This document shows positions 1 to 64,000 of a stretch of DNA of 64,000 nucleotides, piece by piece. The DNA lies in NCBI GenBank assembly GCA_019695215.1, contig JAIBAK010000007.1, positions 1,149 through 65,148 on the forward strand, written 5' to 3'. The notes under the pieces are model-generated. The model ran no database searches, was not told the DNA's origin, and worked only from the letters and a program-made list of their open reading frames with translations. The stretch is from Bacteroidia bacterium. GTDB taxonomy: Bacteria > Bacteroidota > Bacteroidia > UKL13-3. The number at the start of each line of letters is the position of its first letter. Position 1 is the stretch's first letter. Both the position numbers and the translations under genes were made by a program.

Positions 1-2
1 GA

Positions 3-2676
<2,674 letters not shown>

Positions 2677-2691
2677 AATAAACTATAGCAC

Positions 2692-2726
2692 AAAAAAGCC
2701 CGGTGAGATTCATCGGGCTTTTTTAA
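2692..2726. terminator. Bidirectional rho-independent terminator shared by eno (+) and the convergent minus-strand operon
   Basis: AAAAAAGCCCGGTGA-GAT-TCATCGGGCTTTTTT has a 9-bp stem with an A6 run before it and a T6 run after it. It overlaps the stop codon of the minus-strand gene ending at 2723. Confidence 0.75.
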
Positions 2727-3406
2727 TCCTTTATTGGGATTAAACGGATATTGTCTATATCAATAAGAATAAAGCTTTTCACGGTCCCTTTCATCTTCTT
2801 AAATGTAATAATATCACCGTTAGGAATACCGCCAATATATATGAAATCTTGCCGTTCGTTAAGGAAAAATGTGATTGTATCTGTAAGTGTCACCCATTTT
2901 CTTTTTGGGAAAAAAGAGCTGTCGGGCGTATAAAGTGGATGATGAGTGCCACATGAGTTTTCCTTCCCAAATTCATTTGGATTTTTTAACAATCCATAAT
3001 TCAGTAGCCGATAGTTTAATTTATTGGTAGCGTACTTTGAATCCTCAGAAGTTCGCACATCTATTTTCAAAACAAAACGCCTTGGCCCAGAATTCCCCCA
3101 ATTTGTATCCAGAGGAAGTACTATATCCCCTTTTAAGTTTGCATCAGCATGTTTGTATAAACTGTTTACATGCCATAAATAGATAACCGAATAAACTTCC
3201 CCGTCCGAAGCTGTATCAGATACTGGTTTACCTTTACTTTCTTTGACAAAACCAGCAGGCCCGTTTATATAATAAATGGGCCCATTAACAGAATACATCT
3301 CCGCATTTTCCACGTAAGTTTCAAAGCTCCCATTCTTCACAATATTCTGCGATGTTACACTAAGACTGATCATGCAACAAAGAAAAACTGCTAAGGTTTT
3401 TACCAT
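2723..3406 (-). CDS. Hypothetical secreted protein with an N-terminal signal peptide. It is the last gene of cassette 1 and a candidate immunity protein for the upstream effector-like gene.
   Basis: MVKTLAVFLCCMISLSVTSQ is a signal peptide. Its start overlaps the end of the upstream gene by 7 nt. No recognisable catalytic motif. Confidence 0.55.
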   Translation of the reverse strand: MVKTLAVFLCCMISLSVTSQNIVKNGSFETYVENAEMYSVNGPIYYINGPAGFVKESKGKPVSDTASDGEVYSVIYLWHVNSLYKHADANLKGDIVLPLDTNWGNSGPRRFVLKIDVRTSEDSKYATNKLNYRLLNYGLLKNPNEFGKENSCGTHHPLYTPDSSFFPKRKWVTLTDTITFFLNERQDFIYIGGIPNGDIITFKKMKGTVKSFILIDIDNIRLIPIKD

Positions 3407-3969
3407 CTTGTATTAGTAATTATTCTACCAATTTGTTTAAATCTAGTGTTAGAAGTGCCACTACAAAAAATCTGAATCTCCACCTTTGATACATTATCAA
3501 CAATAAACTCATTACTCTGTTCAACCTCAGATTGTGTAATATTAGTAATTGTAAAGCCCCCTGCCCATCCGCTTCTTGGTTTCTGTGTTATTATACCACG
3601 AGAAAACTGTGATCTAACATTATCAGCCCGATTCTGTGATAAATTAACTCGCCTTAATAAATCTGCTAGCCCTTCCGGTGTTTCATAATCAATAGTTGCA
3701 GAAAGAACCATTTTACTCGTTATATAAACAGCATCTTCACTAAGGATAAGGGAATTGAGCGTGTTCAGACCTGCCAGTTGAGTCTCATTAAGAATAGCAC
3801 TCCAATTTGGAAAATTTATAGACGCTATTGGCAAGGGGTCAAGGGGTCTTGTCAAAAAATTTCCATCCCTATTTTCTGGTGCTATCCCAAAATCAGCCTT
3901 AAAGCTAGAGAGCCAATCTTCTGATAACCTTCCCCCTTTTGCCCACGGATTTTTAAATTCGAATGCCAT
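3400..3969 (-). CDS. Effector-like protein E1. It has the conserved N-terminus MAFEFKNPWAKGG shared with E2 and E3, followed by a unique C-terminal region of unknown function.
   Basis: Its N-terminal 12 aa and the junction with the upstream gene (stop, 2 nt, ATG) are conserved with the genes at 8268-8831 and 9797-10324. No signal peptide. Confidence 0.6.
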   Translation of the reverse strand: MAFEFKNPWAKGGRLSEDWLSSFKADFGIAPENRDGNFLTRPLDPLPIASINFPNWSAILNETQLAGLNTLNSLILSEDAVYITSKMVLSATIDYETPEGLADLLRRVNLSQNRADNVRSQFSRGIITQKPRSGWAGGFTITNITQSEVEQSNEFIVDNVSKVEIQIFCSGTSNTRFKQIGRIITNTRW

Positions 3970-3971
3970 AA

Positions 3972-5654
3972 CTATGCGGGATTTGAGGTTGGATTACAAT
4001 TACACCCGCTTTGAGGCACATCGCAACAATCAGTGAATACCTTTTTGTATAAGGTGGCCTTTTCAGTTGCATCGGTAAGCCCTTCTATTATATCAATAGC
4101 TTGTTGTTTAGCTACGTTTTCAAGATTAGCCTGCACAACAGCTGCATCCTGTAACTTGAGGTTGAAGCAATCCAAAGCCTCGCCCTGTCCCAGCAAAGCA
4201 TCAACAATTACTGAGTCAGTAGGTAACACGCGGCTTTCTACACTTTTTATTATACCATTAACTGTAATCCCCTCAGCCGTCATAGAAAGTCCTGTGTTTT
4301 TACGGAAGTAATCTTCAGTAAATTTCACACTACCTGTAGCGGAATCGTAAACATTCTCCGTTCTTTTTTCATAAAAGGTTTGCCTGGTTCCGGTGTAATC
4401 ATATACACTGTAATATTGGTCAACTATATCCTTAAAAACGTTGTCGGCATCTGTGGTGTTATTGAAAATACTTTTAAGTAAGGCTAATAATCCATCAACT
4501 TTAACTACTTGTTTAGTTTCTTCATACCCATTGGTATAAACAAATGAAACATCATCCAGATAAGTTATTGTAATGAGTTCCTGATTGAGTTGACGAAAAA
4601 CAAAATTGAGTACCCGACTTTTGTTTATATTTTCCAATATCCTAACAATACTGGTTTCGGTAGAGGTGGTTTCTGAGGTAGAGGTCTCTGTATTGATATC
4701 AAGTTTTCGGGATACCACTGATTTCTGAACCTGCTTTGATATTGCATTTGCCAATAATTTAATGTTCTCAGCTCGCAGCCCATTCATTGTAACTCCATTG
4801 GAGGAGCTACTCGAAAAGGAAGCTGCTCCTTTGCCACCGAACAATGGTATATTTAAGCCTGAACCGCTCTGTGAAGCCATATTATATCCCCCTGACTCTG
4901 TATGACTTTGAAGGCTGTCAATCTGAAGCATCTTTTCAAGCTCCTGGGTACTATCATTTGTTAAAGAATCAATAACATTCTGATAGTCTTTTTTGCTTTG
5001 GGTTGTTTGCTTATAACTCTTAATACTGATGGTGGTTTTCTCGCCCGGCAGCAATGTAAAAGTCTTAACAGTTTCTCCCGCACCGTAATCTCCAAGGTAA
5101 GTATTTACTCGATAATGCTCTATTACTGTAAGTCTTGGAACTGCACTAGCTGGTTGTTGCCTGAATTCAATTTTTTGATTGCCCATAATATCCACAACTG
5201 TTACAGGCATTCCATAAAGAGATTGAACTGCAATGCTACTTACAGCTTGTCCGGCAATAGTATAATCAGCAACCGGACTTGAAGTAGGGGCTGATTCAAA
5301 ACCCACCAAACTTGCAAGTGAATACTGTGGCGCAGCACTTACTGTTGGAGTTTCCTCTTCTGAATTTACATTTACAATATTGGGTGTGCCTACAGCTATA
5401 AAGTTATTTGCCATACGCGCGGTAATAGTTGAAGCATCCAGTCCGGCAACTATATCATAGTAGTTACCGCTAGGGGGCGAATCAAAACCTGCACCAGTTT
5501 TAAAATAGCTGCTGTTCACATCTAAGGGAATGTAAGCATTGGCAACAAACCCATTTGTTTGCGGAATGTTGTAATCAAGTTTGGGTGTTGAACCTGTTCC
5601 CCAATCGGTCATTGGATCTTTGTTGATGCAGCTTGATGGTGTTGTTTCTGGCAT
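3972..5654 (-). CDS. Hypothetical 560-aa protein. No signal peptide, Ser/Thr-rich, with a Cys-rich C-terminus ...LYKKVFTDCCDVPQSGCNCNPTSNPA.
   Basis: Long ORF with coding-like composition. Its last ~33 codons are duplicated in the 51-aa fusion ORFs at 8834-8989 and 10327-10482. Confidence 0.6.
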   Translation of the reverse strand: MPETTPSSCINKDPMTDWGTGSTPKLDYNIPQTNGFVANAYIPLDVNSSYFKTGAGFDSPPSGNYYDIVAGLDASTITARMANNFIAVGTPNIVNVNSEEETPTVSAAPQYSLASLVGFESAPTSSPVADYTIAGQAVSSIAVQSLYGMPVTVVDIMGNQKIEFRQQPASAVPRLTVIEHYRVNTYLGDYGAGETVKTFTLLPGEKTTISIKSYKQTTQSKKDYQNVIDSLTNDSTQELEKMLQIDSLQSHTESGGYNMASQSGSGLNIPLFGGKGAASFSSSSSNGVTMNGLRAENIKLLANAISKQVQKSVVSRKLDINTETSTSETTSTETSIVRILENINKSRVLNFVFRQLNQELITITYLDDVSFVYTNGYEETKQVVKVDGLLALLKSIFNNTTDADNVFKDIVDQYYSVYDYTGTRQTFYEKRTENVYDSATGSVKFTEDYFRKNTGLSMTAEGITVNGIIKSVESRVLPTDSVIVDALLGQGEALDCFNLKLQDAAVVQANLENVAKQQAIDIIEGLTDATEKATLYKKVFTDCCDVPQSGCNCNPTSNPA

Positions 5655-5692
5655 GATAAGTTGGTTTTAAATTAGTAATTAAGAATAGATAA

Positions 5693-6682
5693 TTATGAAC
5701 TATAGTTATGAATAACTTTATGATTAAACACATAGCCGTTGCGAGTGGTAACGGTTACGTAATACAATCCGGAGCTTGAAATAAAAGGGAGTGCCAGCAT
5801 ATTTCTATTATCAATATGGGAAGATTGAACAACCCGTCCCATTAAATCTGTGATAACTATTTCAGTAATTGCATCCTGTTCACACAAATATTTTATTTCA
5901 AGATTCTCCATTACCGGGTTAATAATTTCAGGTATGACAGAACTTATTGGTGAAGAAACTCCTGTCGGGTTAGCTTTACCTGCCAAAATATTTATCTCCG
6001 CCTGTGTTAATATCCTGCTATAAAATCTGGCTTCGTCAAGTTTACCGTCATACCAATGCCCCATATTTGTATTAGTTAAACTCTGTGGTGTCGCATCGGG
6101 CACTTTCCCCGCGAACGAAACAGTCTTCACTTTTGCAGCGTCTATATACAAATCAATTACGGAAGTACTTCTGTTCACGTTTATTGATAGATGATGCCAC
6201 TGATTATCTAAAAGGGCTGTATTGGTATAGAGCAATTCCGCCTGGTCCGACAGAAAACTTGCTCTAATAATAAAATCAAATTGCCCCTTTACAAACTCAT
6301 TTGCAATTAAACTGACTCCCCTGTCATAAGGAGCATCAGTAGCATATAAAAAATCAATTTCATTTTGGTCATTTGTCATAAACCAGAATGAAATATTAAA
6401 ACTTGTAGAAGTACCAAAGGAGAGTGCTCCGTTAGAAACATTCATTTTTATTGCTGCATCTGATGAAAACAGCAATGCCTGATTTAGGTTGCTTTTTCTA
6501 TCGTAGGTGAAGTTAACTGTCCCCCCGCTGGCTAAAAATTTTGTAACCGTTGCCCCATTACCGGAAGCATCAGAAAGACTATTTGTAAACGGCAAATACA
6601 TAACGAGGCCCTGAGTGAGATCCTGACAGAAAGCATATCCTGAAATTGTCATTAAGATGATGACCAAATAAACTCTTTTCAT
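5693..6682 (-). CDS. Secreted LamG / concanavalin-A-like lectin domain protein with a C-terminal sorting domain for type IX secretion (T9SS)
   Basis: Signal peptide MKRVYLVIILMTISGYAFCQ. The LamG-like core includes DNQWHHLSINVNRSTSVIDLYIDAAKVKTV and GKLDEARFYSRILTQAEI. The C-terminal ~70 aa (...GLYYVTVTTRNGYVFNHKVIHN) match the T9SS CTD pattern. Confidence 0.7.
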   Translation of the reverse strand: MKRVYLVIILMTISGYAFCQDLTQGLVMYLPFTNSLSDASGNGATVTKFLASGGTVNFTYDRKSNLNQALLFSSDAAIKMNVSNGALSFGTSTSFNISFWFMTNDQNEIDFLYATDAPYDRGVSLIANEFVKGQFDFIIRASFLSDQAELLYTNTALLDNQWHHLSINVNRSTSVIDLYIDAAKVKTVSFAGKVPDATPQSLTNTNMGHWYDGKLDEARFYSRILTQAEINILAGKANPTGVSSPISSVIPEIINPVMENLEIKYLCEQDAITEIVITDLMGRVVQSSHIDNRNMLALPFISSSGLYYVTVTTRNGYVFNHKVIHNYSS

Positions 6683-6783
6683 AAGTACAAACAGTTAATA
6701 TTTTACCCAAAGTTGAAAATAATATTTCACATATGCAACTTTTTTCTCAAAAATTGTTAACTAAGATATACGGCCATTACGAT
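6626..6783 (-). promoter_or_regulatory. Conserved upstream block, copy 1. It covers the putative promoter/operator, the 5'UTR and the first ~19 codons. The 18-nt core AAAATYGTYAACTAAGAT lies at 6749-6767 (plus strand).
   Basis: Near-identical to 8933-9090 and 10426-10563. The core motif recurs at 11148-11165. Each copy sits 62-85 nt upstream of a minus-strand ATG. Confidence 0.55.
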
Positions 6784-6848
6784 AAATCCATCCTGCACAT
6801 GGTGGGGCTATGAGTTTAGGTCAATAACAAAACGGCCAGGCTTTACTA

Positions 6849-7520
6849 CTACTCCTTCCATGCTTGCTGAACTTCCTTCAACGCTAATTCCATTAACAAA
6901 AAAATTCGGTTAACAGTCCCCCTTAATTTTTGCAGTTCATCAGGCAGCTCTTTTACGGGATGTGGTCCATCAAAATAAAAATACCAAAAACTTTTTATCT
7001 CCTTATCACTACGCTTAGCTAATAATTCCAGGAAAACACTAGTATCAGATTTTAATTTCTCCTGCATTGCGTGCTGAAAATAACCCACACCATCAGCATA
7101 CCACCTGCCATTGATACTTATATCAATCATTCGGTTGTAATATTGATTTTTGGGTATTACAGTTAATTTAAAAAATGCTTCTACATATAAATAAGCTTTG
7201 TTATATAAGGGGCTGTTGAAATCAGAAACCGGCTCTCCTAAAGGGTCTTTGTCTGAGTATCCAAATAAATGGTTGAACAAGTTAAACGTATTTGGAAAAG
7301 CAGCAAAATATTCTTGTTGATACTTAATTGTATATGGTGAGGAAGATACTTTTTGATATGCCCTTTTTAATTGCTCCGCTTTTTTTATTCCGTTTAACTG
7401 AGTATCCGCAACATTTGCATTTGCAATATTTCGGCAAGTTATATTCGCTGTACAACTTGAAAACAATTGACTAAACAATACTATAATAAATAATTTCATA
7501 TCATCGAATGGGTAGGTCAA
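6849..7520 (-). CDS. Hypothetical lipoprotein or secreted protein and candidate immunity protein. The real start is probably the internal Met at 7499 (MKLFIIVLFSQLFSSCTA).
   Basis: Signal peptide with a lipobox-like SSC. It lies between effector-like gene E2 and the upstream block of cassette 1. Confidence 0.5.
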   Translation of the reverse strand: MTYPFDDMKLFIIVLFSQLFSSCTANITCRNIANANVADTQLNGIKKAEQLKRAYQKVSSSPYTIKYQQEYFAAFPNTFNLFNHLFGYSDKDPLGEPVSDFNSPLYNKAYLYVEAFFKLTVIPKNQYYNRMIDISINGRWYADGVGYFQHAMQEKLKSDTSVFLELLAKRSDKEIKSFWYFYFDGPHPVKELPDELQKLRGTVNRIFLLMELALKEVQQAWKE

Positions 7521-7557
7521 AAATGGTCATCGTTGGAACGAGTTAAGATATTTCTAC

Positions 7558-8256
7558 CTATTGAGGTTCTACTTTGAACCACCATTTAGATTTAGGATGC
7601 CCGCTTGTAATCTTAAAAACTAATTTGCTTACTCCCTTCAAAGGTATAGTTACAGTTTGTATACTGTTAGTATTAGTCATTTCTGTTTTATAAAGTTGTA
7701 ACCCATTTTTATCTTCTACTATCAGCTGGTCTGATTCATTGTAAAAATGATAACTCAACCTTATCGCTGTTACTTTGCCAGTGAGTTGCAGTTCTTTTAC
7801 GCTGTTTCCTTCGCCAAGATAGGAATCCTCTTTATTAGCATCTGGAATTCTTTCATACTTTTCAACGATACACTCTCCATAATTAAAACAGATTTTTAGT
7901 AATTTACCTGTACCTCCTTTTATATACAGGGTAAGTTCCGCACTGGAATCGTGAAAGGTGACGTTCGTAGTAAACTTCCTGTTCTTTAAGGTTATTTTTT
8001 TATCCTTGGGATCATATATCCAATTCCCTTGCTCTATTGTTGGAATTTGGGTAGTAACACTGTAACAATCATTAAGAATTTGGTAATTGCCATCAGGATT
8101 AAATACTAACATATCAGGACACTCAACTGCTTGCTTTTTACTATTCTCAACACCCTTATATTGCCATCTACCGATTATTTTATGAGAAGCATTTTGAGCA
8201 TAGGCAATACCGCTTATCAACAATGCAATCAGAATAAAATTTACACCTGTTTTCAT
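7558..8256 (-). CDS. Hypothetical secreted protein with a signal peptide. It lies immediately downstream of the M23 effector and is a candidate immunity protein.
   Basis: MKTGVNFILIALLISGIAYAQ is a signal peptide. It is co-oriented with E2 at an 11-nt spacing. Confidence 0.55.
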   Translation of the reverse strand: MKTGVNFILIALLISGIAYAQNASHKIIGRWQYKGVENSKKQAVECPDMLVFNPDGNYQILNDCYSVTTQIPTIEQGNWIYDPKDKKITLKNRKFTTNVTFHDSSAELTLYIKGGTGKLLKICFNYGECIVEKYERIPDANKEDSYLGEGNSVKELQLTGKVTAIRLSYHFYNESDQLIVEDKNGLQLYKTEMTNTNSIQTVTIPLKGVSKLVFKITSGHPKSKWWFKVEPQ

Positions 8257-8267
8257 ACTTATATCGA

Positions 8268-8831
8268 TTAGGGTCCAAAGAAATATGGTGTTGGGTCAAC
8301 CCATTTGCCTCCTATCATTACCTGAACATGAATATGTGGTGTTATATCCTTGGGATAACCCAAATCTCCTAAATTAGCGGCCGTTCCTATTAATGTTTTT
8401 CCCCCAATTACAGTGTATGGACTCCATGCATTGATTTCACTAGGAATATTTACATATAAAATTCTCACTTTCTCAATCTCAATTGCAGAATCTGAAGGTG
8501 TAATATCTATCATTGGTTTTCCAGATGATGAGCCAATATAATTTACCGCTTTCCCAGTTACTGGAGATACTAAATCTTGCCCAACTATGGTTAAAATATC
8601 TATACCCATATGTTTACGGGCACCTCCGCTACGAGGAGCACCAAAGTGACCATTCCCATATGCATCCTGCCCCCTCAAAGCACCTCCACTTGGGTTGAAT
8701 AATAAGCTTACATCCGTGATATTCCTTTTAATAGGTATAACTGCCCCCTCTAGTGCCGTACCATTTATTCCAAACCATTTATCAAACTCTCTGTTACCTT
8801 TTCCCCAAGGGTTTTTAAATTTCAATGCCAT
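8268..8831 (-). CDS. Effector-like protein E2. Conserved N-terminus MALKFKNPWGKGNREFDKWFGINGTALEG... fused to a C-terminal M23 (LytM/lysostaphin-type) metallopeptidase domain.
   Basis: H-x-x-x-D motif (RKHMGIDIL) and an HxH motif in TPHIHVQV, aligned with the M23 consensus GPHLHFEV, at the spacing typical of peptidase M23. N-terminal 36 aa almost identical to E3. No signal peptide. Confidence 0.7.
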   Translation of the reverse strand: MALKFKNPWGKGNREFDKWFGINGTALEGAVIPIKRNITDVSLLFNPSGGALRGQDAYGNGHFGAPRSGGARKHMGIDILTIVGQDLVSPVTGKAVNYIGSSSGKPMIDITPSDSAIEIEKVRILYVNIPSEINAWSPYTVIGGKTLIGTAANLGDLGYPKDITPHIHVQVMIGGKWVDPTPYFFGP

Positions 8832-8833
8832 AT

Positions 8834-8989
8834 TTATTCGGGATTTGAGGTTGGATTACAATTACACCAGCTTTGAGGAACATCGCAACAATAAGTAAAC
8901 CCCTTTTTGTATAAGGTGGTGGCATGATTAGTACAGAAAAGAGAACCCGAAATTGTAATTAAAAGCATGACCAAATAAATTCTTTTCAT
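8834..8989 (-). CDS. Unannotated 51-aa fusion ORF: MKRIYLVMLLITISGSLFCTNHATTLYKKGFTYCCDVPQSWCNCNPTSNPE. It joins the signal peptide of the LamG gene to the Cys-rich tail of the 560-aa gene.
   Basis: Read on the minus strand. ATG at 8989, TAA at 8834-8836, then AT, then the E2 ATG. Residues 1-19 match the LamG N-terminus and residues 24-51 match the 560-aa C-terminus. Its first 81 nt are identical to the ORF at 10327-10482. Confidence 0.6.
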   Translation of the reverse strand: MKRIYLVMLLITISGSLFCTNHATTLYKKGFTYCCDVPQSWCNCNPTSNPE

Positions 8990-9090
8990 AAGCACAAACA
9001 GTTAATATTCTATCCAAAGTTGAAAATAATATTTCACATAAGCAACTTTTTTATCAAAAATTGTCAACTAAGGTATACGGCCATTACGAT
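8933..9090 (-). promoter_or_regulatory. Conserved upstream block, copy 2, with the core motif at 9056-9074
   Basis: Aligned with copies 1 and 3. It sits upstream of the fusion ORF and E2. Confidence 0.55.
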
Positions 9091-9168
9091 CGAGAACTCC
9101 CCCGGCAATATATGTGGATGATATTTGTTTACATGCATTAATCTCGGATTATTCAAGCTTTGCTGCTA

Positions 9169-9768
9169 TTACCAAGTGTAATTTTTTATATCAAACCTTT
9201 CAAGAAAGGTTATTTTCCATCTTCCTTTTTCCTTTTTCGCTTTAACAAGGTAATCAAAATCGCCTCCCCATGTCCAATAATAGGTTGCAAAGTCATTATC
9301 CAATTTAATATTCTTAATCATTAATCTACTCCATATATCCGAAGGGTAATCCTGACAGTTACACCATTCGTCAGCATCATTTCCGTAAGGAGGTAATTCT
9401 CCTTTATAGTATTTAACCTGGTTATCATTTAGTTCTTTGTCTAGGTACAACGCAATTTTCATGTAGTTATCTATAAATTCCTGAGTAAAGAAATTTGTTT
9501 GGGATAATTCTTCCATTCTGGATTTCTGAACAAGCCAATCAATCCGCTCATAAATGCTGTCATTATCACTTGTAAGAGGGAAATCTCTATTGGTGTCAAC
9601 CTCATGCCACTTCAACAAATTCTTTGTTAAAGCCAAAAGTTCTAAACTATCAGTAGATAACTGTATATAGGCATGGCTATTTGTACCTGTGTCTTTCTGA
9701 GTATGTACACAACTAAAACTAATTACAAGTATTGAAACTGCTGATACCAGGCCATTAAATAATTTCAT
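9169..9768 (-). CDS. Hypothetical lipoprotein and candidate immunity protein for E3
   Basis: MKLFNGLVSAVSILVISFSCVHTQ is a signal peptide with a lipobox Cys. It lies directly downstream of E3. Confidence 0.55.
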   Translation of the reverse strand: MKLFNGLVSAVSILVISFSCVHTQKDTGTNSHAYIQLSTDSLELLALTKNLLKWHEVDTNRDFPLTSDNDSIYERIDWLVQKSRMEELSQTNFFTQEFIDNYMKIALYLDKELNDNQVKYYKGELPPYGNDADEWCNCQDYPSDIWSRLMIKNIKLDNDFATYYWTWGGDFDYLVKAKKEKGRWKITFLERFDIKNYTW

Positions 9769-9796
9769 ATTCTATTCCTCCTTAAAGGGTAAGTGT

Positions 9797-10324
9797 TCAT
9801 GAGTTATTGTCAGTCCAACGGAATATTGCGTACATAGAATTTCTATACCCACTTCCGGGAAATTCGTTTTTCTCCTTAAAATCACTTAACCATTGATTAC
9901 CGTTGTACATATCAATATGACCATACTGGCTACCCCCGGGATATGGTTGAAACACCCTTATATCTCCTTTAATAGGTGAATAATTTGTACTACTTAAAGT
10001 ATTGAATCCCCAGCCCTGCAAAAAAGGTCCATAATCTTTTGCGGATACTGGATGAGGGTTTGTATTTATACCGCCCGCTTCTAAAGCTAATCTGACATAT
10101 TTAGCACATGCGTGCTGAGAAACTACTTTAGCATTATTGTCTAACCAGTTTACAGCTTTGTCAATATTGAAACTCGATTGGAATCCACCCACATTAACAT
10201 TACCACCATCCGAAATATCTCTTTTAATAGGTATAACTGACCCCTCCAATGCCGTACCATTTATTCCAAACCATTTATCAAACTCTCTATTACCTTTTCC
10301 CCAAGGATTTTTAAAGGAAGCCAT
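9797..10324 (-). CDS. Effector-like protein E3. Conserved N-terminus MASFKNPWGKGNREFDKWFGINGTALEG... with a C-terminal putative CHAP/NlpC-P60-like Cys-His hydrolase domain.
   Basis: A candidate catalytic Cys (SQHACAKYV) and a candidate His (GDIRVFQ...GHIDMY) sit at the spacing seen in CHAP amidases. The domain call is tentative. Confidence 0.55.
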   Translation of the reverse strand: MASFKNPWGKGNREFDKWFGINGTALEGSVIPIKRDISDGGNVNVGGFQSSFNIDKAVNWLDNNAKVVSQHACAKYVRLALEAGGINTNPHPVSAKDYGPFLQGWGFNTLSSTNYSPIKGDIRVFQPYPGGSQYGHIDMYNGNQWLSDFKEKNEFPGSGYRNSMYAIFRWTDNNS

Positions 10325-10326
10325 AA

Positions 10327-10482
10327 CTACAGAGAATTTGAGCTGGGATTACAATTACACCCACTTTGCGGCACATCGCAACAATCAGTAAACACCTTTT
10401 TGTATAAGGTGGTGGCATGATTAGTACAGAAAAGAGAACCCGAAATTGTAATTAAAAGCATGACCAAATAAATTCTTTTCAT
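10327..10482 (-). CDS. Unannotated 51-aa fusion ORF, copy 2: MKRIYLVMLLITISGSLFCTNHATTLYKKVFTDCCDVPQSGCNCNPSSNSL
   Basis: Same architecture as 8834-8989. The stop TAG at 10327-10329 is followed by 2 nt and then the E3 ATG. Confidence 0.6.
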   Translation of the reverse strand: MKRIYLVMLLITISGSLFCTNHATTLYKKVFTDCCDVPQSGCNCNPSSNSL

Positions 10483-10563
10483 ATGCTAAACTTTAAGATT
10501 ACAGTCAAAGTTGAGAATAATATTTCACATTCGCAACTCTTTTTAAAATCGTCAACTAAGATG
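10426..10563 (-). promoter_or_regulatory. Conserved upstream block, copy 3, with the core motif at 10545-10562
   Basis: Aligned with copies 1 and 2. Confidence 0.5.
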
Positions 10564-10612
10564 CATATATTGTTACAAGCGTTATTTTGACCAATACCTC
10601 AAAAATGTATGC

Positions 10613-11086
10613 TTATTTATTAGGTGGTAGAATAAAATAATTAGTTAAAAAGATTCTGAAGCATTCAATTTGAGCACCCACTGCTCCAATATCCGCATCA
10701 GTATTATAAAAAGAAGGATTTTGCACCACACTACAAAACGACTCATAAAGCGACCTGTGAGAATTGGTATTATATTGTTGTTCAACTTGAGCAAAAACAG
10801 AGTCAAGTGTATTTTTTTTAATCAACCTGACTAACGGGGTGCCCTTGTTATAAAGAGAAAGATATAAGTCAAAGTACTCCTCATGAATAGTATCTCCATT
10901 AGTTGAACTTTTGTGATAAACTTTGAACAAATCTTTAAATACATTGAACGACTTAGTATCCCTTTCTAATTTTATTGCAACTCTGGGAAGTAGCGTATCA
11001 TTCAAGCAAACGAGTCTTTCCTGCGGATAGCAGATAGCTATATGGTGCAAACTGCCAAAAAGGAAGATGAAAAATAAATGCTTCAT
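10613..11086 (-). CDS. Hypothetical secreted protein with a signal peptide, preceded by a fourth copy of the AAAATCGTCAACTAAGAT motif. Possibly an orphan immunity-like gene.
   Basis: MKHLFFIFLFGSLHHIAICYPQ is a signal peptide. The motif at 11148-11165 lies 62 nt upstream of the ATG. Confidence 0.5.
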   Translation of the reverse strand: MKHLFFIFLFGSLHHIAICYPQERLVCLNDTLLPRVAIKLERDTKSFNVFKDLFKVYHKSSTNGDTIHEEYFDLYLSLYNKGTPLVRLIKKNTLDSVFAQVEQQYNTNSHRSLYESFCSVVQNPSFYNTDADIGAVGAQIECFRIFLTNYFILPPNK

Positions 11087-11222
11087 TTTAATCCCATAAA
11101 GTGAATAATACTAATGCAAGCTACTAAAAGAGCAGCGCATTTCATATAAAATCGTCAACTAAGATAGACGCCCTGTTTATAACCCAATGCCTGAGTTAAA
11201 GCAATAACCTTAATTTTGCAAA

Positions 11223-11522
11223 GTGCAGGTAAGGGAAAAAATACAGCAGCATAAGTTCAAAATCATCACTCTGGTGTTTTTGGTATGGATGACTTTTTTT
11301 GATAAAAACAATTTTATCGACCAGTACCACCTGCGTGCGCAGTACCAAAGTATTGTTGACGAACGCGATTATTACGTTACCCAGATTGAGCAGGCCAAAA
11401 AAGAACGCGAACAGCTTTTTACCAATAGCGAGGCTCTTGAAAAATTTGCCCGCGAAAAATACCATATGAAAAAGGATGATGAAGAAGTCTTCATCATGGT
11501 GCAGCCTGAAAAGAAAAAATAA
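11223..11522 (+). CDS. ftsB: Septum formation initiator family protein (FtsB/DivIC-like)
   Basis: A single TM helix (IITLVFLVWMTFFDKNNF), then a coiled coil, then the conserved LEKFAREKYHMKKDDEEVF tail. Confidence 0.7.
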   Translation: MQVREKIQQHKFKIITLVFLVWMTFFDKNNFIDQYHLRAQYQSIVDERDYYVTQIEQAKKEREQLFTNSEALEKFAREKYHMKKDDEEVFIMVQPEKKK

Positions 11523-11609
11523 TTCCACTTTTTACCGGTTTTAGTTTTGGTTGTTTATCCGGCAAAATGAAACGACATTTGTTTTGTTTCTTTTTTAACA
11601 CAACTCATC

Positions 11610-12674
11610 ATGAAAAAAGCACTTCTTTTTATCATCGGTTTATATGCAGGCTGCCTGTGTGCGCTTGCCCAATTACCCAAAATTAAGTTACCGGCAGGCT
11701 CAGGTGCCATGGCTGCTGCTGCTGTACCCGGACCGGGCTCATACCATGCAGCACGTCCGGTAAATCCTAAAATCAACAATATTTTGCCCCGCTATTACAC
11801 AGCAACCGATGGAATGAATTACACCGCTGCCGAGGCTCCATCGGGCGAGTTGCAACTGAATAACTTTGATAAAATTCTTTTCGGTAAAGCACGTATAGAT
11901 AAAAATGGGTCGGCTGCCCAGCTTAGCACCACATTTAATGCAGGCGAAAGTATTTACGGACGTGCGTTTATGCGCACCTGCATGATGAACTACAAAACGT
12001 ACGGTACCCAAATGAATACCGACCCGCACAAATGTTTCGATGGCCGGTTTGAAGTAAACTATTCCATTGACGGAAAAGACATGGGTGTATTTATGACCAA
12101 CAGCCTTGACGGGGAACTGGAAAACAAAACAACCTTTACCATTATTGTGGTGGGCACCGGTGACGATGCACAGGCCAATAATGAAGCGTTTATTCAGGTA
12201 CTAAACAACCTTACCGATGGCAGCCACACCATACGCATGGTGGTGTGGGCCACACAAGGTCAATTCATTTCGGTTGACCCTGTAGCCATGGGAGAATTTA
12301 TCTATGTAAAAGGTGCCGGTTCAGGCAAAGTGGGTTTAGGGCGAAACTTCAGTTCGGTAAAAGATGAAATGCCCGACAATGCCGCGCTCAAAGCAAAATG
12401 TTTGAAAAAACTAAACGACCATGCCAAAGCCAACGGATGGAAAGAAACTTTTACCGAAGTAAAAATTACCGATGAAGACTGGAGCACGTTGCGCAATGAA
12501 GTGACCTCAGTAATTACCGGCCGCATCATAAATATTGCCGCCAAAGCTACCTGGCCCGATGGACATTGCACCTACCAGACTTTTAGCATGTTTTCGGATT
12601 ATGACGGAGCGGCTTATTCAAATGTGGTTTCGGTGCGCGGCATTGGCGAACAAACGAAAATAGATTGCAACTAG
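11610..12674 (+). CDS. Hypothetical secreted protein
   Basis: MKKALLFIIGLYAGCLCALAQ is a signal peptide. A long ORF with no recognisable motif. Confidence 0.5.
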   Translation: MKKALLFIIGLYAGCLCALAQLPKIKLPAGSGAMAAAAVPGPGSYHAARPVNPKINNILPRYYTATDGMNYTAAEAPSGELQLNNFDKILFGKARIDKNGSAAQLSTTFNAGESIYGRAFMRTCMMNYKTYGTQMNTDPHKCFDGRFEVNYSIDGKDMGVFMTNSLDGELENKTTFTIIVVGTGDDAQANNEAFIQVLNNLTDGSHTIRMVVWATQGQFISVDPVAMGEFIYVKGAGSGKVGLGRNFSSVKDEMPDNAALKAKCLKKLNDHAKANGWKETFTEVKITDEDWSTLRNEVTSVITGRIINIAAKATWPDGHCTYQTFSMFSDYDGAAYSNVVSVRGIGEQTKIDCN

Positions 12675-12675
12675 C

Positions 12676-13413
12676 TTGATTATTCTCCCTTCTGTTTTTG
12701 ATACCTCATACGGCATAGTAGCTGCACAAAGCACCCGTTTGGGTGGGGTGAGCCTCGCCCCTTTTTTCTCTCTTAATCTGGGCCTGTCGGTAAACGATAA
12801 GGAAGAACACGTAAAGCAAAACAAGGAGTTGTTTTTCGGTAAACTGGGAATTGCTTCTTCACGTATTTGCACCCAGCATCAGGTACACGGATGTGAAGTA
12901 CACATAACCAATGAGCCGGGACATCACAAAGGATTTGATGCACAGATTACCAATAAACGAAATTTGTTTTTGGCAGTATCTGTTGCCGATTGTACTCCCA
13001 TTCTTATTTATGATACCAAAAACCATGCGGTAGCCGCCATTCATGCCGGATGGAGAGGAACCGTTGCGCAAATTGTAACCCGCACCCTGCATAAAATGCA
13101 GAAAGAATACGGCACCGAAGGGAAAAACTGCTTTGCTTTTATTGGGGCTTGCATTTCGCAAAAGCACTTTGAAGTAGGTGAAGAAGTAGCCGCGCAGTTT
13201 GATGAGCCGCTCAAATATTTTGATGCAGCCAAACACAGATGGAAAGTGGATTTAAAAGCAGCCAACCGACAACAATTGCTTGCATTCGGACTAAAGGAAA
13301 GTCATATAGAAGTGAGCCACTATTGCACGGTTGAACACAATGAACTATTTTTTTCGCACCGAAAAGAAAACGGCACCACGGGCCGAATGATGGCGGTGAT
13401 AGGAATGAAATGA
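12676..13413 (+). CDS. pgeF: Peptidoglycan editing factor PgeF (YfiH/DUF152, purine nucleoside phosphorylase / laccase-domain protein)
   Basis: The RLGGVS, QVHG, ADCTPIL, AIHAGWRG and FSHRKENG-TGR motifs are diagnostic of the YfiH family. Confidence 0.85.
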   Translation: MIILPSVFDTSYGIVAAQSTRLGGVSLAPFFSLNLGLSVNDKEEHVKQNKELFFGKLGIASSRICTQHQVHGCEVHITNEPGHHKGFDAQITNKRNLFLAVSVADCTPILIYDTKNHAVAAIHAGWRGTVAQIVTRTLHKMQKEYGTEGKNCFAFIGACISQKHFEVGEEVAAQFDEPLKYFDAAKHRWKVDLKAANRQQLLAFGLKESHIEVSHYCTVEHNELFFSHRKENGTTGRMMAVIGMK

Positions 13414-14118
13414 TTACAGCACTTTAAACCGGTAACCTAATCTGAATTCAGGAATAAAACTTTTTAAACTTCCGTAAAACTCCAAATTTCCAAGATTTAT
13501 TCCGGGAAAATAAAGCCCAAAGCTTGCGGTTACATTCTTTCGCAGAATTCCTGTTCGCAAATTCATGGCATTGGAAGAAAAAAAATAACCAATAATTCGA
13601 ATATCTCTGTTTACCGAGTCGGGGGCAAAATCCCATTGACCTGCAACCTTAGTTCCACGAAAAAACTCATTAGTACCAAGCGAAAAATACAAGAGGTTTT
13701 CATTCTTAAGCTTTATGTATTTGGTAATCTCTATATGAATATCCATTACAGGCGCCCACTTGTTGTAATCAAACCTTGAAGATATCAATTTACCTGTGCT
13801 GTCTCGCTTTTCCTCAATTCGAAAAGCATCATAAAGTTTAGCTACCCTTCCGGTTGCTCCAATAGTAAATGCCAATTGCCACGGATTGTATTTTAATTCA
13901 ACACCTCCGTTTATTCCAAAACCTGTATTTCTTTCTCTATAAAAGGAAACTATACTTGGAGTATGCATATTGACTCCTGATGGTTCAGGGCCAAAAGTAG
14001 TAGGCCGGTTTATTACCTGTAACGAAGCATAAACCAAGAACTTAGGTGATTTGGAAGTTTGTTGCCCTGAAGCCGATATCGAAACCAAACATATTAGGTA
14101 AAGGTAATTTTTCATCAT
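13414..14118 (-). CDS. Hypothetical protein with a signal peptide, possibly an outer-membrane beta-barrel
   Basis: MMKNYLYLICLVSISASGQQ. Alternating hydrophobic pattern with a C-terminal aromatic residue. Confidence 0.45.
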   Translation of the reverse strand: MMKNYLYLICLVSISASGQQTSKSPKFLVYASLQVINRPTTFGPEPSGVNMHTPSIVSFYRERNTGFGINGGVELKYNPWQLAFTIGATGRVAKLYDAFRIEEKRDSTGKLISSRFDYNKWAPVMDIHIEITKYIKLKNENLLYFSLGTNEFFRGTKVAGQWDFAPDSVNRDIRIIGYFFSSNAMNLRTGILRKNVTASFGLYFPGINLGNLEFYGSLKSFIPEFRLGYRFKVL

Positions 14119-14166
14119 GGATATTTATTCCATGACGCGCAACCGAGAAATAAGTTGCAAGTGATT

Positions 14167-14820
14167 TTACTTCTGTTTAAATCCTCCGGCTTTCCAGGTT
14201 TTAAAGAAGCTCGACCAGGCCAGCGGGTCGAGCACGCGAATAGGTGGCGCCTGCCCCAGGTAATAATACTTGGCGGCTTCGTAATTCATCATGGTGCGCT
14301 GGCTTTCACGTCCGTCAATGGGCATAGTACGCTGCAGTTTGGCTAACTTTTCTTTATCGGTATTGGCTAATGCCTGTGAGTATTCATCAATTTGTCCGGT
14401 GGCTAAAAAACGGTCTATTTCTTCCTTACTTGGCCATGGCCTGATAACGGTTTCGTTCAGGTAAATGGTGTCTTCGCGCATCAGTTGTATCCACGAGTAT
14501 TTAGGTGTGCTCAAATCTTTTGGTATTACGGTGTACATGGTTTTGTACCCAATAGCACGGAACATAATGGAATCACCGGCACGCGCTACAAAATTAAAAA
14601 ACCCATCCCCGTCAGCCATGCTGCCTTTGGTGGTTCCTACAATGGTGATTGAAGCATATGAAACGGCTTTGAGGCTATCGTGCGATAATACAATCCCTGA
14701 AAACTGAATATACTTTGGAGAAGTGCCTGCAGGTTTTGTTTCACCATTATTTCCATTTTGGGCAAATGCTGCTGCCATTCCTCCTACCAATAACCAATAT
14801 GCTAAAATGAGCCTGCTCAT
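14167..14820 (-). CDS. Carboxypeptidase-regulatory-like domain protein
   Basis: Signal peptide, then SGIVLSHDSLKAVSYASITIVGTTKGSMADGDGFFNF, a pattern typical of CarbopepD_reg_2. Confidence 0.55.
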   Translation of the reverse strand: MSRLILAYWLLVGGMAAAFAQNGNNGETKPAGTSPKYIQFSGIVLSHDSLKAVSYASITIVGTTKGSMADGDGFFNFVARAGDSIMFRAIGYKTMYTVIPKDLSTPKYSWIQLMREDTIYLNETVIRPWPSKEEIDRFLATGQIDEYSQALANTDKEKLAKLQRTMPIDGRESQRTMMNYEAAKYYYLGQAPPIRVLDPLAWSSFFKTWKAGGFKQK

Positions 14821-14876
14821 AGAATTAATTTTCGACAGTCAAAGTTAGCCATTTTAGTGCCAGTAAACTAACGGCA

Positions 14877-16094
14877 TTAAAAAATAAAACCGCACAAAAT
14901 AGTAATGGCCACCACAATGGGCGGAGACAATCGGAAAAAATACAATACGGCCGAGGTAAGTGCCACAATAATCAGGTTAAGGGAACTAAATCCAAGTGGT
15001 TCAAAAAGCAAATAAGCGGATGCCACAACCAGTCCGGCCGATGAGGCATTGATGCCCGAAATAGCCTTTTGAATGCGCGGATGCCCCTTGAACTGATCCC
15101 AGATAGGATAAAGAAAAAAGATGAGTAAAATGCCCGGCAAAAAAATACCAATGCTCCCTACTACCGAGCCCAGTAAAATACCCGATGTTCCCCAGTGGCT
15201 CATGCTCATACCGCAGGCAAAAGACGAAAAGCTAAACACCGGCCCCGGAATAGATTGCAATAATCCAAGTCCGGTAATAAAGTCCTGTGCACTCATGTAC
15301 TCCCTAAAGTTTACAAACTGTTCGTAAATCATTGGAATAAGCACATTGCCTCCGCCAAATACAATGCTGCCGTAGCGATACGTGTTTTCAAATAACAGAA
15401 ACGGCCTTGCAGCTATTTGTCCGTAGTTTGATTTAACGTATGCTGCCACTGCTGCCGATATCAGAAAAATAGAAACAAAGAGAATAAAATTATCCCAACG
15501 CACATTGGTAATCCGGTAATAACCTTCTAATTTTTTCTTATCGGTAAAATTGGAAACAATGCCGCCAAAAATTAAAATGATTGGGAAAACCAGCGGAGTG
15601 CGCATAAAAATAGCAGCCTGTGCGGCAATTATAAGCAACAGCAACTCGGTAATGGTTTTGGCAAACAGCTGACCGATGCTTACAGCGGCATACACCATAA
15701 ACCCGATGGCCATGGGCTGAATATACTTGAGGAAACTTAAATTGATTGACGAATGCCCGTAGGAGCTTAATAAAACGGCAAGTAAAAACATGATAACGCA
15801 GGCCGGCAAAATCCAAACACCCAGAGTAAGAAAAGCCAGCATTGGACCTCCTAATTTAAATCCGATAGCCGTAACAGTTTGGGTAGATGTGGGACCGGGC
15901 AACATCTGGCAAAAGGAGTTGAGTTCTTTCAAATCCTCCTCGGTGATATAATGTTTTTTGGTTACTAACCGTTTTAAAAACTGCACAAAATGTACCTGAG
16001 GCCCGCCAAAGGCAGTGAGCGATAAAACAAATACGTCCTTCAGAAAAACAAGCTGCTTCAGCTTTCTGATGCGTATATTTGTATGCCGGGTCAA
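14877..16094 (-). CDS. chrA: Chromate transporter (ChrA family)
   Basis: LKDVFVLSLTAFGGPQVHF ... LPGPTSTQ and the second repeat FGGGNVLIP ... LLQSIPGPVFSF give the duplicated ChrA signature. Multi-TM. Confidence 0.85.
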   Translation of the reverse strand: MTRHTNIRIRKLKQLVFLKDVFVLSLTAFGGPQVHFVQFLKRLVTKKHYITEEDLKELNSFCQMLPGPTSTQTVTAIGFKLGGPMLAFLTLGVWILPACVIMFLLAVLLSSYGHSSINLSFLKYIQPMAIGFMVYAAVSIGQLFAKTITELLLLIIAAQAAIFMRTPLVFPIILIFGGIVSNFTDKKKLEGYYRITNVRWDNFILFVSIFLISAAVAAYVKSNYGQIAARPFLLFENTYRYGSIVFGGGNVLIPMIYEQFVNFREYMSAQDFITGLGLLQSIPGPVFSFSSFACGMSMSHWGTSGILLGSVVGSIGIFLPGILLIFFLYPIWDQFKGHPRIQKAISGINASSAGLVVASAYLLFEPLGFSSLNLIIVALTSAVLYFFRLSPPIVVAITILCGFIF

Positions 16095-16101
16095 CTGAAA
16101 A

Positions 16102-16734
16102 ATGAATTTAAAATTCCGTTACGAAGGTACATTACCACCGATAAAATTATTAATAAAAGGCAAAATGCCAAAAAATATCATTTTGTTAGCCCTGTTACTT
16201 AGTGCCGGGTGGATGAGTTGCAAAAGTCCTGCGCAAAAATTTGCCACCGAAACCACTCAATTAGACAGCATTCGCAAGCAATTAAACACCATGAAAGTGT
16301 GGTTTATGGTAGATGAACGAAAAGTGAGTAAACGGTTTGACCACCTGCAGCAACAGGACAGCCTTATTCAATTAACCAACCTGGCCCAAAGGCTGCCAGA
16401 AGATTTAGGACTGGCAATTGAAGAATTCAGAGCCATCCCTGAAATCTATAAAAACTACCTGAACCTTTTTAAACAGCAGCAACAGCAACTCGATTCGCTT
16501 GTGCAAAGCACGGATAGCTTACAAAACCTGTTGTACAGCGAAACCATTGGACGAAGAAAATTCAGGGAATTGTTTGGGGCGCATCAGTTAGCTGTAAACC
16601 TCCTGCAACAGCAAGTTGAAGCCACCGTAAAAAAAACCATAGAGGTAGAACCCACGTATAAGCGCATTCAGCCTCATATCGACTCGCTGGAGCGCTTTTC
16701 GGTTACGCCTGGGCAGTTGGCCCCCCGAAAGTAA
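16102..16734 (+). CDS. Hypothetical lipoprotein or secreted coiled-coil protein, Gln-rich
   Basis: Signal peptide with a Cys (LLSAGWMSC), then Q-rich heptad-like sequence. Confidence 0.45.
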   Translation: MNLKFRYEGTLPPIKLLIKGKMPKNIILLALLLSAGWMSCKSPAQKFATETTQLDSIRKQLNTMKVWFMVDERKVSKRFDHLQQQDSLIQLTNLAQRLPEDLGLAIEEFRAIPEIYKNYLNLFKQQQQQLDSLVQSTDSLQNLLYSETIGRRKFRELFGAHQLAVNLLQQQVEATVKKTIEVEPTYKRIQPHIDSLERFSVTPGQLAPRK

Positions 16735-17017
16735 GCGGAAGCGGAATATCCTCCTGCACCTTAATGGTACCAAAATTCTCCTCAAACTTGATGATATTAT
16801 CACTTAGGGCCATTAACAGGCGCTTGGCATGCATGGGGGTTAATAAAACCCTTGATTTAACTTTTGCCTTCGGAACTCCCGGCATAATGCGCACAAAGTC
16901 TATTACGAACTCGCTGTTTGAGTGAGTAATTATAGCCAGGTTAGAATAAGTTCCCTCGGCTATCTCTTCCGATAACTCAATATTGAGCTGATTCTGATTT
17001 TCGTTGTTGTTATCCAT
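16703..17017 (-). CDS. DUF3467-like small protein
   Basis: AEGTYSNLAIITHSNSEFVIDFVRIMPG and KSRVLLTPMHAKRLLMALSDNI is a conserved small-protein pattern. Confidence 0.5.
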   Translation of the reverse strand: MDNNNENQNQLNIELSEEIAEGTYSNLAIITHSNSEFVIDFVRIMPGVPKAKVKSRVLLTPMHAKRLLMALSDNIIKFEENFGTIKVQEDIPLPLTFGGPTAQA

Positions 17018-17100
17018 AATACAAAAGTAGCCTTTTTTTAGTTTGGTTACATATTCATGATAACGCGAGCATCATTGTTCGGAATAAGTATTAAACTGGC

Positions 17101-17157
17101 ATCTTGCCTGCATTGGTAAGCAGGATGCTTACGAATAGTAAACACGAGGTCGGGGCC
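17101..17157 (+). repeat. Left copy of a ~57-nt direct repeat flanking the ATPase/partner module. It contains a perfect 7-bp hairpin, GTAAGCA-GGA-TGCTTAC.
   Basis: ATCTTGCCTGCATTGGTAAGCAGGATGCTTACGAATAGTAAACACGAGGTCGGGGCC shares about 80% identity with 18882-18937. Confidence 0.8.
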
Positions 17158-17223
17158 CCGTGTTATCATATTTCCTTACTTGCGAAGGATCCAAATACAT
17201 ACAGTGATGAGTATTTGATAGGT

Positions 17224-17715
17224 TTATGGAAATTCTTTGATGAGTTGATCTATGATTTGCTTCAATTCCTTTATTTCCGAATCAATTTGCAAAAGTGAAT
17301 TTAGATATGCTTTAAGATGAAAATTTACTGAGGCATCTTGGCGTTTGCAAACATCTTTGTATGCAGAATAATCGTTAGGCAAACCAAATTCTCCAGTACT
17401 AATGTTATGAATGAGCCCTTCATCGTATGTCCATTTTTCAAAAATTGGATGAATAATTACAAACCGTTTTGATTGACCCATTCTTCGAATTTCAAGTGAC
17501 CCAATTCGCTTGTAGAACTGGTAATCCTCTTTTAATCTGTTTGGAGCTTGTTTATCTTTATCAATTAGAGCTATCCCAATTGAGTTATTATATCCAGGTG
17601 AATCAAGCGCTTTCAAAATATTTCCTACCCCTTCCTTGTGGTTTGCCTTTCTAAACCCTAGGACAGTAGTCAATGCAGTATTAGCATAACATTCTGGTAA
17701 TATCCTTAATTCCAT
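17224..17715 (-). CDS. Small partner protein of the ATPase, possibly a minimal TOPRIM-like fold
   Basis: Its start overlaps the ATPase stop (ATGA). An early Glu (LRILPECYA) is followed later by a hydrophobic strand and DxD (IGIALIDKDK), the order seen in TOPRIM/OLD-C/RloB-like partners. Confidence 0.5.
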   Translation of the reverse strand: MELRILPECYANTALTTVLGFRKANHKEGVGNILKALDSPGYNNSIGIALIDKDKQAPNRLKEDYQFYKRIGSLEIRRMGQSKRFVIIHPIFEKWTYDEGLIHNISTGEFGLPNDYSAYKDVCKRQDASVNFHLKAYLNSLLQIDSEIKELKQIIDQLIKEFP

Positions 17716-18791
17716 TAGTCAACAAATGCTTCATAGTTAATAAAAACGTCAGTCCCATAATTAAGCATTTCACCAATTTGCTTTTTAGTTAATTCCTTTA
17801 CTTCAGTTTGATAGTCTTTATACTTAGCAACAAATACTGCGCAATCTTTATAATCACAATGTTCAACCAAAGTACTTAATAGATAAGGACTATGCGTTGC
17901 AATAAAAAACTGATTAGATTCTGAATCAATCATTTCTCTAGCAATCCTATTAATATAAGGCGGGAAGCTATGGGCTTCCGGTTCCTCAAAAAGTAAAACA
18001 GAATCCTTATTAGATTTTATTGCGGACAGATAAAAAATTATTCTTCGCAAAGTATCAGCAATAAATTTGTATTCATATTTGTAAGATATTCCATCAACTC
18101 TTTTCTGTATTTCAAAAATATTTTCCTTTTGATCAATAAGGAATTCAAGCCCATACTCATCGAAAAACGAAGCAATCTCAGATCTTAGCTTTTTACTCTT
18201 AGTAAGTATCGTTAACAAATTATCTCCATCTGGTGTATTTAAAAAACTCGAGAAACTGTTCTCAAATGATTTTAGACGCTCATTAAATACATACTTTTTT
18301 ATTACCGTTTTTATTGTATGCGTATCCCTTGTTAAATTCAGGCTTCCATCAAAGGCAAGTTGTGAACCAGTAAATGGATAATTAACTATATCTAATCCAT
18401 TCTTACTTTCATTATATTGAGATAAAAATTTATCCCCTGATTTCTTGATATAGTTTTCATATAACAGCTCCATAAAATCAATATCCCCGGTGTACCAATC
18501 ATAACTATTAGAATTTGCCCTTTGACCAATAAAAGTTGCAATCAAATTTGTAAATATCTTTAGTGGTTTTGAGTCGTCATTATCATAGAACAATTGAAAA
18601 GGCTTATCAAACCTAATTATATCCTTTATTTGCCCATGACGTGAAAGTAAAGAAAGCGCTTCCAAGATATTACTTTTACCAACATTTGGCTTCCCAACAA
18701 ATACGTTTATTCGCTTGCATTTAATATCGATCTGCTTGACCGATTTGAAGTTTTCGATCTTAAGATAATGAATGTGCTTTTGAGCTACCAT
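17715..18791 (-). CDS. AAA_21/ABC-type ATPase (OLD/PARIS AriA/Septu PtuA-like N-terminal ATPase family)
   Basis: Walker A GKPNVGKSNILEAL, Walker B/D-loop LLFEEPEAHSFP, H-loop IATHSPYLL. Confidence 0.75.
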   Translation of the reverse strand: MVAQKHIHYLKIENFKSVKQIDIKCKRINVFVGKPNVGKSNILEALSLLSRHGQIKDIIRFDKPFQLFYDNDDSKPLKIFTNLIATFIGQRANSNSYDWYTGDIDFMELLYENYIKKSGDKFLSQYNESKNGLDIVNYPFTGSQLAFDGSLNLTRDTHTIKTVIKKYVFNERLKSFENSFSSFLNTPDGDNLLTILTKSKKLRSEIASFFDEYGLEFLIDQKENIFEIQKRVDGISYKYEYKFIADTLRRIIFYLSAIKSNKDSVLLFEEPEAHSFPPYINRIAREMIDSESNQFFIATHSPYLLSTLVEHCDYKDCAVFVAKYKDYQTEVKELTKKQIGEMLNYGTDVFINYEAFVD

Positions 18792-18881
18792 ACATCAAAA
18801 GTACAAAGAAATATTAATATTCAATAGGACTCTTTACCCGCATAACGTGAGCCTAATTGACTGTGATAAGCATAAACAGGC

Positions 18882-18937
18882 ATCTTTCCTGTGCAGGTAA
18901 GCAAGATGCTTACGAAAATAATTACGAGGCCGGTGCC
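18882..18937 (+). repeat. Right copy of the ~57-nt direct repeat flanking the ATPase/partner module
   Basis: ATCTTTCCTGTGCAGGTAAGCAAGATGCTTACGAAAATAATTACGAGGCCGGTGCC, with the same internal hairpin as the left copy. Confidence 0.8.
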
Positions 18938-18956
18938 ATTGGTAAGTTGCGTGTGG

Positions 18957-19009
18957 ACATCCCCCCTGCCCCCTTCTCCTATGCTGCAAGCCTGCGCTGC
19001 AAGGGGGAC
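18957..19009. repeat. Third, diverged copy of the GC-rich hairpin repeat (CATCCCCCCTGCCCCCTTCTCC...GCTGCAAGGGGGAC)
   Basis: Shares both arms with the tandem copies at 1229-1362. Confidence 0.65.
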
Positions 19010-19010
19010 T

Positions 19011-19050
19011 TTAAAACAAAACAGCCCGACAACTTGCATTGTCGGGCTGT
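19011..19050 (-). terminator. Rho-independent terminator downstream of rpoC
   Basis: CAGCCCGACAA-TGCAAG-TTGTCGGGCTG hairpin followed on the minus strand by TTTTGTTTTAA. Confidence 0.75.
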
Positions 19051-19072
19051 TTCAGGTATAGCTCAAGCTTTA

Positions 19073-22000
19073 TTAGTTGGCTTTGGCTGTTTCCATGGCT
19101 TCCTGTTTAGAGGCCATGAGTGATTCGTACTCTTCGCGCGAACCTACCACTAATTTATCGTAGGCGCGGTTACCGGTACCGGCAGGAATGAGGTGACCAA
19201 CGATCACATTTTCCTTCAGACCTAATAACTCATCTACTTTACCATTGATGGCGGCTTCGTTAAGCACCTTGGTAGTTTCCTGGAACGAGGCAGCACTCAT
19301 AAAGCTGTGTGTACCCAACGATGCACGGGTAATACCCTGTATCATGGCACCGGCTGTGGCAGGAACCGCATCGCGCACTTCAACCAGTTTCTGGTCTTTG
19401 CGTTTCAGCATCGAGTTCTCGTCACGCAGTTTGCGCACACTCACTATTTGTCCTGCTTTCAGGTTTTGTGAATCCCCTGCATCCGTCACTACTTTCTTAT
19501 CGTAAATCCAGTCGTTTTCTTCGATAAAGTCGAATTTATCGGCTGCTTCACCTTCAAGGAAACGGGTATCTCCCGGATCTTCGATTTCTACCTTCTGCAT
19601 CATTTGGCGCACAATCACCTCAATATGTTTATCGCTGATTTTTACACCCTGCAAACGGTAAACTTCCTGAATTCCGTTGGTAATATACCGCTGTACAGAA
19701 AGCGGACCTTCAATACGCAAAATATCCTGAGGACTGATAGCACCATCAGATAATGGAGTACCTGCTTTTACGAAATCGTTTTCCTGAACAAGAATGTGTT
19801 TTGAAAGCGAAACAAGGTATTTTTTCACCTGACCATCGCGTGATTCAATAATGATTTCACGATTACCACGCTTGATACCACCGAATGAAACTACCCCGTC
19901 AATCTCGGTAACCACAGCAGGGTTAGACGGATTACGTGCTTCGAACAATTCGGTAACGCGGGGTAAACCACCGGTAATGTCTCGTGTTTTTCCAATTGTT
20001 CTCGGAATCTTCACCAGAATTTGTCCGGCAACCACGGCCTCTTTATCCTCGGCAGCAAGGTGAGCTCCTACAGGAAGGTTGTACTCTTTAAGCACCTCCC
20101 CTTTTTTATCAACGATTTGGATAGAAGCGATGCGTGTTTTATCACGACTCTCAATAATTACTTTTTCCTTGTGGCCGGTTTGTTCGTCACTCTCCTCGCG
20201 GAAGGTGATGCTCTCAATAATATTGGAGAACTGAACTTTACCTGCAAATTCAGAAAGAATCACCGCATTGTACGGATCCCATGAACAAAGCACATCGCCT
20301 TTGGTCACTTTTTGTCCGTCTTTCACCATCAGGTGTGCTCCGTATGGAATATTCACGGTGATGATGACTGCACGTGTTTTCTCGTCAAGAATTTTCACTT
20401 CACCCTGACGTCCCAATACAATTTGTATTTCACCGTCCTCCGATTTATAGGCAACACTTCGCACTTCTTCAAACTCCAGAATACCGCCAAACTTAGCAGT
20501 GAGTTGCGACTCGGCAGCAATATTGGATGCAGTACCACCCACGTGGAAGGTACGGAGTGTAAGCTGTGTACCCGGCTCACCAATTGACTGCGCTGCTATT
20601 ACACCCACGGCTTCTCCATCCTGCACCATGCGGCCGGTAGAGAGGTTTCGTCCGTAACATTTAGCGCAGATACCAAATTTGGTTTCGCAGGTTAATGCCG
20701 AACGAATTTCCATTGATTCAATAGCTGAATTTTCAATTTTATCAGCAATGTCTTCGGTAATTTCTTCGCCCGATTTAACAAGTAATTCTCCGGTTATCGG
20801 ATCGTACGTATCGTGCAGCGAAACTCTTCCTAATACACGCTCATATAAACTTTCAACTACTTCTTCATTATCTTTCAGGGCGGAGATTGGAATACCGCGA
20901 AGGGTTCCGCAATCTACTTCCGAAACAACAACGTCCTGAGCCACGTCATGCAACCTACGGGTAAGGTAACCCGCATCTGCCGTTTTCAAAGCTGTATCCG
21001 CAAGACCCTTACGGGCACCGTGCGTAGAGATAAAATACTCGAGTACCGAAAGCCCTTCTTTAAAGTTGGAAAGAATCGGATTCTCGATAATCTCACCGGT
21101 ACCACCGCTCAGGTTTTTCTGAGGCTTGGCCATCAATCCCCTCATACCTCCCAGCTGACGAATCTGTTCTTTAGAACCACGCGCCCCTGAGTCAAGCATC
21201 ATGTAAATAGGATTGAACCCTTGTCTGTCGGAAGATATTTGCTTTAACAGTGTATCTGAAATACGCGAGTTAACACGGGTCCAGATATCAATTACCTGAT
21301 TGTAGCGTTCGTTGTTGGTGATGAAACCATTGTTGTAGTTACTCCATATTTCTTCTACTTCCTGTTGTGCTTCGCCAATGAATTTTAATTTTTCATCAGG
21401 CACACGCACATCTGAAAGGTTGAATGAAAGACCTCCTTTAAAGGCATAGTGGTAACCTAATTCTTTAATATCATCAAGGAACCTGGCTGTAACAGCCGTA
21501 CCAAACCGTTTCACGATTCCGCCAATAATATCGCGCAGGTTTTTCTTGGTTAACGTTTCGTTAATGAAACCATGTCCTTTTGGAACAACCTGATTAAATA
21601 TTACGCGGCCTACAGTGGTTTCGAAAAGTTTGTTTTCAATTTCACCTTTCTCATTCAGCACATCAACTTTTACTTTGATGAATGCATGTAAAGCAGCTCT
21701 GCGCTCGTTGAAAGCAATAATTACTTCCTCGGGCGAATAGAAACGCAACCCTTCACCTAAAACTTTTTCTGTTTCGGTGCTCTTACGTCCTTTGGTTATG
21801 TAATACAAACCAAGCACCATGTCCTGCGAAGGAACAGTGATAGGAGTACCATTAGCCGGGTTGAGTACGTTGTGCGGTGCCAGCATCAGCATTTGAGCTT
21901 CAAGAATAGCCGCGTTACCCAGCGGTACGTGAACCGCCATCTGGTCACCGTCAAAGTCAGCGTTAAAACCTGTACACACCAAAGGGTGCAACTGAATGGC

Positions 22001-23377
22001 TTTTCCTTCAATCAGCTTAGGCTGGAAGGCCTGAATACCCAACCTGTGGAGTGTAGGAGCACGGTTAAGCAATACAGGGTGACCTTTCAGAATATTTTCG
22101 AGGATATCCCATATTACGGCTTCTTTACGGTCAACTAATTTCTTAGCCGACTTCACCGTTTTTACAATACCTCTTTCGAGTAGTTTACGAATGATAAATG
22201 GTTTGAACAACTCGGCAGCCATTCCTTTAGGAATACCGCACTCGTGTAATTTAAGGGTTGGCCCCACTACAATTACCGAACGACCTGAATAGTCAACCCG
22301 TTTACCCAATAAGTTTTGACGGAAACGTCCTTGTTTACCTTTAAGCATATCGCTCAAAGATTTTAACGGGCGGTTACCTTCGGTTTTCACCGCACTCACT
22401 CTTCTGGTATTATCCAAAAGCGAGTCAACGGCTTCCTGAAGCATCCGTTTTTCGTTACGTAAAATTACCTCAGGTGCTTTAATCTCAATCAAACGCTTTA
22501 AACGGTTGTTACGGATAATCACCCTGCGGTAAAGATCGTTCAAATCGGACGTGGCAAAACGGCCACCTTCCAATGGAACTAACGGACGTAACTCAGGCGG
22601 AATAACCGGAAGAATTTTGATTACCATCCACTCGGGGCGGTTTTCAGCTTTCTCGTTAGCCGAACGGAAACTTTCAATTACCTTAAGGCGTTTTAACGCT
22701 TCGGTTTTACGCTGCTGCGAAGTTTCGTTGGCAGCCTGGTGACGCAAACTGAAAGAAAGGTCGTCAAGTTTTGTTCGCGATAATAAATCCCACAATGCAT
22801 CGCCACCCATTTTGGCAACGAATTTATTTGGGTCTGTATCTTCGAGGTACTGATTTTCTTTTGGTAATGAATCGAGAATATCCAAATACTCTTCTTCGGT
22901 TAATAAGTCGAGGTAATTGGTTCCGTCCTGTGCTTTAATGCCCGGCTGAATTACGATATAGCGTTCGTAGTAAATCACCATATCCAGCTTTTTGGTAGGA
23001 ACACCCAGCAGGTAACCTATTTTATTGGGCAATGAACGGAAGTACCAGATATGCGCAACAGGAACTACCAGATTGATATGTCCCATACGCTCTCTGCGCA
23101 CTTTTTTCTCAGTAACCTCTACCCCGCAACGATCGCACACAATGCCTTTGTAACGGATGCGTTTGTATTTACCGCAATGGCATTCAAAATCCTTTACAGG
23201 ACCAAAAATGCGCTCGCAGAACAAACCACCCATTTCAGGTTTATATGAACGGTAGTTGATGGTTTCGGATTTGGTAACCTCACCATACGATCTTTGCAGA
23301 ATCGTTTCAGGAGAAGCAAGACTAATCTTAATCTTGGTGAAGTTGCTTTTTAATTTTATATCTTTTTTAAATGACAT
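19073..23377 (-). CDS. rpoC: DNA-directed RNA polymerase subunit beta prime
   Basis: 1434 aa; [12 protein letters not shown] catalytic motif; Zn-finger Cys cluster near the N-terminus. Confidence 0.98.
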
Positions 23378-23394
23378 GTAATACTCCTCCTTAA

Positions 23395-26300
23395 TTAATC
23401 AATGGTAATTTCAAGACCTAATCCTCTTAACTCGTGAACCAATACGTTGAACGATTCAGGAATACCAGGGGTAGGTAAATTATCACCTTTCACAATGGCT
23501 TCATACGTTTTGGCGCGGCCCACAATATCATCCGACTTAACGGTAAGAATTTCCTGAAGAATGTTTGATGCTCCGAATGCCTCAAGTGCCCAAACCTCCA
23601 TCTCACCAAAACGCTGACCACCAAACTGAGCTTTACCGCCCAATGGCTGCTGAGTAATGAGAGAGTATGGTCCGATAGAACGTGCGTGCATTTTATCATC
23701 AACCATGTGACCAAGTTTCAACATGTAAATAATACCTACAGTTGTTTTCTGGTGGAAACGCTCTCCGGTCAATCCATCGTGCAGGTAAACGGCACCATCA
23801 ACAGGAAGTTTGGCTTCGTTCATGTATTTCTCAATATCTTCAATTGAAGCTCCGTCAAAAATAGGTGTAGCGAATTTCACTCCCAGTTCTTTGCCGGCCC
23901 ATCCTAATACAGTCTCGTAAATCTGCCCCAGGTTCATACGCGAAGGCACACCCAGCGGATTCAATACAATATCTACCGGAGTTCCGTCTTCCAGGAAAGG
24001 CATGTCTTCTTCACGCACAATACGTGCAACAATACCCTTGTTACCGTGACGACCCGCCATCTTATCACCCACTTTAAGTTTACGCTTGTCGGCAATATAA
24101 ACTTTGGCCAGTTTAAGAATACCTGCAGGCAATTCATCGCCAACCTGAATAGCAAACAACTTACGTTTGTAATCAGCGATTACATCGTTGGCAGCTACTT
24201 TGTAGTTAGAAAGAATTTCTTTAATGAGGTCATTCTTTTCTTTATCTGTTGTCCAGTTGTTGGCATTGATATTTGTGTAATCAATATCCATCAATTGTTT
24301 TTGAGTAAACTTGGTTCCTTTCGGAATCAGCTCTTCGTTGTACACATTGGTAACACCCTGCGATGTTTTACCGTTTACCACAGTAAATAATTTATCAACC
24401 AACACACCCTTCAATGCTGCCATTGCCTTGTTGTGTTCGTCTTCAATTTTGCTCACCTTGGTTTTCTCTTCACCTTTGGTAGCTTTATCTTTTTTGGTGC
24501 GGGCAAATAATTTTTTATCAATGATAATACCCGAGGTTGACGGTGGTGCTTTCATAGAAGCATCTTTTACGTCACCGGCTTTATCACCAAAAATAGCACG
24601 AAGCAATTTTTCTTCAGGTGAAGGTTCTGTTTCGCCCTTAGGAGTGATTTTTCCGATAAGAATATCTCCTTCGTGAACTTCGGCACCTACACGAATCAAT
24701 CCGTTTTCGTCAAGATTACGCGTTGCTTCTTCACTTACGTTAGGAATATCATTGGTTAATTCCTCTTCGCCACGTTTTGTGTCGCGAACTTCCAGTTCGT
24801 ATTCGGTGATGTGAATAGAGGTAAACCAATCTTCTTTGGCTACCCGTTCAGAAATTACAATAGCGTCCTCAAAATTGTATCCCTGCCATGGCATAAAAGC
24901 CACTTTAAGGTTACGGCCCAATGCCAGTTCACCCTGATCGGTAGCATGACCTTCACACAATACATCGCCTTTTTTCACCAACTGCCCTTTACTTACTACA
25001 GGGCGTTGATTGAGGCAGGTATTCTGGTTGGTTCTTCTGAACTTAGTAAGCGGATATGACTTAACACTTCCGCTGAAATTAACGAGTAAATCCTTTTCGG
25101 TCTGCTCATATTTCACACGGATTTCATTAGCATCTACAAACTCAACCACACCGGTTCCTTCAGCTACAATGAGTGCACGCGAGTCGCGGGCTACTTTTCC
25201 TTCCAGTCCGGTTCCTACAATAGGAGCCTGCGGGCGAATAAGCGGCACAGCCTGACGCTGCATGTTTGAACCCATCAATGCACGGTTTGCGTCATCATGC
25301 TCCAAAAACGGAATCATAGATGCAGCAATGGATACAATCTGGTTAGGAGCTACGTCCATATAATCCAGTTTCTCCGGATCCACCATCGGGAAGTCACCTT
25401 CGAAACGGGCTTTTACTTTTTGATCAACAAAATTTCCGTCCTTAGCTACCTGCGCATTTGCCTGGGCAATCACTTTTCCATCCTCGTCTTCGGCACTCAG
25501 GTAAACCACCGGTTTATCAACAACCACTTTACCATCTACCACTGCACGGTAAGGAGTTTCAATGAATCCCATTCCGTTAATACGGGCATGCACACACAAA
25601 GAAGAAATCAAACCGATATTCGGCCCTTCGGGAGTTTCGATGGTACACAAACGTCCGTAGTGTGTATAGTGAACGTCACGAACCTCAAAACCGGCTCGAT
25701 CACGACTTAAACCACCGGGACCGAGTGCCGACATTCTCCGCTTGTGAGTAATCTCGGCAAGCGGATTGGTTTGATCCATGAATTGTGAAAGCTGATTGGT
25801 ACCAAAGAAAGAATTAATTACCGAACTTAACGTACGGGCATTAATCAAATCGGCAGGAGTAAATACTTCGTTGTCGCGAATATTCATACGCTCGCGAATG
25901 GTACGTGCCATACGGGCCAAACCTACTCCAAACTGTGAATACAGTTGTTCTCCAACGGTACGCACACGTCTGTTCGACAAGTGATCAATATCGTCCACAT
26001 CGGCCCGTGAGTTAAATAACTCAATGAGGTATTTAATGATGGCGATAATATCGTCCTTGGTAAGAATGCGCACACTCATATCGGTACCGCGGTTTAACTT
26101 GCGGTTGATACGGTAACGGCCTACTTCACCCAGGTCATAACGCTTATCGGAGAAGAACAATTTTTCAAGAATACCTCTTGCCGTTTCTTCATCCGGTGGA
26201 TCGGCATTACGCAACTGACGGTAGATATGCTCTAAAGCTTCTTTACCGGAGTTGGATGTATCTTTCTGAAGTGTGTTCAGAATAATGGCGAAATCATTGT

Positions 26301-27207
26301 GATTGGCTTCTTCTTTATGAAGAATTACGGTTTTAACACCGGCATCCACAATCATGTCGATATGATCGTCTTCAAGTGTAGTATCGCGCTCAATGATTAC
26401 TTCATTACGCTCAATGGAAACCACCTCTCCTGTATCTTCATCCACAAAATCTTCAACCCAGGTTCTCAGAACACGGGCAGCTAATTTGCGGCCAAGCACT
26501 TTTTTCAACCCAGCTTTACTTACCTTAATTTCTTCAGCAAGGTCAAACAGATTTAAAATGTCCTTATCGGTTTCATATCCGATAGCGCGCAACAAGGTGG
26601 TAACAGGGAATTTTTTCTTACGGTCAATATACGCATACATTACGTTATTGATATCCGTTGCAAATTCAATCCATGAACCTTTAAAAGGAATTACACGGGC
26701 TGAATACAGTTTGGTTCCGTTGGTATGGTAAGTTTGTCCGAAGAATACTCCGGGTGAACGGTGAAGCTGAGAAACAATAATACGTTCGGCACCATTGATA
26801 ATAAAAGTACCTTTTGGCGACATGTAAGGGATGGTTCCCAGATACACATCCTGCACAATGGTTTCAAAGTCTTCGTGCTCCGGATCGTTACATGACAAAC
26901 GCAATTTAGCCTTAAGCGGAACGCTGTAGGTTAAACCTCTGTCAATACATTCTTCAATGGTGTAACGGGGCGGGTCAACAAAATAATCAAGAAACTCAAG
27001 AACGAAAATATTTCTTGAGTCGCTGATTGGGAAGTTTTCGGCAAATACGTTAAAAAGCCCTTCGTTCTTTCTGTTTTCAGAAGAGGTTTCGAGTTGAAAA
27101 AACTCGCGAAACGACTCAACCTGTACATCAAGAAAATCCGGGTAATCGATTACCTTGTCAACTGAGGCGAAACTTATTCTTTCAGTGACGTTATTCTTAT
27201 TAGCCAA
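23395..27207 (-). CDS. rpoB: DNA-directed RNA polymerase subunit beta
   Basis: 1270 aa with canonical beta-subunit conserved blocks, including [12 protein letters not shown]. Confidence 0.98.
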
Positions 27208-27267
27208 GCGATTTATTTATTTAAAATGTGAAGGAACAAAAGAAAAAGGAACGGGTACAAATACATA

Positions 27268-27296
27268 GTTGACCCACGGCAAAAGCCGGGGTCAAC
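27268..27296 (-). promoter_or_regulatory. Stable hairpin in the rplL-rpoB spacer, a candidate attenuator or RNA-processing site
   Basis: GTTGACCC-ACGGCAAAAGCCG-GGGTCAAC, an 8-bp stem with an internal mini-stem. It sits where the partial terminator lies in other bacteria. Confidence 0.4.
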
Positions 27297-27320
27297 TCAC
27301 AATAACTTTGGGTAGTATGA

Positions 27321-27698
27321 CTACTTGAGTTCAACTTCTGCTCCTGCTTCTTCAAGCTTAGCCTTCAAGGTGTTTGCTTCGTCTTTAGAAACATTTTCCT
27401 TTACAGCTTTCGGAGCTCCGTCAACTAATTCTTTAGCCTCTTTCAAGCCAAGACCGGTAAGGTCTTTAACGAGTTTTACTACGTTGAGTTTTCCAGCACC
27501 TGCATTCTTAAGAATTACGGTGAACTCAGTTTGCTCAGCAGGAGCTGCAGCAGCAGCGCCACCAGCAGCCGGAGCAGCAGCAACAGCTGCAGCAGCAGGC
27601 TCAATGCCGTACTCTTCTTTAAGAATCTGAGCCAACTCGTTTACTTCTTTTACTGATAAGTTTACCAACTGTTCAGCAAATGATTTTAAATCTGCCAT
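27321..27698 (-). CDS. rplL: 50S ribosomal protein L7/L12
   Basis: Ala-rich hinge, then the conserved C-terminal domain. Confidence 0.95.
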
Positions 27699-27737
27699 TT
27701 TTGTAAAGTATTATATAGTTAACAATTAAATTTCTTT

Positions 27738-28259
27738 TTACTCGGGTTTTTCAGAAAGTGTTTTTACGATACCTGCCAGTTTTCCTCCGGAAGATTTAAG
27801 TGCAGAAATAACATTCTTGGCAGGCGACTGCAACAAGGCAATGATATCTCCCACTAATTCGTCTTTCGTTTTCAGTGCAAGCAAAGTGTCGAGCTGGTTG
27901 TCTCCAATGAATACTTCATTTTCTACATAAGCTGCTTTCAGTGCCGGCTTGTCGCCTGCTTTTCTGAATTCTTTAATAATTTTTGCAGGAGCTTTGAAGT
28001 CTTCGGAGAACAGAATAGATGATGACCCTTTAAGTGAACCATACATTTGACCGTAATCAACTCCGGTACTTTCCAGAGCCTTGCGGATGAGTGTATTTTT
28101 TGCAACGGTCATCTTCACTCCGCCTTTAAACATAACTCTTCTGAGTTCATTTGTTTTTCCAGCGGAAAGTTGTGATGTATCAGTAATGTAGAAGCATTTG
28201 CTTTTATTCAAATGAGCAGTAAGCTCAGCAACTACATCGTATTTTTCTTGCTTTTTCAT
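27738..28259 (-). CDS. rplJ: 50S ribosomal protein L10
   Basis: Position between rplA and rplL; L10-like sequence. Confidence 0.9.
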   Translation of the reverse strand: MKKQEKYDVVAELTAHLNKSKCFYITDTSQLSAGKTNELRRVMFKGGVKMTVAKNTLIRKALESTGVDYGQMYGSLKGSSSILFSEDFKAPAKIIKEFRKAGDKPALKAAYVENEVFIGDNQLDTLLALKTKDELVGDIIALLQSPAKNVISALKSSGGKLAGIVKTLSEKPE

Positions 28260-28264
28260 ATTGA

Positions 28265-28963
28265 TTAGATTCCTGGTATTGTCTTCGTGTCAACATTTAC
28301 ACTCGGGCTCATGGTACTTGACATGTAAACGCTTTTGAAATAAGTTCCTTTGGCTGACGAAGGTTTTAATTTCGCAACGGCCTGAATTAATTCAACTGCG
28401 TTTTCGTAGATTTTCTCCGGAGAGAAGGAAGCTTTGCCAATGGCAGCGTGGATAATTCCGGTTTTATCAACTTTAAAGTCAATTTTACCCGCTTTTACCT
28501 CTTTTACAACTTTGCCTATGTCGGTGGTAACAGTTCCGGTTTTAGGATTTGGCATCAGGTTGCGAGGTCCAAGAATCTTTCCAAGTTTACCCAATTTAGC
28601 CATAATAGCAGGCATGGTAACGATTACATCTACATCGGTCCATCCGCCTTCTATTTTCTTAATGTACTCATCCAGCCCAACAAAATCAGCACCTGCCTCT
28701 TTGGCTTCGGCCTCTTTTTCGGGTGTACATAATACGAGTACTTTTTTAGTTTTGCCCGTTCCGTGAGGAAGAGCCACCACACCGCGTACCATTTGGTTTG
28801 ATTTGCGGGGATCAACACCCAAACGGATGTCAACATCTACCGATGCATCAAACTTGGTAGTGGTGAGTTCCTTTACGAGTTTTGCCGACTCGTTCAGGCT
28901 GTACTGCTTTGTACGATCGTACTTAGTCAGCACCACTTTTCTTTTTTTACTGATTGTTGCCAT
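28265..28963 (-). CDS. rplA: 50S ribosomal protein L1
   Basis: 232-aa L1 signature. Confidence 0.95.
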
Positions 28964-28982
28964 GATAACGTCTTAAAAATTT

Positions 28983-29429
28983 TTAGTTTTTAGACCAGGG
29001 AGCATCTCCGGTCACTGCGATACCCATGCTGCGAGCTGTACCTGCCACCATTTTCATTGCTGACTCAACGGTGAAACAGTTCAAATCGGGCATTTTATCT
29101 TCAGCGATAGTACGCACCTGATCCCAGGTCACCTGACCTGCTTTTTTACGATTAGACTCTGGCGAGCCCTTTTGGATTTTGCACACCTCGAGAAGTTGCG
29201 CAGCCACCGGTGGGGTTTTTATTACAAAGTCAAATGATTTGTCATTATAAACGGTAATTACAACCGGGAGTATTTTGCCTGTTTTATCTTGTGTTCGGGC
29301 ATTGAACTGCTTACAGAAGTCCATAATATTAACACCCTTTGAACCCAATGCAGGTCCGATTGGAGGAGCCGGATTAGCTGCTCCGCCTTTAACTTGTAGT
29401 TTTACAAATCCGGTTACTTCTTTTGCCAT
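28983..29429 (-). CDS. rplK: 50S ribosomal protein L11
   Basis: PPVGPALG-like motif ([24 protein letters not shown]). Confidence 0.95.
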
Positions 29430-29433
29430 AAAG

Positions 29434-29982
29434 CTATTCTTTTTCTACTTGTATAAAGTTCAATTCTAAAGGTGTTCTGCGGCCAAAAATTTTCACCATC
29501 ACCTTTAGTTTCTTTTTGTCTTCGTGTACTTCTTCAATTACTCCGCTAAAGCCGCTGAAAGGTCCGTCAGTAACTTTTACTGTTTCGCCAACAATAAAAG
29601 GCTCCGAAATGCTTTCGCCATGCTCGGCAATTTCATCTACTTTACCCAAAATGCGGTTTACCTCCGACATTCTGAGCGGGGAGGGAACACCTTTGCCTCC
29701 TAAAAACCCAACTACTCCATTTACCGAATCAATGGTGTGAGCCACCTCTCCTACCAATTCGGCCTGAATTAAAATGTACCCTGGAAAATAACTACGCTCC
29801 TTTGAAGTTTTTTTACCGTTTTTAATTTGGTAAACTTTCTCCATCGGAATCAAAATCTGAGGTACAAAATGGCTAAGCCCGGCCCGCACAAGTTCAGCCT
29901 CAATATGTGCCTTCACTTTTTTTTCCTGACCGCTAATGGCTCTCACCACGTACCATTTAAAATCTTGTGTAGTCCCGCTCAT
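29434..29982 (-). CDS. nusG: Transcription termination/antitermination factor NusG
   Basis: [17 protein letters not shown] domain plus a KOW motif; located between secE and rplK. Confidence 0.93.
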
Positions 29983-29997
29983 GTTGATTTTTCAGTC

Positions 29998-30195
29998 TTA
30001 ATTTTCAAAAAATTTATAAAAAATCTCCATGGCAAAATTGCTGGTAAAGTCTATAATGAAAACCACACCCGCAAAAATAATCGAGGCCACCATCACAATG
30101 ATAGTACTGCTTTGCAACTCTTCCCAGGTAGGCCACGACACTTTTGTCATCAACTCCTCCGAGGTACTTTTAAGGTAAGCTATTACTTTTTCCAT
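29998..30195 (-). CDS. secE: Preprotein translocase subunit SecE
   Basis: A 65-aa single-TM protein between tRNA-Trp and nusG. Confidence 0.85.
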   Translation of the reverse strand: MEKVIAYLKSTSEELMTKVSWPTWEELQSSTIIVMVASIIFAGVVFIIDFTSNFAMEIFYKFFEN

Positions 30196-30209
30196 TTTCT
30201 GTTGCTAAG

Positions 30210-30280
30210 CACGGGTGCCTGGGCTCGAACCAAGATCAACGGTTTTGGAGACCGCTATTCTACCATTGAACTACACCCGT
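30210..30280 (-). tRNA. tRNA-Trp (anticodon CCA)
   Basis: The minus-strand sequence ACGGGTGTAGTTCAATGGTAGAATAGCGGTCTCCAAAACCG...CACCCGTG folds as a cloverleaf with CUCCAAA in the anticodon loop. Confidence 0.85.
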
Positions 30281-30344
30281 GGGTTATAGACACCAAATGG
30301 AACCGGTGTGCTCGGTTCCATTCGGGGTCTGTTTAATTTATTAA

Positions 30345-31532
30345 TTATTTTAAAATCTCTGTTACCTGACCTGCACCAATGGTACGACCTCCTTCACGAA
30401 TCGCGAAACGAAGACCTTTTTCCATAGCGATGGGTTGGATCAGTTTCACGGTGATGGTGGTGTTATCACCAGGCATAATCATTTCTACTCCTTCAGGCAG
30501 TACAGTTTCACCTGTAACGTCTGTTGTACGGAAATAGAACTGAGGACGGTATTTGTTAAAGAACGGAGTGTGACGTCCGCCTTCTTCTTTGCTCAATACG
30601 TAAACCTCAGCTTTAAATTCGGTGTGCGGAGTTACTGAACCCGGCTTACAGATAACCATACCTCTGCGGATATCATTTTTCTCGATACCACGAAGTAATA
30701 AACCTGCATTATCACCGGCTTCACCACGATCAAGTAACTTACGGAACATTTCTACACCAGTGATGGTTGAAGTCATTTTCTCGGCACCTAAACCGATAAT
30801 TTCAACCGGGTCACCCACGTTAATTACACCGCGCTCAATACGACCTGTAGCAACTGTACCACGACCTGTGATTGAGAATACGTCTTCTACCGGCATAAGG
30901 AAAGGAAGATCAACGGCACGTGGAGGAATTGGAATATAAGTATCTACCGCTTCCATCAGTTCCATGATTTTCTCAACCCATTTAGCGTCTCCGTTCAATC
31001 CACCTAAGGCAGAACCTTTGATGATTGGAATTTCGTCACCAGGGAAATCATATTTATTTAAAAGTTCGCGAATTTCCATTTCAACGATCTCAAGCAATTC
31101 AGGATCGTCAACCATGTCAACTTTGTTCATGAAAACAACGATACGCGGAACACCTACCTGACGGGCTAAAAGAATATGCTCGCGGGTTTGTGGCATTGGT
31201 CCGTCTGTTGCGGCAACTACCAGAATTGCACCGTCCATCTGAGCCGCTCCCGTTACCATGTTTTTAACATAGTCAGCGTGACCCGGACAGTCAACGTGCG
31301 CATAGTGACGATTCTGAGTTTGGTATTCAACGTGAGCTGTGTTGATGGTGATACCGCGCTCTCTCTCTTCAGGAGCCGAATCGATTGAATCAAAAGAACG
31401 TGCTTCTGAAAGCCCTTTTTCTGCCAATACTTTAGTGATGGCAGCGGTCAAAGTGGTTTTACCGTGGTCAACGTGACCGATTGTACCAATGTTTACGTGT
31501 GGTTTCGAGCGGTCGAAATTTTCTTTAGCCAT
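30345..31532 (-). CDS. tuf: Elongation factor Tu
   Basis: [18 protein letters not shown] and NKVD G-domain motifs; 395 aa. Confidence 0.98.
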
Positions 31533-31640
31533 AGTTAACTATTGTTTGAGTTGTTTATATTATTTTCTTTAACTTTTATTTTACACCAATAGCGGGACTA
31601 ACCCGCTGTTTTTTTCCGGGATTTCACCGGATATTTTTTC

Positions 31641-31715
<75 letters not shown>

Positions 31716-31784
31716 ATACTCAGTTGTTTGGGTCGCGTATTTTCTATTATTATAGAAAATTTTCAACGTCAAACTCCCTTTTTG

Positions 31785-31857
31785 AGCGGGAGACCGGGCT
31801 CGAACCGGCCACCTATAGCTTGGAAGGCTATCGCTCTACCAAATGAGCTACTCCCGC
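31785..31857 (-). tRNA. tRNA-Gly (anticodon TCC)
   Basis: GCGGGAGTAGCTCATTTGGTAGAGC...CTTCCAA loop...GGTTCGAGCCCGGTCTCCCGC. Confidence 0.85.
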
Positions 31858-31898
31858 TTTTTTGTCTTTTTTGCCTAATTCCGACAAAAATGACCAAG

Positions 31899-31979
31899 TG
31901 GGGAGAGAAGGATTCGAACCTTCGAAGATTTCTCAACGGATTTACAGTCCGTCCCATTTGGCCACTCTGGTATCTCCCC
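31899..31979 (-). tRNA. tRNA-Tyr (anticodon GTA), with a long variable arm
   Basis: GGGGAGATACCAGAGTGGCCAAATGGGACGGACTGTAAATCCGTTGAGAAATCTTCGAAGGTTCGAATCCTTCTCTCCCC. Confidence 0.85.
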
Positions 31980-31989
31980 AAAACCACAG

Positions 31990-32062
31990 AGCCACTTGCC
32001 GGAGTCGAACCAGCGACCTACTGATTACAAATCAGTTGCTCTACCAGCTGAGCTAAAGTGGC
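31990..32062 (-). tRNA. tRNA-Thr (anticodon TGT)
   Basis: GCCACTTTAGCTCAGCTGGTAGAGC...TTTGTAA loop...GGTTCGACTCCGGCAAGTGGC. Confidence 0.85.
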
Positions 32063-32181
32063 ATCAGGATTTTATCCTAATAAAATATGTTGAGAACAAC
32101 CTTTTGAAAACGACTATTTTTTCAAAAGGACTGCAAATGTAGAGAAAAAAACGTTATATGGAAATTTTAGCTGATTTTTTT

Positions 32182-32481
32182 TTACTTGGCTCTCAGCTTC
32201 TCATTATAGCGTTTTACCTGCGTTTTTAACTGATCAACGGCTAAATCAGTGGCTGCTTCAAACGATACAGAGGTGTGTTCGGCAAAAAGTGGCTTTTGAT
32301 TAACGTTTATCTTGATTTCCACTTGTTTATTTTCTTTTTCAGCTGCTTTCTGCACCTTTAAATAAACCTCTGCCCCTTTTATACTATCGTGGAATGTTCC
32401 GAGTTTACTTACCTTACGCTCAATGTAATCAATCAATTTGTGATCGGCATCAAAATGAATGGATTGAATTTCAATTTTCAT
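32182..32481 (-). CDS. hpf: Ribosome hibernation promoting factor / RaiA
   Basis: A 99-aa YfiA/HPF fold: MKIEIQSIHFDADHKLIDYIERKVSKLGTF... Confidence 0.85.
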   Translation of the reverse strand: MKIEIQSIHFDADHKLIDYIERKVSKLGTFHDSIKGAEVYLKVQKAAEKENKQVEIKINVNQKPLFAEHTSVSFEAATDLAVDQLKTQVKRYNEKLRAK

Positions 32482-32571
32482 AAATCACTTTAATTTGTAA
32501 AAGCTCTGGGTTGCTCCCGTTTCAACCCCGGGCTTTTGGTTTTACATTATATTTTATCGGGAACGCTTTCA

Positions 32572-33459
32572 TTATGACTTAGGGTGGGCTTGTTTGTGAA
32601 CATTCTTCAGCCGTTCTATGCTGTTATGAGTATAAACCTGCGTAGCCGAAAGATTCGCATGGCCCAGCAATTCTTTTATAGCATTTAAATCAGCTCCTTT
32701 ATTTAATAGGTGTGTTGCAAAAGTATGCCTGAGTACGTGAGGGCTTTTTTTATCAATTGTCGTAACCATACTTAAAAAACGATTTACAACCAGATAGGCA
32801 AATTTAGGATATAATTTAACTCCTTTATCACTGCACAATAATTCGGGATTTGAAAAACCGCACTGATTTTTGAGACCGAGGTAATTATTGATGCTTTTCT
32901 CTAACTCTTTTACCATTGGTATAATACGTTCTTTGTTCCGTTTACCCAGCACTTTCAGTGTCTTTCTCGAAAAATCCAAATCAGATTCAAGTAAGCCCAG
33001 TAGCTCTGATAATCGAATGCCCGTACAATATAGCAATTCTATAATTAATTTATTTCTGACTCCGGCAAAATCATTTGTAAAAAGCTCTTGCTCAAGCAAT
33101 ATTTCCATCCCTTTTTCTTCTACAAAGGCCGGAAGTTTTTTGGACGTTTTGGGGGCCTGCACCTTTAATAAGGGATTCTTTTGTATGATGCCTTCTTTGA
33201 GCAGGTATTTATAGAAGGTTTTTAGGGCTGAAAGCTTTCGGTTTACCGATCGGGGGTCGTTCCCGGTATTAAGCAATTCAACCATCCAGCTTCGTATCAC
33301 TGAATGGTTGACCTGATGTATAGAATCTATTTGATATTGTTGCTGCACATAAGACGAAAACTGATTCAAATCGTTTTCGTACGAGGTGGCTGTGTGTCCA
33401 GAATATTTTTTCTGGAAGGTTAGATATTCAAGGAAACCTGTAATTAGTTCAGGTTCCAT
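32572..33459 (-). CDS. xerC: Tyrosine recombinase XerC/XerD family
   Basis: C-terminal catalytic HxxR...Y region (VLRHTFATHLL...LLGHANLSATQVYTH). It sits in the housekeeping rpsU-xerC-hpf context. Confidence 0.8.
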   Translation of the reverse strand: MEPELITGFLEYLTFQKKYSGHTATSYENDLNQFSSYVQQQYQIDSIHQVNHSVIRSWMVELLNTGNDPRSVNRKLSALKTFYKYLLKEGIIQKNPLLKVQAPKTSKKLPAFVEEKGMEILLEQELFTNDFAGVRNKLIIELLYCTGIRLSELLGLLESDLDFSRKTLKVLGKRNKERIIPMVKELEKSINNYLGLKNQCGFSNPELLCSDKGVKLYPKFAYLVVNRFLSMVTTIDKKSPHVLRHTFATHLLNKGADLNAIKELLGHANLSATQVYTHNSIERLKNVHKQAHPKS

Positions 33460-33465
33460 AAATAA

Positions 33466-33660
33466 TTACGCGATACTTTCTGCTTGTATAAATTGCTTGT
33501 AGGCAGCGCGAATAACCTGTTGTCTGCGTTTAATGCAGGGCTTGGTAAATGATTGTCTTTCTCTGAGTTCTTTTACAACACCTGTTTTTTCAAATTTCTT
33601 TTTGAACTTTTTCAGCGCTTTGTCAAGTGACTCGTTTTCTTTTACGTTTACAATGATCAT
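33466..33660 (-). CDS. rpsU: 30S ribosomal protein S21
   Basis: A 64-aa basic protein, MIIVNVKENESLDKALKKFKKKFEKTGV... Confidence 0.9.
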   Translation of the reverse strand: MIIVNVKENESLDKALKKFKKKFEKTGVVKELRERQSFTKPCIKRRQQVIRAAYKQFIQAESIA

Positions 33661-33725
33661 ACAACTATTTTGAAAAATTGGACTGCAAATATAGAAGGTA
33701 CCTGTTAATTTTCAAAGTTTTAAAT

Positions 33726-34925
33726 TTAATCCTTTAAAACACTTCTCGAAATCACAAGTTTCTGAATTTCAGACGTTCCCTCTCCAATGGTGCAAAGTTT
33801 TGAATCGCGATAGAACTTTTCAACGGGAAAGTCTTTGGTATAACCATACCCGCCAAAAATCTGAACAGCCTCAGTTGATGCCCATACAGCTGTTTCTGAA
33901 GTATAGTATTTGGCCATGGCCGATTGTTTGGTAACCGGAAGTCCTTTGTTTTTTAAATCGGCTGCCTGCAAAGTCAGAAGTTCGGCTGCTTCAATGCGGG
34001 TAGCCATATCGGCCAGTTTAAAAGAAATAGCCTGAAAATTTGAAATAGGCTGCCCGAACTGATGACGCTCTTTGGAATATTTTACAGCCGCTTCGTAAGC
34101 TCCTTTGGCAATACCCAATCCAAGGGAAGCAATGGAGATTCTTCCTCCGTCAAGTACTTTCATGGCCTGAACAAAACCGTCTCCCACGTTTCCCAAAATA
34201 TTATCCTTATGGATCCGGCAGTCTTCAAAAATAAGCTCGGCCGTTTCGCTGGCACGCATACCCAGCTTGTTTTCCTTTTTCCCGCCTTTAAATCCGGGCG
34301 TTCCCCGTTCAACTACAAAAGCAGTAATACCACGGGAATCCAATAATTCTCCGGTTCGTACTAACACAACAGCCACATTACCCGATATGCCATGGGTAAT
34401 CCAGTTTTTGGTTCCGTTTATTACCCAATAATCTCCATCTTGTTTGGCCACGCATTGCATTCGCATAGCATCTGATCCGGTATTTGCTTCGGTTAAACCC
34501 CAGGCTCCAATCCATTCTCCCGAGGCAAGCTTAGGTAACCACTTCTTTTTTTGTTCTTCATTCCCAAATTGCAAAATATGACCTGTGCATAATGAATTAT
34601 GCGCAGCCATCGACAATCCAACCGAACCGCAAACTTTAGCCAGCTCAACTATAGCGGTTACATATTCTAAATAACCAAAACCAGCTCCGCCATATTGCTC
34701 GGGCACCAACACACCAAGCAACCCAAGTTTCCCCATTTCGGCAAACATTTCGCGGGGAAAAATCTGTTGCTCGTCCCACTCCATAATATTTGGACGAATA
34801 TGCTTTTCGGCAAAATCCCGAACCATTCCGGCTACCATTTTTTGATTTTCGGTTTGGCTGAAATGCATTTGCGAAGTGGATTCTGAACTGCTCATAGACT
34901 TAACGTTACTAAAATTAAACGGCAA
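33726..34925 (-). CDS. Acyl-CoA dehydrogenase
   Basis: Middle and C-terminal domains of the acyl-CoA dehydrogenase family, including GGYGY. Confidence 0.85.
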
Positions 34926-34976
34926 AAGTAAGAAATGCCCTTGTAAAGTTCGCTATTCAAAGGCAATATATTGTAT

Positions 34977-35921
34977 TTACTCGAAGTCTATATATGGTTG
35001 AATTTGAGAAATAGTGCTGTCCGAAACCAAAACCACTTTTCTTAAATCGTCAACCGAACGATAAGGACCGTGCTGGTCCCGGTAGTTAATGATTGCCCTG
35101 GCAATATTAAACCGCCATATATAAGGATGATTCTTTAACTGCTCAACAGTTGCTGCATTAATTTTTATTTTTTGAATGGCTTCAGCCTTTACGGATACCT
35201 GTGAATTTACCAGTTGGAATAATGAATCGGTAAATCCCCATACTTCCATCAACTGTTCAGGCTTTATAAATCCGCCAAGCTGATTCCTGTATTTTAAAAT
35301 TCGTCTGGCAAATGAAGGCCCTATACCTTTAAGCGAAACCAACTGAGCCGAATCTGCAGAATTCAGGTCGAGTGCCGCTTTTGATTTTGGTTCAAAAACT
35401 GCCCGGGGTTGAAAGTTCTTTTTGTTTTCACTTGCAGCAGGTGAAACTGAATCGGGCAAAAGAATATATGCCTCAATTTTGTCAAATAAAGCTTCATCTA
35501 TACTGTATAATTTCAGCAAATCCGTTTTTTTCTTAAAATGCCCTCCGGCCCGCAAATAGTGCTGAATGTTTTGAATTTGCCGTTTAGTGAATCCCAGCTT
35601 CTGTCCGTCTGCTTCGCTCAGTCTATTTGGATCAAAAGGAAATAATCCGGTAAGGTCAGAGGACTGGTGTGCATCGTTGTTTCCTGCAACAATGGCCTGA
35701 GACCTGTTTTCTGCTGTTAAAGTATCCTTGTGGTTTTGCATTTGAAGCATTGCCGCATCGGCCAGTTGCAGCAATTCCTTTTGGGGCGACACCCACAATG
35801 GCATAGTTACATAGACAATTAAAGTTATTGCCAGCAACACCAGCAGCAATAACACTCCGCGCCTTTCACTAACAGAAAATGCGAATAGCAGACGCAACTG
35901 GCGTTTTAACTCCTTCCACAT
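34977..35921 (-). CDS. ComEA-like helix-hairpin-helix DNA-binding protein
   Basis: N-terminal TM helix, then two HhH motifs (LNSADSAQLVSLKGIGPSFARRIL... and INAATVEQLKNHPYI...). Confidence 0.65.
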   Translation of the reverse strand: MWKELKRQLRLLFAFSVSERRGVLLLLVLLAITLIVYVTMPLWVSPQKELLQLADAAMLQMQNHKDTLTAENRSQAIVAGNNDAHQSSDLTGLFPFDPNRLSEADGQKLGFTKRQIQNIQHYLRAGGHFKKKTDLLKLYSIDEALFDKIEAYILLPDSVSPAASENKKNFQPRAVFEPKSKAALDLNSADSAQLVSLKGIGPSFARRILKYRNQLGGFIKPEQLMEVWGFTDSLFQLVNSQVSVKAEAIQKIKINAATVEQLKNHPYIWRFNIARAIINYRDQHGPYRSVDDLRKVVLVSDSTISQIQPYIDFE

Positions 35922-36033
35922 AAATGACGGTTTAACAGGGGTACAAAGTCAGTAAATATGGGCAATTTTTGACTGACCTTCAGTCGGTTTAAATGAGAAT
36001 ACAAATAATTCATAGCAGACATAGTATTTAGAT

Positions 36034-36951
36034 TTAGTGATTACTTAGTGTAAGCTGATTATTTAAAATCTGAAGCCCCTCCTCAAAGCTTTTAGGGGTA
36101 TATCCGAGATTTACTTTCGCCTTATACAGAATAAAACCTGTGATGGGGGGGCGTTGTGCCGGTTGTTTTATATCTGTACTTTTTGCCCGCCTGATAAGTG
36201 ATTTATCTAACTTCCAAAAATCGGCCACCCGCAAGGCAAGGTCATACACACTCATAAAATCTTTACCTGAAATATGGAAAACCCCTGTAGCTCCCTTTTC
36301 GGCAATAAGAATACAGCCCGCTGCTAAATCTTCGGCAAGAGTTGGGGTTCTGAACTGGTCGTCAACCACCGGAATACTTTTGCCTTTTTCAAGCGCATCT
36401 TTTGCCCACAACACTATATTGCTACGGCTCATTCCATCCACCACTCCGTAAACTAACACGGTGCGAACAATAGCCCATTTGCACTTTGATTGCTGAACAA
36501 GCTTTTCGCCCTGCAATTTTGAATGTCCGTAAAAACTCAGCGGGTCAGGTTTTTCCTCTTCGCTTAGCGGGCCATGGGTTCCGTTAAAAATAAAATCAGT
36601 TGACAAATGAATTAAATGCGCCTGATGCTTTTCCGATGCTTCCACCAGATAACTCACCGCATCCACATTCATCCTCAAACAACCGCTGTGATCCTGTTCA
36701 CAAGCATCTACATTTGTCATGGCCGCAGTGTGGATTACAATATCGGGCCTCACATTTTGAAATACTTCTTCTACTTTGTTTTTATTTGTAATATCAAGTG
36801 AATGGTAGGTATATCCCGCGGTGAGTAAGCAGCGGTTTTCTCCTTTTGAAGTAGCTATTAGTTCAAAAGTATTACTCCCTGCCAGTGCGTGTATGAGCTT
36901 TTGCCCAAGCAATCCATTGCTTCCTGTAACTAATATTTTCTTCTTTAACAT
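36034..36951 (-). CDS. rfbD: SDR-family NAD(P)-dependent reductase, probably dTDP-4-dehydrorhamnose reductase
   Basis: N-terminal ILVTGSNGLLG Rossmann motif and YGHSKLQGE (YxxxK). About 300 aa, the usual RmlD size. Confidence 0.6.
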   Translation of the reverse strand: MLKKKILVTGSNGLLGQKLIHALAGSNTFELIATSKGENRCLLTAGYTYHSLDITNKNKVEEVFQNVRPDIVIHTAAMTNVDACEQDHSGCLRMNVDAVSYLVEASEKHQAHLIHLSTDFIFNGTHGPLSEEEKPDPLSFYGHSKLQGEKLVQQSKCKWAIVRTVLVYGVVDGMSRSNIVLWAKDALEKGKSIPVVDDQFRTPTLAEDLAAGCILIAEKGATGVFHISGKDFMSVYDLALRVADFWKLDKSLIRRAKSTDIKQPAQRPPITGFILYKAKVNLGYTPKSFEEGLQILNNQLTLSNH

Positions 36952-36973
36952 TTAGGTAATCAGATTAAGCTAC

Positions 36974-38092
36974 TTAAAGTGTTTTAATGTAGCACCGTTT
37001 GCGTTTATGCTGAATGTGCTCGTAGTTTTTCCAAACCTGAATGGCTTTTTCGTTTGTTTCAAACATTCCGGTTGTTTCAGTGTAATAAATTCCCATATCC
37101 AGCATTGACTTTTGAAGCTCGGTAATTAATATGGCCGGAACTCCCTGTGCCTGCATTTTGGGATGAACACCCGTTAATATTAAATCCATTACTTTGGGTT
37201 TTTGCAATGCCTTTTTTAAATGCCACCACCCAAATGGCCAAAGTTTTCCATTTGCTTTTTGCATGGCTTCGGACAGAGATGGCATCCCGATAATAAAACC
37301 AACCATTTGCCCTTCCTTGTCAAGCACTACTTTTACCAGTTTAGGATTAAGAAAAGTCATGTATTTATTTACGTAATAATCCCGCATGTGATCGTTGAGC
37401 GGCACCACGCTGAATAATTCGGCAAATGCTTCATTCAATAAATGGAAAATACCATGGGCATATTTTTTTAACTCATCATATGAAGTAAAAGATATTACCT
37501 TGAGTCCGAACCGCTCTTTAATCAGTTCATTTAACCGTAAAGCCTTTTCAGGAATTTCACGGGTAGTAAGGCGAAACTCCACCCAATCTACTTCTTTGGT
37601 ATAACCAAGCTGCTCTACGTGCTTATGGTAATAAGGCATATGGTATACCGATGCCACAGAGGGTAAATGATCAAAACCTTCAACCAACATCCCCTGATGG
37701 TCGAGGTTGGTAAAACCCAATGGACCCTGAATTTTGTTCATTCCTTTACTGCGGGCCCAATTTTCGGCTGTATTCAAAAGTGCCCGTGAAACTTCAATAT
37801 CATCAATTACCTCAAAACGGGTAAACCGAGCTGTTTTTTCATTTTTCTTTTCGTTCCATAAAGTATTGATAATGCCTCCCAGCCTTCCTACCACCTCCCC
37901 GTCTTTATAGGCCAGCCACCATTTAACATCGCAAAATTCAAATGCCGGATTACGAGTAGGTACAAGCGCGTTATACTCCTGACTTATGAGATGAGGAACC
38001 CAATACCGATTGTTCCGGTAAATATTAAACGGTAGCTTTACAAAAGCTTTTAATTCCTTTTCTGAAAGTGCCTCTTTGATTGTTATTGACAT
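36974..38092 (-). CDS. Hypothetical protein, GNAT-like acyltransferase fold suspected
   Basis: Long ORF with coding-like composition; weak acyl-CoA N-acyltransferase-like features. Confidence 0.4.
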   Translation of the reverse strand: MSITIKEALSEKELKAFVKLPFNIYRNNRYWVPHLISQEYNALVPTRNPAFEFCDVKWWLAYKDGEVVGRLGGIINTLWNEKKNEKTARFTRFEVIDDIEVSRALLNTAENWARSKGMNKIQGPLGFTNLDHQGMLVEGFDHLPSVASVYHMPYYHKHVEQLGYTKEVDWVEFRLTTREIPEKALRLNELIKERFGLKVISFTSYDELKKYAHGIFHLLNEAFAELFSVVPLNDHMRDYYVNKYMTFLNPKLVKVVLDKEGQMVGFIIGMPSLSEAMQKANGKLWPFGWWHLKKALQKPKVMDLILTGVHPKMQAQGVPAILITELQKSMLDMGIYYTETTGMFETNEKAIQVWKNYEHIQHKRKRCYIKTL

Positions 38093-38248
38093 GAGCTAAC
38101 CAACTTCTTATTCGCCAAATATATCTGATAAAAACCGTTGAGCAAAGTATAATTCTCTTATCTTTTTCAAAAACAGGTAAATGAATTTAATTTCTTCTGC
38201 CAATTTGTCACCAAAAATCCTACCTTTGCACCACTGTTATCCACAAAA

Positions 38249-39625
38249 ATGAGAGGATTAGTTGGAGATATCCCCGTTGCCACAGGCAGCAAGAATTTGT
38301 ACATTGAAACGTATGGCTGTGCTATGAATTTAGCAGATAGTGAAGTGGTGGCAAGCATTCTTTCAGAAAACGGCTACAAAACCACAAGCGATGTTAAAGA
38401 AGCAGATGTGGTATTTATTAATACCTGTGCCATCAGAGACAATGCCGAGTCGCGGGTATGGGGACGCCTGCGCGAACTGCGCACCGTAAAGAAGGGAAAG
38501 CCTGACTTGATAGTTGGAGTATTAGGCTGCATGGCCGAACGATTGAAATCTCAACTTCTGGAAAAAGAAAAACTGGTAGATGTAGTGGTAGGACCGGATG
38601 CCTACCGTGATTTACCAAAATTGTTAGAAACAGCCGAAGATGGAGAGAAAGCCGTAAATGTGCTCCTTTCTCGAGAGGAAACCTATGCTGAGATAAGTCC
38701 GGTTCGTTTAAACAGCAATGGAATAAATGCCTTCATATCTATAATGAGAGGCTGCAATAATATGTGCTCCTTCTGTGTAGTTCCGTTTACCCGGGGAAGA
38801 GAACGCAGCCGCGACCCGCATTCAATAATAAATGAAGCACAGGATTTATACGAAAAAGGCTACCGCGAAGTTACTCTGCTGGGGCAAAACGTAGATTCAT
38901 ATCACTGGAAGAATGAAGAAACCGGAGAAGAATGCAATTTTGCCCGGCTTATCGAAAAGGTTGCTGAAATAAATCCTCTGTTACGTATTCGCTTTTCAAG
39001 CTCGCACCCGAAGGATATTACAGATGAGGTACTTTATACAATGAAAAAGTACGAAAACATTTGCAATTATATTCACTTCCCGCTGCAGTCGGGTAACTCC
39101 CGCATCTTAAATCTGATGAACCGCACCTACGACAGAGAATGGTTTATACAGCGTTTAACTAAAATCAGGGAAATACTTCCCGATTGCGGCATATCAACCG
39201 ATGTGATTGCAGGCTTTTGTACCGAGACTGAGGAAGAACACAAAGATACCGTTGAATTATTTGCCTGGGCACAGTTTGATTTCGCATACATGTATCAATA
39301 CAGTGAACGACCCGGAACCCTTGCCGCTCGACAATTTAAAGATGATGTGCCTGAAGATGTAAAAAACCGAAGGCTATCCGAAATTATTAATTTGCAACAC
39401 AGCATTAGTGCTGCAAAAAACAAATTGCATATAGGTAAAACATATAAAGTATTAATTGAAGGACACTCAAAAAAATCGACAGACGATTTAGTTGGAAGAA
39501 ATGAACAAAATATAAAAGTAATATTCCCGAAGGAAAATCATTCACCGGGCGAGTATGTGCACGTGCTTATTGAGAGGAGCACCACTACAAGCCTTATTGG
39601 AAAAGTAATAATCCCTAAACCATAA
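38249..39625 (+). CDS. miaB: tRNA-2-methylthio-N6-dimethylallyladenosine synthase (radical SAM methylthiotransferase)
   Basis: UPF0004 N-terminal domain ([10 protein letters not shown]), radical-SAM CxxxCxxC (CNNMCSFC), TRAM C-terminus. Confidence 0.9.
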
Positions 39626-39631
39626 AATGTT

Positions 39632-39991
39632 ATGAAAAAAGTTCAAGTATTCGCGTTTCTTGGCATTCTGATGATGGCAGCTGCCGGTTTAATGGCGTTT
39701 AATGTAAACTCCGAAACTACCACTCATGCCGGAACACCAAATGCCTATTTAAGTATTATTGCCGTTTCGGCTGAGGATTCCCTGTCGCTGGTATTAAGTG
39801 CGAAAGGGAAAACTTTTAAAACACTTAATTACCCAAACCGGGAAACGGCTTTTGACCTGACCCCCGCCCTTAACTGGGTACTGGAACTGGAAAAACAAGG
39901 CTATGATTTAATGAGCCAGTCAACAGCTTTTGACAGTAAACACGGCCACATGGTTTACACATTTTTAATGCGGAAAAAAGGACTTAAATGA
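39632..39991 (+). CDS. Hypothetical small secreted protein
   Basis: Signal peptide MKKVQVFAFLGILMMAAAGLMA. Its end overlaps the next gene by 4 nt. Confidence 0.45.
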   Translation: MKKVQVFAFLGILMMAAAGLMAFNVNSETTTHAGTPNAYLSIIAVSAEDSLSLVLSAKGKTFKTLNYPNRETAFDLTPALNWVLELEKQGYDLMSQSTAFDSKHGHMVYTFLMRKKGLK

Positions 39992-41253
39992 GTTCATTAC
40001 AGGAAGTAAAAAACCGTTTTGAAATAATAGGCAACTCACCGCTTCTAAACATTGCACTTGAAACTGCCATAAAGGTAGCTCCAACTGATATTTCGGTGCT
40101 TATAACTGGTGAAAGCGGGGTTGGGAAGGAAGCTTTTTCCAAAATTATTCATGCCCTTAGCAAAAGAAAACACGGGCCTTTCATTGCCGTGAATTGCGGA
40201 GCCATACCTGGCGGAACAATTGATTCAGAACTTTTCGGGCACGAAAAAGGTTCATTTACCGGAGCACATGAAACCCGAAAGGGATATTTTGAAACCGTAA
40301 ACGGAGGAACCATTTTTTTAGATGAGGTAGGCGAACTTCCGCTCGAAACGCAATCGCGACTGTTACGTATTCTTGAAAGCGGAGAATTTTTCAAAGTAGG
40401 ATCATCCAAAGTTCAAAAAACAGATGTGCGGGTAATTGCAGCTACCAACAGGGATTTACTTGAACTGGCTTCGCAGGGAAGATTTCGGGAAGATTTGTAT
40501 TACCGCCTTTGCACAGTTCCAATTAAGGTTCCCCCATTGAGAGAAAGAAAAGAAGATATTCCCACCATCTTCAGAAAATTTGCTATTGATTTAGCCGATG
40601 CTTACCATATGCAACCGGTAACACTCGATGCCGAAGCGCTTCGGTTGTTAACTAATTTCAGGTGGCCCGGCAATATCAGGCAGCTTAAAAACATTACCGA
40701 ACAACTATCGGTACTTGAGGAAAGCCGGATTGTAAATGCTGAAAATATTTTAAGATACCTGCCACAGGAAAGTTCATTACCGGCAATAAGTCATGCAAAC
40801 GGAAAAGACAATGGATTTTCGGAGCGTGATATTTTTTACAAGGTACTGTATGATATGCGCAAAGACGTATCAGATTTAAAAAAGTTGGTAGTAGGCCTTA
40901 TTCAGCACAGTACAAACAAAGAAGAATTTATTGAGGATAATCAGGAATTGATTGGAACACTTTTTAACAATGAAGCTATCGGAAACCAGGCTACTAAAAT
41001 AGAACCGGCCCCGGTGGTTAACCGGTCAAATTTTGTGGTTACCGCCTACCCAAAAGAACAATTTATTGAAGCGAAAGAAACACATGCCGATACCATTACC
41101 GAATCGTTATCGCTGGAGGATAAAGAAATTGAAATGATACGAAAAGCGCTCGACAAGCATAAAGGCAGACGCAAAAAAGCTGCCGATGAACTGGGAATTT
41201 CAGAGCGCACCCTTTACCGTAAAATTAAACAATACAATATAGAAAGCGAATGA
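39988..41253 (+). CDS. Sigma-54-dependent transcriptional activator with an AAA+ sigma-54 interaction domain and a C-terminal Fis-type HTH, but no receiver domain
   Basis: GESGVGKE Walker A, GAFTGA-like motif (GSFTGA), ESGEF, C-terminal ...ELGISERTLYRKIKQY. Confidence 0.85.
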   Translation: MSSLQEVKNRFEIIGNSPLLNIALETAIKVAPTDISVLITGESGVGKEAFSKIIHALSKRKHGPFIAVNCGAIPGGTIDSELFGHEKGSFTGAHETRKGYFETVNGGTIFLDEVGELPLETQSRLLRILESGEFFKVGSSKVQKTDVRVIAATNRDLLELASQGRFREDLYYRLCTVPIKVPPLRERKEDIPTIFRKFAIDLADAYHMQPVTLDAEALRLLTNFRWPGNIRQLKNITEQLSVLEESRIVNAENILRYLPQESSLPAISHANGKDNGFSERDIFYKVLYDMRKDVSDLKKLVVGLIQHSTNKEEFIEDNQELIGTLFNNEAIGNQATKIEPAPVVNRSNFVVTAYPKEQFIEAKETHADTITESLSLEDKEIEMIRKALDKHKGRRKKAADELGISERTLYRKIKQYNIESE

Positions 41254-41765
41254 AGCGCTTACGCTGTTTAGTTCGAACCGGATTTGTTCCGCTGTTGTTT
41301 ATTCTGCTTTTTAACGGATGCAGCGTTTCTTTTAATGGTGTATCTATAGATCCCAATGCCAAAACAGTTTCCATTGCCTATATACAAAATGTGGCGCCTA
41401 TCATTTCTCCAAGGCTTAGCCAAACATTTACAGAAAAATTCAGGAATAAATTTGTAGTTGAAACAAAACTTCAGGTGGTTCCTAATGACGGAGACTTACA
41501 ATTCAGCGGAAAAATTACCGGGTTTACCAATGCCCCAGTTTCTATCAGCAGCAACCAAACAACTTCTCAAAACCGGCTAACTATTACTGCTACCATTAAA
41601 TTTGTAAATAAGCTTGATGAGAAGAAAAACTTCGAAAGCACATTTACTAACTTTGAGGATTACCCCAGTACCAAAAACTTCTCAAGTATAGAGAATGACC
41701 TTATTGATGCAGTAACAACAAAAATGATTCAGGACATTTTTAACAAAGCTGTTATTAACTGGTGA
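41250..41765 (+). CDS. LptE-like lipoprotein
   Basis: Lipoprotein signal (LLFNGCSV). Its size and the miaB/sigma-54-activator neighbourhood fit Bacteroidota LptE. Confidence 0.5.
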   Translation: MKRLRCLVRTGFVPLLFILLFNGCSVSFNGVSIDPNAKTVSIAYIQNVAPIISPRLSQTFTEKFRNKFVVETKLQVVPNDGDLQFSGKITGFTNAPVSISSNQTTSQNRLTITATIKFVNKLDEKKNFESTFTNFEDYPSTKNFSSIENDLIDAVTTKMIQDIFNKAVINW

Positions 41766-42766
41766 ACCGCGCGTTTTTTATACAATTATTGCAACAACCC
41801 CGGCTCAGCAACAAGGAGCAGGAAAATGATTTGCGCGAAATTGTGAACGCTTATCCGTACTTTCAGTCGGCACAGGTTTTACTTGCTAAAAATCTGCATA
41901 ACCAAAACAGTTACCTTTACGAAAAGCAGTTAAAAACGGCTGCTCTTTATGCAGGAAGCCGAAAGTTACTTTACCATTTCATTCAGCAACCTGAACATGA
42001 AACCCCGGAATTTGTAACCGAAACAGTTGTTGAAACTCATCCCCCCGCTACTGAACTCATTGTTGCAAACCTTCCGGCAGAAGAGCCAATACAACAGCCG
42101 CAGGAATCAATTCTTGAGCATACTGTTATTGAAGATAAATTGACTCCTGTTGCCGTTCCGCAAAAAGAAATTACTCCCGAACCCGCTATTGAACTCACTG
42201 CCGAATTAACAGAAACAACTCATCCGCCTGAGGAAATTACCACTATACAGGAGAACATTGCGATTGAAACTACCCGCGTTGACCAACCGGTAATTATACA
42301 CGCAAATGAGCCCCATAGTTTTGATGAGTGGCTGAATTTGATAAGTGGCAAATACCAAATTGATACGATTGACCCATCTAATGCGGATGAAGAACTGGCA
42401 GCAGACACACGGCTGATTAAGGAGGAAAAGTCAATTGAAGACGAAATAATTAAACCGGCTGCCGAAACTCCGGTAAATAAAAATAAAGCATTTGACACCG
42501 ATTCAATTATTGAGAAGTTTATTAAAGAAAGTCCAAGCATAAGCAGACCTAAGGCTGAGTTCTTTAATCCGGTGAATATGGCCAAAATAAGCATTGAAGA
42601 GGATGATGATTTAGCCACCGAAACACTGGCTAAAATTTATACCAAACAGGGTAACTATAAGAAGGCCATACGGATTTACGAAAAATTGTGTTTGAAATTT
42701 CCGGATAAAATGCCGTATTTCGTTGCCCTTATTCAAAAAATTAAATCGGATAATAAAATAGATTAA
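41762..42766 (+). CDS. Hypothetical protein with an acidic Pro/Glu/Thr-rich middle region and a C-terminal TPR-like helix
   Basis: Low-complexity ETPEFVTETVVETHPP... and a C-terminal ...AKIYTKQGNYKKAIRIYEKLCLKFPD. Confidence 0.45.
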   Translation: MNRAFFIQLLQQPRLSNKEQENDLREIVNAYPYFQSAQVLLAKNLHNQNSYLYEKQLKTAALYAGSRKLLYHFIQQPEHETPEFVTETVVETHPPATELIVANLPAEEPIQQPQESILEHTVIEDKLTPVAVPQKEITPEPAIELTAELTETTHPPEEITTIQENIAIETTRVDQPVIIHANEPHSFDEWLNLISGKYQIDTIDPSNADEELAADTRLIKEEKSIEDEIIKPAAETPVNKNKAFDTDSIIEKFIKESPSISRPKAEFFNPVNMAKISIEEDDDLATETLAKIYTKQGNYKKAIRIYEKLCLKFPDKMPYFVALIQKIKSDNKID

Positions 42767-42771
42767 AACAT

Positions 42772-43131
42772 ATGTACCTTTTACTCACTATATTAATCAT
42801 TATTGTATGCGTTTTACTCGCATTGGTTGTATTGATTCAAAACCCAAAAGGTGGAGGAATTGCCTCCAATTTTGCTTCGTCAAACCAGATTATGGGGGTT
42901 AAACGTACATCTGAAACCGTTGAAAAAGCTACCTGGATTTTAGCCATATCTTTAATTGTACTTACCCTGCTCACCAATTTTGCCCGGCCTACTGAAGGCG
43001 GAACAGCCACCGAATCGAAATCAATGATTGAAGATGAAGTATCAACTGCCCCGGCCCCACAGCAGCAACAAGCACCGCAGCAGCAACAGCCTCAGCAGGC
43101 ACCTGCGCCTGAAACTCCGGCTGCGCAGTAA
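42772..43131 (+). CDS. secG: Preprotein translocase subunit SecG, with a Gln/Pro-rich C-terminal tail
   Basis: Two TM helices with the LIQNPKGGG loop typical of SecG. Confidence 0.8.
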   Translation: MYLLLTILIIIVCVLLALVVLIQNPKGGGIASNFASSNQIMGVKRTSETVEKATWILAISLIVLTLLTNFARPTEGGTATESKSMIEDEVSTAPAPQQQQAPQQQQPQQAPAPETPAAQ

Positions 43132-43134
43132 TTA

Positions 43135-43854
43135 TTATATCCTCTTTTCCTGTTCTATATAACGTATCAATAACCTTTGGGTTATTGGCTCTATTGTTTC
43201 GCGAAGGGGAAATTGCATTTCCGAAATCATGGCATAGGTTGCCGGATTGGGAAGTTTGTTATTTGCCTTAATCAAATCGCGCTTTATCCACTCAAATGTA
43301 CTGGTAACAGAATGCCTGTAAGTAGTAATAAAACGGGTATGCACCCCACGGTATTTTGATAATTGCTCTTCAAAAAGAGTAATCTTATATTCATAAACAC
43401 GAGTATCGTTTCCTGCTTCTTTTACCAGCAAATATCCTTCGTTTTTATACAGAGGTAAGATACCAACAGGCGTAACAGATATATGCTCTTCTATAAATTC
43501 ATAAATTTCTTTGCCTTCGTCTAATGCCACCTTAAACTGAGGCAGGGCAAATTGAACAATTGTTTCAATTTCTTTCATCAGTTCATCATCCTGTACCACT
43601 TTTTCATAAGCCAGCCTGAAATTTTCCAAATCAACATTTGAAATTCGCTCAGGAAAACTATCAAACAACAATTGCTTACCGCTGACAAAATCTTTTAAAT
43701 TTCGGTAATGCATGACCAAGTCGGCCAGATGGGGATATAATTTTTGCTGAACAAAATTCTGTTTTACATGCTGTAGGTATCCCAGCAAAACATATTTTTT
43801 GTGTTCAAAATCAACCAGATTTTCTATGAACCAGTTTTTATCAAGTTTCTGCAT
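43135..43854 (-). CDS. Hypothetical protein
   Basis: Long ORF downstream of the sigma/anti-sigma pair; no recognisable motif. Confidence 0.4.
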   Translation of the reverse strand: MQKLDKNWFIENLVDFEHKKYVLLGYLQHVKQNFVQQKLYPHLADLVMHYRNLKDFVSGKQLLFDSFPERISNVDLENFRLAYEKVVQDDELMKEIETIVQFALPQFKVALDEGKEIYEFIEEHISVTPVGILPLYKNEGYLLVKEAGNDTRVYEYKITLFEEQLSKYRGVHTRFITTYRHSVTSTFEWIKRDLIKANNKLPNPATYAMISEMQFPLRETIEPITQRLLIRYIEQEKRI

Positions 43855-43931
43855 AAATCCGTATCCTTTTTTACTATAACGAATATACTCAAAACGCTAT
43901 ATTAAAAAGCAAACAAAATTTGTACAGCCGG

Positions 43932-45308
43932 CTAAAAGGCGTGGTAGCGCAATGTGGCATTAAGCCCGAAAAAAGCAGGTGATTGCCGGGTAAAAGAATT
44001 GTCTTTAATTATTGAATTTAACCCGTACCGCAAATACGGGGAAGCCTCTACCGAGAATTTTCCATTGAGCCTGTACGACATGCCCATTCCTAAATTGAGG
44101 TTAGTTACCATTTTATAACCGGGGTACTCCGTTAAACTTTGTACCACAACAAACCCTACCCTGTCAATATCAAGATAGGCCGCTGATGCGTAAGTTACTT
44201 TCATAAAACTTACCCCCGCATCCAGTACCACATTCCAGCGTTTGTTCATTGGAACATAGTAAGAAAATGTTATCGGCACCTCGCTGCAATAAAATTTATT
44301 TATAAATGAATAAGTACTTCCGGGCATTATGGAATCCCCTCCGTGTTTGTAGTTAAATGCCAGTAAAGTTGGGTCGGTTCCCTTATAAGGGTCTGAAACC
44401 GCCTTTTTAATATCGTAGGTATATTTATCAGAATAAATGGTTCTTCTGAACCCGGCTGACAACATCAACCTGTCGGTAATTCGCAATCCGGCTGAAAGAC
44501 CGAATGAAGGCGCCACCCTGCCATTGCTAATTTGATTTGTTAGTTTGGCATTGTCTAAACGGGCTGCATTTGCATTACTTCCGGGGCTATATCGGGTAAT
44601 TCCGTAGCTAACATTATTTACAATAGCAATGGAAAATGCGGAAACAGGAGTAAAACAGCGTTCTCTTTCAACCGGAGGTGGCAGCAATTTGGTATTACCA
44701 TGCAATGGAAAATCGGGAAACTTTATTTCTTTGAAACTAATTACAATAGGGTCCCCGATGGTTAATTGTGGCTTGGAAATATTTTCAGTTAATTGAGCAG
44801 GGGTAAGTTCTTTTGTTTCTTTTGTTGTAATCACTTCACTGGGCTCCTCAGGTTGTCCGGGCACTAAAGTAGTTTCCGGTTGGGCAGGCATCACCTTATT
44901 CTTTTCAGCAATCTTTTTCTCTGAATATTTTCTATTCTTTTTTATCTCCTTATGAGCCTTTCCTGCTACAAGTATTTTGGTCTTTTCAGGTGAAGTTTGC
45001 AATAGCTCCGGGGTAAGTTTGGGAACCTCATTTTCTGCTTTTGGTGGTGCAGCTGTTATTTGAACTTTAGCGGGCACTGCGTCTTTTTCGTCAATAAAAT
45101 GAATGGCTGCCCATAACCCGGCTGTCATACCTGCTATAATAGCAGCTATCCAGTACCAGCCAACTCTCCTTTTTCGCTCAGGAGCAGCCAGCGCATTCAA
45201 TCGTGCATCTAATTTCTCCCACAAAGCGTCCGATGGGGTTTCGCTGTGGTTGTAAACCTTATCACGCAGTTTGCCTGTTACCTTATCCTGATTTTGCCAA
45301 TCGCTCAT
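43932..45308 (-). CDS. Anti-sigma-factor-like membrane protein with a C-terminal outer-membrane beta-barrel-like domain
   Basis: Overlaps the ECF sigma gene by 26 nt. Cytoplasmic N-terminus, one TM helix (WYWIAAIIAGMTAGLWAAI), Pro/Glu/Lys-rich linker, C-terminal beta-strand pattern ending in an aromatic residue. Confidence 0.45.
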   Translation of the reverse strand: MSDWQNQDKVTGKLRDKVYNHSETPSDALWEKLDARLNALAAPERKRRVGWYWIAAIIAGMTAGLWAAIHFIDEKDAVPAKVQITAAPPKAENEVPKLTPELLQTSPEKTKILVAGKAHKEIKKNRKYSEKKIAEKNKVMPAQPETTLVPGQPEEPSEVITTKETKELTPAQLTENISKPQLTIGDPIVISFKEIKFPDFPLHGNTKLLPPPVERERCFTPVSAFSIAIVNNVSYGITRYSPGSNANAARLDNAKLTNQISNGRVAPSFGLSAGLRITDRLMLSAGFRRTIYSDKYTYDIKKAVSDPYKGTDPTLLAFNYKHGGDSIMPGSTYSFINKFYCSEVPITFSYYVPMNKRWNVVLDAGVSFMKVTYASAAYLDIDRVGFVVVQSLTEYPGYKMVTNLNLGMGMSYRLNGKFSVEASPYLRYGLNSIIKDNSFTRQSPAFFGLNATLRYHAF

Positions 45309-45846
45309 ACAAACTTTTATTATGTTTTAACAACAACTGCTGAATATACATGCGGGCACGGGCCACCTGAGATTTGGACGTACCAACGGCAATGTCCAAA
45401 TGCTCTGCAATTTCTTTATGCGAATACCCTTCAATGGCAAAAAGATTAAATATTACCCGATACCCATCGGGGAGCAACTGTATTAAATTCACTATTTCTT
45501 TAGCCGACATCTTATCAATCACATCTTCGTTTACCACATCATCATGATGCTCGTGCATGGGTTCATCCTTATACTTGCGCAACCGGCTTTTATAAATATT
45601 AATTGCGGTAAACACGATAACTCTTCGAACCCACCCCTCAAACGAACCGAGTTTTTGATAGGTAACAATGCTTTGAAAAACCCTGATAAAGCCTTCCTGC
45701 AACATATCTTCGGCTTCCTCGCGGCTTTCGGCATACCGCATGCACACACCCAGCATTTTGGATGCGTACTTATCATAAAGAGCCTTTTGAAACACCCGTT
45801 CTCCGCGGATACAGCCCTCTATCATTTCATCTTCGGTATATTTCAC
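45283..45846 (-). CDS. RNA polymerase ECF-type sigma-70 factor
   Basis: Region 2 (FQKALYDKYASKMLGVCMRYAESREEAEDMLQEGFIRVF) and a region-4 HTH (GYSHKEIAEHLDIAVGTSKSQVARAR). Confidence 0.85.
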   Translation of the reverse strand: MKYTEDEMIEGCIRGERVFQKALYDKYASKMLGVCMRYAESREEAEDMLQEGFIRVFQSIVTYQKLGSFEGWVRRVIVFTAINIYKSRLRKYKDEPMHEHHDDVVNEDVIDKMSAKEIVNLIQLLPDGYRVIFNLFAIEGYSHKEIAEHLDIAVGTSKSQVARARMYIQQLLLKHNKSLYERLAKSG

Positions 45847-46158
45847 GATGTGTAACGTAAGCCCGGGGTTTAAAATTTCCGGGCCGGGATTGGTACTAAA
45901 TTACTAAAAGTAAAACGTTTTACAATTCCAGCCCGGATTCACCATTGTTTACTAACCTAACTTCTTACTAAATCAATTTTACCCCAATAATGGTTGCCTG
46001 ACAGAGGAATTTTTTTCAGCAAGTCGATTTTATTGTCAGCTATTCGGATAAAAATGTCAGTGAAATCAGCAAAAAATGTCACCTTTGACCCTTTGGCACT
46101 TTTGCTGATAATGCAGGGGCACAAAACCATTTAAACTTTAAAAATTATTTAAAAAAAT

Positions 46159-46434
46159 ATGGCAGTAAGTCTTAAACCATTGGCAGACAGAGTTCTGGTT
46201 GAACCTGCTCCTGCAGAAGAGAAAACATCAGGAGGAATTATCATTCCTGACACAGCAAAAGAAAAACCGCAAAGAGGTAAAGTAGTGGCAGCCGGTGAAG
46301 GCAAAAAAGATGAGCCTATGACAGTGAAGGCGGGCGATACCGTTCTTTATGGAAAATATGCCGGTACGGAAATCACCGTTGATGGTAAAGATTACCTCAT
46401 TATGCGCGAATCCGACATCTTCGCAATTATTTAA
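46159..46434 (+). CDS. groES: Co-chaperonin GroES
   Basis: [11 protein letters not shown]...[14 protein letters not shown]. Confidence 0.97.
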
Positions 46435-46459
46435 TTCAATATTCGTAATTAAAAATTAA

Positions 46460-48109
<1,650 letters not shown>

Positions 48110-48131
48110 GATTTTTAAAAATCCATTGCAT

Positions 48132-48167
48132 AAAAAAACCCGAATCAATTATGGTTCGGGTTTTTTG
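48132..48167 (+). terminator. Rho-independent terminator after groEL
   Basis: AAAAAAACCCGAA-TCAATTATGG-TTCGGGTTTTTTGTTTT. Confidence 0.8.
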
Positions 48168-48169
48168 TT

Positions 48170-49141
48170 TTATGAAAAATACTGCTCGTCCTCCCTAAAA
48201 TCTATAAACGGATAAGTAGTTTTCAATTCGTTTATTTTTTGATGCATAATACCTGTAAACCGCTCCCATTCTTCGGGTACTTTATGCAAAGGGCGGTGTG
48301 CCCTGGCCGTGAGCACCGCTTCATAACTTTTAATAAATGCCTTAGTCTCGCTATCCGTAAAACTCTCCGTAAATTTCATCCATACATAATCAATTGCCTG
48401 TTTATTGGGATGCACCATATCGGCTTCAAAAAAACGGTAATCGCGCAATACATCCATAACCATTTCGTAAGCCGGGAAATAAAAACAATCCTTGTATTGT
48501 TGTGTTATGCGGTGAACACTTTGCAGCAAAACAGATTTGCTCAGGTTATTTTCAACCAAGCCATCACGCAGATATCTTACAGGACTCACCGTAAATATAA
48601 ATTTGGCTGAGTTGTTCAGTTGTTTCACTTTTGCATAAACGTCATCAAAAAGCATTTCTATTTCACCGGGCTGCAACAAGCGTTTTTGAAATAAATCAGC
48701 CGATAATTTGTGGCAATTTGCCACTATGGTTTTGGAGGTGGTTAATTCATACACCCAAGCCGAACCAAATGTAAGAATAATCCAATCGGTTGTTTTCAAA
48801 AAAGTATGGCTGGCTTCCATTCTCTCGTTTATGTTTTGCAGCAAACCGGTTTTAGAAGTACTGCCAAAAACCCCGTGATGGTGGATGGAATGCCACAGTT
48901 TATCCTGTTGCACGCAATCGGAAAAGGTATATTCTTTACACAGTACGTCATGATAAAGTCCATGGAGTAAACTTACCGGATTAAACAAAATACCATTGGG
49001 ATTACTATGCGAAATAAAGCGGTTACGCAAAAAATATTCCGACATATTCGCAGCAAAACACGAACCCGATAACCATACCGGTTTTCGGATACTGATCGGA
49101 ACCGCCAATGAGGGCGGATTAAATTCGAGTTGAAATTTCAT
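48170..49141 (-). CDS. GSCFA family protein
   Basis: Contains the family-defining GSCFA motif (LSGSCFAANMSEYF). Confidence 0.7.
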   Translation of the reverse strand: MKFQLEFNPPSLAVPISIRKPVWLSGSCFAANMSEYFLRNRFISHSNPNGILFNPVSLLHGLYHDVLCKEYTFSDCVQQDKLWHSIHHHGVFGSTSKTGLLQNINERMEASHTFLKTTDWIILTFGSAWVYELTTSKTIVANCHKLSADLFQKRLLQPGEIEMLFDDVYAKVKQLNNSAKFIFTVSPVRYLRDGLVENNLSKSVLLQSVHRITQQYKDCFYFPAYEMVMDVLRDYRFFEADMVHPNKQAIDYVWMKFTESFTDSETKAFIKSYEAVLTARAHRPLHKVPEEWERFTGIMHQKINELKTTYPFIDFREDEQYFS

Positions 49142-49274
49142 AAGTAAATTTGTGAATGCAAGTTACTACATTTTTTTGGCAGCAGATTCCCTGTCATTCC
49201 TGAAGGGTGGTAAAAACAAAACCCCGCAGTAATGCTACCGCAGGGCATTTGTCTAACCTTAATCTATGATGAAA

Positions 49275-50084
49275 CTATTTAATCTTTATTCCATTGTATT
49301 TGATGGCAACAGTATTAAAATAGCCCAATGCTCCGCCTTTAATATTGCTGGGTAAATTAGCCGGAGGGGCATCAAAAAAACCATTGGGATTCATTTGAAA
49401 CAGCAGTGCCAGATAATAATCGTAAGCCGGCTTGGTAAACGACTGACTTTCTAAAACCACACTATCGCCCAATGCCACCGGAAACGGGGTAGTAAATGTG
49501 ATGTAATTGCCATCTACAAAATCATCGTTCACTACAATAAAACGGTCGGCACGATTGGAGAAAAATCCGTTCACAATAAACTTAAACCGGTAGTTGTTTC
49601 CTTTGCCGGCAGGTTCCTGTGCATACATAGTTACGTAATATCCGTTCTCGGGGTACAGAATACTTTCTTCGTGATATTTATACGAGAGCGAATCTACATT
49701 TGAAATGGGAAGAATTTCTCCGCTGGCAGTGTACACCTTATTTTGATAATTGACATATAACTCATAAGTGCGCCCTATTTCCCCTTTAGGAAATGAAGCT
49801 GTGGTTTTGTATTCTCCCGGCAATTGCTCGGCAAGTGTATCTGTATTTCCGGTATTGTCGCGTATTATAACCATTGCACCCGTTGCTCTGTTGGTAGGAG
49901 CATTTTTAAGGTATGGTCCCGTAAGCGATAATTTAACGGTATAAGGACCGGGCTGGTCAGTTACCATTCCATCAATTACTAACTGTTTAGTTGACTCATC
50001 CAGATCATAACTGATTACTTCCTGACAGGAGGAAAATACCGCAGCCATTACTATCAGAAAAATGTATAAGCTATTTTTTTTCAT
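49275..50084 (-). CDS. DUF4249-type lipoprotein. This family is usually paired with a TonB-dependent receptor.
   Basis: Lipoprotein signal (AVFSSCQE). Lies immediately downstream of the TonB-dependent receptor gene. Confidence 0.55.
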   Translation of the reverse strand: MKKNSLYIFLIVMAAVFSSCQEVISYDLDESTKQLVIDGMVTDQPGPYTVKLSLTGPYLKNAPTNRATGAMVIIRDNTGNTDTLAEQLPGEYKTTASFPKGEIGRTYELYVNYQNKVYTASGEILPISNVDSLSYKYHEESILYPENGYYVTMYAQEPAGKGNNYRFKFIVNGFFSNRADRFIVVNDDFVDGNYITFTTPFPVALGDSVVLESQSFTKPAYDYYLALLFQMNPNGFFDAPPANLPSNIKGGALGYFNTVAIKYNGIKIK

Positions 50085-50094
50085 AATGCAGTGA

Positions 50095-52440
50095 TCAGAA
50101 TTTAAAGTTCCAGGTTACCGAAGGTATAAATGTAAAAAGATATGTTTTCACTGCCTGATACGTATCGGGGTAACCTTCGCGTTGCCTGAAAACAATTGAA
50201 TAGGCGTTTTTGCGGCCGTAGGCATTGAAGAGAGAGAAGGTCCAGTTGGCTTTGAATTTTTTACCTTCATATTTTTTAGGATATAAAGTGGCGGCCATAT
50301 CCAAGCGATGGTAATCGGGCATGCGGTAATTATTGCGCGATGACACAAAGGGCACCACATACCCGTCAAATTCATAACGGGCATTGGGTGCAGTAAATGC
50401 ACCTCCGGTTACATAAATAAAATTGGCCGAGAATGTCCATTTCCTGCTGTGCTCATAGGTAAACACCCACGATAAATTGTGGCGGTGATCATATCGGGTC
50501 GGGTAAGCTTTATTGTTATTAATTCCATCAATTTTTCTATCTGCTTTTGATAAGGTATAACTCATCCACGCATCCACTTTCCCTGTTTTCTTTTTTATCA
50601 TCAGTTCCAATCCGTATGATGTACCTGTACCCGCCAGCAATTGCGACTCGAGGTATTTATTCAAAAACAGGTTGGCATTGTCTACATAATCCACCTGATT
50701 GTACATTTGTTTATAATACACCTCGGCCGATGCCTGTAAGGTATTATTATTAAAATTCCGGAAATAACCGGCTGCCACCTGATCGGCATATTGCGGTTTA
50801 ATATTAGGGCTGCTGTTAATATAAATATCGGTGGGTGAAGCAGAATTTGTATTGGAAACCAAATGCAGGTATTGATAAGTTCGGTTGTACGATGCCTTTA
50901 CCGAACTGTTTTCGTTTATGGAGTACTTCATGGAAACCCGCGGTTCCCACCCGGTATAAGTATGGTAAATAACTCCACTGCCATAGTCAACCGAATCTTT
51001 TGTATCCGGGTTATTCCCGTAACGATTGGCCCCATATGTGAACACGGTTGCCGAACCTACGTTATGAAATACCGAGAACCGAATTCCATAATCAACCGTA
51101 AGACGTGAACTTACTTTTTGCTCATCATCGATATAATAATAATGTTCGAGCGAATTGCTTACGGGTAGTTTTTGTTCATTAATTACCGACTTCGGATTAT
51201 TTGGCCCCGCCTTACCCGGAAACAAGGCATGCCAGGTAATTCCTGCTCCGAAACGAATGGTGTTTTTGGGACTGACATAATAGGTAAAATCTCCTTTCAC
51301 GGTTTGGTCCGACATATCCGATTTCCATAAGAAACCCTGCGACTCTTCGGTTTCTGCTTCAAGTTTATAATTATAGCTGCTTGTAATAAGCGTTACATTC
51401 GAAAACAGTTTTTTATTAAACACATGGTTCCATCGCAGTGTTCCGGTAGCATTGCCCCAGCCCTGTGTAAACGTTTTATCAAACCCCAGAATATCGCGCC
51501 CGAAATAACCCGAAATAAAAATACGGTTATTATCATTGATGGTGTAGTTGACCTTTGCATTCAGGTCATAAAAATACAGTTTGCTTTTTTGTACTTCCTT
51601 GTCAGGGGATAATTTCAAAAACATATCTGCATAGGTTCTGCGTGCCGATATGATGAAGGAGCTTTTCTCCTTCACAATAGGTCCCTCAAGTGTGATGCGG
51701 CTTGAGATGGTTCCAATTCCACCCGATGCTGAGAAATGTTTTGAGTTTCCATCTTTCATTTTCACATCAAGCACTGATGATAACCTGCCCCCAAACTGAG
51801 CGGGAATTGCTCCTTTGTACAATTCCGCATCCTTAATGGCATCGGCATTAAACACCGAGAAAAACCCGAAAAGATGAGAAGGATTATACACAATCGCCTC
51901 ATCCAGTAAAATTAAATTCTGGTCAACATTTCCACCGCGCACATAAAATCCGGTACTACCTTCTCCGCCCGTTTGCACACCGGGCATAAATTGTAAGGCT
52001 CGCAAAATATCAACTTCCCCGAGCAAAGCAGGCATTTTTTTGAGCGACTGAATATCCACACTCATCACACTCATCCTGGTTGATTCAATATTATCATTGC
52101 CTTTTGTTGCCTGAACTTTTACTTCTTTCAGCTCATTTTTATCATCACTCATCTCAGGCCGCAGTACTACATCGGCTTTTAAATCTATATCAACAGCAAG
52201 AGATTTATACCCAATGTAGGAAAACAGAATTTTGTATTTGCCTTCGGGAAGTGTGAGCGAAAAAAAACCGTACGAGTTAGTTACTGTCCCAATGCTTTGC
52301 CCGTCAACTTTAACCATCACACCTATCAGTTCTTCCCCTGTTTTCTGGTCCTTTACTCTTCCGCTCACCGTGTGTTTATGCTGGGCCTTTACAGATAGCA
52401 CAACTGCAAACATGAATATACTTATAAGAAATTGCTTCAT
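50095..52440 (-). CDS. TonB-dependent outer-membrane receptor with an N-terminal carboxypeptidase-regulatory-like domain
   Basis: Signal peptide, CarbopepD_reg-like (VSGRVKDQKTGEELIGVMVKV), plug region, C-terminal beta-barrel ending ...WNFKF. Confidence 0.85.
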   Translation of the reverse strand: MKQFLISIFMFAVVLSVKAQHKHTVSGRVKDQKTGEELIGVMVKVDGQSIGTVTNSYGFFSLTLPEGKYKILFSYIGYKSLAVDIDLKADVVLRPEMSDDKNELKEVKVQATKGNDNIESTRMSVMSVDIQSLKKMPALLGEVDILRALQFMPGVQTGGEGSTGFYVRGGNVDQNLILLDEAIVYNPSHLFGFFSVFNADAIKDAELYKGAIPAQFGGRLSSVLDVKMKDGNSKHFSASGGIGTISSRITLEGPIVKEKSSFIISARRTYADMFLKLSPDKEVQKSKLYFYDLNAKVNYTINDNNRIFISGYFGRDILGFDKTFTQGWGNATGTLRWNHVFNKKLFSNVTLITSSYNYKLEAETEESQGFLWKSDMSDQTVKGDFTYYVSPKNTIRFGAGITWHALFPGKAGPNNPKSVINEQKLPVSNSLEHYYYIDDEQKVSSRLTVDYGIRFSVFHNVGSATVFTYGANRYGNNPDTKDSVDYGSGVIYHTYTGWEPRVSMKYSINENSSVKASYNRTYQYLHLVSNTNSASPTDIYINSSPNIKPQYADQVAAGYFRNFNNNTLQASAEVYYKQMYNQVDYVDNANLFLNKYLESQLLAGTGTSYGLELMIKKKTGKVDAWMSYTLSKADRKIDGINNNKAYPTRYDHRHNLSWVFTYEHSRKWTFSANFIYVTGGAFTAPNARYEFDGYVVPFVSSRNNYRMPDYHRLDMAATLYPKKYEGKKFKANWTFSLFNAYGRKNAYSIVFRQREGYPDTYQAVKTYLFTFIPSVTWNFKF

Positions 52441-52549
52441 AGAAACCGTTTTACAAATGAGGGCACGAAATTATTAATGATACCCCGCTTGAAAGAAAGA
52501 AAAAGGACAAACTGCAGATAATTGCCGATAAAATGCTGAAAGCTGTGCT

Positions 52550-54250
52550 TTAAACCGGCTGATTCAGTTTGCTGTGGCGATATCCGTAAAGAAAATATAC
52601 AATTAAGCCGAGAAGTAACCAAATAATAAAAGCTGCCCAATTGGTAAAATTCAATTGAGTCATGAGGTAAAAATTGCTCACCATACCCAAAACCGGAATA
52701 ACTGAATAGCGATACTTGTAACTTAATACGCTAAGGCTAATAAACATGATCCAAAAAATTCCTGTCGGCCAGTTTTCGCGCTCGTTTAAATGAAAAAAAA
52801 CATCGCTGGTGTCGAAAACAATAAATACAAAAAGAGAAATTAAACACAGGAGGGGAATAAATAGACGACCGTTGTAATAAGGCACCCTGAATCCAACGTG
52901 ATTTTCGTTGCGGTGTGTTTCCATTTGAATAACCCCTGCATTCACCAGCACAAAGGCGAATAAAGTTCCGATACTCGACAGGTCGGTTACTTCCTGCAAA
53001 TTCATAAATAAAGCCGGAATGGCCACCATTGCACCGGTAACTAAAGTAGAAAATGAAGGCGATTTAAACTTAGGATGAATTTTGCTGAATCGTTTAGGTA
53101 AAAGTCCATCGCGACTCATGCTCATCCAAATACGCGGCTGACCGTTTTGAAACACAAGCAGCACACTTGCCATGGCAATTACTGCACTTACAGCCACCAG
53201 TCCGCTCATCCAGTCTACATGAATTAAACTAAATGCATGAGCCAGCGGATCGCCTACACCAAGTTCTTTATAACTTACCAGACCGGTAAGGGTAAGTGCG
53301 ATGAGGATGTATAAAACCGTGCAGATAATTAAAGAGGCAATCATGGCTTTGGGTAAATCTCTTTTAGGATTTTTACACTCTTCGGCTGTTGTAGCCAGTG
53401 CATCAAAACCGATATACGCAAAAAACACTGATGCCACACCTTTAAGTACGCCCGGCAATCCGTTTGGCGCAAACGGGCTCCAATGCTCCGGATTTACATA
53501 AAACGCCCCGACAATAATTACCAGAATGATTACAATAAGTTTGAGCCCTACAAAATAATTTCCAACCGTTTTGGTTTCGTGAACACCCCGGTAAATTAAT
53601 GCGGTAATGGCAAACACAATGGCTAATGCAGGCAAATCGCAAATAACTTTCAACCCAAAAAATTCCGGTGCATTCACCCAGGCGGTATGTTTTGCGGTAA
53701 TATGTGCATTGCTAAAATGCTCCCACAATTCTTTTGTCTTCTCCGGAGTTGCTGCCAAAGCTTTTTCTACCTCAGCGTATCCGCTTTTGGCCGAAAAATA
53801 ATCCATCGTAAAATACTCGGGAATATGCCATCCCATTCCATCCATTAGTCCGGTAAAATAATCGCTCCAGCTAATGGCCACTACAATATTTCCGATTGCA
53901 TACTCTACAATAAGTGCCCACCCGATAATCCACGCTATAAGTTCGCCAAAAGAGGCATAGGCATACGTATAGGCACTTCCTGAAATTGGAATACTCGATG
54001 CAAACTCAGCATAACTCATTGCCGAGAAGGAACAGGCTACGGCAATAAACGCAAAAAGCAAAATGACAGCCGGCCCGCCCGAAGCACTTGCATTTCCAAT
54101 GGTACTGAAAATACCGGCTCCTATAATGGCTGCAATTCCCAGAGAAGTTAAATCGCGCAGGGAAAGATTACGCTGAAGCGAATGCTCCCCCGTATCCGAG
54201 CCCTCGGCCAAAATGCGGTTAATATTTTTCCGTCTGAATAAACGACTCAA
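52550..54250 (-). CDS. Amino acid permease (APC superfamily)
   Basis: 12+ TM helices; N-terminal GAGIFS motif region typical of the APC family. Confidence 0.85.
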   Translation of the reverse strand: MSRLFRRKNINRILAEGSDTGEHSLQRNLSLRDLTSLGIAAIIGAGIFSTIGNASASGGPAVILLFAFIAVACSFSAMSYAEFASSIPISGSAYTYAYASFGELIAWIIGWALIVEYAIGNIVVAISWSDYFTGLMDGMGWHIPEYFTMDYFSAKSGYAEVEKALAATPEKTKELWEHFSNAHITAKHTAWVNAPEFFGLKVICDLPALAIVFAITALIYRGVHETKTVGNYFVGLKLIVIILVIIVGAFYVNPEHWSPFAPNGLPGVLKGVASVFFAYIGFDALATTAEECKNPKRDLPKAMIASLIICTVLYILIALTLTGLVSYKELGVGDPLAHAFSLIHVDWMSGLVAVSAVIAMASVLLVFQNGQPRIWMSMSRDGLLPKRFSKIHPKFKSPSFSTLVTGAMVAIPALFMNLQEVTDLSSIGTLFAFVLVNAGVIQMETHRNENHVGFRVPYYNGRLFIPLLCLISLFVFIVFDTSDVFFHLNERENWPTGIFWIMFISLSVLSYKYRYSVIPVLGMVSNFYLMTQLNFTNWAAFIIWLLLGLIVYFLYGYRHSKLNQPV

Positions 54251-54264
54251 AGGATATAATCAGA

Positions 54265-55047
54265 TTAAATTGAAGTAGTGTATCTTCTTCTAACTAACTG
54301 CTCCAGTTCCTTGGCCAAATCCAAATCCGCCTTCCAGTTGTATCTGGTTCTAAGCATATGCAGGGTGTTTAAGGCATCCTGTAAATTATCGGCAGTATTT
54401 AACTGGTCAAGTGCTTTATTGTAATCCTCACTCTCCTGATTGAAGAGCCCGATAATGTAGGCTACTTTTTTATTGAGGGTAATATGTGATTTAATATTGT
54501 CAATGGGAGTAATCTGCATTTTATCAGCAAGCGTTTTCTGCTCCTGTGTTATGCGGTCAATCAGTTTTTCCTCATCGGCCTTTTCACTTGTCAGCAATTC
54601 AATTACACTTTGGGGCATTGTGGTTTTTGTTGCCTCTTCAGCAGATAAAATCTCCGGTTCTTCAGCGACCTCCACCAAAGGTATGCTTTCAGAAATTTCA
54701 ATTTTTTCGGTTACTGAACCGGCCGAAGAAAAAAGATTCAATGCTTCAATTACTTCTTCTTCCATTTCAGGCTCATTGGGTAAGGAAGATTCACTACTCT
54801 CATCACGGATGTCATTTATTACCGGTACAATCAACTCCTGCTTCACAATTACATCGGCTACGGGTTCATCCTGCTTTTGAGGGGCCGGAACCGGATTACT
54901 TGCCGGAGCAATCTGATTTACCAGTGCATCGTACATTTGTAATAAATAACTCCGCAAAAGATCCTGTTCAAGCGCTGTAAGAGCAGGCTGTGCGGTAAGG
55001 TTGGCTATCTTTTGAGCAAGCTCCCTGAGTTGAATACTAGTTTCCAT
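54265..55047 (-). CDS. Hypothetical acidic protein. The start is re-called at the internal Met (METSIQLRELAQ...) so that it does not overlap tdk.
   Basis: The longest ORF (to 55284) would overlap tdk by 134 nt on the opposite strand. The ATG at 55045-55047 removes that overlap. Confidence 0.45.
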   Translation of the reverse strand: METSIQLRELAQKIANLTAQPALTALEQDLLRSYLLQMYDALVNQIAPASNPVPAPQKQDEPVADVIVKQELIVPVINDIRDESSESSLPNEPEMEEEVIEALNLFSSAGSVTEKIEISESIPLVEVAEEPEILSAEEATKTTMPQSVIELLTSEKADEEKLIDRITQEQKTLADKMQITPIDNIKSHITLNKKVAYIIGLFNQESEDYNKALDQLNTADNLQDALNTLHMLRTRYNWKADLDLAKELEQLVRRRYTTSI

Positions 55048-55150
55048 AAACCAATTTATCTGAACAAAAATACCATTTATGCCTCTGCAACAACAGGTAA
55101 CTTTTACACATTTCAATAGGGCTGTATAATTTTGACCGATAAATCCTAAT

Positions 55151-55750
55151 TTGCAGCATATGTTTATTGAGCCGTCATACCATATAACCCATAAAAAGGG
55201 ATGGATTGAAGTCATTTGCGGGAGTATGTTTTCGGGAAAAACCGAGGAACTGATTCGCAGATTAAAACGTGCCCGTATTGCCAATTTACGAGTGGAAATT
55301 TTTAAACCGGCTACAGATACCCGTTATCATGAAGAAAATATTGTATCCCATAACGCCAATTCCATCAAATCAACCCCGGTTGATTCCTCCCTTAAAATTT
55401 TATTAATGGCCAACGAAGTGGATGTAATCGGGATTGATGAGGCCCAGTTTTTTGATGCTGAAATTGTGTATGTGTGCGAAACACTGGCCTCGCAGGGCAT
55501 TCGGGTTATTGTTGCCGGACTGGACATGGATTTTTTAGCCAAACCGTTTGGACCGATGCCCGATTTAATGTCAATAGCCGAATTTGTTACCAAAGTTCAT
55601 GCTATTTGTGTGGTATGTGGTGACCATGCCAATCATTCATATCGCACCATTGCTGATGAAAGCAAAATTTTACTTGGGGAAAAGGATAGTTATGAACCCC
55701 GATGCCGCAAGTGCTTTTCAGAAGGGATGAAAAAACGAAATCAGGTTTAA
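55151..55750 (+). CDS. tdk: Thymidine kinase
   Basis: P-loop [14 protein letters not shown], and the C-terminal Zn-ribbon Cys pairs (CVVCG...CRKCF). Confidence 0.93.
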
Positions 55751-58700
55751 AAATCGGTACTCAGCGATACGTAGTACACCGGATCTTTGCTCAACTGCAT
55801 ATCTTCTATTCCCCAAGCCATGTCGCCACGCACGTAATAGCCAAACAGTTTAAGATGCAGCCCGGCTCCCACACCACCTACCAGAGGTTGGCGTATATTA
55901 ATAATGGTTGCAGTAATAGGATAACGGCTCACCACCCGTTTATTGAAGGTATTATCATCGGCATTTGGCGACTTTCCAGACCAGGCTGTTCCCAAATCAA
56001 AAAAGGGAACAATCATAAAATTTTTCAGAAAATCACTTTTCATCGGGCGATTGGTGATGTACGCAAACAAAGGAAGACGGAGTTCATTATTCATCACTAC
56101 AAATGAACTTCCGTTGCGTATATTTTGAGTAAATCCCCGCAGGTTTGTGGCCAAAGACTGATATACATAATTTTTAGTTGCATCTACCAAAATGTCTTTG
56201 TTGTATCGCGGACTAATCCAGTTATCTACCCCTCCCAAAAAGTAAACCACCCGTGCACTTCCAAATGAAGTATTAGCGCTAAAACGGGTAGCTAAAACCA
56301 ATTGCCTGTGAATTTTTAAATAATTTCGAATATCAATTCCGGCTGTGGCTAAGGTGGTATTTTCTCTCTTTACGTCCTTGTATGTCTCAACAAAAACTTT
56401 ATACCGAAGCCCGTTTAACAGGTTTAATCCTTTATTTACCGTGTTATCGTAAATATATTCAAGTTTCCCCCCGGCCCAGTTTCGCTCTATAGAAGGTCGG
56501 CCTGCATTGAAAATATCTGACGACAGAATATTTGTAACGTCCTGACGCCCGAAAACGTGAAACCTCAGGCAGCTCCGTTCGGTGAATACATACTTTTGAA
56601 TAAACCGTACCTCATTCACTAAGGTCCGCTGGTAATCAAAATCAGACTGCACAAACCGGGAAGAACGGAAATACTGAACCCTCTTATCAACGCGTTTTTT
56701 GTTGTTTTCGTAAGCTAAGAAAACATCGGTGCCTCTCAGGTCAACCGACAACCTGAAACCTCCAATAATCCGTTTATCGTTAAACATATCATTAATCCCC
56801 AGTTTAAACATTCCGTTGAAGCCCGGATTAAAAAATTGAATTGATCCCGGTGTGTACGGCTGGTAATAGGTATTGATTACGGTATTATCGAGCTGTGTTA
56901 CGAAATAATCAGGTAAAAAAACCGACCGGTAGGTACGTGGTGGCGCAAGGCGCAGTTGTTTCTCTTTGCTTATATTTTTTATTACCGGTTGCTCTGCCAG
57001 TATCTGATCAATGTTAAAGTTTTCCCTATTAGTAAACTCATTCAGAAAACGATACTTCATACTATCGGCAGACTGCTTTTGCAGGGAATCCTGCCCATGT
57101 ATTTTAGGTAGCTGCAAAGGCTCATTCTCTACGCTTGTTTGCGTAAGTGTATCTCTTATCCAAAGTGAAGGTACCGGAAATGCTGCTCCCCGTTTGAACG
57201 GCTTTATCTGAAATGATTTTTTATTCCTCCAGTTGGTGTAGTACGTGGCAATATCCTTTGTTTGTTCAGGAATATCGGTAAAGTTCGGGGTTTTGTAAAC
57301 ACGAAGTGAATTTTCGTTGTAAACCAACTCTACCGAAAATGCTGCCGGCACGCAGGCATCATGCGCCAAAACACTCCGGTAATAATTGGTAAGCGGATAG
57401 GTATATGTTTTATTCCGATAGTGAATGATCGTATCCACCCGCTCGGTGAGCGAATCAATGGAATAAACCTTACCTCTCACAGAAAATGACGAGTTTCCCT
57501 GCTGTAACTGAATAAGTGTATCTAAAAAAAGCGTGTCGTTTTTCCTTAACGAGGTATCTTTAGCTATGATTCTTAGCTCGGCAAAATCAAACAAGGGTTC
57601 AACTTTTACCGCATAACGATTTACTACTCCGTTGTAATCGGTAAGGTAACTATAGTAATCGGCATTATAAGGCATGGGAGCCGACTCGTTTACATAAGGT
57701 GTATTGGTAACCCGGTGCAGCAAATCGTCTTCATGTTCCAGATCATAAATGAAAATATCGTAATTATTTTCTTTGGTCAGCACTCCGTCCGAAGGGGCAC
57801 TAAGTGTATCGGATACCCGGTTGGATGCAAAAATAATGCGTTTGCCTTCATCAATATAATGCGCATCTTTATCATCGTAAAAATCATTCGACAGTTGTCG
57901 TTCCCGCTGCGATTTTATATCTAATAAATAAATATCCGATTGTCCTTTACGGGTTCCGGTAAGTAATACCATGTTTCCGCTTGGGTTAAATTCAAATCCT
58001 GTTACTTTATCTAATTTTTGCAACCTGAACCTTTCCTTTTTCCCTGTCTCCAGGTTAATTGTGAGAAAATAACTTGCTCCTTTACGTTCGTAAAAGCATC
58101 CAATTGACTTCCCGTTAGGATGCCACCCTATCAACGGGAAGGATTTATCCTGAATCATATTCCGGTATTTAAATCCACCCCGGTATATTTTTTCTCTTTG
58201 TTTATTGTACAGGTCAATAGTGTAAATTTTATACACTCCGTGATCGTTTGTGGTAAGAAGCAATTTATTCCCCATAGGGCTTAAACTAACCTGAGGAAGC
58301 ATGGTTCTCCTCATTTCTTTACTTAGTTTAATTTCTTCGGTTGGAAGTGTTTTCCCCTGATCGTCCTTTTCATAAATGTGGTTATAAAAAATTTCCCAGT
58401 TATCGGTAAGCTCATGCATGCGCATACCCAGCACATAATAGAAAGAAGACTCAATGTTTCGGGTTACGCGGGTTATGTAAAGTAAATTGGAAACTATGCG
58501 TTCATCATTGCTTTCAATTAAAAATTTCCAGATGGATTTACCTGCAAAAACAGCTTCGTCTTCTGTGAGAGTACTAAACTTTTTGAACCTTCGGGTTTTT
58601 AAAGCGTCCTTCATCCTGCTGTCATCGGCCACGGTCCATCCCTCGGCCAGGTAATTAATAAGTCCGTTGATATACCAATCGGGCAAAGTAAGCAGGGCGG

Positions 58701-59262
58701 CATTTTGAAGTCGGTCGGTAAGGGTTCCGCCATAGAGCATTTCGTTGGCAATTATTTCGGCCAACCCTGCCCGTATTTGCTGGGTAAAATGCTCGTGGTC
58801 TCCGTCAAAAGTTAAAATAACTTTGGTATCGTACACCCGGGTTACTCCGCCTGTATTTATCTGTACCTCGGTCATCCCTATATTACTCTGTCTGAAATCG
58901 GACTGGGTGGTGTAAATAACAAATTCAATGCGTCCGGAAATGCGGTAATCCATTACCTTTTCCATGGCTTTTAAATGTTTTTCGGCCACCTTCATGGCAT
59001 ACACAGCCAGTTCTTTTCCGCCAGTATAAAAGTATGCATCAAAATTTTCGTTGCGGTAAAACTGCCAGTCAAATTTTTCAAACTGCACCCTGTTCTGACC
59101 AAAGTCGGTATACATTCCCTGGGCGGCTGCCTGTTGATGAAAAGAAAACAGCAGTAGCAGGGAACAGAGAATTTTCCTTAAAAACGGGAATATGTTATTG
59201 TTTAAAAAAAGCACGTTCTTCGCAAAGTTATTCTTTAGCTTATTAATTTTCAGAAAAAACAT
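55747..59262 (-). CDS. Large outer-membrane protein with N-terminal PD40/WD40-like beta-propeller repeats and a C-terminal Omp85-like beta-barrel. The start is uncertain.
   Basis: Repeated motifs of the ...[17 protein letters not shown]... type; a C-terminal amphipathic beta-strand region ending in Phe; a signal-peptide-like stretch ([19 protein letters not shown]) about 30 codons after the first ATG. Confidence 0.45.
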
Positions 59263-59899
59263 GATAAGAGTTAGTACTTTTACATTTAATGACTTTGCTG
59301 AGAATACCTACGTACTGCATGACGAAACCGGAGAATGTGTAATTATTGACCCAGGCTGCCAGAAATCGACTGAACAAAAGGAACTCACCTCCTTCATTGA
59401 CAGCAGAAAGCTGAAGCCGGTTGCATTAATCAATACCCATTGCCATATTGACCATATACTGGGAAACGGATTTGTAGCCGATAAATATAAGTTGCCTCTT
59501 CACCTGCATGAAGACGAATTAATTACCATGCGCGAGGCAGCAAGTTGGGCCAGTCTTTTTGAAATGAGCATAAATGAAGGTCCCGAGCGCAAAATATTTA
59601 TTACAGAAGGAGATATTATTCAGTTTGGTAATTCGCTGTTGGAAACTTTCCTAACTCCCGGTCATTCGCGGGCCAGTCTTAGTTTTTACAGTAAAGCCGA
59701 TAAACTCATCGTTTCGGGAGATGTGCTTTTTAACGGCAGTATAGGCCGAACTGATTTGCCGGGCGGAGATTATGACACGCTTATTTTTTCCATCAAAAAC
59801 AAACTATTCAGCCTTAGTGATGATTATGTAGTTTACCCCGGACACGGACCAAATACAACCATTGGGTATGAAAAATTAAGTAACCCGTTTTTAGCCTGA
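59261..59899 (+). CDS. MBL-fold metallo-hydrolase (glyoxalase II-like)
   Basis: HCHIDH metal-binding motif. Start taken at the ATG at 59261 ([19 protein letters not shown]...). Confidence 0.8.
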   Translation: MIRVSTFTFNDFAENTYVLHDETGECVIIDPGCQKSTEQKELTSFIDSRKLKPVALINTHCHIDHILGNGFVADKYKLPLHLHEDELITMREAASWASLFEMSINEGPERKIFITEGDIIQFGNSLLETFLTPGHSRASLSFYSKADKLIVSGDVLFNGSIGRTDLPGGDYDTLIFSIKNKLFSLSDDYVVYPGHGPNTTIGYEKLSNPFLA

Positions 59900-60040
59900 T
59901 GGAACAAACCGGCATACAAAACTTCCTGATTCTGGTTTTGGTGGCAACCGCTTTTGCCTTTTTGCTCTGGCAATTGGTACGTCCGTGGAAGAAAAAGAAT
60001 CCGGAAAAGGATAAGGACTGTGATAAATGCGAATAAGCAA

Positions 60041-60517
60041 TTACCTGTAGAGGAGCACTGAAGCATAAGCCGCCAATCCCTCTTCCCTGCCAATATAACC
60101 CAATTTCTCATTGGTAGTGGCTTTAATGGAAACTGCATCTTCCGCTATTTCACAAATTGCAGCAAGCACCTTTACCATTGCCGGTATATGTGGATTTACT
60201 TTAGGCTGCTCCAGGCAAATGGTAGAATCAATATTGCTGATTTTATAACCTGCAGTGCTGATTTTAGCAATCACCTCTTTCAACAATAATTTGCTGTCAA
60301 TTCCCTTGTATTTCGGGTCGGTATTCGGAAAATGAAAACCAATATCCCGCATAGCAGCGGCACCAAGTATGGCATCACAAATAGCATGAATCAAAACATC
60401 GGCATCCGAATGCCCTACTGCACCTTTTTCAGTATCCAGTTTTACCCCTCCTAAAAAAAGAGGATATCCTTGCGACAACTGGTGAACGTCAAACCCGAAA
60501 CCTATTCGGATATTCAT
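60041..60517 (-). CDS. ispF: 2-C-methyl-D-erythritol 2,4-cyclodiphosphate synthase
   Basis: IGFGFDVHQL...GHSDADVLIHAICDAILGA. Confidence 0.93.
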   Translation of the reverse strand: MNIRIGFGFDVHQLSQGYPLFLGGVKLDTEKGAVGHSDADVLIHAICDAILGAAAMRDIGFHFPNTDPKYKGIDSKLLLKEVIAKISTAGYKISNIDSTICLEQPKVNPHIPAMVKVLAAICEIAEDAVSIKATTNEKLGYIGREEGLAAYASVLLYR

Positions 60518-61755
60518 TATTTTACTTCAGGAGCCGGTTGTTGCGATTTGAACGCATCAATATCAAATATCATGGTGAATCGCAGGGTATTTTCCAGCGG
60601 GTTGCGTTGCTGAAAAGGAACCAGATAGGCTACATCTAATCCAAATACTTTATAACGCAATCCCGCCCCGAAAGTCATATATTTACGATTGCCTTTGTAA
60701 GGAGATTCGTGAAAATAACCTGCCCGCAGCGCAAATTGTTTATCATACCAGTATTCCATTCCGGCCGAATAATGTACTTCCCTCAACTCTTCCTTTAAGC
60801 CACCGGGTGCATCGTAAAACGATTGCATCATCCCTTTCATAATTGGCTGGTCGGGTGCTTTTCCTTTATCAATTACGGGCACTCCGTTTACCAAACTATC
60901 TCCGTTACCGGCTGCATTTTTTAAATAGTACGGATTTGTGGGAACAAGTAATTTATTTAAGTCAATTCCGAATGAGATGGTATTGTATTCATCAATTTCA
61001 TATGTGCCAAAAGTTCCCAATCGTAAATTAATTGGAATGAAATCTCTGTTTTCGGCAGTGGTATAAGTAATTTTAGAACCAATATTAGTGATAGCTGCGC
61101 CAATCGCATAGTTTACTTTTTTACCCTCAACTTTAAATTTGTTTCGGTAGTACATGGTAATATCACCGGCTCCGGCTATCCCTGCTTTAGCCTGAATTCC
61201 ACTGGAGAGAACTGCATTGGGTGCAAGATTCGAATAGATAAAACGAAAGGCAACACCCATGGAAAGTTTATCGGAAAGCTGGGTTGCATATGCCCCGTCT
61301 AAAGCCCACTCATTGGGTGTGGCACTTCCCGTATTGTTTCCGTAATTATCTGTAAACTGAATATTTCCCAATGAAAAATACCTTAGGGAGCCTGCAAAAG
61401 CCGACCTCTTACCAATTTTAGAATAAGCTGAAATATAGGAAAGCGAAACATCGGGTACCAATTGACGTAACCAGGGAGTATAAGAAAGCGAAACCCCTGC
61501 TTTGCGCTCAATAAATGCCAGCTTAGCCGAATTCCAGTGAATGGAATTCACATCAGGAGATGTGGCAACACCAATATCTCCCATTCCGGCATGACGCGCA
61601 TCGGGTGTAATGGTGAGAAAAGGAACCGCAGTGGTTATCACATTTTGCTGACCCGACAACTGGGCTGTCCTCAGATTCTGCTGACCTTGAGATTTTGTTG
61701 CGAGCAACTCAAACAAAACAATAAATAAAACAAATAACAAACGCTTGATATACAT
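60517..61755 (-). CDS. porV: Type IX secretion system outer-membrane protein PorV (LptO)
   Basis: Signal peptide, then VPFLTITPDARHAGMGDIGVATSPDVNSIHWNSAKLAF, the conserved PorV N-terminal block. About 410 aa, the size of a beta-barrel. Directly downstream of porU. Confidence 0.75.
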   Translation of the reverse strand: MYIKRLLFVLFIVLFELLATKSQGQQNLRTAQLSGQQNVITTAVPFLTITPDARHAGMGDIGVATSPDVNSIHWNSAKLAFIERKAGVSLSYTPWLRQLVPDVSLSYISAYSKIGKRSAFAGSLRYFSLGNIQFTDNYGNNTGSATPNEWALDGAYATQLSDKLSMGVAFRFIYSNLAPNAVLSSGIQAKAGIAGAGDITMYYRNKFKVEGKKVNYAIGAAITNIGSKITYTTAENRDFIPINLRLGTFGTYEIDEYNTISFGIDLNKLLVPTNPYYLKNAAGNGDSLVNGVPVIDKGKAPDQPIMKGMMQSFYDAPGGLKEELREVHYSAGMEYWYDKQFALRAGYFHESPYKGNRKYMTFGAGLRYKVFGLDVAYLVPFQQRNPLENTLRFTMIFDIDAFKSQQPAPEVK

Positions 61756-61795
61756 TATACAAAATTTAAAAGTTCACGAATTTACAACTTATTAC

Positions 61796-64000
61796 CTAGT
61801 TTAAAAGTACCAATTTTTCAAACCTCTCGACTTTCTCTCCGTCAGACGATTTGACCCGTACTTTGTACACATACACCCCTTTAGCCAGTTTATCCCCGTA
61901 TTCATCCCGCCCGTCCCAGGGCACACTGGTAAAATGGCTTTCTGCGGCCATCACATCCTGATTGATGGTTTTAATCAGCTTGCCCGAAACGGAATAAATC
62001 TGAATTTGCACCTGCAAAAATTGTCCGTACTTGTTATGGTCAAATTGAAAAGTGGTGGATGTGGTAAACGGATTGGGATAATTTAACACATGATTTAAAG
62101 CTAATCCTGCCTCTGACGCTACAATAAACTCAAGTGAGGCTTCGGATGAATTATTAAAAACATCCCACGCTTTAAGTTTTATATTATGCACTCCGGGTGT
62201 TAACGAACTGAAATTATATTTTACCTGTCCATTCGTAAAACTGTTAAGATTAGCCTGATAATAATCATTCATGATAATGGATGACTGTACATTTCCGTCA
62301 ATAGTGGCGGTTATTTCCCGTCCAATGCCGTTGCCAGCTGTATTAATTCCGTTTTCGTCAAAAAGTGTAGCCAGAAAAAGCGGAGCTGTATTGGTAGTTC
62401 CTCCGCTTACAAAAGCAAAATCGTTCATATAAAGTTTTATTTGCGGACCTTTATTATCACTGCCCGCAGAATCGGATGTTCCGCCAATAATTAAGTTTGA
62501 ATAGTTACCAGCTGCATCTGTCACTCCATTTTCGGCATAGTAACTTATTTTACCAAAGCCATTCACATACGAAATATCTTTAGGAACAATGAACGAATAA
62601 GTAAATGCTCCGTTGCTCACCGATGCCCTCCCCCTGTAAATAACATTTCGCCTCATCTTATACGTAGTGGGGAAACTCGCCACATCATTTGCCAGTGTAG
62701 TATAAGTTTCTTCCTTATCATAAACAGATACGTAAAGTGTACCGTTAAACCCGTTAAGGTTTTGCCCGTTTATATCCTGAATATTGCCGCTGATGGTAAC
62801 TTTACTCAGCGCTTTAATAGTGTCGGGGATTGAGTTAACTGGCTTCCCGTTAACCGCGGTGGTGACTACTTTATTTTTGGGATATGCCAGCACCATTGCC
62901 GGGTCGCCCAGCAGGGTAAAATTACGGCTGTTAAAATCGGGGGCAATGTTTTTTGCCTTGGCCAATACATCACCCAGTGTCGGGAATTTATTTCCGGGGT
63001 CAGAAAATAAATTATTCTGCAATACATTAATATTTAACAGATAATTCGGAAAGGCAAACACCAGCCTTACTGTTGTAAATAAGCCTATCCCTCCGCCATT
63101 TGGATTAATTAACACTAACTCCCCTGCCGAAGTTCGTTCCGGATCATCGAATTTACTGAACTCGCAGGTGGCAGTGATAAAAAGCGGAAGTGCATTTTTA
63201 TTTGTCCATGCATTTATATCGGATAAAGTTAAAACCTGCTCATGTGCCCATTGTGTTTCACCTCCATGTCCGGTATAATTAATTATTAAACACCCTTTGT
63301 TTACCTGATTGTTTATAGCGGTACGTACATCAGGATAACGGCCTCCCTCGGGGGTGGAAATCTGCTTATAAGAATCAAAAAATATTTTATTGATATTATA
63401 GTTTACATAATCAGTATCAATAATGGCACTTAAATTATTTGACTGGCTCAGGTGAATATTAAAATCTTCATCATCCGCCACAAATGCCACATCATTTCTC
63501 CAGTTGCGCATCGAACTGCTGCTGTAATATGAAATTATTTTATTCACAGCCTGCGCTGCTTCAGTTGTTGATTTTACAGGCAAACGTCCAACCCCTAAGT
63601 CCAAGCCCTCCTCTTTACCAAATTGCTCATCCCAGTATCCTTCTTCCGGATCAAGAAATCCAAAAAAATCGTCAGAGCAATAAGAAGCTGTGGGTGCATA
63701 TGAATTCCGGCTCTCGTAGGTTGGAACAAAATTCCCTTTCCATTTTTTTATATCCCGGTAATCAAAAGATGCATCGCCAAACATGAGCAGATATTTTGGC
63801 TGTTCATTGGTCATTCGTCCTCTTTCATAAAACATTCGCATAAAGTTCCTGACAGAACTTACATCAGGTGTCCCCGAGGAAAACTCATTGTAAATTTGCT
63901 CGGGCGTTACAACAACCACATTCATTCCCGACTGCTGCGTGTGAAAATCGGCTAATCGTTTTGCATCATAAACAAAATCGGGGTACGCCACAATAACCAT
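61796..64000 (-). CDS. porU: Type IX secretion system sortase PorU (C25 gingipain-like peptidase). It is truncated at the window edge, with the N-terminus beyond 64000.
   Basis: Large secreted protein with a C-terminal T9SS CTD (...GVYVYKVRVKSSDGEKVERFEKLVLLN). Sits upstream of porV as in the porU-porV operon. Confidence 0.7.
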   Translation of the reverse strand: MVIVAYPDFVYDAKRLADFHTQQSGMNVVVVTPEQIYNEFSSGTPDVSSVRNFMRMFYERGRMTNEQPKYLLMFGDASFDYRDIKKWKGNFVPTYESRNSYAPTASYCSDDFFGFLDPEEGYWDEQFGKEEGLDLGVGRLPVKSTTEAAQAVNKIISYYSSSSMRNWRNDVAFVADDEDFNIHLSQSNNLSAIIDTDYVNYNINKIFFDSYKQISTPEGGRYPDVRTAINNQVNKGCLIINYTGHGGETQWAHEQVLTLSDINAWTNKNALPLFITATCEFSKFDDPERTSAGELVLINPNGGGIGLFTTVRLVFAFPNYLLNINVLQNNLFSDPGNKFPTLGDVLAKAKNIAPDFNSRNFTLLGDPAMVLAYPKNKVVTTAVNGKPVNSIPDTIKALSKVTISGNIQDINGQNLNGFNGTLYVSVYDKEETYTTLANDVASFPTTYKMRRNVIYRGRASVSNGAFTYSFIVPKDISYVNGFGKISYYAENGVTDAAGNYSNLIIGGTSDSAGSDNKGPQIKLYMNDFAFVSGGTTNTAPLFLATLFDENGINTAGNGIGREITATIDGNVQSSIIMNDYYQANLNSFTNGQVKYNFSSLTPGVHNIKLKAWDVFNNSSEASLEFIVASEAGLALNHVLNYPNPFTTSTTFQFDHNKYGQFLQVQIQIYSVSGKLIKTINQDVMAAESHFTSVPWDGRDEYGDKLAKGVYVYKVRVKSSDGEKVERFEKLVLLN

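Follow-up and report, generated by a model that had tools for sequence, protein, structure and literature searches.

Genes and repeats at the proposed carrier locus

The window analysed here, a stretch of 64,000 nucleotides from a Bacteroidia bacterium, encodes on its minus strand a 560 aa protein (3972..5654; ATG at 5654, TAG at 3974-3972), here referred to as the carrier after the role proposed below. The protein is rich in Ser and Thr (19.8%; 55 Ser, 56 Thr), contains the low-complexity runs SSSSSNG and TETSTSETTSTETS and six cysteines (residues 9, 496, 543, 544, 551 and 553), and has CCDVPQSGCNCNPTSNPA as its C-terminal end. No N-terminal hydrophobic segment is present; the 15-residue Kyte-Doolittle maximum of 1.63 lies at residue 383. 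Searches of the carrier against Pfam, NCBIfam, PHROGs and PADLOC gave no hit better than noise (Ig_mannosidase E 0.068; Cas2 E 0.027), and sequence searches of the PDB with the single protein and two profiles gave no match. These results agree with an earlier sequence-only reading of the locus, which had described a Ser/Thr-rich protein of this length with low-complexity stretches, this tail, no signal peptide and no recognisable domain.

Along its length, the carrier consists of a conserved N-terminal motif with the invariant Cys9, a hypervariable region (~63-148), a core of long beta-hairpins (SYLGDYGAGxTVKTFSLLPGEKTTISIK), a Gly/Ser-rich amphipathic hairpin (~259-285), a Ser/Thr-rich hairpin (315-336), the strand ENINKSRVLNFVFRQL, the segment LLGQGEALDC, a 33-residue helix (492-524) and the tail LYKKVFTDCCDVPQSGCNCNPTSNPA. 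Across 65 homologues, tail residues 532-549 are among the best-conserved parts of the protein, with a mean column conservation of 0.80, the level of the core, vs 0.30 in the variable region. Both the Cys near the N-terminus, which is invariant, and the C-terminal peptide are conserved in the Bacteroidota branch. That CCDVPQ might support a Cys-Gln thioester or chemistry of the transglutaminase type is a purely speculative idea.

Three minus-strand genes encode small proteins with an N-terminal tag, here termed effectors. E1 (3400..3969, 189 aa) carries the tag MAFEFKNPWAKGG, no signal peptide and an unrecognised toxin domain; E2 (8268..8831, 187 aa) carries MALKFKNPWGKGN and weakly matches M23 / metallo-endopeptidase; and E3 (9797..10324, 175 aa) carries MASFKNPWGKGN and is endolysin/amidase-like (PHROG 38472, E 1.9e-14, with a weak Tae4 match). 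Residues 4-39 of E3 and 5-40 of E2 share 92% identity over 36 residues of protein, after which the M23-like and amidase-like domains are unrelated, a common N-terminal element thus being joined to different toxin domains. Each effector gene is followed on the same strand by a gene with an N-terminal signal peptide: I1 (2723..3406, 227 aa), which overlaps the E1 stop by 7 nt, I2 (7558..8256, 232 aa) and I3 (9169..9768, 199 aa), the last with a lipoprotein-like signal. Their 15-residue Kyte-Doolittle peaks are 2.2-2.5, at residues 4-7. An orphan gene of this kind (10613..11086, minus strand, 157 aa, signal peptide) has its own partial promoter-like repeat and is homologous to genes found after Tae4 effectors at other loci (e.g., L004, L015, L081). 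These third genes are candidate immunity genes, by position and signal peptide only.

The carrier stop and the E1 start form the junction TAG-TT-ATG (ATG at 3969). In front of E2 and E3 stand short stub ORFs, with the junctions TAA-AT-ATG (8831) and TAG-TT-ATG (10324), respectively; all three were read directly from the sequence and confirm the 2-nt gap reported earlier. Stub 2 (8834..8989, minus strand, 51 aa) joins a LamG-like signal peptide, MKRIYLVMLLITISGSLFCTNH, to the carrier tail, ATTLYKKGFTYCCDVPQSWCNCNPTSNPE, and stub 3 (10327..10482, minus strand, 51 aa) has the same architecture, with a repeat 90% identical in DNA. The sequence-only reading had taken these for fusion ORFs retaining the last 33 carrier codons. 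They are indeed fusions, with the LamG signal peptide as partner, and the carrier tail is retained, but over ~28-29 codons (ATLYKK...SNPA). A 167-nt junction repeat occurs in three copies (90% identity between the stubs, 63% between stubs and carrier), and the identical spacing of the three junctions comes from duplication of one cassette. A programmed -1 frameshift joining carrier and effector was rejected, since in all three cassettes the effector frame is open for just 8 codons ahead of the ATG before a stop is reached at the ninth, and no slippery heptamer is evident.

Upstream of the carrier lies a LamG-fold gene (5693..6682, minus strand) with a T9SS C-terminal sorting domain (Por_Secre_tail). 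This gene was the donor for the first ~22 codons of the stubs and for the region upstream of them, which reproduce its start and promoter (6626-6783 vs 8933-9090, 89% identity). The promoter-like region of the LamG-carrier operon (6683..6783, minus strand) recurs at 8990-9090 and about 10483-10575, and partially at 11140-11173. In all probability the window stubs are scars of deletions, from which a promoter and a reading frame ahead of the effector are still available. The LamG/T9SS gene was rejected as a component of the system, because L011, the closest relative (88% identical), is the only other one to have it. T9SS cargo status was rejected as well, since carrier and effectors lack both a Sec signal peptide and a C-terminal sorting domain, Por_Secre_tail being confined to the LamG gene. 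The 223-aa ORF between I2 and the LamG gene (6849..7520, minus strand) has a homologue in none of the loci compared.

The proposed carrier family and its gene neighbourhoods

The carrier family comprises at least 1,814 clusters (50% identity; E<=1e-3). More than 1,062 homologues were retrieved, every one annotated as hypothetical (in RefSeq, uniformly 'hypothetical protein') and free of Pfam domains, and no housekeeping homologue was found. Members are mostly from Bacteroidota, with Chryseobacterium, Myroides and Flavobacterium among the host genera, and extend to Proteobacteria, Acidobacteriota, Firmicutes, Cyanobacteria and haloarchaea, core identity across bacteria and archaea being ~50%. 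Cultivable strains with a family member include Chryseobacterium indologenes, Myroides, Galbibacter, Kiloniella, Reyranella and Bacillus gaemokensis. Searches of the open full-text literature, including excerpts of Zhang et al. (2012; PMC3482391), turned up no description of the carrier family or of the effector tag described below.

A gene lies directly downstream of the carrier in 58 of 75 loci, and its product starts with a signal peptide or TM segment in only 2 of these 58. The remaining 17 carriers, one clade with a CCEGE tail among them, have no adjacent effector. Of 48 third genes, at least 35 encode a product that does start with a signal peptide or TM segment, and the order carrier, effector, small gene is kept in relatives at 38-50% identity. 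When the 3,681 ORFs of 85 loci were clustered all against all, no other conserved neighbour emerged, be it an accessory, a secretion or a lysis gene. Taken together with the shared effector tag, this pattern backs the earlier proposal that the protein is a carrier, adaptor or structural partner of the effectors. Neither finding that would have refuted that proposal turned up: there is no housekeeping homologue, and effector adjacency persists in relatives down to ~30% identity. The proposal of a conserved translational-coupling junction holds in part: the exact 2-nt spacer is found only in a nearer clade with about 41-88% protein identity to the carrier (L011, L013, L014, L017, L019, L021, L023, L024, L071, L001 and L007), whereas elsewhere the spacing ranges from -1 to ~100 nt, and the identity of the three junctions within the window reflects duplication.

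The effectors of the Bacteroidota branch share the N-terminal motif h-x-N-P-W, in fuller form h-x-N-P-W(-x-x-G-G). Of its 40 occurrences, 38 fall within residues 1-45, every one of them on the same strand as the carrier, and Trp9 is at least 90% conserved over 65 effectors that are otherwise unrelated. Pfam recognised Tae4 in eight effectors, Peptidase_M15_3 and Tlde1 in two each, and Amidase_3, M15_2 and glucosaminidase in one each; where Pfam recognises them, the Bacteroidota-branch effectors are thus predicted to cut peptidoglycan. One immunity-like family recurs behind Tae4 effectors in nine loci. The type of carrier tail and the effector tag co-vary (23/38 vs 1/8, Fisher p=0.02, a value not corrected for phylogeny). 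Stubs of the carrier tail ahead of extra effectors were found in 5 of 84 loci, namely the window (two), L007 (two), L066, L071 and L026.

Carriers with unrelated downstream genes are also found in Bacillus, Calothrix, Halovivax and Acidobacteriota, and the layout of a conserved gene plus a variable gene is seen in Brevibacillus and haloarchaea as well, which speaks for independence from machines confined to diderms. In the distant branch, neither an immunity gene nor the NPW tag is evident, and the ancestral role of the carrier may therefore differ. Among 120 distant homologues, at least 15 have Ig-like domains (Big_7, Big_13) inside the hypervariable region, a hint of an extracytoplasmic role. 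Homologues fused to toxin domains, which the sequence-only reading had suggested looking for, were absent from the best 150 family representatives; the few longer homologues have Gly/Thr-rich or YegP-like extensions, none of them a toxin. Carrier and effector are separate ORFs at every locus examined. This absence of carrier-effector fusions among the best 150 representatives is unusual for polymorphic toxins.

Predicted structure and resemblance to known systems

Two AlphaFold models (pLDDT 69 and 77) show a long beta-sheet fold with strands of 21-28 residues. Neither has a significant neighbour in the PDB by Foldseek (best E 0.03 and 0.05, TM <= 0.23, rmsd 18-33 A), and in the BFVD, searched with one model, the sole confident match is an uncharacterised Yasminevirus protein. 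Beta-pore-forming toxins account for ~40-45 of the top 50 PDB matches in both runs, all of them non-significant. The beta-amphipathic moment is highest at residues 259-268, 281-282 and 315-324, reaching 0.67 vs a mean of 0.24 +/- 0.10, although other surface strands have similar values, and an alternating hairpin (FEYHAEAEAxASWGWGSAKVSGGVKGG) is conserved in the distant branch. The weak resemblance and the two amphipathic Ser/Thr/Gly hairpins suggest that the carrier could be a binary-toxin translocator; the likeness may be only a reflection of long twisted hairpins. An encapsulin, HK97 shell or phage structural protein was rejected, PHROGs being empty and no capsid being matched in the BFVD or PDB.

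Aerolysin/ETX-MTX2, Toxin_10 (Tpp) and cholesterol-dependent cytolysins resemble the models in that very long strands make up an elongated sheet and, putatively, in their alternating Ser/Thr-rich hairpins. However, Pfam and PDB profile searches and Foldseek (E >= 0.03, TM <= 0.23) found no significant similarity of the carrier to aerolysin/ETX-MTX2, Tpp, CDC/MACPF or leukocidin, and nothing in the first three of these groups corresponds to its extra C-terminal helix and Cys-rich tail. Binary A/B toxins (anthrax PA with LF/EF, Vip1/Vip2, C2, iota) share with the locus two adjacent genes, a conserved beta-rich subunit with candidate amphipathic insertion hairpins and alternative enzymatic subunits with a common N-terminal element, here putative, for docking. 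They differ in that the carrier has no PA14 or Binary_toxB domain in Pfam, no signal peptide and no match that is significant in sequence or structure (the top 50 Foldseek matches as listed for each run include no PA-like chain), and in that the putative targets here are bacteria rather than eukaryotic cells.

An organizational parallel is that of polymorphic toxin systems (Rhs, CdiA-CT/CdiI, MafB; Zhang et al., 2012; PMC3482391), which likewise combine a conserved delivery part with many unrelated toxin domains and an adjacent immunity gene, here putative, as well as arrays of extra cassettes that each hold a fragment of the conserved gene usable as a recombination arm. Unrelated toxins on a shared N-terminal element are seen here in E2 and E3 and in the 65 effectors having just the NPW tag in common, and orphan cassettes with a carrier fragment occur at the five stub-bearing loci. 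In contrast to those systems, the conserved part and the toxin are two polypeptides, joined just by the tag of the toxin, and in neither the best 150 representatives nor any locus examined is the toxin the C-terminus of a trafficking polypeptide. The carrier also lacks YD/Rhs, FHA, PAAR, LXG or other known trafficking domains and a signal peptide, and the window stubs lie upstream of the full carrier gene, each with a promoter copy.

Proposed role of the carrier and competing explanations

We favor a reading, to which we assign a probability of roughly 0.55, in which the carrier is the invariant non-enzymatic subunit of an antibacterial toxin system that is polymorphic and built from two polypeptides. 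Its functional steps all rest on gene order and sequence. A tagged effector would dock on the carrier, most likely at the C-terminal helix and the LYKKVFGxCCDVPQSGCxC tail, and the carrier would deliver it from the producer to a competitor's periplasm, while the product of the third gene would shield the producer's own cell wall. The carrier 3' end and effector 5' end may serve as a homology arm through which effector-immunity cassettes are exchanged, leaving stubs behind. Since each stub cassette has kept a promoter copy and a frame that stops 2 nt short of the effector ATG, it is probable that E2 and E3 are made and that the one full-length carrier is loaded with them in trans. The most speculative step is that an oligomeric carrier might insert its two Ser/Thr/Gly-rich amphipathic hairpins in the manner of a beta-pore-forming toxin, which would give a binary A/B toxin moving a hydrolase through a membrane. 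No export signal is recognisable in carrier or effectors, and no export machinery is linked to them.

A bolder version, which we hold only tentatively and consider doubtful, is a self-sufficient translocating toxin module present in Bacteria and Archaea. The carrier would be a B subunit of unseen, beta-pore-former-like fold, whose hypervariable, sometimes Ig-decorated region picks the target and whose Cys-rich tail holds interchangeable A subunits via their ~10-residue tag, the whole acting as a 'binary bacteriocin' that threads the A subunits through a membrane. In Bacteroidota, it would bring peptidoglycan hydrolases past the outer membrane of a rival with no help from T6SS, T9SS or any further secretion apparatus.

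An unlikely alternative makes the carrier a cytoplasmic adaptor or chaperone by which NPW-tagged effectors would be loaded onto a known apparatus, contractile or otherwise, that is encoded elsewhere (T6SS-iii or an extracellular contractile injection system, eCIS), on the model of the DUF4123/Tap, Eag and DUF2169 adaptors. T6SS cargo-effector modules do resemble the locus: an effector without signal peptide paired with a periplasmic immunity protein is the classic T6SS pattern, the peptidoglycan-targeting Tae4 and Tlde1 families were defined from T6SS effectors, and adaptors, like the non-enzymatic conserved gene here, lie directly upstream of their own effector. T6SS-iii moreover occurs in groups containing Chryseobacterium, Myroides and Flavobacterium. 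However, T6SS structural or adaptor genes were linked in none of the loci examined: VgrG, Hcp, PAAR, sheath and baseplate genes were not seen in four 20-kb Bacteroidota loci or among the scanned ORFs of the window, DUF4123, DUF1795 and DUF2169 were lacking in the Pfam-annotated Bacteroidota contexts and in the same ORFs, and the 85 clustered loci share no conserved neighbour. A hypervariable, sometimes Ig-decorated protein of 560 aa is also unlike the known small adaptors, and its family extends to Firmicutes, Cyanobacteria and Archaea, the same layout being found in Bacillus, Brevibacillus, Calothrix and haloarchaea, all T6SS-less. Homologues in Bacillus, Calothrix and Halovivax make it unlikely, if indirectly, that every carrier-bearing genome has a T6SS.

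Intracellular action is a rather improbable explanation. Here the locus would be a suicide or defence (abortive-infection-like) or lysis cassette, in which a triggered cytoplasmic carrier permeabilises the inner membrane of the producer itself, as a gasdermin or holin would, and frees the hydrolase into the producer's periplasm, the variable downstream gene acting as executioner or activator. In bacterial gasdermins, a Cys at the N-terminus is palmitoylated and a C-terminal peptide is inhibitory, features of which the invariant N-terminal Cys and conserved C-terminal peptide of the Bacteroidota branch are reminiscent; the carrier lacks a signal peptide, and its architecture, with amphipathic hairpins, is weakly pore-former-like. 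A spread across bacteria and archaea at ~50% core identity is typical of mobile conflict systems, some loci lie near TA, NTPase or recombinase genes, peptidase-fold enzymes are numerous among the downstream genes, and distant-branch pairs are missing the immunity gene. Yet PADLOC returned nothing, and no gasdermin or holin is among the Foldseek matches listed; a bacterial gasdermin identity was rejected, none being in the top 50 listed per run and bacterial gasdermins being ~250-300 aa long, against 560 aa for the carrier. The exported third gene behind most Bacteroidota effectors (at least 35 of 48) is a hallmark of inter-cellular antagonism rather than self-killing, as are orphan effector-immunity arrays and orphan immunity genes, and the Ig-domain insertions indicate an extracellular role.

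That toxicity lies in the carrier itself, as a pore-former acting alone, with the hydrolase no more than an accessory and the conserved junction an accident of recent duplication, is very improbable: the weak likeness to beta-pore-forming toxins, the 17 of 75 carriers without adjacent effector and the duplicated junctions of the window would fit, but the highly specific N-terminal effector tag, its co-variation with the tail, the tail-only stubs ahead of new effectors and the effector-matched immunity-like genes, such as the family behind Tae4 in nine loci, would be left unexplained.

Toxin delivery between bacteria is now explained by type 1, 4, 5/CDI, 6 and 7 systems, contractile particles, outer-membrane exchange and colicin-like import. 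A family of more than 1,000 clusters, unnamed, with no Pfam model or solved relative, is tied here to swappable cell-wall toxins and exported immunity-like proteins and, in the loci examined, unlinked to known delivery machines. Should the 'binary bacteriocin' version be true, it would represent an interbacterial weapon of a new class. If the carrier is indeed the shared subunit of a two-polypeptide toxin system, the rule of a carrier followed by an NPW-tagged ORF and an exported ORF would allow hundreds of new Bacteroidota peptidoglycan-hydrolase toxins and their immunity proteins to be mined, the short portable tag might steer arbitrary cargo, and a route of export and import that so far has no explanation would come to light.

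The carrier gene and the cassettes of the window

The gene at 5654..3972 on the minus strand encodes a 560-aa protein, here called the carrier, which the sequence-only reading had correctly described as Ser/Thr-rich (19.8% Ser+Thr by composition) and without a signal peptide; hydropathy showed no hydrophobic N-terminal segment. Its six cysteines are residues 9, 496, 543, 544, 551 and 553, and no match was found in Pfam, NCBIfam, PHROGs, PADLOC or PDB sequences. The carrier ends in LYKKVFTDCCDVPQSGCNCNPTSNPA followed by TAG, and its stop is separated by 2 nt from the ATG of effector E1 (3969..3400, minus strand, 189 aa, beginning MAFEFKNPWAKGG), which is overlapped by 7 nt by the gene for the immunity-like protein I1 (227 aa, with signal peptide). 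The closest genome locus, L011, encodes a carrier with 88% protein identity.

Two shorter cassettes lie upstream of the carrier on the same strand, each opened by a 51-aa ORF, or stub. Stub 2 (8989..8834, minus strand) is joined by TAA-AT-ATG to E2, a 187-aa protein with weak M23 or metallo-endopeptidase likeness, followed by I2, and stub 3 (10482..10327, minus strand) is joined by TAG-TT-ATG to E3, a 175-aa endolysin/amidase-like protein (PHROG 38472, E 1.9e-14), followed by I3. A gene end 2 nt before the effector ATG, as previously claimed for all three cassettes, was seen in each; the 33 codons said to be kept in the fusion ORFs needed the sole numerical correction, as the stubs hold about 28-29 carrier codons. 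Stub codons 1 to ~22 (MKRIYLVMLLITISGSLFCTNH) copy the start of the gene next upstream of the carrier (6682..5693), whose product combines a LamG fold and a T9SS sorting domain, and the ~100 nt 5' of each stub copy the upstream region of that gene (89% identity between 6626-6783 and 8933-9090, with a more diverged third copy at 10493-10543). Since the LamG start and the carrier tail are joined, each stub looks like a single deletion from LamG codon ~20 to carrier codon ~531. Frameshifting as a way of fusing carrier to effector was considered and rejected. Stub cassettes 2 and 3 are 90% identical over the junction, and E2 and E3 have 36 N-terminal residues in common at 92% identity and are unrelated beyond, a pattern as would be expected if a cassette had been duplicated and its toxin-immunity part then replaced. 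Both are probably still expressed, because the promoter region, upstream ORF and 2-nt junction have all been retained.

An orphan immunity-like gene (11086..10613, minus strand), with homologues downstream of Tae4 effectors at other carrier loci, has no Tae4-family effector adjoining it and its own partial, fourth copy of the promoter-like repeat (11140-11173); it may guard against Tae4 toxins of neighbours. Between I2 and the LamG gene, a 223-aa ORF with a TTG start (6849-7520) and a possible signal peptide a few codons in had no homologue among the fetched loci and no family match. On the minus strand at 17224-18791, in the interval from the toxin island to rpoC, the gene of a 358-aa AAA_15/AAA_21 ATPase with AbiEii/OLD-like ATPase domains overlaps by 1 nt a 163-aa ORF without Pfam match, and the pair resembles a small module of defence or TA-like type. 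A tyrosine recombinase (32572-33459; Phage_integrase with SAM-like N-terminal domain), set amid housekeeping genes between EF-Tu (30345-31532) and an acyl-CoA dehydrogenase (33726-34925), could be XerC/D or an integrase at an island boundary.

The carrier family and its genomic partners

More than 1,062 carrier homologues were found, every one 'hypothetical', and the RefSeq label is 'hypothetical protein' throughout. Counted as clusters at 50% identity, the family numbers 1,814 at E<=1e-3 and 738 at E<=1e-30. Species-representative genomes hold 227 carrier loci, often two or three in one MAG. The main hosts are Bacteroidota (Chryseobacterium, Myroides, Flavobacterium, Galbibacter, Fluviicola, Ferruginibacter, Saprospiraceae, Bacteroidales), with further members in Alphaproteobacteria (Kiloniella, Reyranella), Gammaproteobacteria and Acidobacteriota. 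Seeding the search with a distant member added Bacillus gaemokensis, Brevibacillus laterosporus, Calothrix, Chloroflexi and haloarchaea; the core of the seed is ~50% identical to these proteins, the window protein 26-32%.

Mean column conservation along the carrier is uneven, at 0.62 for the N-terminal motif SSCxxKxPFIKL...LNYNLPQ (residues 1-32; Cys9 is invariant within the Bacteroidota branch), 0.30 for a hypervariable region with the largest insertions (63-148), 0.80 for the ENINKSRVLNFVFRQL strand (337-376), 0.77 for a strand with LLGQGEALDC (467-503) and 0.80 for the tail LYKKVFGxCCDVPQ (532-549). At least 15 of 120 distant homologues carry two to four Ig-like domains (Big_7, Big_13) in the hypervariable region. 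The Ig-bearing members are 770-1,160 aa long (P0351, P0333, P0362, P0370 and others; L095 8001-10793), and their inserted domains, Glucodextran_B included, lie exactly at the Bacteroidota hypervariable position. Three homologues (P0148, P0138, P0143) extend C-terminally beyond the CC motif, by a YegP/DUF1508-like repeat (by eye) in one case and 160-175-aa Gly/Thr-rich segments in two; no recognisable toxin was found in these extensions.

The order of carrier, a gene 2-14 nt downstream and a small gene recurs at 38-50% protein identity, without neighbouring T6SS, contractile-particle or T9SS genes in these loci. We clustered 3,681 ORFs from 85 sources (84 fetched loci and the window). An adjacent downstream ORF was present for 58 of 75 carriers; only two of these 58 effectors start with a signal peptide or TM segment, both dubious high-GC ORFs, as against at least 35 of 48 third genes (several more by eye). 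No further gene family was common to more than 13 loci, and the families in common were those of effectors or immunity proteins. The proposed conservation of the 2-nt junction held in the nearer clade (~41-88% identity; L011, L013, L014, L017, L019, L021, L023, L024, L071, L001, L007) but not elsewhere, where spacing ranges from -1 to ~100 nt. Carrier-tail stubs precede extra effectors in 5 of the 84 loci, one in L007 having kept carrier residues 1-17 and the last ~150.

The effectors are mutually unrelated except in their first residues, which hold a tag, h-x-N-P-W (NPW; h, hydrophobic). It occurs 40 times in 578,910 residues, 38 times within ORF residues 1-45, and these 38 N-terminal occurrences are all on the carrier strand and almost all directly 3' of a carrier or stub. 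Among 65 effectors the tag Trp is at least 90% conserved, with variants FWKxQW, NxW and W-G-x-x-V-L-D-S-K, and 16 are peptidoglycan enzymes by Pfam (Tae4 8, Peptidase_M15_3 2, Tlde1 2, Amidase_3 1, M15_2 1, glucosaminidase 1); one matches DUF6402 and one or two a transposase-type HTH, the HTH-bearing "effector" probably being a mis-assigned IS gene (L028). Strict NPW effectors follow a Cys-cluster tail in 23 of 38 cases versus 1 of 8 for a PQTQ(I/V)I tail (Fisher p=0.02, loci counted without phylogenetic correction).

In distant-branch members from Bacillus, Halovivax, Calothrix and Acidobacteriota the downstream gene is tightly linked or overlapping; the products bear no relation to one another (a 275-aa unknown, a 359-aa OmpA-like protein, a 237-aa HExxH protein, 458- and 479-aa unknowns), and no NPW tag or obvious immunity gene accompanied those examined. 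The Bacillus gaemokensis member (L091 3912-6599) shares its island with three serine recombinases and a kinase-LanC protein resembling class III/IV lanthipeptide synthetases, neighbours that suggest a mobile setting related to conflict. One clade from Proteobacteria (Halopseudomonas, Kiloniella, Rhodospirillales; L042, L044, L053, L075, L085) has CCEGE.../CCC.EELE tails in which the PQ motif is missing, and no effector gene adjoins these carriers; they are either solitary or have another function. In one Vicinamibacterales locus (L048 11660-12688, minus strand) the ORF beside the carrier is convergent, not co-directional, and begins with the Trp-rich, tag-like MADPTFPSPWQAPP...SNSWDMG.

Predicted structure

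Two AlphaFold2 models, from 65 sequences (pLDDT 69, pTM 0.65) and 121 sequences (pLDDT 77, pTM 0.73), both predicted an elongated sheet whose strands span 21-28 residues (174-201, 349-374, 468-488), together with an alpha/beta insertion at 382-465 and a 33-residue helix (492-524) leading through a short helix to an unstructured Cys-rich tail. Confidence was low at the N-terminus, in the variable region and in the two low-complexity stretches flagged by the sequence-only reading. Foldseek gave no significant PDB neighbour for either model (best E 0.03 and 0.05, TM <= 0.23); about 40-45 of the best 50 matches in each run, all non-significant, were beta-pore-forming toxins (Cry35/Tpp, Cry78, aerolysin, monalysin, parasporin-2, C. 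perfringens enterotoxin, cholesterol-dependent cytolysins, leukocidins). The family-averaged beta-amphipathic moment peaks at 259-268, 281-282 and 315-324 (maximum 0.67 versus mean 0.24 +/- 0.10), coinciding exactly with the Gly/Ser-rich and Ser/Thr-rich segments, and in distant-branch proteins the first of these segments is a conserved hairpin, strictly alternating and aromatic at its tip (FEYHAEAEAxASWGWGSAKVSGGVKGG). The predicted likeness to pore-formers may be taken as a lead, not a classification. The sole confident BFVD match, an uncharacterised 642-aa Yasminevirus protein (A0A5K0U6Q4; E 3e-8, prob 1.0, 16% identity), suggests either that the family has passed into a giant virus or that the entry is a contaminant.

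A partner for polymorphic effectors

The carrier, which has no enzymatic motifs, stands as a constant partner upstream of a polymorphic gene that in Bacteroidota encodes a tagged cell-wall hydrolase without signal peptide, paired with an exported protein, and cassettes appear to be exchanged around the carrier tail and effector tag. The suggestion that the protein is a carrier, adaptor or structural partner for effectors was borne out as to this fixed partnership, while delivery itself is what we infer: the carrier would be a delivery subunit, the effector tag would dock on its tail, with or without the preceding helix, and the third gene would confer immunity. That this role is autonomous and at least partly extracellular, not T6SS- or T9SS-dependent, is argued for by three points, namely the occurrence of the family in monoderm bacteria and archaea, the absence of linked machinery and the Ig insertions in the variable region. 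A T6SS or eCIS adaptor would share the effector-immunity logic but appears unlikely, as neither the phyletic spread nor the genomic contexts fit. An intracellular suicide or defence pore, which we regard as improbable, would be consistent with the missing signal peptide, the N-terminal Cys and C-terminal peptide, and the mobile-element-like spread, but not with orphan arrays or with immunity-like genes whose products are exported. That the carrier is the sole toxin is very improbable, since the effector tag, the stubs and the matched immunity families would be left unaccounted for.

Carrier-cargo fusion is the norm in Rhs/CDI-type toxins, whereas it was never seen for the delivery subunit proposed here, among the 150 best representatives. 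Speculatively, many carrier subunits might serve each cargo, as in oligomeric binary toxins, a stoichiometry that would fit the absence of fusions. No description of the family was found in the freely readable full-text literature or in the 2012 trafficking-domain catalogue. The module follows the logic of polymorphic toxin systems and is in that respect of a known kind; what sets it apart is an unnamed conserved partner without structural relative, which is a polypeptide of its own and lacks a linked secretion system, the cargo bearing a short tag.

Follow-up and report, generated by a model that had tools for sequence, protein, structure and literature searches.

A repeated 18-nt motif upstream of toxin-immunity modules is probably a passively copied island-chromosome junction

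The toxin-immunity island between eno and divIC

The stretch of DNA that we analysed (64 kb, hereafter the window) contains an 8.4-kb toxin-immunity island of minus-strand genes (~2725-11152) located between the eno terminator and divIC, whose longest open reading frame starts with GTG at 11223. The features of the region are as follows.

2692..2724, plus strand: eno terminator hairpin, the other island boundary; its T-run is overlapped by the immunity 1 stop codon
2723..6682, minus strand: main operon (LamG/T9SS-CTD protein, 560-aa protein, toxin 1, immunity 1)
2723-3406, minus strand: immunity 1, main operon
3400-3969, minus strand: toxin 1, main operon
3972-5654, minus strand: 560-aa protein of an uncharacterised family, main operon
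5693-6682, minus strand: LamG/T9SS-CTD protein, main operon
6708..6738, minus strand: predicted main-operon promoter, -33 TTG (6738-6736), -7 CAACTTTG (6715-6708)
6750..6767, minus strand: motif copy 1 (ATCTTAGTTAACAATTTT), by pattern match
6849-7499, minus strand: 216-aa signal-peptide gene, following immunity 2 within 6849..8256
7558-8256, minus strand: immunity 2, 232 aa
8268..8831, minus strand: toxin 2, 187 aa
8834..8989, minus strand: 51-aa chimeric leader ORF of module B
9015..9045, minus strand: predicted module B promoter, -33 TTG (9045-9043), -7 CAACTTTG (9022-9015)
9057..9074, minus strand: motif copy 2 (ACCTTAGTTGACAATTTT), by pattern match
9169..9768, minus strand: immunity 3, 199 aa, with signal peptide, directly after the toxin gene
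9797..10324, minus strand: toxin 3, 175 aa
10327..10482, minus strand: 51-aa chimeric leader ORF
10506..10536, minus strand: predicted module C promoter, -33 TTG (10536-10534), 20-nt spacer, -7 CAACTTTG (10513-10506)
10545..10562, minus strand: motif copy 3, by pattern match and alignment to copy 4
10613..11086, minus strand: orphan immunity gene, 157 aa, signal-peptide-like N-terminus
11087..11147, minus strand: decayed, frameshifted toxin 3' stub, ~20 codons
11148..11165, minus strand: motif copy 4 (ATCTTAGTTGACGATTTT), read as the original junction of 13 nt of the chromosomal divIC-upstream element with 5 nt of the toxin-island end
11154..11183, plus strand: ~30-nt conserved element GTCAACTAAGATAGACGCCCTGTTTATAAC, preceding the divIC promoter and overlapping motif copy 4 by 12-13 nt
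11211..11218, plus strand: predicted divIC -7 box TAATTTTG, read from the sequence; in the alignment all relatives have a TAnnTTTG box at this place

The toxins have mutually unrelated C-termini. Toxin 2 carries HxxxD...HxH motifs and a weak LECT2/M23-like match, and toxin 3 has the shared N-terminal ~35 aa followed by a domain related to PDB 4hz9 (E = 6e-21), which we take to be the Tae4 amidase of the Tae4-Tai4 complex. In the related locus L094 the toxin matches Amidase_3. These matches, together with the signal peptides of the genes downstream, suggest putative toxins that would be neutralised by the products of the adjacent genes. As in orphan modules of other toxin systems, the variable toxin/immunity pairs have a conserved 5' segment in common with the main locus: 3935-4057, which covers the last part of the 560-aa gene and the beginning of the toxin gene, recurs at 8797-8919 (89%) and 10293-10412 (86%). 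The 51-aa leader ORF, in which the LamG-gene signal peptide runs directly into the final ~28 codons of the 560-aa gene, is probably a deletion scar, and its copy in the relative L166 has a premature stop at codon 10. The toxin system around the motif is uncharacterised and is of more interest than the motif itself, whose own interest is modest.

The family has homologues of the 157-aa gene at seven further loci; in all five that were read in detail a toxin gene precedes the homologue, and in four of these five the homologue comes directly after a toxin ending in ..IYFWEL[KT]. DNA alignment to the toxin 3' ends of four of the family loci (L030, L075, L025 and L021) identifies the 61 nt after copy 4, by sequence, as the 3' stub of a toxin once cognate to this immunity protein; it carries a 1-nt frameshift and keeps the conserved ATGA stop/start overlap. 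The presence of this stub makes the right-hand boundary of copy 4 a deletion endpoint.

Motif copies and the element upstream of divIC

The initial annotation had pointed to an 18-nt motif repeated four times upstream of minus-strand start codons, and the repetition is real. The pattern AAAATYGTYAACTAAGAT, with up to two mismatches, has four matches in the window, all on the plus strand (6750-6767, 9057-9074, 10545-10562 and 11148-11165), against 0.05 expected from shuffles, and none of 100 shuffles gave four. The copy at 9057-9074 carries one mismatch (...AAGGT), and relaxing the search to three mismatches added no copies within the 64 kb. Copies 3 and 4 lie exactly where they had been placed, and copies 1 and 2 had been started one base early by counting an extra A. 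The four ATG codons are present at 6682, 8989, 10482 and 11086, at 67, 67, 62 and 61 nt from the promoter-proximal end of copies 1, 2, 3 and 4, and the fourth does begin the gene with the signal-peptide-like N-terminus that had been described as standing alone, i.e. the 157-aa gene. Pairwise alignments likewise bear out the longer conserved block around copies 1-3, with 89% identity over 158 nt between 6626-6783 and 8933-9090, 87% over 363 nt between 8711-9072 and 10207-10560, and 79% between 6626-6767 and 10426-10562. Copy 4 shares just 19 nt with copy 3, identical at 19/19 positions with the adjacent A included. The excess of the motif over chance is due to common descent through segmental duplication, not to independent occurrences of a site.

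Relatives form a graded series from no island, through one operon and one extra module, to the window with its three extra units. In island-less relatives the interval from the eno terminator to the divIC promoter contains (C)GTCAACTAAGRTAGACG..CCTGTTTATAAC, with ~30 nt separating it from the divIC -7 box downstream, and GTCAACTAAGRTAGACGCCTGTTTATAAC is found at a fixed distance from that box in L163-165 (DivIC 98% identical), L167 (78%) and L169/170 (70%). The ~30-nt element is nearly invariant in an alignment of nine lineages, whether the island is present or absent, and is by sequence older than the island. No other non-coding part of the intergenic region is as conserved as this element, which has no second copy in the window and gave no significant secondary structure on folding (z-scores -0.7 to +1.4). 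Clearly under selection, this parent element is presumably bound by something, and a truncated copy of it might keep partial activity.

Comparison of the empty site of L163 (...GGGCTTTTTTGTGT joined to CGTCAAC) with the window (GGGCTTTTTT, then the island, AAAAT and CGTCAAC) locates the junction, and on the minus strand the motif reads as ATCTTAGTTGACG followed by ATTTT, that is, 13 nt of the divIC-upstream element and the first 5 nt of the island. The flank of copy 4, TTATAAACAGGGCGTCT, is the same in single-operon and island-less relatives. This ancestral flank is kept at copy 4 and reduced to GGCCGTAT at copies 1 and 2, and copy 3 begins at motif position 1. The single-operon loci L094/L099, L001/L006 and L002 have one motif copy each, in the order flank, motif, promoter, LamG gene. 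L166 represents an intermediate state with two promoter blocks and one motif, and the same 187-aa/232-aa pair as in the window adjoins divIC there; its LamG promoter reads GCCGTCTA-TTCAGCGGATGGG-TTTTTGAAAAAAAGTTG..., with -33/-7 elements nearly identical to those of the window, so that its main toxin operon retains the promoter with the motif core destroyed.

Outside this series, other loci of the family have their own lineage-specific repeated blocks ahead of modules; module-flanking repeats are thus a family trait. Among 64 metagenome contigs bearing the motif, island proteins occur only in the known relative L099; the flanks are unrelated in 62 of the 64, and L101 shares 7 extra flanking nt.

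Predicted promoters and regulatory readings of the motif

The housekeeping promoter consensus of the Bacteroidota is -33 TTTG / -7 TAnnTTTG (PMC7641319). Modules A-C most likely start at a promoter of this type, TTG-N20-CAACTTTG, which would lie 11-40 nt downstream of the motif, with the usual spacing to the start codon. We infer this assignment from the match of CAACTTTG to five of the six specified bases of the -7 box, 31-33 nt before the ATG at copies 1-3. In L002 a perfect TAGCTTTG occupies the place that corresponds to the -7 box of the module C promoter. In the window TAnnTTTG is found six times in the 20-39-nt bins upstream of ATG codons against ~0.5 expected, and the position of CAACTTTG agrees with this enrichment, so the promoter assignment suits the genome. 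At copy 4 there is only TAGCTTGC as a -7-like box, 37 nt before the ATG and shifted by ~7 nt relative to copy 3. The 18-nt motif contains neither element of the Bacteroidota sigma-A promoter, taken here as a TAnnTTTG -7 box about 25-35 nt before the start codon and a -33 TTG/TTTG 17-23 nt upstream of that box; unlike these elements, it would lie outside the core promoter, at least 11 nt upstream of -33 and at a predicted ~ -47 to -64. The proposal that each cassette is independently transcribed holds in part: the units of copies 1-3 each have their own promoter-like segment, and near-identical promoters could thus serve them independently, but the 18-nt motif is very probably not the promoter.

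The motif had been proposed as a candidate cassette promoter or operator with a TTGAC core. TTGAC does match the E. coli sigma-70 -35 hexamer, and the motif does stand 61-67 nt upstream of four start codons. This likeness to the hexamer is of the E. coli type, however, and the genome apparently uses the Bacteroidota -7 signature instead. No copy has a matching -10/-7 element 16-23 nt downstream, a sigma-70 scan did not flag the motif (37 total matches against a shuffled expectation of 34.5), and a better -33/-7 pair is found farther downstream, spaced canonically from the ATG. Genomes lacking the island have this TTGAC as well, and there it does not face any gene on its strand. We give almost no credence to TTGAC as a -35/-33 element.

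The idea of a cassette operator is not supported by the pattern of presence: 13 of the 18 nt are already found in relatives that lack the island, the core is destroyed in the main promoter of L166, and the motif is found neither upstream of the next closest island, that of L004/L005, which sits elsewhere in the genome, nor at 80 loci of this protein family that are more distant, absence from homologous loci being what the initial annotation had named as refuting its proposal. Nor is the spacing to the core promoter fixed, given 14 extra nt between the motif (TAGTTGAC) and -33 in L002 and the shifted -7-like box of copy 4.

The motif may still contribute as an upstream promoter element. More specifically, the motif or its parent 30-nt element could be a protein-binding site common to the divergent divIC and toxin promoters and kept for their co-regulation. 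Conservation of the parent element across nine lineages fits this, as does the position of the motif, which is usual for an activator or UP element. Within copies 1-3 the motif is no more variable than the core promoter, and with L094 included it has 3 variable sites of 18, approximately as conserved as the -33/-7 segment. Two GT-N2-AC boxes (GTCTAC and GTTGAC) 10 nt apart in the parent element also loosely resemble the GntR-type operator consensus given in PMC7641319, but this likeness carries very little information, and neither the motif nor its parent has a clear dyad. Moreover, only 13-20 of the 30 nt are kept in copies 1-3, the main operon of L166 would be driven from the block with the destroyed core, L002 has its insertion, L004/L005 lack such upstream sequence, no regulator gene was found in the island or its syntenic flanks, and the 64 kb hold no other copies. 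We consider such a binding site unlikely. By sequence, the motif is probably dispensable for module expression, because L166 keeps the promoter without the motif core, L002 tolerates 14 additional nt, and distant loci do without the motif. In L166 the core has been replaced by a 12-nt patch, a pattern unlike neutral drift.

Origin of the copies and comparison with known systems

We favor, with a probability of about 0.78, the reading that the motif is a hitch-hiking junction sequence, copied passively with a duplicated promoter region, and not a cassette-specific regulatory site. The order of events and the recombination mechanism that we infer are as follows. The toxin island (LamG/T9SS protein, 560-aa protein, toxin and immunity) would have inserted exactly at the distal edge of the element, transcribed away from divIC, creating on the island coding strand the junction ATCTTAGTTGAC(G/A) followed by ATTTT, the 18-nt motif of 13 nt of chromosome and 5 nt of island. 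The promoter-proximal end of the island would then have been duplicated together with 13-20 nt of chromosomal flank. In the upstream copies an internal deletion would have joined the first ~19 LamG codons to the final ~28 of the 560-aa gene, giving the 51-aa leader ORF. The resulting ~330-nt block (motif, promoter, leader ORF and conserved toxin 5' end) may have provided the homology by which toxin-immunity modules were added or exchanged, producing copies 1-3. Copy 4 would be the original junction beside divIC, at which a later deletion presumably removed the promoter, the leader ORF and most of the toxin gene, so that ~20 decayed codons remain ahead of the orphan immunity gene.

The motif could instead be a recombination site, an att-like core or hot spot for the island and later modules, similar to integrons or rAID arrays. 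Copies 4 and 3 form perfect 19-nt direct repeats on either side of the 585-nt segment with the 157-aa gene, homology breakpoints cluster within ~20 nt of the motif, and three upstream contexts (terminator, 517-aa gene, island) all meet the GTCAAC edge. The left boundaries of the copies differ (0, ~-10 and ~-17 nt), however, and the right boundary of copy 4 is accounted for by the deletion into the toxin gene. Ordinary homologous recombination needs nothing beyond the blocks of 160-360 nt with 79-89% identity, and selection on the divIC element alone suffices to explain why insertions are tolerated only past its edge. There is no hairpin or dyad, no recombinase gene lies in or near the island, and we consider such a site very unlikely. 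Site-specific boundaries of the integron attC or rAID type were rejected on these variable left boundaries, the absence of a hairpin and the absence of an adjacent site-specific recombinase among the island genes and syntenic neighbours. Very unlikely as well is a joint reading in which the factor controlling divIC continues to bind to the truncated copies of the element, the GTCAAC edge is a preferred integration point that captured the island and later single modules (e.g. the 585-nt segment) without a linked recombinase, or both. Binding of that factor by truncated copies would couple toxin-module expression to cell-division control.

The arrangement resembles the orphan modules of polymorphic toxin loci. 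The CDI (cdiA-CT/cdiI) and Rhs systems have orphan features in the form of toxin-immunity arrays beside the main locus. Alternative MafB-CT cassettes are similarly found in the maf islands of Neisseria (PMC4287609). The island shares with these the arrays of toxin-immunity pairs beside a main locus, the orphan immunity gene left after toxin loss, and the retention in each extra module of a short conserved piece of the upstream gene as possible recombination homology (in this case the ~28 terminal codons of the 560-aa gene, with the conserved toxin N-terminus). It differs in that its extra modules are upstream of the main operon and not downstream, its toxin genes are complete with their own start codons, and its delivery machinery (the 560-aa family and the LamG/T9SS protein) is uncharacterised. 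Its modules also carry the duplicated operon promoter and first-gene 5' end, and are therefore predicted to be probably expressed and not silent.

Integrons combine attC sites and an integrase with a common Pc promoter. The island resembles their cassette arrays in the short conserved sequence recurring at each unit boundary, but it has no integrase and no attC-like imperfect palindrome, its unit boundaries vary, and each unit has its own predicted promoter in place of Pc. The rAID arrays of Bacteroidales consist of co-oriented short immunity genes with conserved intergenic motifs between them (PMC12247911), an organization that is also seen here. They are defined by an adjacent tyrosine recombinase and contain immunity genes only, whereas the island includes toxins, lacks a recombinase, and has as its repeat a duplicated promoter/leader block.

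The similar ATG spacing at copies 4 and 3 (61 and 62 nt) is a separate observation, for which chance is the sole explanation that we offer; the 61 nt at copy 4 cover the decayed toxin-gene stub, a sequence unrelated to the 62 nt at copy 3.

The 18-nt motif and the predicted promoter beside it

A pattern search of the 64-kb window with AAAATYGTYAACTAAGAT returned four matches, numbered here from the main-operon side to the divIC side:

6750-6767, plus strand: motif copy 1
9057-9074, plus strand: motif copy 2 (one mismatch)
10545-10562, plus strand: motif copy 3
11148-11165, plus strand: motif copy 4

The four-fold repeat reported in the initial annotation is real, as shuffles of the window gave 0.05 copies expected by chance, and no further copies were found in the 64-kb window at three mismatches. 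The genes near the copies are all on the minus strand; their ATGs (6682, 8989, 10482 and 11086) are separated from the nearer end of copies 1, 2, 3 and 4 by 67, 67, 62 and 61 nt, respectively. The longer conserved block described around copies 1-3 was also borne out, as repeats of 158 nt at 89%, 363 nt at 87% and 143 nt at 79% identity; copy 4 has just 19 nt in common with copy 3 (19/19 identical). Folding of the motif revealed no secondary structure and no hairpin, and a terminator or attC-like structure was set aside on this basis. The motif had no Rfam match, and the E-value mode returned one chance-level PhrS match elsewhere. Sequence comparison indicates that the motif is a duplicated junction sequence, and annotation as an operator is not warranted here. 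When a segment is duplicated and part of the regulatory element of an adjacent gene goes with it, the result can be a short repeat that stands at a constant distance from several starts.

The initial annotation had proposed a cassette promoter or operator, and a promoter is indeed predicted in the repeated block, but not in the motif itself. The Bacteroidota -7 consensus TAnnTTTG (PMC7641319) was counted six times in the bins 20-39 nt upstream of long ORFs in the window, versus about 0.5 expected, and by its sequence the genome employs this signature. In the block, the predicted -7 element (CAACTTTG) precedes the ATG by 31-33 nt and a TTG (-33) stands 20 nt farther upstream, and the aligned position in a related contig, L002, carries a perfect TAGCTTTG. 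The motif ends 8-11 nt upstream of this -33, at an inferred position of approximately -47 to -64 relative to the predicted toxin promoter, and is therefore not a core promoter. The TTGAC within the motif could be taken for a sigma-70-type element, but a scan found no partner hexamer and a hit total equal to the shuffled expectation, and it is extremely improbable that the motif itself is the promoter. No intrinsic terminators were predicted between the modules on the minus strand, and read-through transcription across them is therefore also possible.

Predicted toxin-immunity genes of the island

All motif copies are contained in an island of ~8.4 kb between the eno terminator and divIC, with the following features:

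2692-2724: eno terminator
Unit of motif copy 1, minus strand: block, 329-aa LamG protein with T9SS C-terminal domain, 560-aa protein (3972-5654), 189-aa toxin, 227-aa immunity protein
Unit of motif copy 2, minus strand: same block, 51-aa ORF (8834-8989), 187-aa toxin, 232-aa immunity protein, 216-aa protein
Unit of motif copy 3, minus strand: promoter-like block, 51-aa ORF (10327-10482), 175-aa toxin, 199-aa immunity protein
Unit of motif copy 4, minus strand, nearest divIC: 61-nt toxin-gene stub, then 157-aa gene
11154-11183, plus strand: ~30-nt divIC-upstream element, unique in the window
11223-11522: divIC (Pfam DivIC)

The predicted toxins have ~35 N-terminal residues in common (MA.(K)FKNPWGKGNREFDKWF...) and are otherwise divergent. 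Toxin 3 matches PDB 4hz9, which we take to be the peptidoglycan amidase Tae4, at E = 6e-21; in toxin 2, HxxxD/HxH motifs accompany a weak match to LECT2, a protein of the M23 fold, and one relative encodes an Amidase_3 toxin at the equivalent position. The 51-aa ORFs preceding the extra toxins are chimeric, with the first ~19 codons derived from the signal peptide of the LamG gene and the last ~28 from the C-terminal Cys-rich tail of the 560-aa gene (ATLYKKVFTDCCDVPQSGCNCNP). These ORFs are probably deletion scars and not secreted or functional peptides, since the copy in the related locus L166 (~9800-9935, minus strand) has a premature TAA stop at codon 10.

The 560-aa protein, which ends in the Cys-rich tail LYKKVFxxCCDVPQSGC, has >1000 homologues at E <= 1e-3 (examples in loci L006-L085) in several phyla, including Bacteroidota, Acidobacteriota, Alpha- and Gammaproteobacteria and other groups, and had no hits to Pfam or NCBIfam models. 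At every locus inspected, whether in the window, in close relatives or at one of several distant sites, a variable toxin gene and an immunity gene come after the gene for this protein. An AlphaFold2 model of moderate confidence (mean pLDDT 67.8, pTM 0.62) contains very long beta-strands; Foldseek comparison with the PDB gave nothing significant, and the top weak hits, beta-pore-forming toxins (best E = 0.06, TM about 0.1), are too weak to serve as evidence of identity. We found no description of this 560-aa/toxin/immunity combination in the literature. The 560-aa protein, followed by peptidoglycan-hydrolase-like toxins and periplasmic immunity proteins, appears to represent an uncharacterised system, and the set looks like an undescribed toxin-delivery system.

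Related loci from the empty site to the window

Related contigs were retrieved through homologues of the 560-aa protein and of DivIC and were sorted into four states:

State 0, no island: L163-165 (DivIC 98% identical), L167 (78%), L169/170 (70%)
State 1, one operon: L094/L099, L001/L006, L002, in the order divIC, element, island promoter, LamG, 560-aa gene, toxin, immunity, eno
State 2: L166, where a single additional module (toxin of 187 aa, immunity protein of 232 aa, as in the window) separates the main operon from divIC
State 3: the window, three extra units

This natural series represents stepwise growth of a toxin-immunity arsenal, apparently through re-use of the promoter/leader block as recombination homology, and the toxin system with its graded natural states is a more interesting by-product than the motif itself. 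In state 0, (C)GTCAACTAAGRTAGACGCCTGTTTATAAC directly follows the eno terminator (the 517-aa gene in L169), and the divIC -7 box and start codon are found ~30 nt on. In the single-operon contig L094 the sequence ...GGGTTATAAACATGCCGTCT ACCTTAGTTGACAATTTT TGAGAAAAAAGTTGCATATGTGAAATATTATTTTCAACTTTGG...ATG comprises flank, motif and promoter, each in single copy. The empty site of L163 reads GGGCTTTTTTGTGT|CGTCAAC and the window GGGCTTTTTT|island|...ATAAAAT|CGTCAAC; by this comparison the island ends inside the motif, which on the minus strand consists of ATCTTAGTTGACG (chromosomal, from an older element) and ATTTT (island). The 517-aa gene of L169 (8388-9941, plus strand), with faint metallo-beta-lactamase-fold hits, fills the slot between the eno terminator and the divIC element, has its stop codon within that element, and is a second independent insertion at this point.

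The older element, GTCAACTAAGRTAGACG(C)CCTGTTTATAAC, is also present in L163 (~9937-9966), L167, L169, L170, L094, L001, L002 and L166. It is near-invariant in all nine aligned lineages amid divergent surroundings, lies ~30 nt upstream of the divIC -7 box, and is retained even where DivIC is just 70% identical, with conservation exceeding that of the divIC promoter itself. Its sequence is clearly under constraint; the element probably binds a factor relevant to divIC, and it may be a binding site controlling this cell-division gene.

The boundaries of the four copies differ. Alignment shows that copy 4 retains the full ancestral flank (TTATAAACAGGGCGTCT) and loses homology right after ...ATTTTA, copies 1 and 2 retain about 8-10 nt of flank (GGCCGTAT) and have a further tail, ATCGTAAT, in common, and homology in copy 3 starts at motif position 1. 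The upstream flank of copy 3 was rejected as an ancestral-flank homologue, matching at 7/19 nt, a chance level. Several homology tracts thus end at different places, and the 18-mer is the stretch in which they all overlap. Homologues of the 157-aa gene behind copy 4 are present in seven further loci of the family, and in 4/5 loci read in detail the homologue comes immediately after a toxin gene whose product ends ...GGTIYFWEL(K/T)*, the stop and start codons overlapping as ATGA. The 61-nt stretch that follows copy 4 aligns with these toxin 3' ends (TTTATGGG-ATTAAAATGAAGCA versus TTTTTGGGAATTAAAATGAAACA in L030, another locus of the family), retaining the ATGA overlap with one base missing, and by this alignment is a toxin-gene stub; the right edge of copy 4 is thus a deletion endpoint and the 157-aa gene an orphan immunity gene.

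An operator acting on each toxin promoter would be compatible with the position of the motif just upstream of the -33, but is unlikely given its distribution. The main-operon block of L166 has -33/-7 elements almost identical to those of the window and TTCAGCGGATGGG instead of CCTTAGTTGACAA as motif core, so that this locus has two promoter blocks and a single motif, at the divIC junction. In L002, 14 extra nt separate TAGTTGAC from the -33. The motif is absent both from the next closest island (L004/L005, 59% identity, different genomic site) and from 80 more distant loci of the family. Together these observations argue that the toxin promoter does not need the motif. A metagenome scan for the 18-mer gave 64 contigs, 62 of which have unrelated flanks and compositions, and related island proteins occurred only in the known relative L099; we infer that the unrelated contigs are random occurrences of a 34-bit pattern. 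With no extra window copies at three mismatches and unrelated contigs except L099, a regulon site was rejected.

Two side observations concern the motif sequence. In L166 (8264-8330, minus strand) the main-operon promoter has the unrelated patch in place of 12-13 nt of motif core, between flanks that are both ~95% identical, and the window carries a similar string, CAGGATGGATTT, ~17 nt upstream of copy 1. In L101, an otherwise unrelated, ORF-poor metagenomic contig of 2.4 kb, GGCGTCTATCTTAGTTGACAATTTT (163-187, minus strand) matches window positions 11148-11172 at 24/25 nt, including 7 nt of flank; the estimated chance expectation is about 0.01 given 64 hits, and the match is a probable coincidence.

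Proposed module growth, known systems and other repeats

Growth of the island could have begun with integration next to the divIC element, followed by duplication of the promoter-proximal end, which took 13-20 nt of flanking chromosome with it. Loss of an internal stretch from the upstream copy would then give the 51-aa leader-ORF chimera, consistent with a single event because the same pair of segments makes up the L166 copy and the two in the window. The resulting ~330-nt block would provide portable homology: blocks could recombine homologously, by unequal or Campbell-type exchange, and toxin-immunity modules could be gained or exchanged together with a promoter copy of their own. Elsewhere in the family, unrelated, lineage-specific repeat blocks are used likewise. 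L007 (51% identity) carries repeated blocks of its own, unrelated in sequence and about 80-120 nt long (1-125, 3446-3893, 7479-7657 and 9565-9679), in front of the 560-aa gene and before downstream modules, one of them promoter-like; module-flanking repeats are thus a family trait. In the distant relative L013, 414-nt direct repeats (4394-4806 and 8456-8867, 93% identity) representing a disrupted GNAT acetyltransferase gene flank a 560-aa/toxin/immunity island, which suggests single-crossover integration of circular DNA bearing a fragment of that gene.

Orphan-module arrays are found in CDI and Rhs loci. The island arrangement works like the arrays of the CDI, Rhs and Maf polymorphic toxin loci (Maf: PMC4287609), and resembles rAID arrays superficially, through their conserved intergenic motifs (PMC12247911). 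The island departs from these systems in its complete modules with their own promoter, in their position upstream of the main operon, and in the lack of a recombinase. No integron-type features were found in the island, and a role of the motif as a recombination site is very unlikely.

Two further repeats were noted in the window:

1228-1291 and 1300-1363, plus strand: 64-nt repeat TTTCATCCCCCTGCCCCCTTCTCTCATTCGCAAACC...TGCAAGGGGGACAAAAAAGAGA, in tandem just upstream of eno
18956-19019, plus strand: third copy of the 64-nt repeat, 17.6 kb away
17092-17135 and 18873-18916, plus strand: 44-nt repeat with an internal inverted repeat (GGCATCTTGCCTGC...GCAGGATGCTTAC), copies 1.8 kb apart at 84% identity

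The complementary ends of the 64-nt repeat (CCCCCT/AGGGGG) suggest a small intergenic repeat element.

Follow-up and report, generated by a model that had tools for sequence, protein, structure and literature searches.

The gene considered here, E2, lies on the reverse strand of the window, by which we mean the whole stretch of DNA that was analysed (64,000 nucleotides). It is one of three genes, E1, E2 and E3, whose products begin with a common tag, called NPW below. Each of them is accompanied by a gene for a signal-bearing protein (I1, I2 and I3, respectively), and E3 follows the gene of a 560-residue partner protein in what we call the primary slot. The features are collected in Table 1.

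Table 1. Features of the E2 locus and its surroundings, with positions in the window.
Feature	Position	Strand	Description	Basis
I3	2723..3406	-	signal-peptide protein, gene overlaps the stop of E3; candidate immunity protein of E3	
E3	3400..3969	-	NPW-tagged putative effector, primary slot, 2 nt after the partner stop; no recognised C-terminal domain	
560-aa partner ("carrier") protein	3972..5654	-	acidic soluble protein without signal peptide; C-terminus Cys-rich and conserved	
Extra lipoprotein gene after I2	6849..7520	-	outside the conserved E2 cassette	
I2	7558..8256	-	232-aa signal-peptide protein, candidate cognate immunity; starts 11 nt after the E2 stop	
E2	8268..8831	-	187-aa putative effector ORF: N-terminal tag and predicted LECT2-type M23 domain	ORF list, translation
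LECT2-type M23 (LytM-fold) domain, E2 residues 44-187	8271..8702	-	predicted toxin domain	profile, AF2, Foldseek
HxH motif, in TPHIHVQV	8328..8336	-	H166, catalytic-type; H168, predicted Zn ligand	family conservation
Asn128	8448..8450	-	at the position of the YxHL-strand catalytic His (LytM H260 / EnpA H78)	
HxxxD motif, in RKHMGIDIL	8598..8612	-	H74 and D78, predicted Zn ligands	family conservation
NPW tag, E2 residues 1-36	8724..8831	-	MALKFKNPWGKGNREFDKWFGINGTALEGAVIPIKR; predicted disordered, pLDDT <55	
Chimeric 51-codon mini-ORF	8834..8989	-	directly upstream of E2	repeats D1, D2, alignment, translation
Repeated non-coding element, 51 nt + 34 nt	9002..9082	.	candidate promoter or regulatory region	repeat families D4, D5, 79-94% identity
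I1	9169..9768	-	lipoprotein-type signal; immunity candidate for E1	
E1	9797..10324	-	sister orphan cassette; NPW tag and C-terminal endolysin/amidase-like domain	

The first 36 residues of E2 are 92% identical to the N-terminus of E1, and the core MAxxFKNPWxKGxR..W is common to E1, E2 and E3, with F-x-N-P-W falling at residues 5-9 of E2. A preliminary description of this DNA had pointed to such a shared N-terminus, to the lack of a signal peptide on E2 and to two signal-peptide proteins after it, and all three observations hold: an N-terminal hydrophobic segment was looked for in E2 and none was found, and both genes that follow encode N-terminal signal or lipoprotein-type sequences. The same division is seen in all three pairs, with signal peptides absent on E1-E3 and present on I1-I3. 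The predicted signal peptide of I2 is MKTGVNFILIALLISGIAYA, followed by QN.

We now turn to the C-terminal part of E2, which the preliminary description had assigned to the M23 peptidases of the LytM/lysostaphin type. The Pfam family PF01551 scores E2 alone at E 0.038 and 14.6 bits, below the gathering cut-off of 28.7, with an alignment that runs from end to end (profile positions 2-96 of 96), whereas relatives of E2 at 42-46% identity clear the cut-off with 35.4 and 31.9 bits. When a profile of the 93-sequence E2 family is compared with PDB sequences, the best match is LECT2 (leukocyte cell-derived chemotaxin 2; PDB 5b0h, vertebrate), at 6e-29, which is also the best match of E2 alone (E 0.008). 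The profile matches 36 other distinct M23/LytM structure sequences as well, at 5e-13 to 5e-3; the E-values are 5e-13 for StM23, 1e-10 for LytM, 5e-10 for ShyA and 6e-9 for lysostaphin. The AF2 model of E2 has a pLDDT of 85 overall and above 90 at residues 41-187, and in a Foldseek search of the PDB all 42 significant matches (E <= 0.001) are M23/LytM folds, LECT2 5b0h again being first, with a TM-score of 0.76 on the target. Homology to PF01551 is thus carried by the profile, the transitive matches and the fold, and not by the protein's own HMM score. Together, profile and model show residues 44-187 as a predicted M23 (LytM) fold of the LECT2 subtype, with a boundary that agrees with the Rhs-tip homologues discussed below. 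The M23 assignment is confirmed in this way, while the LytM/lysostaphin subtype has to be replaced.

The subtype is recognised by two traits that E2 has in common with LECT2, its nearest solved relative. One is an extension, R-x2-D-x2-G-x-G-x2-G-A-x-R, that precedes HxGxD; in the E2 family its residues R53, D56, G59, G61, G64, A65 and R67 show little or no variation, the alignment of the profile to LECT2 matches all of them except G64, and the alignment of E2 alone also matches A65 and R67. The other is a strand of the form F/L-Y-V/I-x-P, without a catalytic histidine, in place of YxHL, next to a retained HxH. LECT2 is a secreted animal signalling protein that is regarded as non-catalytic; unlike it, E2 is bacterial, has no signal peptide, and carries a presumed delivery tag and a paired immunity gene. 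The cysteines of LECT2 are all absent from E2 in the aligned stretch. Compared with the canonical M23 endopeptidases LytM, lysostaphin and ShyA, E2 has the same predicted fold, HxxxD, HxH and a similar spacing, but it lacks the YxHL catalytic histidine, a targeting domain (SH3b, LysM) and a Sec signal, stays under the Pfam cut-off, and has the LECT2-type N-terminal extension.

The two halves of the active site that had been reported, HxxxD and HxH, are indeed there. H74 is conserved in 108 of 109 family members, D78 in all 109, and H166 and H168 in 107 each. HxH begins 92 residues downstream of H74, where the preliminary description had given about 100, and the pattern H...D(70-120)H.H is unique to E2 among the window's 100 open stretches of at least 100 residues. 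The site is nevertheless incomplete, the catalytic histidine of YxHL being Asn128 in E2. In 107 of the 109 relatives this column holds D/N/E/K/G/R/S/Q, and YxHL is kept in two only. There are four histidines in E2 altogether (62, 74, 166 and 168), none of them between residues 75 and 165. A review of the M23 family describes LECT2 as a degenerate, non-catalytic fold without the YxHL catalytic histidine (PMC9662197). The roles of His78 and His109 in EnpA are taken from the EnpA paper; we dropped EnpA as a natural M23 enzyme without a catalytic histidine, as H109A is engineered and the wild type has the histidine. Because the domain is without one catalytic histidine of the active M23 enzymes, we go no further than to infer that E2 is a peptidase that would cut peptide bonds of peptidoglycan. 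The polar residues R53, D56 and R67, invariant in the subfamily, could complete the catalytic site.

The genetic context of the domain speaks more directly about its role. A homologue of I2 (E 1e-115 to 2e-11) lies directly downstream of an E2-type toxin in 8 of 8 independent contexts, with a gap of 6-14 nt, and the identities of toxin and immunity protein to E2 and I2 fall together, from 85%/66% through 78%/50% and 46%/34% to 41-44%/28-31%. Orphan copies of I2-type immunity genes are found in locus L001, at 15461-16216 and 16762-17535. In several relatives the E2 domain forms the extreme C-terminal tip of Rhs proteins: in P0003 an Rhs_assc_core match (TIGR03696, 5e-12) precedes a domain that shares 67% identity with E2, the tips in L090/L091 and L092 are 85% and 78% identical to it, and L099 encodes a 2009-residue Rhs protein with an E2-type domain. 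Other carriers are a Gly-rich protein (L095) and coiled-coil proteins (L097 and L098). What is found is thus the pattern of a polymorphic toxin, namely one domain on differing scaffolds (Rhs, Gly-rich, coiled-coil, NPW tag) with a co-varying immunity gene directly downstream and additional orphan immunity copies, and on these sequence comparisons the assignment of E2 to a polymorphic toxin/immunity cassette, as its toxin, is well supported. The reading as a delivered, cell-wall-directed effector with periplasmic immunity, in preference to a housekeeping autolysin, had been put forward in the preliminary description; it is supported here by the recurrence on Rhs tips, the tracking I2 homologues, the orphan immunity copies and the strain-variable island of low GC in which the gene lies. 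Of the two downstream genes that had been suggested to provide immunity, only I2 appears to be cognate. The lipoprotein gene at 6849-7520 is missing from the otherwise identical islands of L088 and L089, where the LamG gene directly follows I2, and no homologue of it was found in 87 related loci.

The cassettes of the low-GC island differ between strains, and the effector and immunity content varies among L008, L088 and L089 at one chromosomal site beside enolase; L088 and L089 carry copies of E2 at 99% identity. The mini-ORF upstream of E2 joins the signal peptide encoded by the LamG gene to the 26 codons with which a partner gene ends (ATTLYKKGFTYCCDVPQSWCNCNPTSNPE*), and an identical arrangement stands upstream of E1 at 10327-10482. 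E1 and E2 are thus orphan cassettes, each preceded by the last 26 codons of a partner gene. Further copies of the non-coding element are located upstream of the LamG gene (6695-6775), of E1 (10493-10543) and of the gene at 10613-11086 (11140-11173), the last of which is a homologue of the immunity gene paired with NPW-tagged Tae4 proteins. E1 itself matches the endolysin family phrog_38472 (E 1.9e-14) and, weakly, Tae4.

The partner protein belongs to an unannotated family of 1782 clusters at 50% identity, distributed over Bacteroidota, Acidobacteriota and Proteobacteria. Searches against Pfam, NCBIfam, PHROG, PADLOC and PDB sequences gave no match and no known fold was found for it, the 2.9 million viral contigs of IMG/VR contain no relatives, and a literature and database search found no description of the family or of the NPW module. 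A protein counts as NPW cargo here if it has M-x(1-6)-[FL]-x-N-P-W at its N-terminus and if its gene is next to that of a partner, or next to what is left of a partner gene's 3' end; in E2 the motif is present and the remnant of the partner tail ends 2 nt before the ATG. An NPW ORF is found immediately downstream of the partner gene in 34 of 81 loci, compared with 43 of 1631 background ORFs, a background that still includes the tagged genes themselves, and the tag adjoins genes of partners of about 560 residues in dozens of Bacteroidota genomes. When 41 tagged proteins are compared, no columns other than M1, N7, P8 and W9 are invariant. The Pfam domains in these proteins are Tae4 (8), Peptidase_M15 (1) and Glucosaminidase (1), with no others, so that all recognisable domains are peptidoglycan hydrolases, a pattern that concerns a minority of the set, since 30 of the 41 are without a recognisable domain. 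The product of the next gene starts with a hydrophobic signal in 32 of 38 cases, against 22% in the background. Clustering of the ORFs within 10 kb at 83 partner loci revealed no conserved neighbour beyond effector and immunity genes, and no co-clustering of tag type with partner phylogeny was seen. The linkage between tag and partner is a purely genetic one, and we infer from it that the NPW tag marks the cargo of the 560-residue family. Some long partner homologues bear C-terminal extensions. Three of these, judged by eye, are beta-rich or resemble a DUF1508-like repeat and do not look like toxins, and for this reason we rejected the view that the partner is nothing but a fused toxin's N-terminal half.

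It is instructive to compare this arrangement with known systems. In Rhs and CdiA loci, too, a constant region is followed by a variable C-terminal toxin with its immunity gene, orphan modules keep a fragment of the upstream constant gene, and true Rhs proteins bear the same toxin/immunity pair as E2 and I2. The constant part is, however, split in the present case: a separate 560-residue protein is encoded upstream, a short tag alone is fused to the toxin, and the fragment retained by the E2 orphan is the 3' end of the separate partner gene. Tse4/Tpe of A. baumannii and the WHIX effectors (Awe1) are, as is probable for E2, M23-type interbacterial toxins with an adjacent immunity gene. They are large proteins of several domains, linked with T6SS loci and with VgrG or WHIX, whereas E2 has 187 residues, a 36-residue NPW tag, another partner and no T6SS marker nearby. 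The Tae4 amidase effectors (PF14113) are represented among the sister cargos by eight NPW-tagged proteins beside partner genes; they are amidases of the NlpC/P60 type and differ from the M23 metallopeptidases in both fold and chemistry.

On balance, we consider it probable that E2 is the toxin half of a cassette that is recruited by the partner via the NPW tag, is exported and cuts the peptidoglycan of competitors, with I2 protecting against it. E2 would be made without a signal peptide, and the tag would recruit it to the 560-residue partner, with or by which it would be exported. Once in the periplasm of a competitor, it would cleave peptide bonds of the peptidoglycan with a Zn site that is without the usual third histidine. 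Export of I2 to the periplasm of the producer and its kin, where it would bind the toxin, would protect these cells. E1 or E2 would take the place of E3 by recombination of the constant region, made up of the partner 3' end and the tag, with the main slot. As to the route, our preferred guess is a partner-dependent one that requires passage of the outer membrane only, because almost all cargo and immunity proteins of the family appear to be periplasmic. The 64-kb window contains no secretion apparatus besides T9SS genes (PorV, PorU). The T9SS needs signal peptides and C-terminal domains, and E2 has neither. It is important to point out that some observations weigh against this explanation, namely the Pfam score of E2 below the gathering value, the loss of the YxHL histidine across nearly the whole subfamily, and the description of vertebrate LECT2, the sole characterised member of that subfamily, as non-catalytic.

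Four other explanations were considered, the main one being transport by the T6SS. Tae4, present in eight tagged relatives, is a family of T6SS amidase effectors, effector and partner are both without signal peptides, the E2 domain is also found on Rhs proteins, frequent cargo of the T6SS, and M23 effectors of the T6SS with immunity proteins are known (A. baumannii Tse4/Tpe, PMC6833914; WHIX, PMC12135965). All this would fit E1, E2 and E3 as T6SS cargo, the 560-residue protein being an adaptor or co-effector that loads them onto Hcp, VgrG or PAAR proteins encoded elsewhere in the genome. This scenario is rather doubtful, as the only conserved neighbours at the 83 clustered partner loci are effector and immunity genes, Pfam searches of the window and of the genes flanking two partner loci detected no Hcp, VgrG, PAAR or Tss, and MIX, FIX, RIX, WHIX and PAAR domains were detected neither in E2 nor in the tagged proteins. 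T6SS effector sets normally include cytoplasmic toxins, whereas the cargo and immunity proteins here are almost exclusively periplasmic. The scenario of a housekeeping autolysin, a LytM-type division factor or a phage lysin is highly improbable. The M23 fold is common among autolysins and phage lysins, and E2 has a weak PHROG match to a metallo-endopeptidase, but the protein has no signal peptide, its island is strain-variable and of low GC, its homologues sit on Rhs tips together with a dedicated, co-varying immunity gene, and phage genes are absent nearby, as is the partner family from the viral contigs.

The remaining two explanations concern the domain and the cassette themselves. E2 might be a dead M23 fold, comparable to LECT2, EnvC and NlpD, that intoxicates by binding a periplasmic target instead of cleaving it; for example, it might sequester a cell-wall enzyme, activate it wrongly, or bind peptidoglycan. 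The missing canonical histidine (N128), in a column that is unconserved across the subfamily, and the degenerate character ascribed to LECT2 are in line with this, and Bacteroides BteO is described as a non-enzymatic cell-wall-directed effector (PMC12541434). We find this unlikely, given that at least 107 of the 109 members retain the Zn ligands and the first histidine of HxH, that the subfamily-invariant R53, D56 and R67 could complete the site, and that the sister cargos belong to bona fide hydrolase families. The full-length partner gene is not directly upstream of E2, and in this orphan position E2 might for that reason be poorly expressed. In Rhs and CDI loci, orphan toxin modules frequently go unexpressed, and E2, with only a 26-codon remnant before it, could likewise be a silent reservoir for recombination, neither expressed nor delivered in the present strain. 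This is decidedly unlikely, since neither E2 nor its immunity gene is disrupted and both recur in other samples at 99% conservation, and each orphan has its own copy of the non-coding element that is also found upstream of the LamG gene. Moreover, the mini-ORF stops before the E2 ATG at the same distance as the partner gene before E3 at the primary slot, and translational coupling could therefore persist.

The probable reading of E2 as a peptidoglycan-cutting toxin is not new in kind, because M23 peptidases are already known as interbacterial weapons. What is new is that the warhead is of the LECT2 subtype, the sole studied member of which is considered inactive. That the subtype is used repeatedly at Rhs tips, in company with an immunity protein that co-evolves with it, speaks for its being biochemically active, and the E2 domain offers a tractable bacterial model for what the LECT2 fold can do. 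New is also a 36-residue tag that genetically marks the cargo of a very large, wholly unannotated protein family, the cargo and immunity set of which is almost purely periplasmic, and this points to a delivery logic unlike that of the T6SS.

A more far-reaching proposal, which we make tentatively and with some doubt, is that the partner and the NPW tag constitute a hitherto undescribed, T6SS-independent system dedicated to taking peptidoglycan hydrolases into the periplasm of competitors, with the LECT2-type domain being a toxin that is active through a two-histidine site. Vertebrate LECT2 would then have its origin in a bacterial warhead domain. Were the partner such a delivery device, it would represent a new class of interbacterial antagonism system and a source of lytic enzymes that cross the outer membrane. 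It might, for instance, be secreted and act, as a beta-rich protein of the aerolysin type, as a translocator at the outer membrane of the target, making for an antibacterial "binary toxin". When the S/T/G-rich variable loop of the partner (residues 248-292) was examined for an amphipathic insertion hairpin, the result was only weakly positive, with a median z of 1.5; 15 of 89 sequences have their global maximum inside this loop, where about 8% would be expected. We take this as a lead only.

The window is part of a Bacteroidota chromosome and carries genes for carbamoyl-phosphate synthase, enolase, RpoB/RpoC, ribosomal proteins, EF-Tu, GroEL and the T9SS proteins PorV/PorU. From enolase (1294-2676) to 11.6 kb it contains a low-GC island (GC 0.35 versus about 0.42), in which every gene lies on the minus strand.

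Genes of the low-GC island in order of transcription
Order	Feature	Position	Strand	Length (aa)
1	Signal-peptide protein	10613-11086	minus	157
2	E1	9797-10324	minus	175
3	Lipoprotein-signal protein	9169-9768	minus	199
4	E2	8268-8831	minus	187
5	Signal-peptide protein (I2)	7558-8256	minus	232
6	Lipoprotein	6849-7520	minus	223
7	LamG plus T9SS C-terminal domain	5693-6682	minus	329
8	Partner, without match in any library	3972-5654	minus	560
9	E3	3400-3969	minus	189
10	Signal-peptide protein (I3)	2723-3406	minus	227

The motifs of E2 are located where the preliminary description placed them, with HMGID covering residues 74-78 and HIH residues 166-168; of the 100 long open stretches in the window, no other has such a pair. 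The alignment to PF01551 proposed as a check is non-significant for E2 alone (E 0.038, 14.6 bits against a cut-off of 28.7), although it covers the entire model. A homologue search with E2 returned few proteins, while a profile built from four C-terminal domains retrieved 107, most of them with precomputed PF01551 matches; relatives with 42-46% identity pass the Pfam cut-off. Among PDB sequences, phmmer matches E2 to a single family, the vertebrate M23-fold protein LECT2 (E 0.008), with an alignment that extends through the stretch upstream of HxxxD. The 93-sequence family profile finds LECT2 at 6e-29, followed by StM23, LytU, LytM, ShyA, Csd3, lysostaphin, zoocin A and others at 5e-13 to 1e-6. 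In the AlphaFold2 model, residues 41-187 have pLDDT >90 and residues 1-40 are disordered; Foldseek ranks LECT2 first in the PDB, and all remaining matches with E <= 0.001 are M23/LytM proteins. Taken together, the motifs, the profile matches, the relatives above the Pfam cut-off and the structural comparison establish, at the level of sequence and model, an M23 fold of the LECT2 subtype. The domain had thus been recognized correctly as M23 (LytM fold), but it is LECT2-type and not lysostaphin-type, LECT2 being the best match to both profile and model.

Weak PF01551 matches are by themselves not diagnostic. RpoC (19073-23377, minus) serves as a reminder, with a sub-threshold Pfam M23 match (E 3.5e-4, residues 1150-1209) that would reflect a barrel-sandwich hybrid motif common to both and no peptidase. 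The LECT2 subtype is also found as ordinary Sec-exported proteins, since homologues in the range P0142-P0166 possess either a signal peptide or a transmembrane segment; they also have a VWEGADIDGDGxxDFANPTG module, PF26482 is precomputed on about half of them, and one is source-named Phenylobacterium.

In active M23 enzymes, the zinc ligands are the His and Asp of HxxxD and the second His of HxH, while the catalytic pair consists of the first His of HxH and the His of the YxHL strand (PMC9662197; EnpA paper). In EnpA, the ligands are His29, Asp33 and His111, and the catalytic residues His78 and His109 (EnpA paper). The family alignment keeps H74, D78, H166 and H168, each in at least 107 of 109 sequences, and E2 has four histidines in total. 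The position of the YxHL catalytic His is Asn128 in E2, in a column that holds D, N, E, K, G, R, S or Q in 107/109 members, usually with Pro next; two members alone retain Y-x-H-L. The statement that both halves of the active site are present is therefore right for HxxxD and HxH, but the third element is replaced, and by the canonical M23 definition the site reads as incomplete. The N-terminal extension of the subfamily has invariant or near-invariant R53, D56, G59, G61, G64, A65 and R67, all of which except G64 are matched by LECT2, described in an M23 review as a degenerate fold without the catalytic histidine (PMC9662197). Given the missing YxHL His and the degenerate LECT2, the presence of both halves is thus no guarantee of activity.

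The earlier proposal of a delivered effector with periplasmic immunity agrees with the comparative evidence. In the homologous protein P0003, an Rhs-associated core (TIGR03696, 5e-12) closes with the usual DPxG and is followed by a linker and a domain with 67% identity to E2. A metagenome scan places the E2 domain at the Rhs tips of L090 and L091 (85%), L092 (78%) and L099 (41%; a 2009-aa open frame); in L095 it is carried by a glycine-rich protein, and in L097 and L098 by coiled-coil proteins. In 8/8 contexts, the ORF 6-14 nt past the toxin stop is a homologue of I2 (E 1e-115 to 2e-11) with a signal or lipoprotein sequence, and the toxin and I2 identities drop in parallel. An I2-type gene also occurs as two orphan copies in L001. 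The Rhs-tip location and the paired downstream homologues of E2/I2 are characteristic of a polymorphic toxin/immunity pair, with immunity predicted to act in the periplasm.

Two downstream signal-peptide genes had been associated with E2. I2 does pair with it, whereas the 223-aa lipoprotein falls outside the pair because it is missing from otherwise identical islands: in two other samples (L088/L089), a 99% identical E2 is followed by I2, LamG, partner, E3, I3 and enolase, and both the lipoprotein gene and the entire E1 cassette are absent. The lipoprotein gene (likely start M8, MKLFIIVLFSQLFSSC), an insertion that separates I2 from the LamG gene, has no homologues in the related loci searched and may be another orphan immunity gene.

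The first 36 residues of E1 and E2 are 92% identical, and E3 shares the pattern MAxxFKNPWxKGxR..W. Here the partner gene ends 2 nt before E3. In other genomes and metagenomes, the product encoded next to the partner is a protein of 150-450 aa, and after it comes a small one whose N-terminus is hydrophobic. The former begins with MFKNPWSKGG, KFVNPWAKGG, DFTNPWGQGG, GSGNPWDTGG or others. An NPW ORF starts <=360 nt past the stop of 34/81 partner genes, compared with 43/1631 other ORFs, a background that still contains the tagged genes themselves. A hydrophobic N-terminal signal is found in 32/38 next-gene products versus 22% of background ORFs. Across 41 tagged proteins, M1, N7, P8 and W9 alone are invariant and the remainder is unrelated; the only Pfam domains are Tae4 (8), Peptidase_M15 (1) and Glucosaminidase (1). 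The C-terminal domain of E1 matches the phage endolysin family phrog_38472 (E 1.9e-14) and, weakly, Tae4, making E1 a second predicted peptidoglycan-hydrolase cargo with the same tag. Alternative short N-termini on the gene after the partner are xFWKxxW and NIWGEEVLDSK / NIWGEEVLDSKE (L012, L015, L017, L066, L087; L032, L046, L048, L054); the xFWKxxW and NIWGEEVLDSKE types are scattered over the partner tree and form no clades.

Upstream of E2 and E1, near-identical chimeric mini-ORFs of 51 codons (8834-8989 and 10327-10482, minus) abut the ATGs. Their first part is a copy of the LamG-gene signal peptide, their last 26 codons (ATTLYKK-FT-CCDVPQS-CNCNP-SN) correspond to the partner-gene 3' end, and 2 nt separate their stop from the effector start codon, the spacing also seen at the primary slot. 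The product, if made, would be a small Cys-rich exported peptide. In L008, a related MAG with an 88% identical partner, the same chromosomal site holds another tagged effector with another immunity gene. For exchange, the partner 3' end plus tag therefore form the constant region, and warhead plus immunity the variable one. E1 and E2 themselves are orphan cassettes. A non-coding repeat (51 nt + 34 nt, 79-94% identical; 6695-6775, 9002-9082, 10493-10543, 11140-11173) precedes the LamG gene, E2, E1 and the gene of the 157-aa protein, and may serve the island as a common promoter or regulatory site. The 157-aa protein is homologous to genes that follow NPW-tagged proteins in L006, L027 and L078, the tagged protein being Tae4 at the one locus checked (L006); because no such effector lies upstream of it here, its gene resembles an orphaned immunity gene.

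Homologues of the partner number more than 1000, none of them annotated, and the family forms 1782 clusters at 50% identity. They occur mainly in Bacteroidota and also in Alphaproteobacteria, Gammaproteobacteria and Acidobacteriota; viral contigs contain none. The partner has no match in Pfam, NCBIfam, PHROG, PADLOC (defence-system models) or PDB, and no significant fold match. The protein is soluble and acidic and lacks transmembrane helices and a signal peptide. Cys motifs are conserved at either end, and near-invariant motifs include GEALDC[YF]N, SR[VT]LNFVFR and the C-terminal CC..PQSGC. Its AlphaFold2 model, of moderate quality (pLDDT 72), shows very long beta-strands and a variable S/T/G-rich loop. 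The only resemblance, to aerolysin-type pore formers, is sub-threshold. A quantitative amphipathic-hairpin test was weak, and a pore-forming translocator is raised purely as a hypothesis. At 10 loci in Proteobacteria/Acidobacteriota, the downstream polymorphic effectors are replaced by a conserved Pfam-less protein of ~350 aa upstream of the partner (among them L039 2954-4060, L051 8933-9976, L056 8936-9958 and L072 8901-9971), with P-x-NPW near the N-terminus in both examples read (L051, L056); this may be an ancestral two-gene arrangement. No conserved neighbours of the partner were found beyond this protein and the effector/immunity genes. In Myroides L077 (7514-16569), the module lies between ParA-like traA/DUF3408 and traG (DUF3875 + TraG P-loop) of a conjugative element and is probably ICE cargo, which suggests mobility; L075 and L078 resemble L077 in ORF layout at the module, the flank scan having covered L077.

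On this basis, E2 would be synthesized in the cytoplasm, recruited by the partner through the NPW tag and exported by some route. In the competitor periplasm it would cleave peptidoglycan as a Zn-dependent endopeptidase whose catalytic set is non-canonical, and in kin cells exported I2 would block it. The scheme builds on the observed fold, motif conservation, toxin/immunity pairing, tag-partner genetic linkage and cassette structure, from which we infer E2 catalysis, tag binding and the export route; immunity localization and the sister cargos point to the target compartment. M23 domains are known in T6SS effectors (PMC6833914; PMC12135965), so this kind of finding is not new, but E2 differs from them in its LECT2 subtype, short tag and unannotated partner. 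Our literature searches found no description of an NPW-tag/partner module, and the context of E2 may be more novel than E2 itself.

Elsewhere in the window (17224-18791, minus), an AAA_15/AAA_21 ATPase (358 aa) and a 163-aa ORF without Pfam match overlap by one base, in a layout that recalls two-gene anti-phage systems.

Follow-up and report, generated by a model that had tools for sequence, protein, structure and literature searches.

We think it fairly probable that the 51-codon open reading frame at 8834-8989 (minus strand) of the window, by which we mean the whole 64,000-nucleotide stretch of DNA analysed here, is a recombination remnant that gives auxiliary effector-immunity modules an upstream region and leader, and is not a peptide gene; the peptide that it encodes is probably not selected. 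The ORF alone is a minor feature, and its anatomy marks a module boundary of a widespread and unannotated gene pair, in which a 560-aa protein with a Cys-rich tail (the carrier) precedes an effector gene.

The frame, hereafter mini-ORF 1, was present on the minus strand as the original prediction had described it, and translates as MKRIYLVMLLITISGSLFCTNHATTLYKKGFTYCCDVPQSWCNCNPTSNPE. Its parts, the region before it and its two parent genes are as follows:

8834-8989, minus strand: mini-ORF 1, 51 codons, with ATG at 8989 and stop TAA at 8836-8834
8989-8933, minus strand: mini-ORF 1 codons 1-19, from the LamG signal sequence
8932-8921, minus strand: mini-ORF 1 codons 20-23, the junction TNHA
8920-8837, minus strand: mini-ORF 1 codons 24-51, the carrier tail
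8990-9090, minus strand: mini-ORF 1 upstream region, promoter/leader-like (putative promoter), a repeat of the LamG upstream region at 6683-6783
5693-6682, minus strand: LamG-domain protein, 329 aa, with a Sec signal and a T9SS C-terminal sorting domain; donor of the first 19 codons and the upstream region
3972-5654, minus strand: 560-aa carrier with the Cys-rich tail, without a signal peptide; donor of the mini-ORF tails

Residues 1-19 correspond to the start of the LamG protein (13/19 residues and 47/57 nt alike), and residues 25-51 correspond to the C-terminus of the 560-aa protein, with 23 of the 27 residues alike. By DNA alignment the tail matches 3972-4055, and the tract 8933-9090, which takes in approximately 100 nt 5′ of the mini-ORF 1 ATG, is 89% identical with 6626-6783 over 158 nt. 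These matches are far beyond chance, and they bear out the original prediction of an in-frame chimera that joins the 5′ end of LamG to the 3′ end of the carrier, approximately 2.7 kb (6682 to 3972) having been collapsed. The ORF listing also contains an upstream GTG start, which would extend the frame to 8834-8995 (53 aa), and the plus-strand ORF at 8695-8898 that had been mentioned alongside the minus-strand frame does exist (67 aa, TTG start) and overlaps, in antisense orientation, the start of the 187-aa gene and the 3′ half of mini-ORF 1. Neither mini-ORF 1 nor the second copy described below is among the gene calls of independent assemblies, the exact mini-ORF peptides were absent from a collection of 15 billion proteins, and the genes on either side have consecutive NCBI locus tags, with no slot for mini-ORF 1.

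Read along the minus strand, the array runs from the DivIC gene through a partial copy of the upstream box and a 157-aa gene to two auxiliary units and finally to the main locus. Auxiliary unit 2 consists of an upstream region, mini-ORF 2, the 175-aa gene and the 199-aa gene; auxiliary unit 1 of an upstream region, mini-ORF 1 and the 187-, 232- and 223-aa genes; and the main locus of an upstream region, LamG, the 560-aa gene, the 189-aa gene and the 227-aa gene. The features other than those listed above are:

11140-11173, minus strand: partial third copy of the upstream box, TCTATCTTAGTTGACGATTTT, preceding the 157-aa gene
10613-11086, minus strand: orphan immunity-type gene, 157 aa, a signal-peptide ORF with no effector
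10483-10570, minus strand: mini-ORF 2 upstream region, a more diverged copy
10327-10482, minus strand: mini-ORF 2, 51 codons, with the same junction as mini-ORF 1
9797-10324, minus strand: auxiliary effector 2, 175 aa, FKNPW module followed by a Tae4-family amidase; ATG 2 nt past the mini-ORF 2 stop
9169-9768, minus strand: presumed immunity gene of effector 2, 199 aa, with a lipoprotein-like signal; role suggested by position
8268-8831, minus strand: auxiliary effector 1, 187 aa, FKNPW module followed by an M23-like metallopeptidase; ATG 2 nt past the mini-ORF 1 stop
7558-8256, minus strand: presumed immunity gene of effector 1, 232 aa, with an N-terminal signal sequence; role suggested by position
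6849-7520, minus strand: 223-aa ORF, TTG start, with a lipoprotein-like signal, between the 232-aa gene and LamG
3400-3969, minus strand: main-locus effector, 189 aa, with an FKNPW N-terminus; ATG 2 nt past the carrier stop
2723-3406, minus strand: presumed main-locus immunity gene, 227 aa, with a signal sequence

The 175-, 187- and 189-aa proteins have in common an N-terminal MAxxFKNPWxKG module, and each of the three starts exactly 2 nt past the stop of the preceding tail-bearing ORF. The effector domains of the two auxiliary modules (M23-like and Tae4-like) are unlike the 189-aa main effector. The 187-aa protein contains the M23 motifs HxxxD (KHMGID) and HxH (HIH) and gave weak matches to LECT2, which has the M23 fold (E 0.008), and to a PHROG metallo-endopeptidase (7e-4). 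The 175-aa protein matched PDB 4hz9 (5.9e-21, residues 57-166), which we take to be the Tae4 amidase in the Tae4-Tai4 complex, and also a phage endolysin family in PHROGs; it had no Pfam match at E 0.01. Among the short Tae4-like proteins closely related to the 175-aa effector, four (P0135, P0143, P0148 and P0172) carry the JGI label ‘type VI secretion system secreted protein VgrG’, and the same Tae4-like amidase domain may be used by T6SS loci in other Bacteroidota.

Around these effectors, the 232-aa gene stays beside the 187-aa effector in the sibling contigs L092 and L093. The 223-aa ORF is missing from these otherwise collinear loci and has no homologue in any locus compared; it may be an orphan immunity gene. 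Homologues of the 157-aa gene directly follow effectors in L065, L020 and L016, and because of this position we read the 157-aa ORF as an orphan immunity gene.

The carrier belongs to an uncharacterized family of more than 1000 members, found also in contigs of Alphaproteobacteria, Acidobacteriota, Actinomycetota and Saccharibacteria, and its tail is its most conserved part: the motif YKKVFxxCCDVPQSGC is present in nearly all of 120 homologues, and Y536, K537, K538, F540, C543, C544 and Q548 are invariant in an alignment of 39 sequences. A Cys residue near the N-terminus, C9, is also invariant. In 80 genome loci the gene after the carrier typically starts with FxNPW, W9 being kept in at least 90%. 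The effector domains that could be recognized after the carrier were Tae4 (five loci, by Pfam), Amidase_3, Peptidase_M15 and Glucosaminidase, all of them peptidoglycan hydrolases. As read from these loci, the family has a two-gene polymorphic arrangement, in which a conserved carrier is followed by a variable putative cell-wall effector and a presumed immunity gene.

The carrier had no match in Pfam, NCBIfam, PADLOC or PHROGs or in a PDB profile search, and our literature searches, which were not exhaustive, found no description of the family. Its AlphaFold model has a pLDDT of 69. An aerolysin-type or Cry toxin fold was considered and rejected, the best Foldseek matches against the PDB having E values of 0.02 or weaker and TM scores below 0.1; the BFVD structural match was one uncharacterized giant-virus (Yasminevirus) protein at E 4e-8. 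LamG was likewise rejected as a core component, because outside the close clade of the window it does not precede the carrier.

A second chimera, mini-ORF 2, which the original prediction had missed, has the translation MKRIYLVMLLITISGSLFCTNHATTLYKKVFTDCCDVPQSGCNCNPSSNSL. The first 87 nt of the two mini-ORFs (ATG to AAAAAGG) are identical, whereas their flanks are only approximately 75-90% identical, and 8827-8993 is 90% identical with 10320-10486 as a whole; we tentatively read the 87-nt identity as recent conversion or duplication. The core of the mini-ORF 2 tail equals the carrier tail at the protein level, despite four to five synonymous differences. Searches of the region for regulatory features gave little: a scan for sigma-70 promoters and terminators, with a model that is not suited to Bacteroidota promoters, found nothing above shuffles, and Rfam over 2500-11600 returned only two sub-threshold small RNA matches, at 2686-2778, unrelated to the mini-ORFs.

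Sibling strains give the arrangement a polarity. In L001, L002, L087 and L089, whose carriers are 88-92% identical with that of the window, DivIC leads directly to LamG and there are no extra cassettes, and in L092 and L093 one extra cassette (187 aa plus 232 aa) is found at the same place; to judge from these siblings, the cassette-bearing arrangement is the derived state. The orthologous small ORF of L092 and L093 has the identical junction, TTCTGT-ACTAATCATGCC-ACCACCTTATAC. As the junction FC-TNHA-TTLYKK is common to mini-ORF 1, mini-ORF 2 and both of these orthologues, the deletion would have happened once, before the strains split and before the duplication in the window. A degenerate pattern of this junction had 0 matches in the metagenome_contigs collection, which is incomplete, as the JGI contig L092 itself carries the junction. 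Just beyond DivIC, L092 also encodes a 52-aa fragment (66-224, minus strand) with a weak match to a DDE transposase.

In both L092 and L093, which are independent assemblies, TTA has become TAA at codon 10, so that the product would have nine residues and the stop lies approximately 125 nt before the effector ATG, yet the genes behind it are intact, with pN/pS values between L092/L093 and the window of 0.16 for the 187-aa effector and 0.26 for the 232-aa gene. A frame-disrupting difference of this type was what the original prediction had named as evidence that would count against selection on the ORF. The mini-ORF pairs have pN/pS values of 0.30-0.45, compared with 0.11-0.26 in neighbouring genes, an estimate that is confounded by recombination. 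In addition, three residues in the tail of mini-ORF 1 are ones that the family scarcely uses: among 114 members, the G occurs in none at its position, the Y likewise in none and the W in one, and one of the three replaces the nearly invariant V539.

Within the unit, different stretches resemble different relatives. The mini-ORF 1 upstream region is 88% identical with the resident LamG upstream region and 71% with the L092 orthologue, and 64 of 72 nt of its tail are alike with the resident 560-aa tail compared with 54 of 72 with the orthologue, whereas the 87-nt 5′ block differs from L092 at three positions and the effector behind it at 14 of 561. From these mosaic identities it follows that both flanking tracts would have recombined with the main locus or some other allele, and that the unique stretch between them was inherited vertically; at the level of sequence, short-patch gene conversion with the main locus is shown. 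The suggestion that the ORF might be a recombination scar accordingly agrees with the chimera, the common junction and the mosaic identities. Of the further suggestion, that it marks homology arms used for cassette exchange, the part that stands is short-patch conversion of both flanking tracts, and no swapping of effectors was shown. Because the spare cassettes, each with an upstream region of its own, lie upstream of the main locus in direct orientation, loss of the carrier would result from a simple crossover at the tail.

The history that we propose would start from a copy of the whole locus (upstream region, LamG, carrier, effector and immunity gene) that lost approximately 2.7 kb in a single in-frame deletion, whose endpoints lie just past LamG codon 19 and near carrier codon 530. 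Left over, directly before an intact effector gene, would be the last 28 or so carrier codons joined to the signal-sequence codons with their start codon and upstream region. This collapsed unit would then have spread, so that it now precedes both the M23-like and the Tae4-like module in the interval from the DivIC gene to the main locus. The remnant would act in cis, as the spare effector and immunity genes' own upstream or leader region; it would keep the native stop-2 nt-ATG junction with the effector, and it would serve as a short homology tract for gene conversion with the main locus. In this account we infer that the upstream regions act as promoters, that the auxiliary modules are expressed, that the downstream ORFs confer immunity and that the system as a whole is antagonistic. 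Against a plain scar stands the fact that in both window copies the fusion is in register and uninterrupted.

Tail remnants also stand before extra effector genes in other genomes. In L016, L048, L055, L074 and L094 they are plain 3′ fragments, and in L054, a rumen Bacteroidales MAG, there are three 44-codon ORFs in which carrier codons 1-28 are joined in frame to the last 16:

L054, 7032-7223: collapsed-carrier ORF with the carrier's upstream region before it
L054, 13042-13305: collapsed-carrier ORF with the carrier's upstream region before it
L054, 14457-14672: collapsed-carrier ORF with the carrier's upstream region before it

Two of the L054 remnants lie entirely inside the contig, and the effectors that follow these two differ. 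All three copies are open, have mostly synonymous differences (pN/pS 0.08-0.35) and lack a Sec signal, and their structure marks them as an independent collapse of the same kind. Either translation of the L054 remnant matters, or its arms were imported from full-length alleles under selection. The open frames in the window and in L054 could thus reflect selected translation of the remnant, and import of the arms by recombination would give the same open-frame pattern.

The alternative that survives best is a translated leader, in which ribosomes would read the mini-ORF, stop 2 nt before the effector ATG and pass on to the effector by termination-reinitiation coupling, the peptide being a by-product. 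The stop-2 nt-ATG spacing on which it depends is identical at the three window units and at ten other loci (L001, L004, L005, L008, L010, L012, L014, L016, L055 and L094), and similar coupling would presumably follow the carrier gene in the main locus. The collapse in the window clade and the independent one in L054 each begin at a genuine start codon and stay in frame, although two in-frame events are expected by chance in about 1 in 9 cases, and the folded RNA of leader plus ORF is less structured than shuffled controls (z +1.5). However, the gap between carrier stop and effector start reaches up to about 77 nt elsewhere in the family, and in L092 and L093 translation would end at codon 10 while the effector is still under purifying selection. 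Because selection and import are inseparable in L054, we retain a translated leader as a possible but rather unlikely explanation.

A broader form of this idea would make the mini-ORFs selected, translated elements of an undescribed antagonism system, required to express or to dock the auxiliary effectors. The unit of such a system would consist of the 560-aa carrier with its Cys-rich tail and of peptidoglycan hydrolases that have an FxNPW module and are encoded by genes of their own. They would do so through termination-reinitiation or through binding of the tail peptide to the N-terminal module of the effector, and the in-frame fusion of start codon and tail would then have arisen at least twice, in the window clade and in L054. 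We regard this too as doubtful, and a remnant acting in cis as the better account.

Much less likely is the possibility, raised by the original prediction, of a real secreted Cys-rich peptide, that is, a functional product of approximately 32 residues with four Cys, exported through the Sec signal, that could be a periplasmic docking partner or chaperone for the FKNPW module, a decoy or a bacteriocin-like factor. The N-terminus of mini-ORF 1 does have a KR n-region and a hydrophobic core, with a hydropathy profile resembling that of the LamG signal, the four Cys residues of the tail are all kept in both window mini-ORFs and in L092, and collapsed carriers that keep the tail recur. Against it stand the nonsense allele of the sibling strain and the atypical residues of the mini-ORF 1 tail, and the L054 remnants are made without a Sec signal. 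The Q residue that follows the presumed LamG cleavage site, between AFC and QD, is lost in the mini-ORF, and the native tail sits on a carrier without a signal peptide and would therefore work in a different compartment. A phmmer search of 1.84 billion representative proteins found no homologue with the signal-peptide-plus-tail architecture, the real matches covering the tail half only. One of them, the 53-aa P0181, is a tail remnant that lacks a signal peptide and is likewise separated from the following ORF by 2 nt; the top match, P0179, proved to be a tandem-repeat translation unrelated to the family.

That repeats were mis-joined during assembly or binning is conceivable for a MAG in which the locus has three copies of repeats of approximately 150-280 nt, but we consider it extremely improbable, since the separate assemblies L082 and L083 are exact for both mini-ORFs and L084 and L085 for mini-ORF 2, ENA and Logan assemblies give the order 157-aa gene, mini-ORF 2, 175-aa gene, 199-aa gene and mini-ORF 1, and another strain (L092/L093) has the same junction.

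Among known systems, the closest parallel is with orphan modules. Those of Rhs loci retain part of the conserved main gene, with which they recombine (PMC3967940), and by analogy the window modules can be described as Rhs/CDI-type orphan cassettes of a variant kind, belonging to an undescribed system of carrier and effector. As with the Rhs and CDI (cdiA-CT/cdiI) orphans (Koskiniemi et al. 2014, PMC3967940; Ruhe et al. 2016, PMC4927057), extra putative toxin-immunity pairs adjoin a full-length main gene, the window modules (7558-10482) lying directly upstream of LamG and the carrier (3972-6682), and a displaced fragment of a conserved part of the main gene stands before each pair. This fragment, the last 28 or so carrier codons in both mini-ORFs, is met again in L016, L048, L054, L055, L074 and L094. 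In both types of system the fragment provides a tract of homology for recombination with the main gene, and the content of the array varies between sibling strains.

The differences are equally clear. The toxin in the window is not a C-terminal fused domain, but a complete separate gene with its own ATG and a full FKNPW module, and the spare effectors consequently need no fusion; the modules lie upstream of the main gene; and the remnant continues in frame from a genuine start codon and signal sequence, with an upstream region before them, whereas Rhs orphans ‘usually lack translation initiation signals’ (PMC3967940). The carrier family, too, has no relationship to Rhs or CdiA, and no solved structure matched it significantly.

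Auxiliary T6SS modules with Tae4 amidases resemble the window in combining peptidoglycan amidase or peptidase effectors with presumed immunity proteins directed to the periplasm. However, no Hcp, VgrG or PAAR gene is adjacent at this locus, the window-type effectors have a short FxNPW module and follow a 560-aa carrier, and the occurrence of the carrier family in Acidobacteriota, Actinomycetota and Saccharibacteria argues against dependence on a T6SS. The acquired interbacterial defence and orphan immunity arrays of Bacteroidales are similar in that immunity-type genes without a cognate effector adjoin the locus, the 157-aa gene being the clear case here and the 223-aa gene a possible one, but differ in that the two window modules keep intact effectors and that no integrase or recombinase was seen in the window array.

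On the evidence of the remnants, the tail and the start of the effector gene behave as one recombining unit, and strains stock spare pairs of effector and presumed immunity gene beside the main locus. The carrier-effector pair is a defined candidate for a new way of delivering interbacterial toxins in Bacteroidota, for which the tail provides a simple cassette marker, and the mini-ORFs are a caution for small-ORF discovery, as a deletion scar can take the form of an in-frame ORF that starts with a signal peptide.

Two further observations concern the wider family. In five proteobacterial loci (L031, L032, L041, L059 and L069) the carrier ends in an acidic CCEGEE-type tail and is preceded by a conserved protein of approximately 360 aa starting MADPT, and our scan detected no FxNPW effector gene downstream of the carrier; these loci seem to contain another version of the carrier system. 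In the complete Myroides genome of L064 (7514-16569), the carrier-effector pair lies among ORFs that include a ParA-like one (KGGVGKST) and a TraG-like one of 701 aa, and the N-termini of these neighbours resemble what we take to be conjugative-transposon genes of Bacteroidota, which suggests that this pair is carried on a mobile element.

Follow-up and report, generated by a model that had tools for sequence, protein, structure and literature searches.

A predicted Tae3-family toxin of a Bacteroidia bacterium carries an N-terminal tag associated with a widespread, unannotated carrier protein family

We consider it likely that E3, a gene of a small minus-strand island in this Bacteroidia genome, encodes a two-module interbacterial toxin that docks through an N-terminal tag onto a carrier protein of the same island and is neutralised by the product of the following gene, I3, and that the E3-I3 cassette arose from a duplicated operon unit that was later hollowed out. 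The case is of wider interest for two reasons: (i) the tag, centred on the tripeptide NPW, is almost confined to the neighbourhood of one large unannotated protein family, and (ii) the island appears to show an unusual way of building an effector array, in which entire operon units would first have been duplicated and later emptied of their middle part, so that each spare cassette would keep its promoter region and a translational-coupling stub. Judging from the databases and literature that we searched, neither the tag-plus-carrier module nor the hollowed-out operon cassettes seem to have been described so far.

Results

With a length of about 8.4 kb, the island is flanked by a DivIC-like gene on the plus strand (11223-11522) and by eno/carA. 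Along the direction of transcription its genes follow in the order 157-aa gene, stub-E3-I3, stub-E2-I2-223-aa ORF, LamG, carrier, E1 and I1 (Table 1). Outside the island, the window, i.e. the whole 64-kb stretch of DNA that was analysed, contains housekeeping genes and PorV, and no type VI secretion system (T6SS) genes were seen in it. The stop codon of the carrier stands 2 nt before the ATG of E1, and that of the stub preceding E3 likewise 2 nt before the ATG of E3. The gene order 157aa-E3-I3 recurs on independent metagenome contigs (L091-L093) and is therefore not an assembly artefact. As for the 157-aa protein, its relatives in two other loci (L027 and L077) sit directly after a Tae4-type NPW effector; because its family follows such effectors elsewhere, it is likely to be the product of an orphan immunity gene. 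Scans for sigma-70 promoters and for terminators returned counts equal to the shuffled expectation, the sigma-70 scan being one that does not model Bacteroidota promoters. The sole convincing terminator lies at the end of the island (2692-2724).

Table 1 Features of the island; positions are those of the window, and functional assignments are predictions.
Feature	Position	Strand	Description
157-aa secreted protein, 5' end of the island	10613..11086	-	Clusters with proteins of L027 and L077
Copy of the LamG upstream region, presumed promoter, before the E3 stub	10483..10562	-	From alignment
51-aa stub ORF (stub 3), 5' of E3	10327..10482	-	LamG signal peptide plus carrier tail (TLYKKVFTDCCDVPQSGCNCNP...)
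E3	9797..10324	-	175 aa, ATG start; head, Gly-rich linker and predicted Tae3-family amidase domain (ORF list, homologues, PDB match, AF2)
E3 head, residues 1-39 (MASFKNPWGKGNREFDKWFGINGTALEGSVIPIKRDISD)	10208..10324	-	F-x-N-P-W tag
E3 amidase domain, residues ~53-170	9815..10168	-	Predicted Tae3-family Cys-His peptidoglycan amidase
E3 catalytic codons (predicted)	Cys73 10106-10108; His136 9917-9919; conserved Asp148 9881-9883	-	
I3, 199-aa lipoprotein	9169..9768	-	Candidate periplasmic immunity protein; diverged DUF3828/Tai3-like
53-aa stub (stub 2), 5' of E2	8834..8995	-	Same deletion junction as the E3 stub
E2	8268..8831	-	E3-type head; M23/LECT2-like metallopeptidase tail (HMGID ... HIH)
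I2, secreted protein 3' of E2	7558..8256	-	Candidate immunity protein, from position only
223-aa ORF, 3' of I2	7520-6849	-	
LamG-domain protein, first gene of the full unit	5693..6682	-	T9SS C-terminal sorting domain
560-aa carrier	3972..5654	-	Without signal peptide or known domain; Cys-rich C-terminal tail
E1, effector at the main position	3400..3969	-	NPW head (MAFEFKNPWAKGG); tail of unknown function
I1, secreted protein 3' of E1	2723..3406	-	Candidate immunity protein, from position only

The C-terminal part of E3 was compared with sequences and structures of known enzymes. On its own, E3 matches chain 4hz9_A of the PDB over residues 57-166 with 41% identity (phmmer, E=5.9e-21), and a profile of 39 homologues of the domain reaches the same entry at E=2.7e-40; 4HZ9 shows the effector Tae3 of Ralstonia pickettii bound to its immunity protein Tai3. 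The AF2 model computed from the homologue alignment exceeds a pLDDT of 90 over residues 51-170, and Foldseek searches with it placed Tae3 chains on top (TM 0.90-0.92 relative to the target, rmsd 1.2-1.4 Å), the best being 4hz9_A (E=1.3e-10, TMt 0.92, rmsd 1.2 Å). CHAP endolysins, NlpC/P60 enzymes and Tae4 rank below with far weaker scores: the CHAP and NlpC/P60 structures were retrieved with Foldseek probabilities of ~0.8-1.0, and the Tae4 structures weakly (E>0.1). The catalytic dyad of R. pickettii Tae3 is C23/H81 (PMC11796386), and C73 and H136 of E3 align with it. Cys73 is conserved in 35/39 homologues, His136 in 38/39 and Asp148 in 36/39, and in the model Cys73 begins a helix (73-83) and His136 a strand (136-140), which is the layout of the alpha+beta fold of the papain-like NlpC/P60-CHAP superfamily. 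An earlier note made from the sequence had picked the Cys of SQHACAKYV and the His of GHIDMY, in this order, as candidate catalytic residues, and both turn out to be the conserved equivalents of the Tae3 dyad. Its proposal of a hydrolase resembling CHAP or NlpC/P60 holds for the superfamily, whose fold is predicted with a pLDDT above 90, but not for the family, which is Tae3 rather than CHAP.

Searches of E3 against the Pfam families CHAP (PF05257) and NLPC_P60 (PF00877) gave no match at E<=1, and among its 39 homologues nine match CHAP (best 9.2e-07) and two NLPC_P60. Membership of Pfam CHAP was rejected, E3 being without a CHAP match and Tae3 matching far better. A Tae4 assignment (PF14113) was also discarded: the match scores 13.7 bits (E=0.069), where the cut-off is 27, and covers the His region only. 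Sequence and model evidence together lead us to predict that residues ~53-170 form a Tae3-family Cys-His peptidoglycan amidase domain. Its homologues are found at the end of Rhs-type proteins (…YYDPxxGRF…DPxG) and behind other leaders; some follow a peptidoglycan-binding domain, some copies are VgrG-annotated fragments, and one is located in a Chryseobacterium island together with a PAAR-like DUF4280 protein. This type of toxin domain appears to move between delivery contexts.

The reading frame of I3 starts 29 nt past the E3 stop codon and opens with a lipoprotein-type signal sequence (...VISFSC), and its family has the invariant motif W135-C-N-C-Q-D140. In another locus (L094), a protein that matches the E3 tail at 81% identity behind a different N-terminus adjoins one that matches I3 at 71%. 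Tai3 is a DUF3828 protein that inhibits Tae3 via a loop with a conserved QDX motif. The similarity of I3 to Pfam DUF3828 is sub-threshold (E=0.009) and 5 of the 32 members of the I3 family match DUF3828 weakly; in addition, a protein identical to I3 carries the NCBI name 'YbjP/YqhG family protein', and in one protein (P0044) a Tae3-like domain is fused to a clear DUF3828 domain. A search of the PDB with the I3 family profile found nothing and did not reach Tai3, and hhalign of the family against the DUF3828 half of P0044 was negative. These comparisons weakly suggest a kinship with Tai3/DUF3828. Considering adjacency, co-inheritance and this faint similarity, we regard I3 as a likely immunity protein for E3. 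Several I3 homologues stand alone in their genomes with no toxin nearby, which fits, but does not prove, that they are orphan immunity genes.

The N-terminal head of E3 is shared with E2. Near identity of the two N-termini, followed by unrelated sequence, had been noticed in the earlier note, and the alignments agree: 35 of 39 aligned positions are identical with one 1-residue indel, residues 4-28 are 100% identical, and the similarity ends beyond residue ~40. The underlying DNA repeat covers 354 nt at 89% identity (10560..10207 versus 9072..8711), from ~235 nt upstream of the E3 start codon to codon 39, and a block of this kind beginning well upstream of the gene means that the shared head is a repeat and not a chance similarity. 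E1 has in common with both heads only MAxxFKNPWxKGxR. The E3 head is predicted by AF2 to be disordered (pLDDT below 50-60) except for a short helix at residues 12-18, and no signal peptide was found in E3. Over residues 4-35, the E3 and E2 heads differ by five synonymous changes and one non-synonymous change, and the tails of stubs 2 and 3 by four synonymous and six non-synonymous changes; by these counts the head would be under purifying selection and the stub tail would not.

The occurrence of the tag was then surveyed in 1,406 ORFs of at least 100 aa from 85 carrier loci. The NPW pattern opens 41 of these ORFs, 31 of them directly downstream of a carrier gene, and nine of the remaining ten are extra cassettes in the same arrays, which brings the carrier-linked total to 40/41. 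N6 and W8 hardly vary among 50 effectors of carrier loci, whose tails are otherwise unrelated. The gene after the carrier opens in most loci with F-x-N-P-W, often 2 nt past the carrier stop; besides this head there are a second type (F-W-K-x-Q-W) and, in Proteobacteria, the variant L-x-N-x-W-A-C. The recognised cargo domains behind NPW heads comprise Tae4 (8), Trypsin_2, Tlde1/YkuD, glucosaminidase and DUF6402, and this window adds Tae3 (E3) and M23 (E2); the cell wall is the target of most of the recognised domains, and no nuclease could be recognised among them. Because of the selection pattern and of this genomic association, the NPW tag appears to be constrained and specifically tied to the carrier. 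The reading of E3 and E2 as polymorphic effectors, with a fixed head and a swapped tail, is thereby extended beyond this island, the head being common to many toxin types beside one carrier family. A conserved N-terminal part, variable C-terminal toxins and downstream genes at the immunity position, as in polymorphic toxins, are all present; trafficking and toxin parts are not joined in one polypeptide, the carrier and the effector being separate ORFs in all loci examined. From the gene neighbourhood we infer that the NPW head is a docking peptide for the carrier. The conserved stop-2nt-ATG junction led us to consider frameshift fusion of carrier and effector as a general mechanism, which was rejected, many loci having gaps of 5-97 nt.

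Relatives of the carrier numbered more than 1,000 in a first search, all of them unannotated, and clustering at 50% identity gives the family 1,790 representatives, of which 1,174 fall below 1e-10. Among GTDB genomes, 225 matches were confirmed. Most belong to Bacteroidota, others to Acidobacteriota and to Alpha- and Gammaproteobacteria, and the cultured genera include Chryseobacterium (with C. indologenes), Myroides, Flavobacterium (with strain sp. JP2137), Galbibacter, Kiloniella and Reyranella; strongly conserved motifs are kept across Bacteroidota, Acidobacteriota and Proteobacteria. No accessory genes are conserved within ±8 kb of 84 carrier loci, and these flanks have no VgrG, Hcp or PAAR family in common. 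The carrier gave no match to Pfam, NCBIfam, PHROGs or PADLOC, and a 56-sequence carrier profile gave none to PDB sequences. Its AF2 model, of moderate confidence (pLDDT 69.7), shows beta-strands of great length, a pair of long helices towards the C-terminus and a Cys-rich tail that is predicted to be disordered. A Foldseek search of the PDB gave it no significant match, the lowest E value being 0.13; the weak fold matches that recur are nearly all beta-pore-forming toxins with a TM below 0.1, and at this score they are a lead only and not evidence. In BFVD the structural search returned one significant match, an uncharacterised protein of a giant virus (Yasminevirus). One distant homologue was found in the plasmid collection, on the Sinorhizobium conjugative plasmid pAK76, where it is followed by an Ntox44 polymorphic-toxin protein, and none in the phage collection. 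Carrier-toxin fusions were also sought, and discarded, in the C-terminal extensions of three long homologues, all of which are non-toxin, one being a DUF1508. In the literature we came across no relevant description of the motif, of the carrier or of a Bacteroidota system that would match.

In the stub preceding E3, the signal peptide of LamG (19 codons) continues in frame into the final ~27 codons of the carrier gene. The 5' half of the stub, together with ~80-160 nt of upstream sequence, aligns with the start and upstream region of LamG at 83-89% identity (83% for 10562..10426 versus 6767..6626, and 89% for the copy in the cassette of E2), and its 3' half aligns with the carrier tail over 120 nt at 88%, running through the stop-2nt-ATG junction into the head. 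The deletion junction is common to both stubs. From these alignments and the common junction, the array is read as three copies of a unit [upstream region-LamG-carrier-E-I], the two upstream ones being internally deleted. In a sister MAG, whose carrier is 88% identical, a single LamG-carrier-E-I unit occupies the same chromosomal site with different effector and immunity genes, the effector head being of the E2/E3 type; different cargo at the same site is direct evidence of cargo exchange. Similar stub-plus-effector cassettes are present in the loci L005, which includes an internally deleted carrier, and L067.

Discussion

Taken together, these results allow us to propose how E3 might act. Its C-terminal module would cut the peptide cross-links of peptidoglycan in the periplasm of a target cell through Cys73 and His136, and Asp148 would probably assist catalysis; Tae3 itself is reported (Russell et al. 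2012) to cleave the mDAP-D-Ala cross-link. We infer that E3 is toxic in this way and that I3, exported to the periplasm of the producer, confers immunity on sister cells, most likely by blocking the active site of E3. The head would dock onto the 560-aa carrier of the same island, and E2 and E1 would use the same carrier, so that a polymorphic toxin would here be split into a constant carrier and exchangeable cargo. Tandem duplication of a [promoter-LamG-carrier-effector-immunity] unit, followed by an internal deletion that spared the promoter region, the part coding for the signal peptide of LamG and the 27 terminal carrier codons, probably gave rise to the E3-I3 cassette, and unequal recombination via the ~120-nt tail/head homology could place E3 behind the full carrier gene.

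How the cargo would reach its target depends on the nature of the carrier, and two accounts have to be weighed. In the first, the carrier is itself a delivery device, as in a binary, bacteriocin-like toxin: it would take periplasm-acting cargo out of the producer and across the outer membrane of a competitor, for example as a pore-forming or receptor-binding translocator. In the second, E3 is ordinary T6SS cargo, the effector of a Tae3-Tai3 pair, and the 560-aa protein tethers NPW cargo to a VgrG/PAAR/Hcp spike encoded elsewhere. This T6SS route is quite possible, because Tae3, Tae4 and Tlde1, all of them among the NPW cargo, were defined as type VI effectors. Besides, it is typical of the T6SS that the effector lacks a signal peptide while its immunity protein is periplasmic, the VgrG-annotated fragments and the PAAR-like gene near some E3-domain homologues point the same way, and T6SS tether proteins for cargo encoded downstream are known (RIX, WHIX). 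Against it stand the window and the flanks of the carrier loci, with their lack of T6SS genes and of a common spike family, the conservation of carrier motifs across phyla whose T6SS spikes differ, and the distant carrier homologues on a conjugative plasmid and in a giant virus. We therefore hold T6SS delivery of E3 to be a possible account that falls short of being probable. Since the carrier is conserved across phyla, has no linked machinery and occurs on a plasmid and in a giant virus, we lean slightly towards the carrier as a delivery device over the carrier as a T6SS adaptor. The stronger claim, that the NPW tag and the carrier of ~570 aa constitute a self-contained two-polypeptide delivery system that is independent of known machines, widespread in Bacteroidota and present in Acidobacteriota and Proteobacteria, is one that we put forward tentatively. 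If the carrier is a delivery device, it would represent a new route of interbacterial antagonism in environmental Bacteroidota, and a simple tag-and-carrier system for delivering proteins into Gram-negative periplasms.

A further alternative concerns the cassette rather than the route. E3-I3 might be a silent orphan that serves as a reservoir for recombination, comparable to the cdiA-CT/cdiI or rhs-CT orphans: it is separated from the full carrier, only a carrier 3' stub with ~120 nt of homology to the main locus precedes it, stub-plus-effector cassettes recur in other loci, and the tail of stub 2 is under relaxed constraint. However, unlike classical orphans, E3 has its own ATG and ~80-160 nt of the operon upstream region, its translatable stub ends 2 nt before the E3 start as the carrier does at the main locus, the head and the toxin domain are intact with the catalytic residues in place, and E3 could bind the carrier of the main operon in trans. 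We consider a silent cassette improbable. As the upstream region and the start codon have been kept, E3 may be expressed in situ and meet the carrier in trans; judging from these sequence features, the cassette is probably expressed on its own. Finally, we find hardly tenable the view of E3 as a housekeeping autolysin, or as what remains of a prophage endolysin, with an N-terminus shared merely through a recent local duplication, even though CHAP/NlpC-P60 amidases are common as autolysins and endolysins, E3 matches a PHROG endolysin family (1.9e-14) and endolysin CHAP structures are among its fold matches, for E3 has neither a signal peptide nor a cell-wall-binding domain, no phage genes are nearby, the head motif is conserved well outside this genome, where unrelated toxin domains bear it specifically beside carriers, and Tae3, the closest relative of known structure, is an interbacterial toxin that has its own immunity protein.

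Comparison with known systems

Several systems resemble the tag-docked toxin proposed here in part. By analogy, colicin M-type bacteriocins also act in the target periplasm without a signal peptide and are countered by periplasmic immunity, and binary toxins and the cargo-loading peptides of protein compartments combine a constant delivery part with exchangeable cargo, which is recruited via a short terminal peptide on a flexible linker. We identified here neither a lysis gene nor a receptor-binding domain nor a shell fold, and no sequence similarity or significant structural similarity to these systems was found. In the MIX, FIX, RIX and WHIX cargo of the T6SS, as in the NPW effectors, a short conserved N-terminal element is borne by unrelated toxins and a neighbouring conserved protein is implied in loading; however, none of these families in Pfam or NCBIfam is matched by the NPW tag or by the carrier, to which T6SS genes are not linked. 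As in the orphan cassettes of Rhs and CdiA systems, toxin-immunity modules are arranged in arrays, each behind a fragment of the delivery gene that provides homology for recombination. In contrast to those systems, the delivery protein and the toxin are here separate polypeptides (stop, 2 nt, ATG), and the cassettes, which in this window lie upstream of the full gene, have retained their start codon together with a translatable stub and a copied upstream region of the operon.

The closest counterpart is the Tae3-Tai3 pair of R. pickettii (4HZ9/4HZB), with which E3 shares a homologous domain (41% identity, 1.2 Å) and the same Cys-His dyad, as well as a periplasmic immunity-type gene directly downstream, whose product I3 retains a faint DUF3828 similarity and a QD motif. 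Whereas Tae3 is a bare domain of ~120 aa secreted by a T6SS, E3 adds a head and linker of 52 residues, common to non-homologous effectors; T6SS genes are not linked to it, and I3 has diverged too far to be placed with Tai3 by profile search. Notwithstanding these differences, the pairing of the E3 enzyme with an immunity gene is of a known kind, and the E3 domain is a new member of the Tae3 family.

Organization of the effector array

The closest genomes in our comparison (L007 and L008; MAG Bacteroidia bacterium Gw_SlAct_bin_253 and GCA_020050275.1) carry at the same DivIC/eno site one LamG-carrier-effector-immunity unit, with a 266-aa effector to which no function was assigned and an immunity gene of 145 aa. 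Relative to this single unit, the island in the window is expanded; further features considered here are compiled in the table.

Features of the effector array and of other parts of the window
Feature	Position	Strand	Remarks
Hairpin	2692-2724		15 bp, strong, A and T runs on its flanks; between convergent eno and I1
223-aa ORF	6849-7520	-	Flanked by I2 and the LamG upstream region
E2	8268-8831	-	Tail with M23-type motifs HMGID and HIH
Second stub ORF	8834-8995	-	Predicted product: signal peptide, then ~30-residue Cys-rich peptide (…CCDVPQSGCNCNP…), as for first stub
First stub ORF	10327-10482	-	As for second stub
157-aa secreted protein	10613-11086	-	5' edge of island
1,171-aa ORF	55747-59262	-	Near PorV
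PorV (T9SS component), then long ORF	60517-64000	-	Long ORF runs past window end

The tail of E2, an effector with a head related to that of E3, found its top PDB sequence match in the M23-fold protein LECT2 (E=0.008); judging from sequence, E2 is a second cargo that acts on the cell wall and bears the same head. The stubs that precede E3 and E2, in which the signal peptide of the LamG gene is fused to the last ~27 codons of the carrier, are identical over their first 29 codons, and the tail of the second contains the radical substitutions V>G, D>Y and G>W. Their predicted product would be a small exported peptide. In two other loci (L027 and L077), the family of the 157-aa protein sits directly after Tae4-type effectors with the N-terminal F-x-N-P-W (NPW) head. 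Because no effector stands in front of it here, its gene probably either encodes orphan immunity or is what remains of a fourth cassette. The 223-aa ORF matched no family in any of the libraries searched, and it may be a second immunity gene or be unrelated.

By its sequence, the hairpin between eno and I1 looks like a bidirectional terminator that closes the island, and no comparable terminator was found downstream of I3 or of I2. The presence of PorV in the window indicates that the organism has a T9SS, which is consistent with the sorting domain of the LamG protein; the neighboring 1,171-aa ORF had no Pfam match.

Relatives of the cargo and the carrier

Among the Tae3-like homologues of the E3 tail (alignment A3), four proteins of ~120-135 aa from Mucilaginibacter and others (P0025, P0028, P0033 and P0036) form a subgroup in which His takes the place of the catalytic Cys, the catalytic His being retained in three of them. 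At least two (P0025 and P0036) have a hydrophobic, signal-peptide-like N-terminus, and the subgroup may represent inactive or repurposed paralogues.

The cargo heads also vary between loci. A second type, F-W-K-x-Q-W in place of F-x-N-P-W, occurs in L005 (3747-5018 and 5531-6858), L012, L015, L017, L037 and L066, and in L005 it lies behind a 170-aa internally deleted carrier and a 60-aa carrier stub. In proteobacterial loci, the head reads L-x-N-x-W-A-C-x-x-W.

Distant relatives of the carrier were found in two further settings. The only significant structural match of the carrier model (m697fc8ee9404) in BFVD was to an uncharacterised protein of 642 aa from Yasminevirus, a giant virus, at 16% identity (E=4.8e-9). 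On the conjugative Sinorhizobium meliloti plasmid pAK76 (L097, 54489-58361), a 658-aa homologue (22% identity) has the relaxase on one side and the VirB type IV secretion genes on the other. The gene after it encodes an Ntox44 protein ('polymorphic toxin type 44') devoid of the NPW head.
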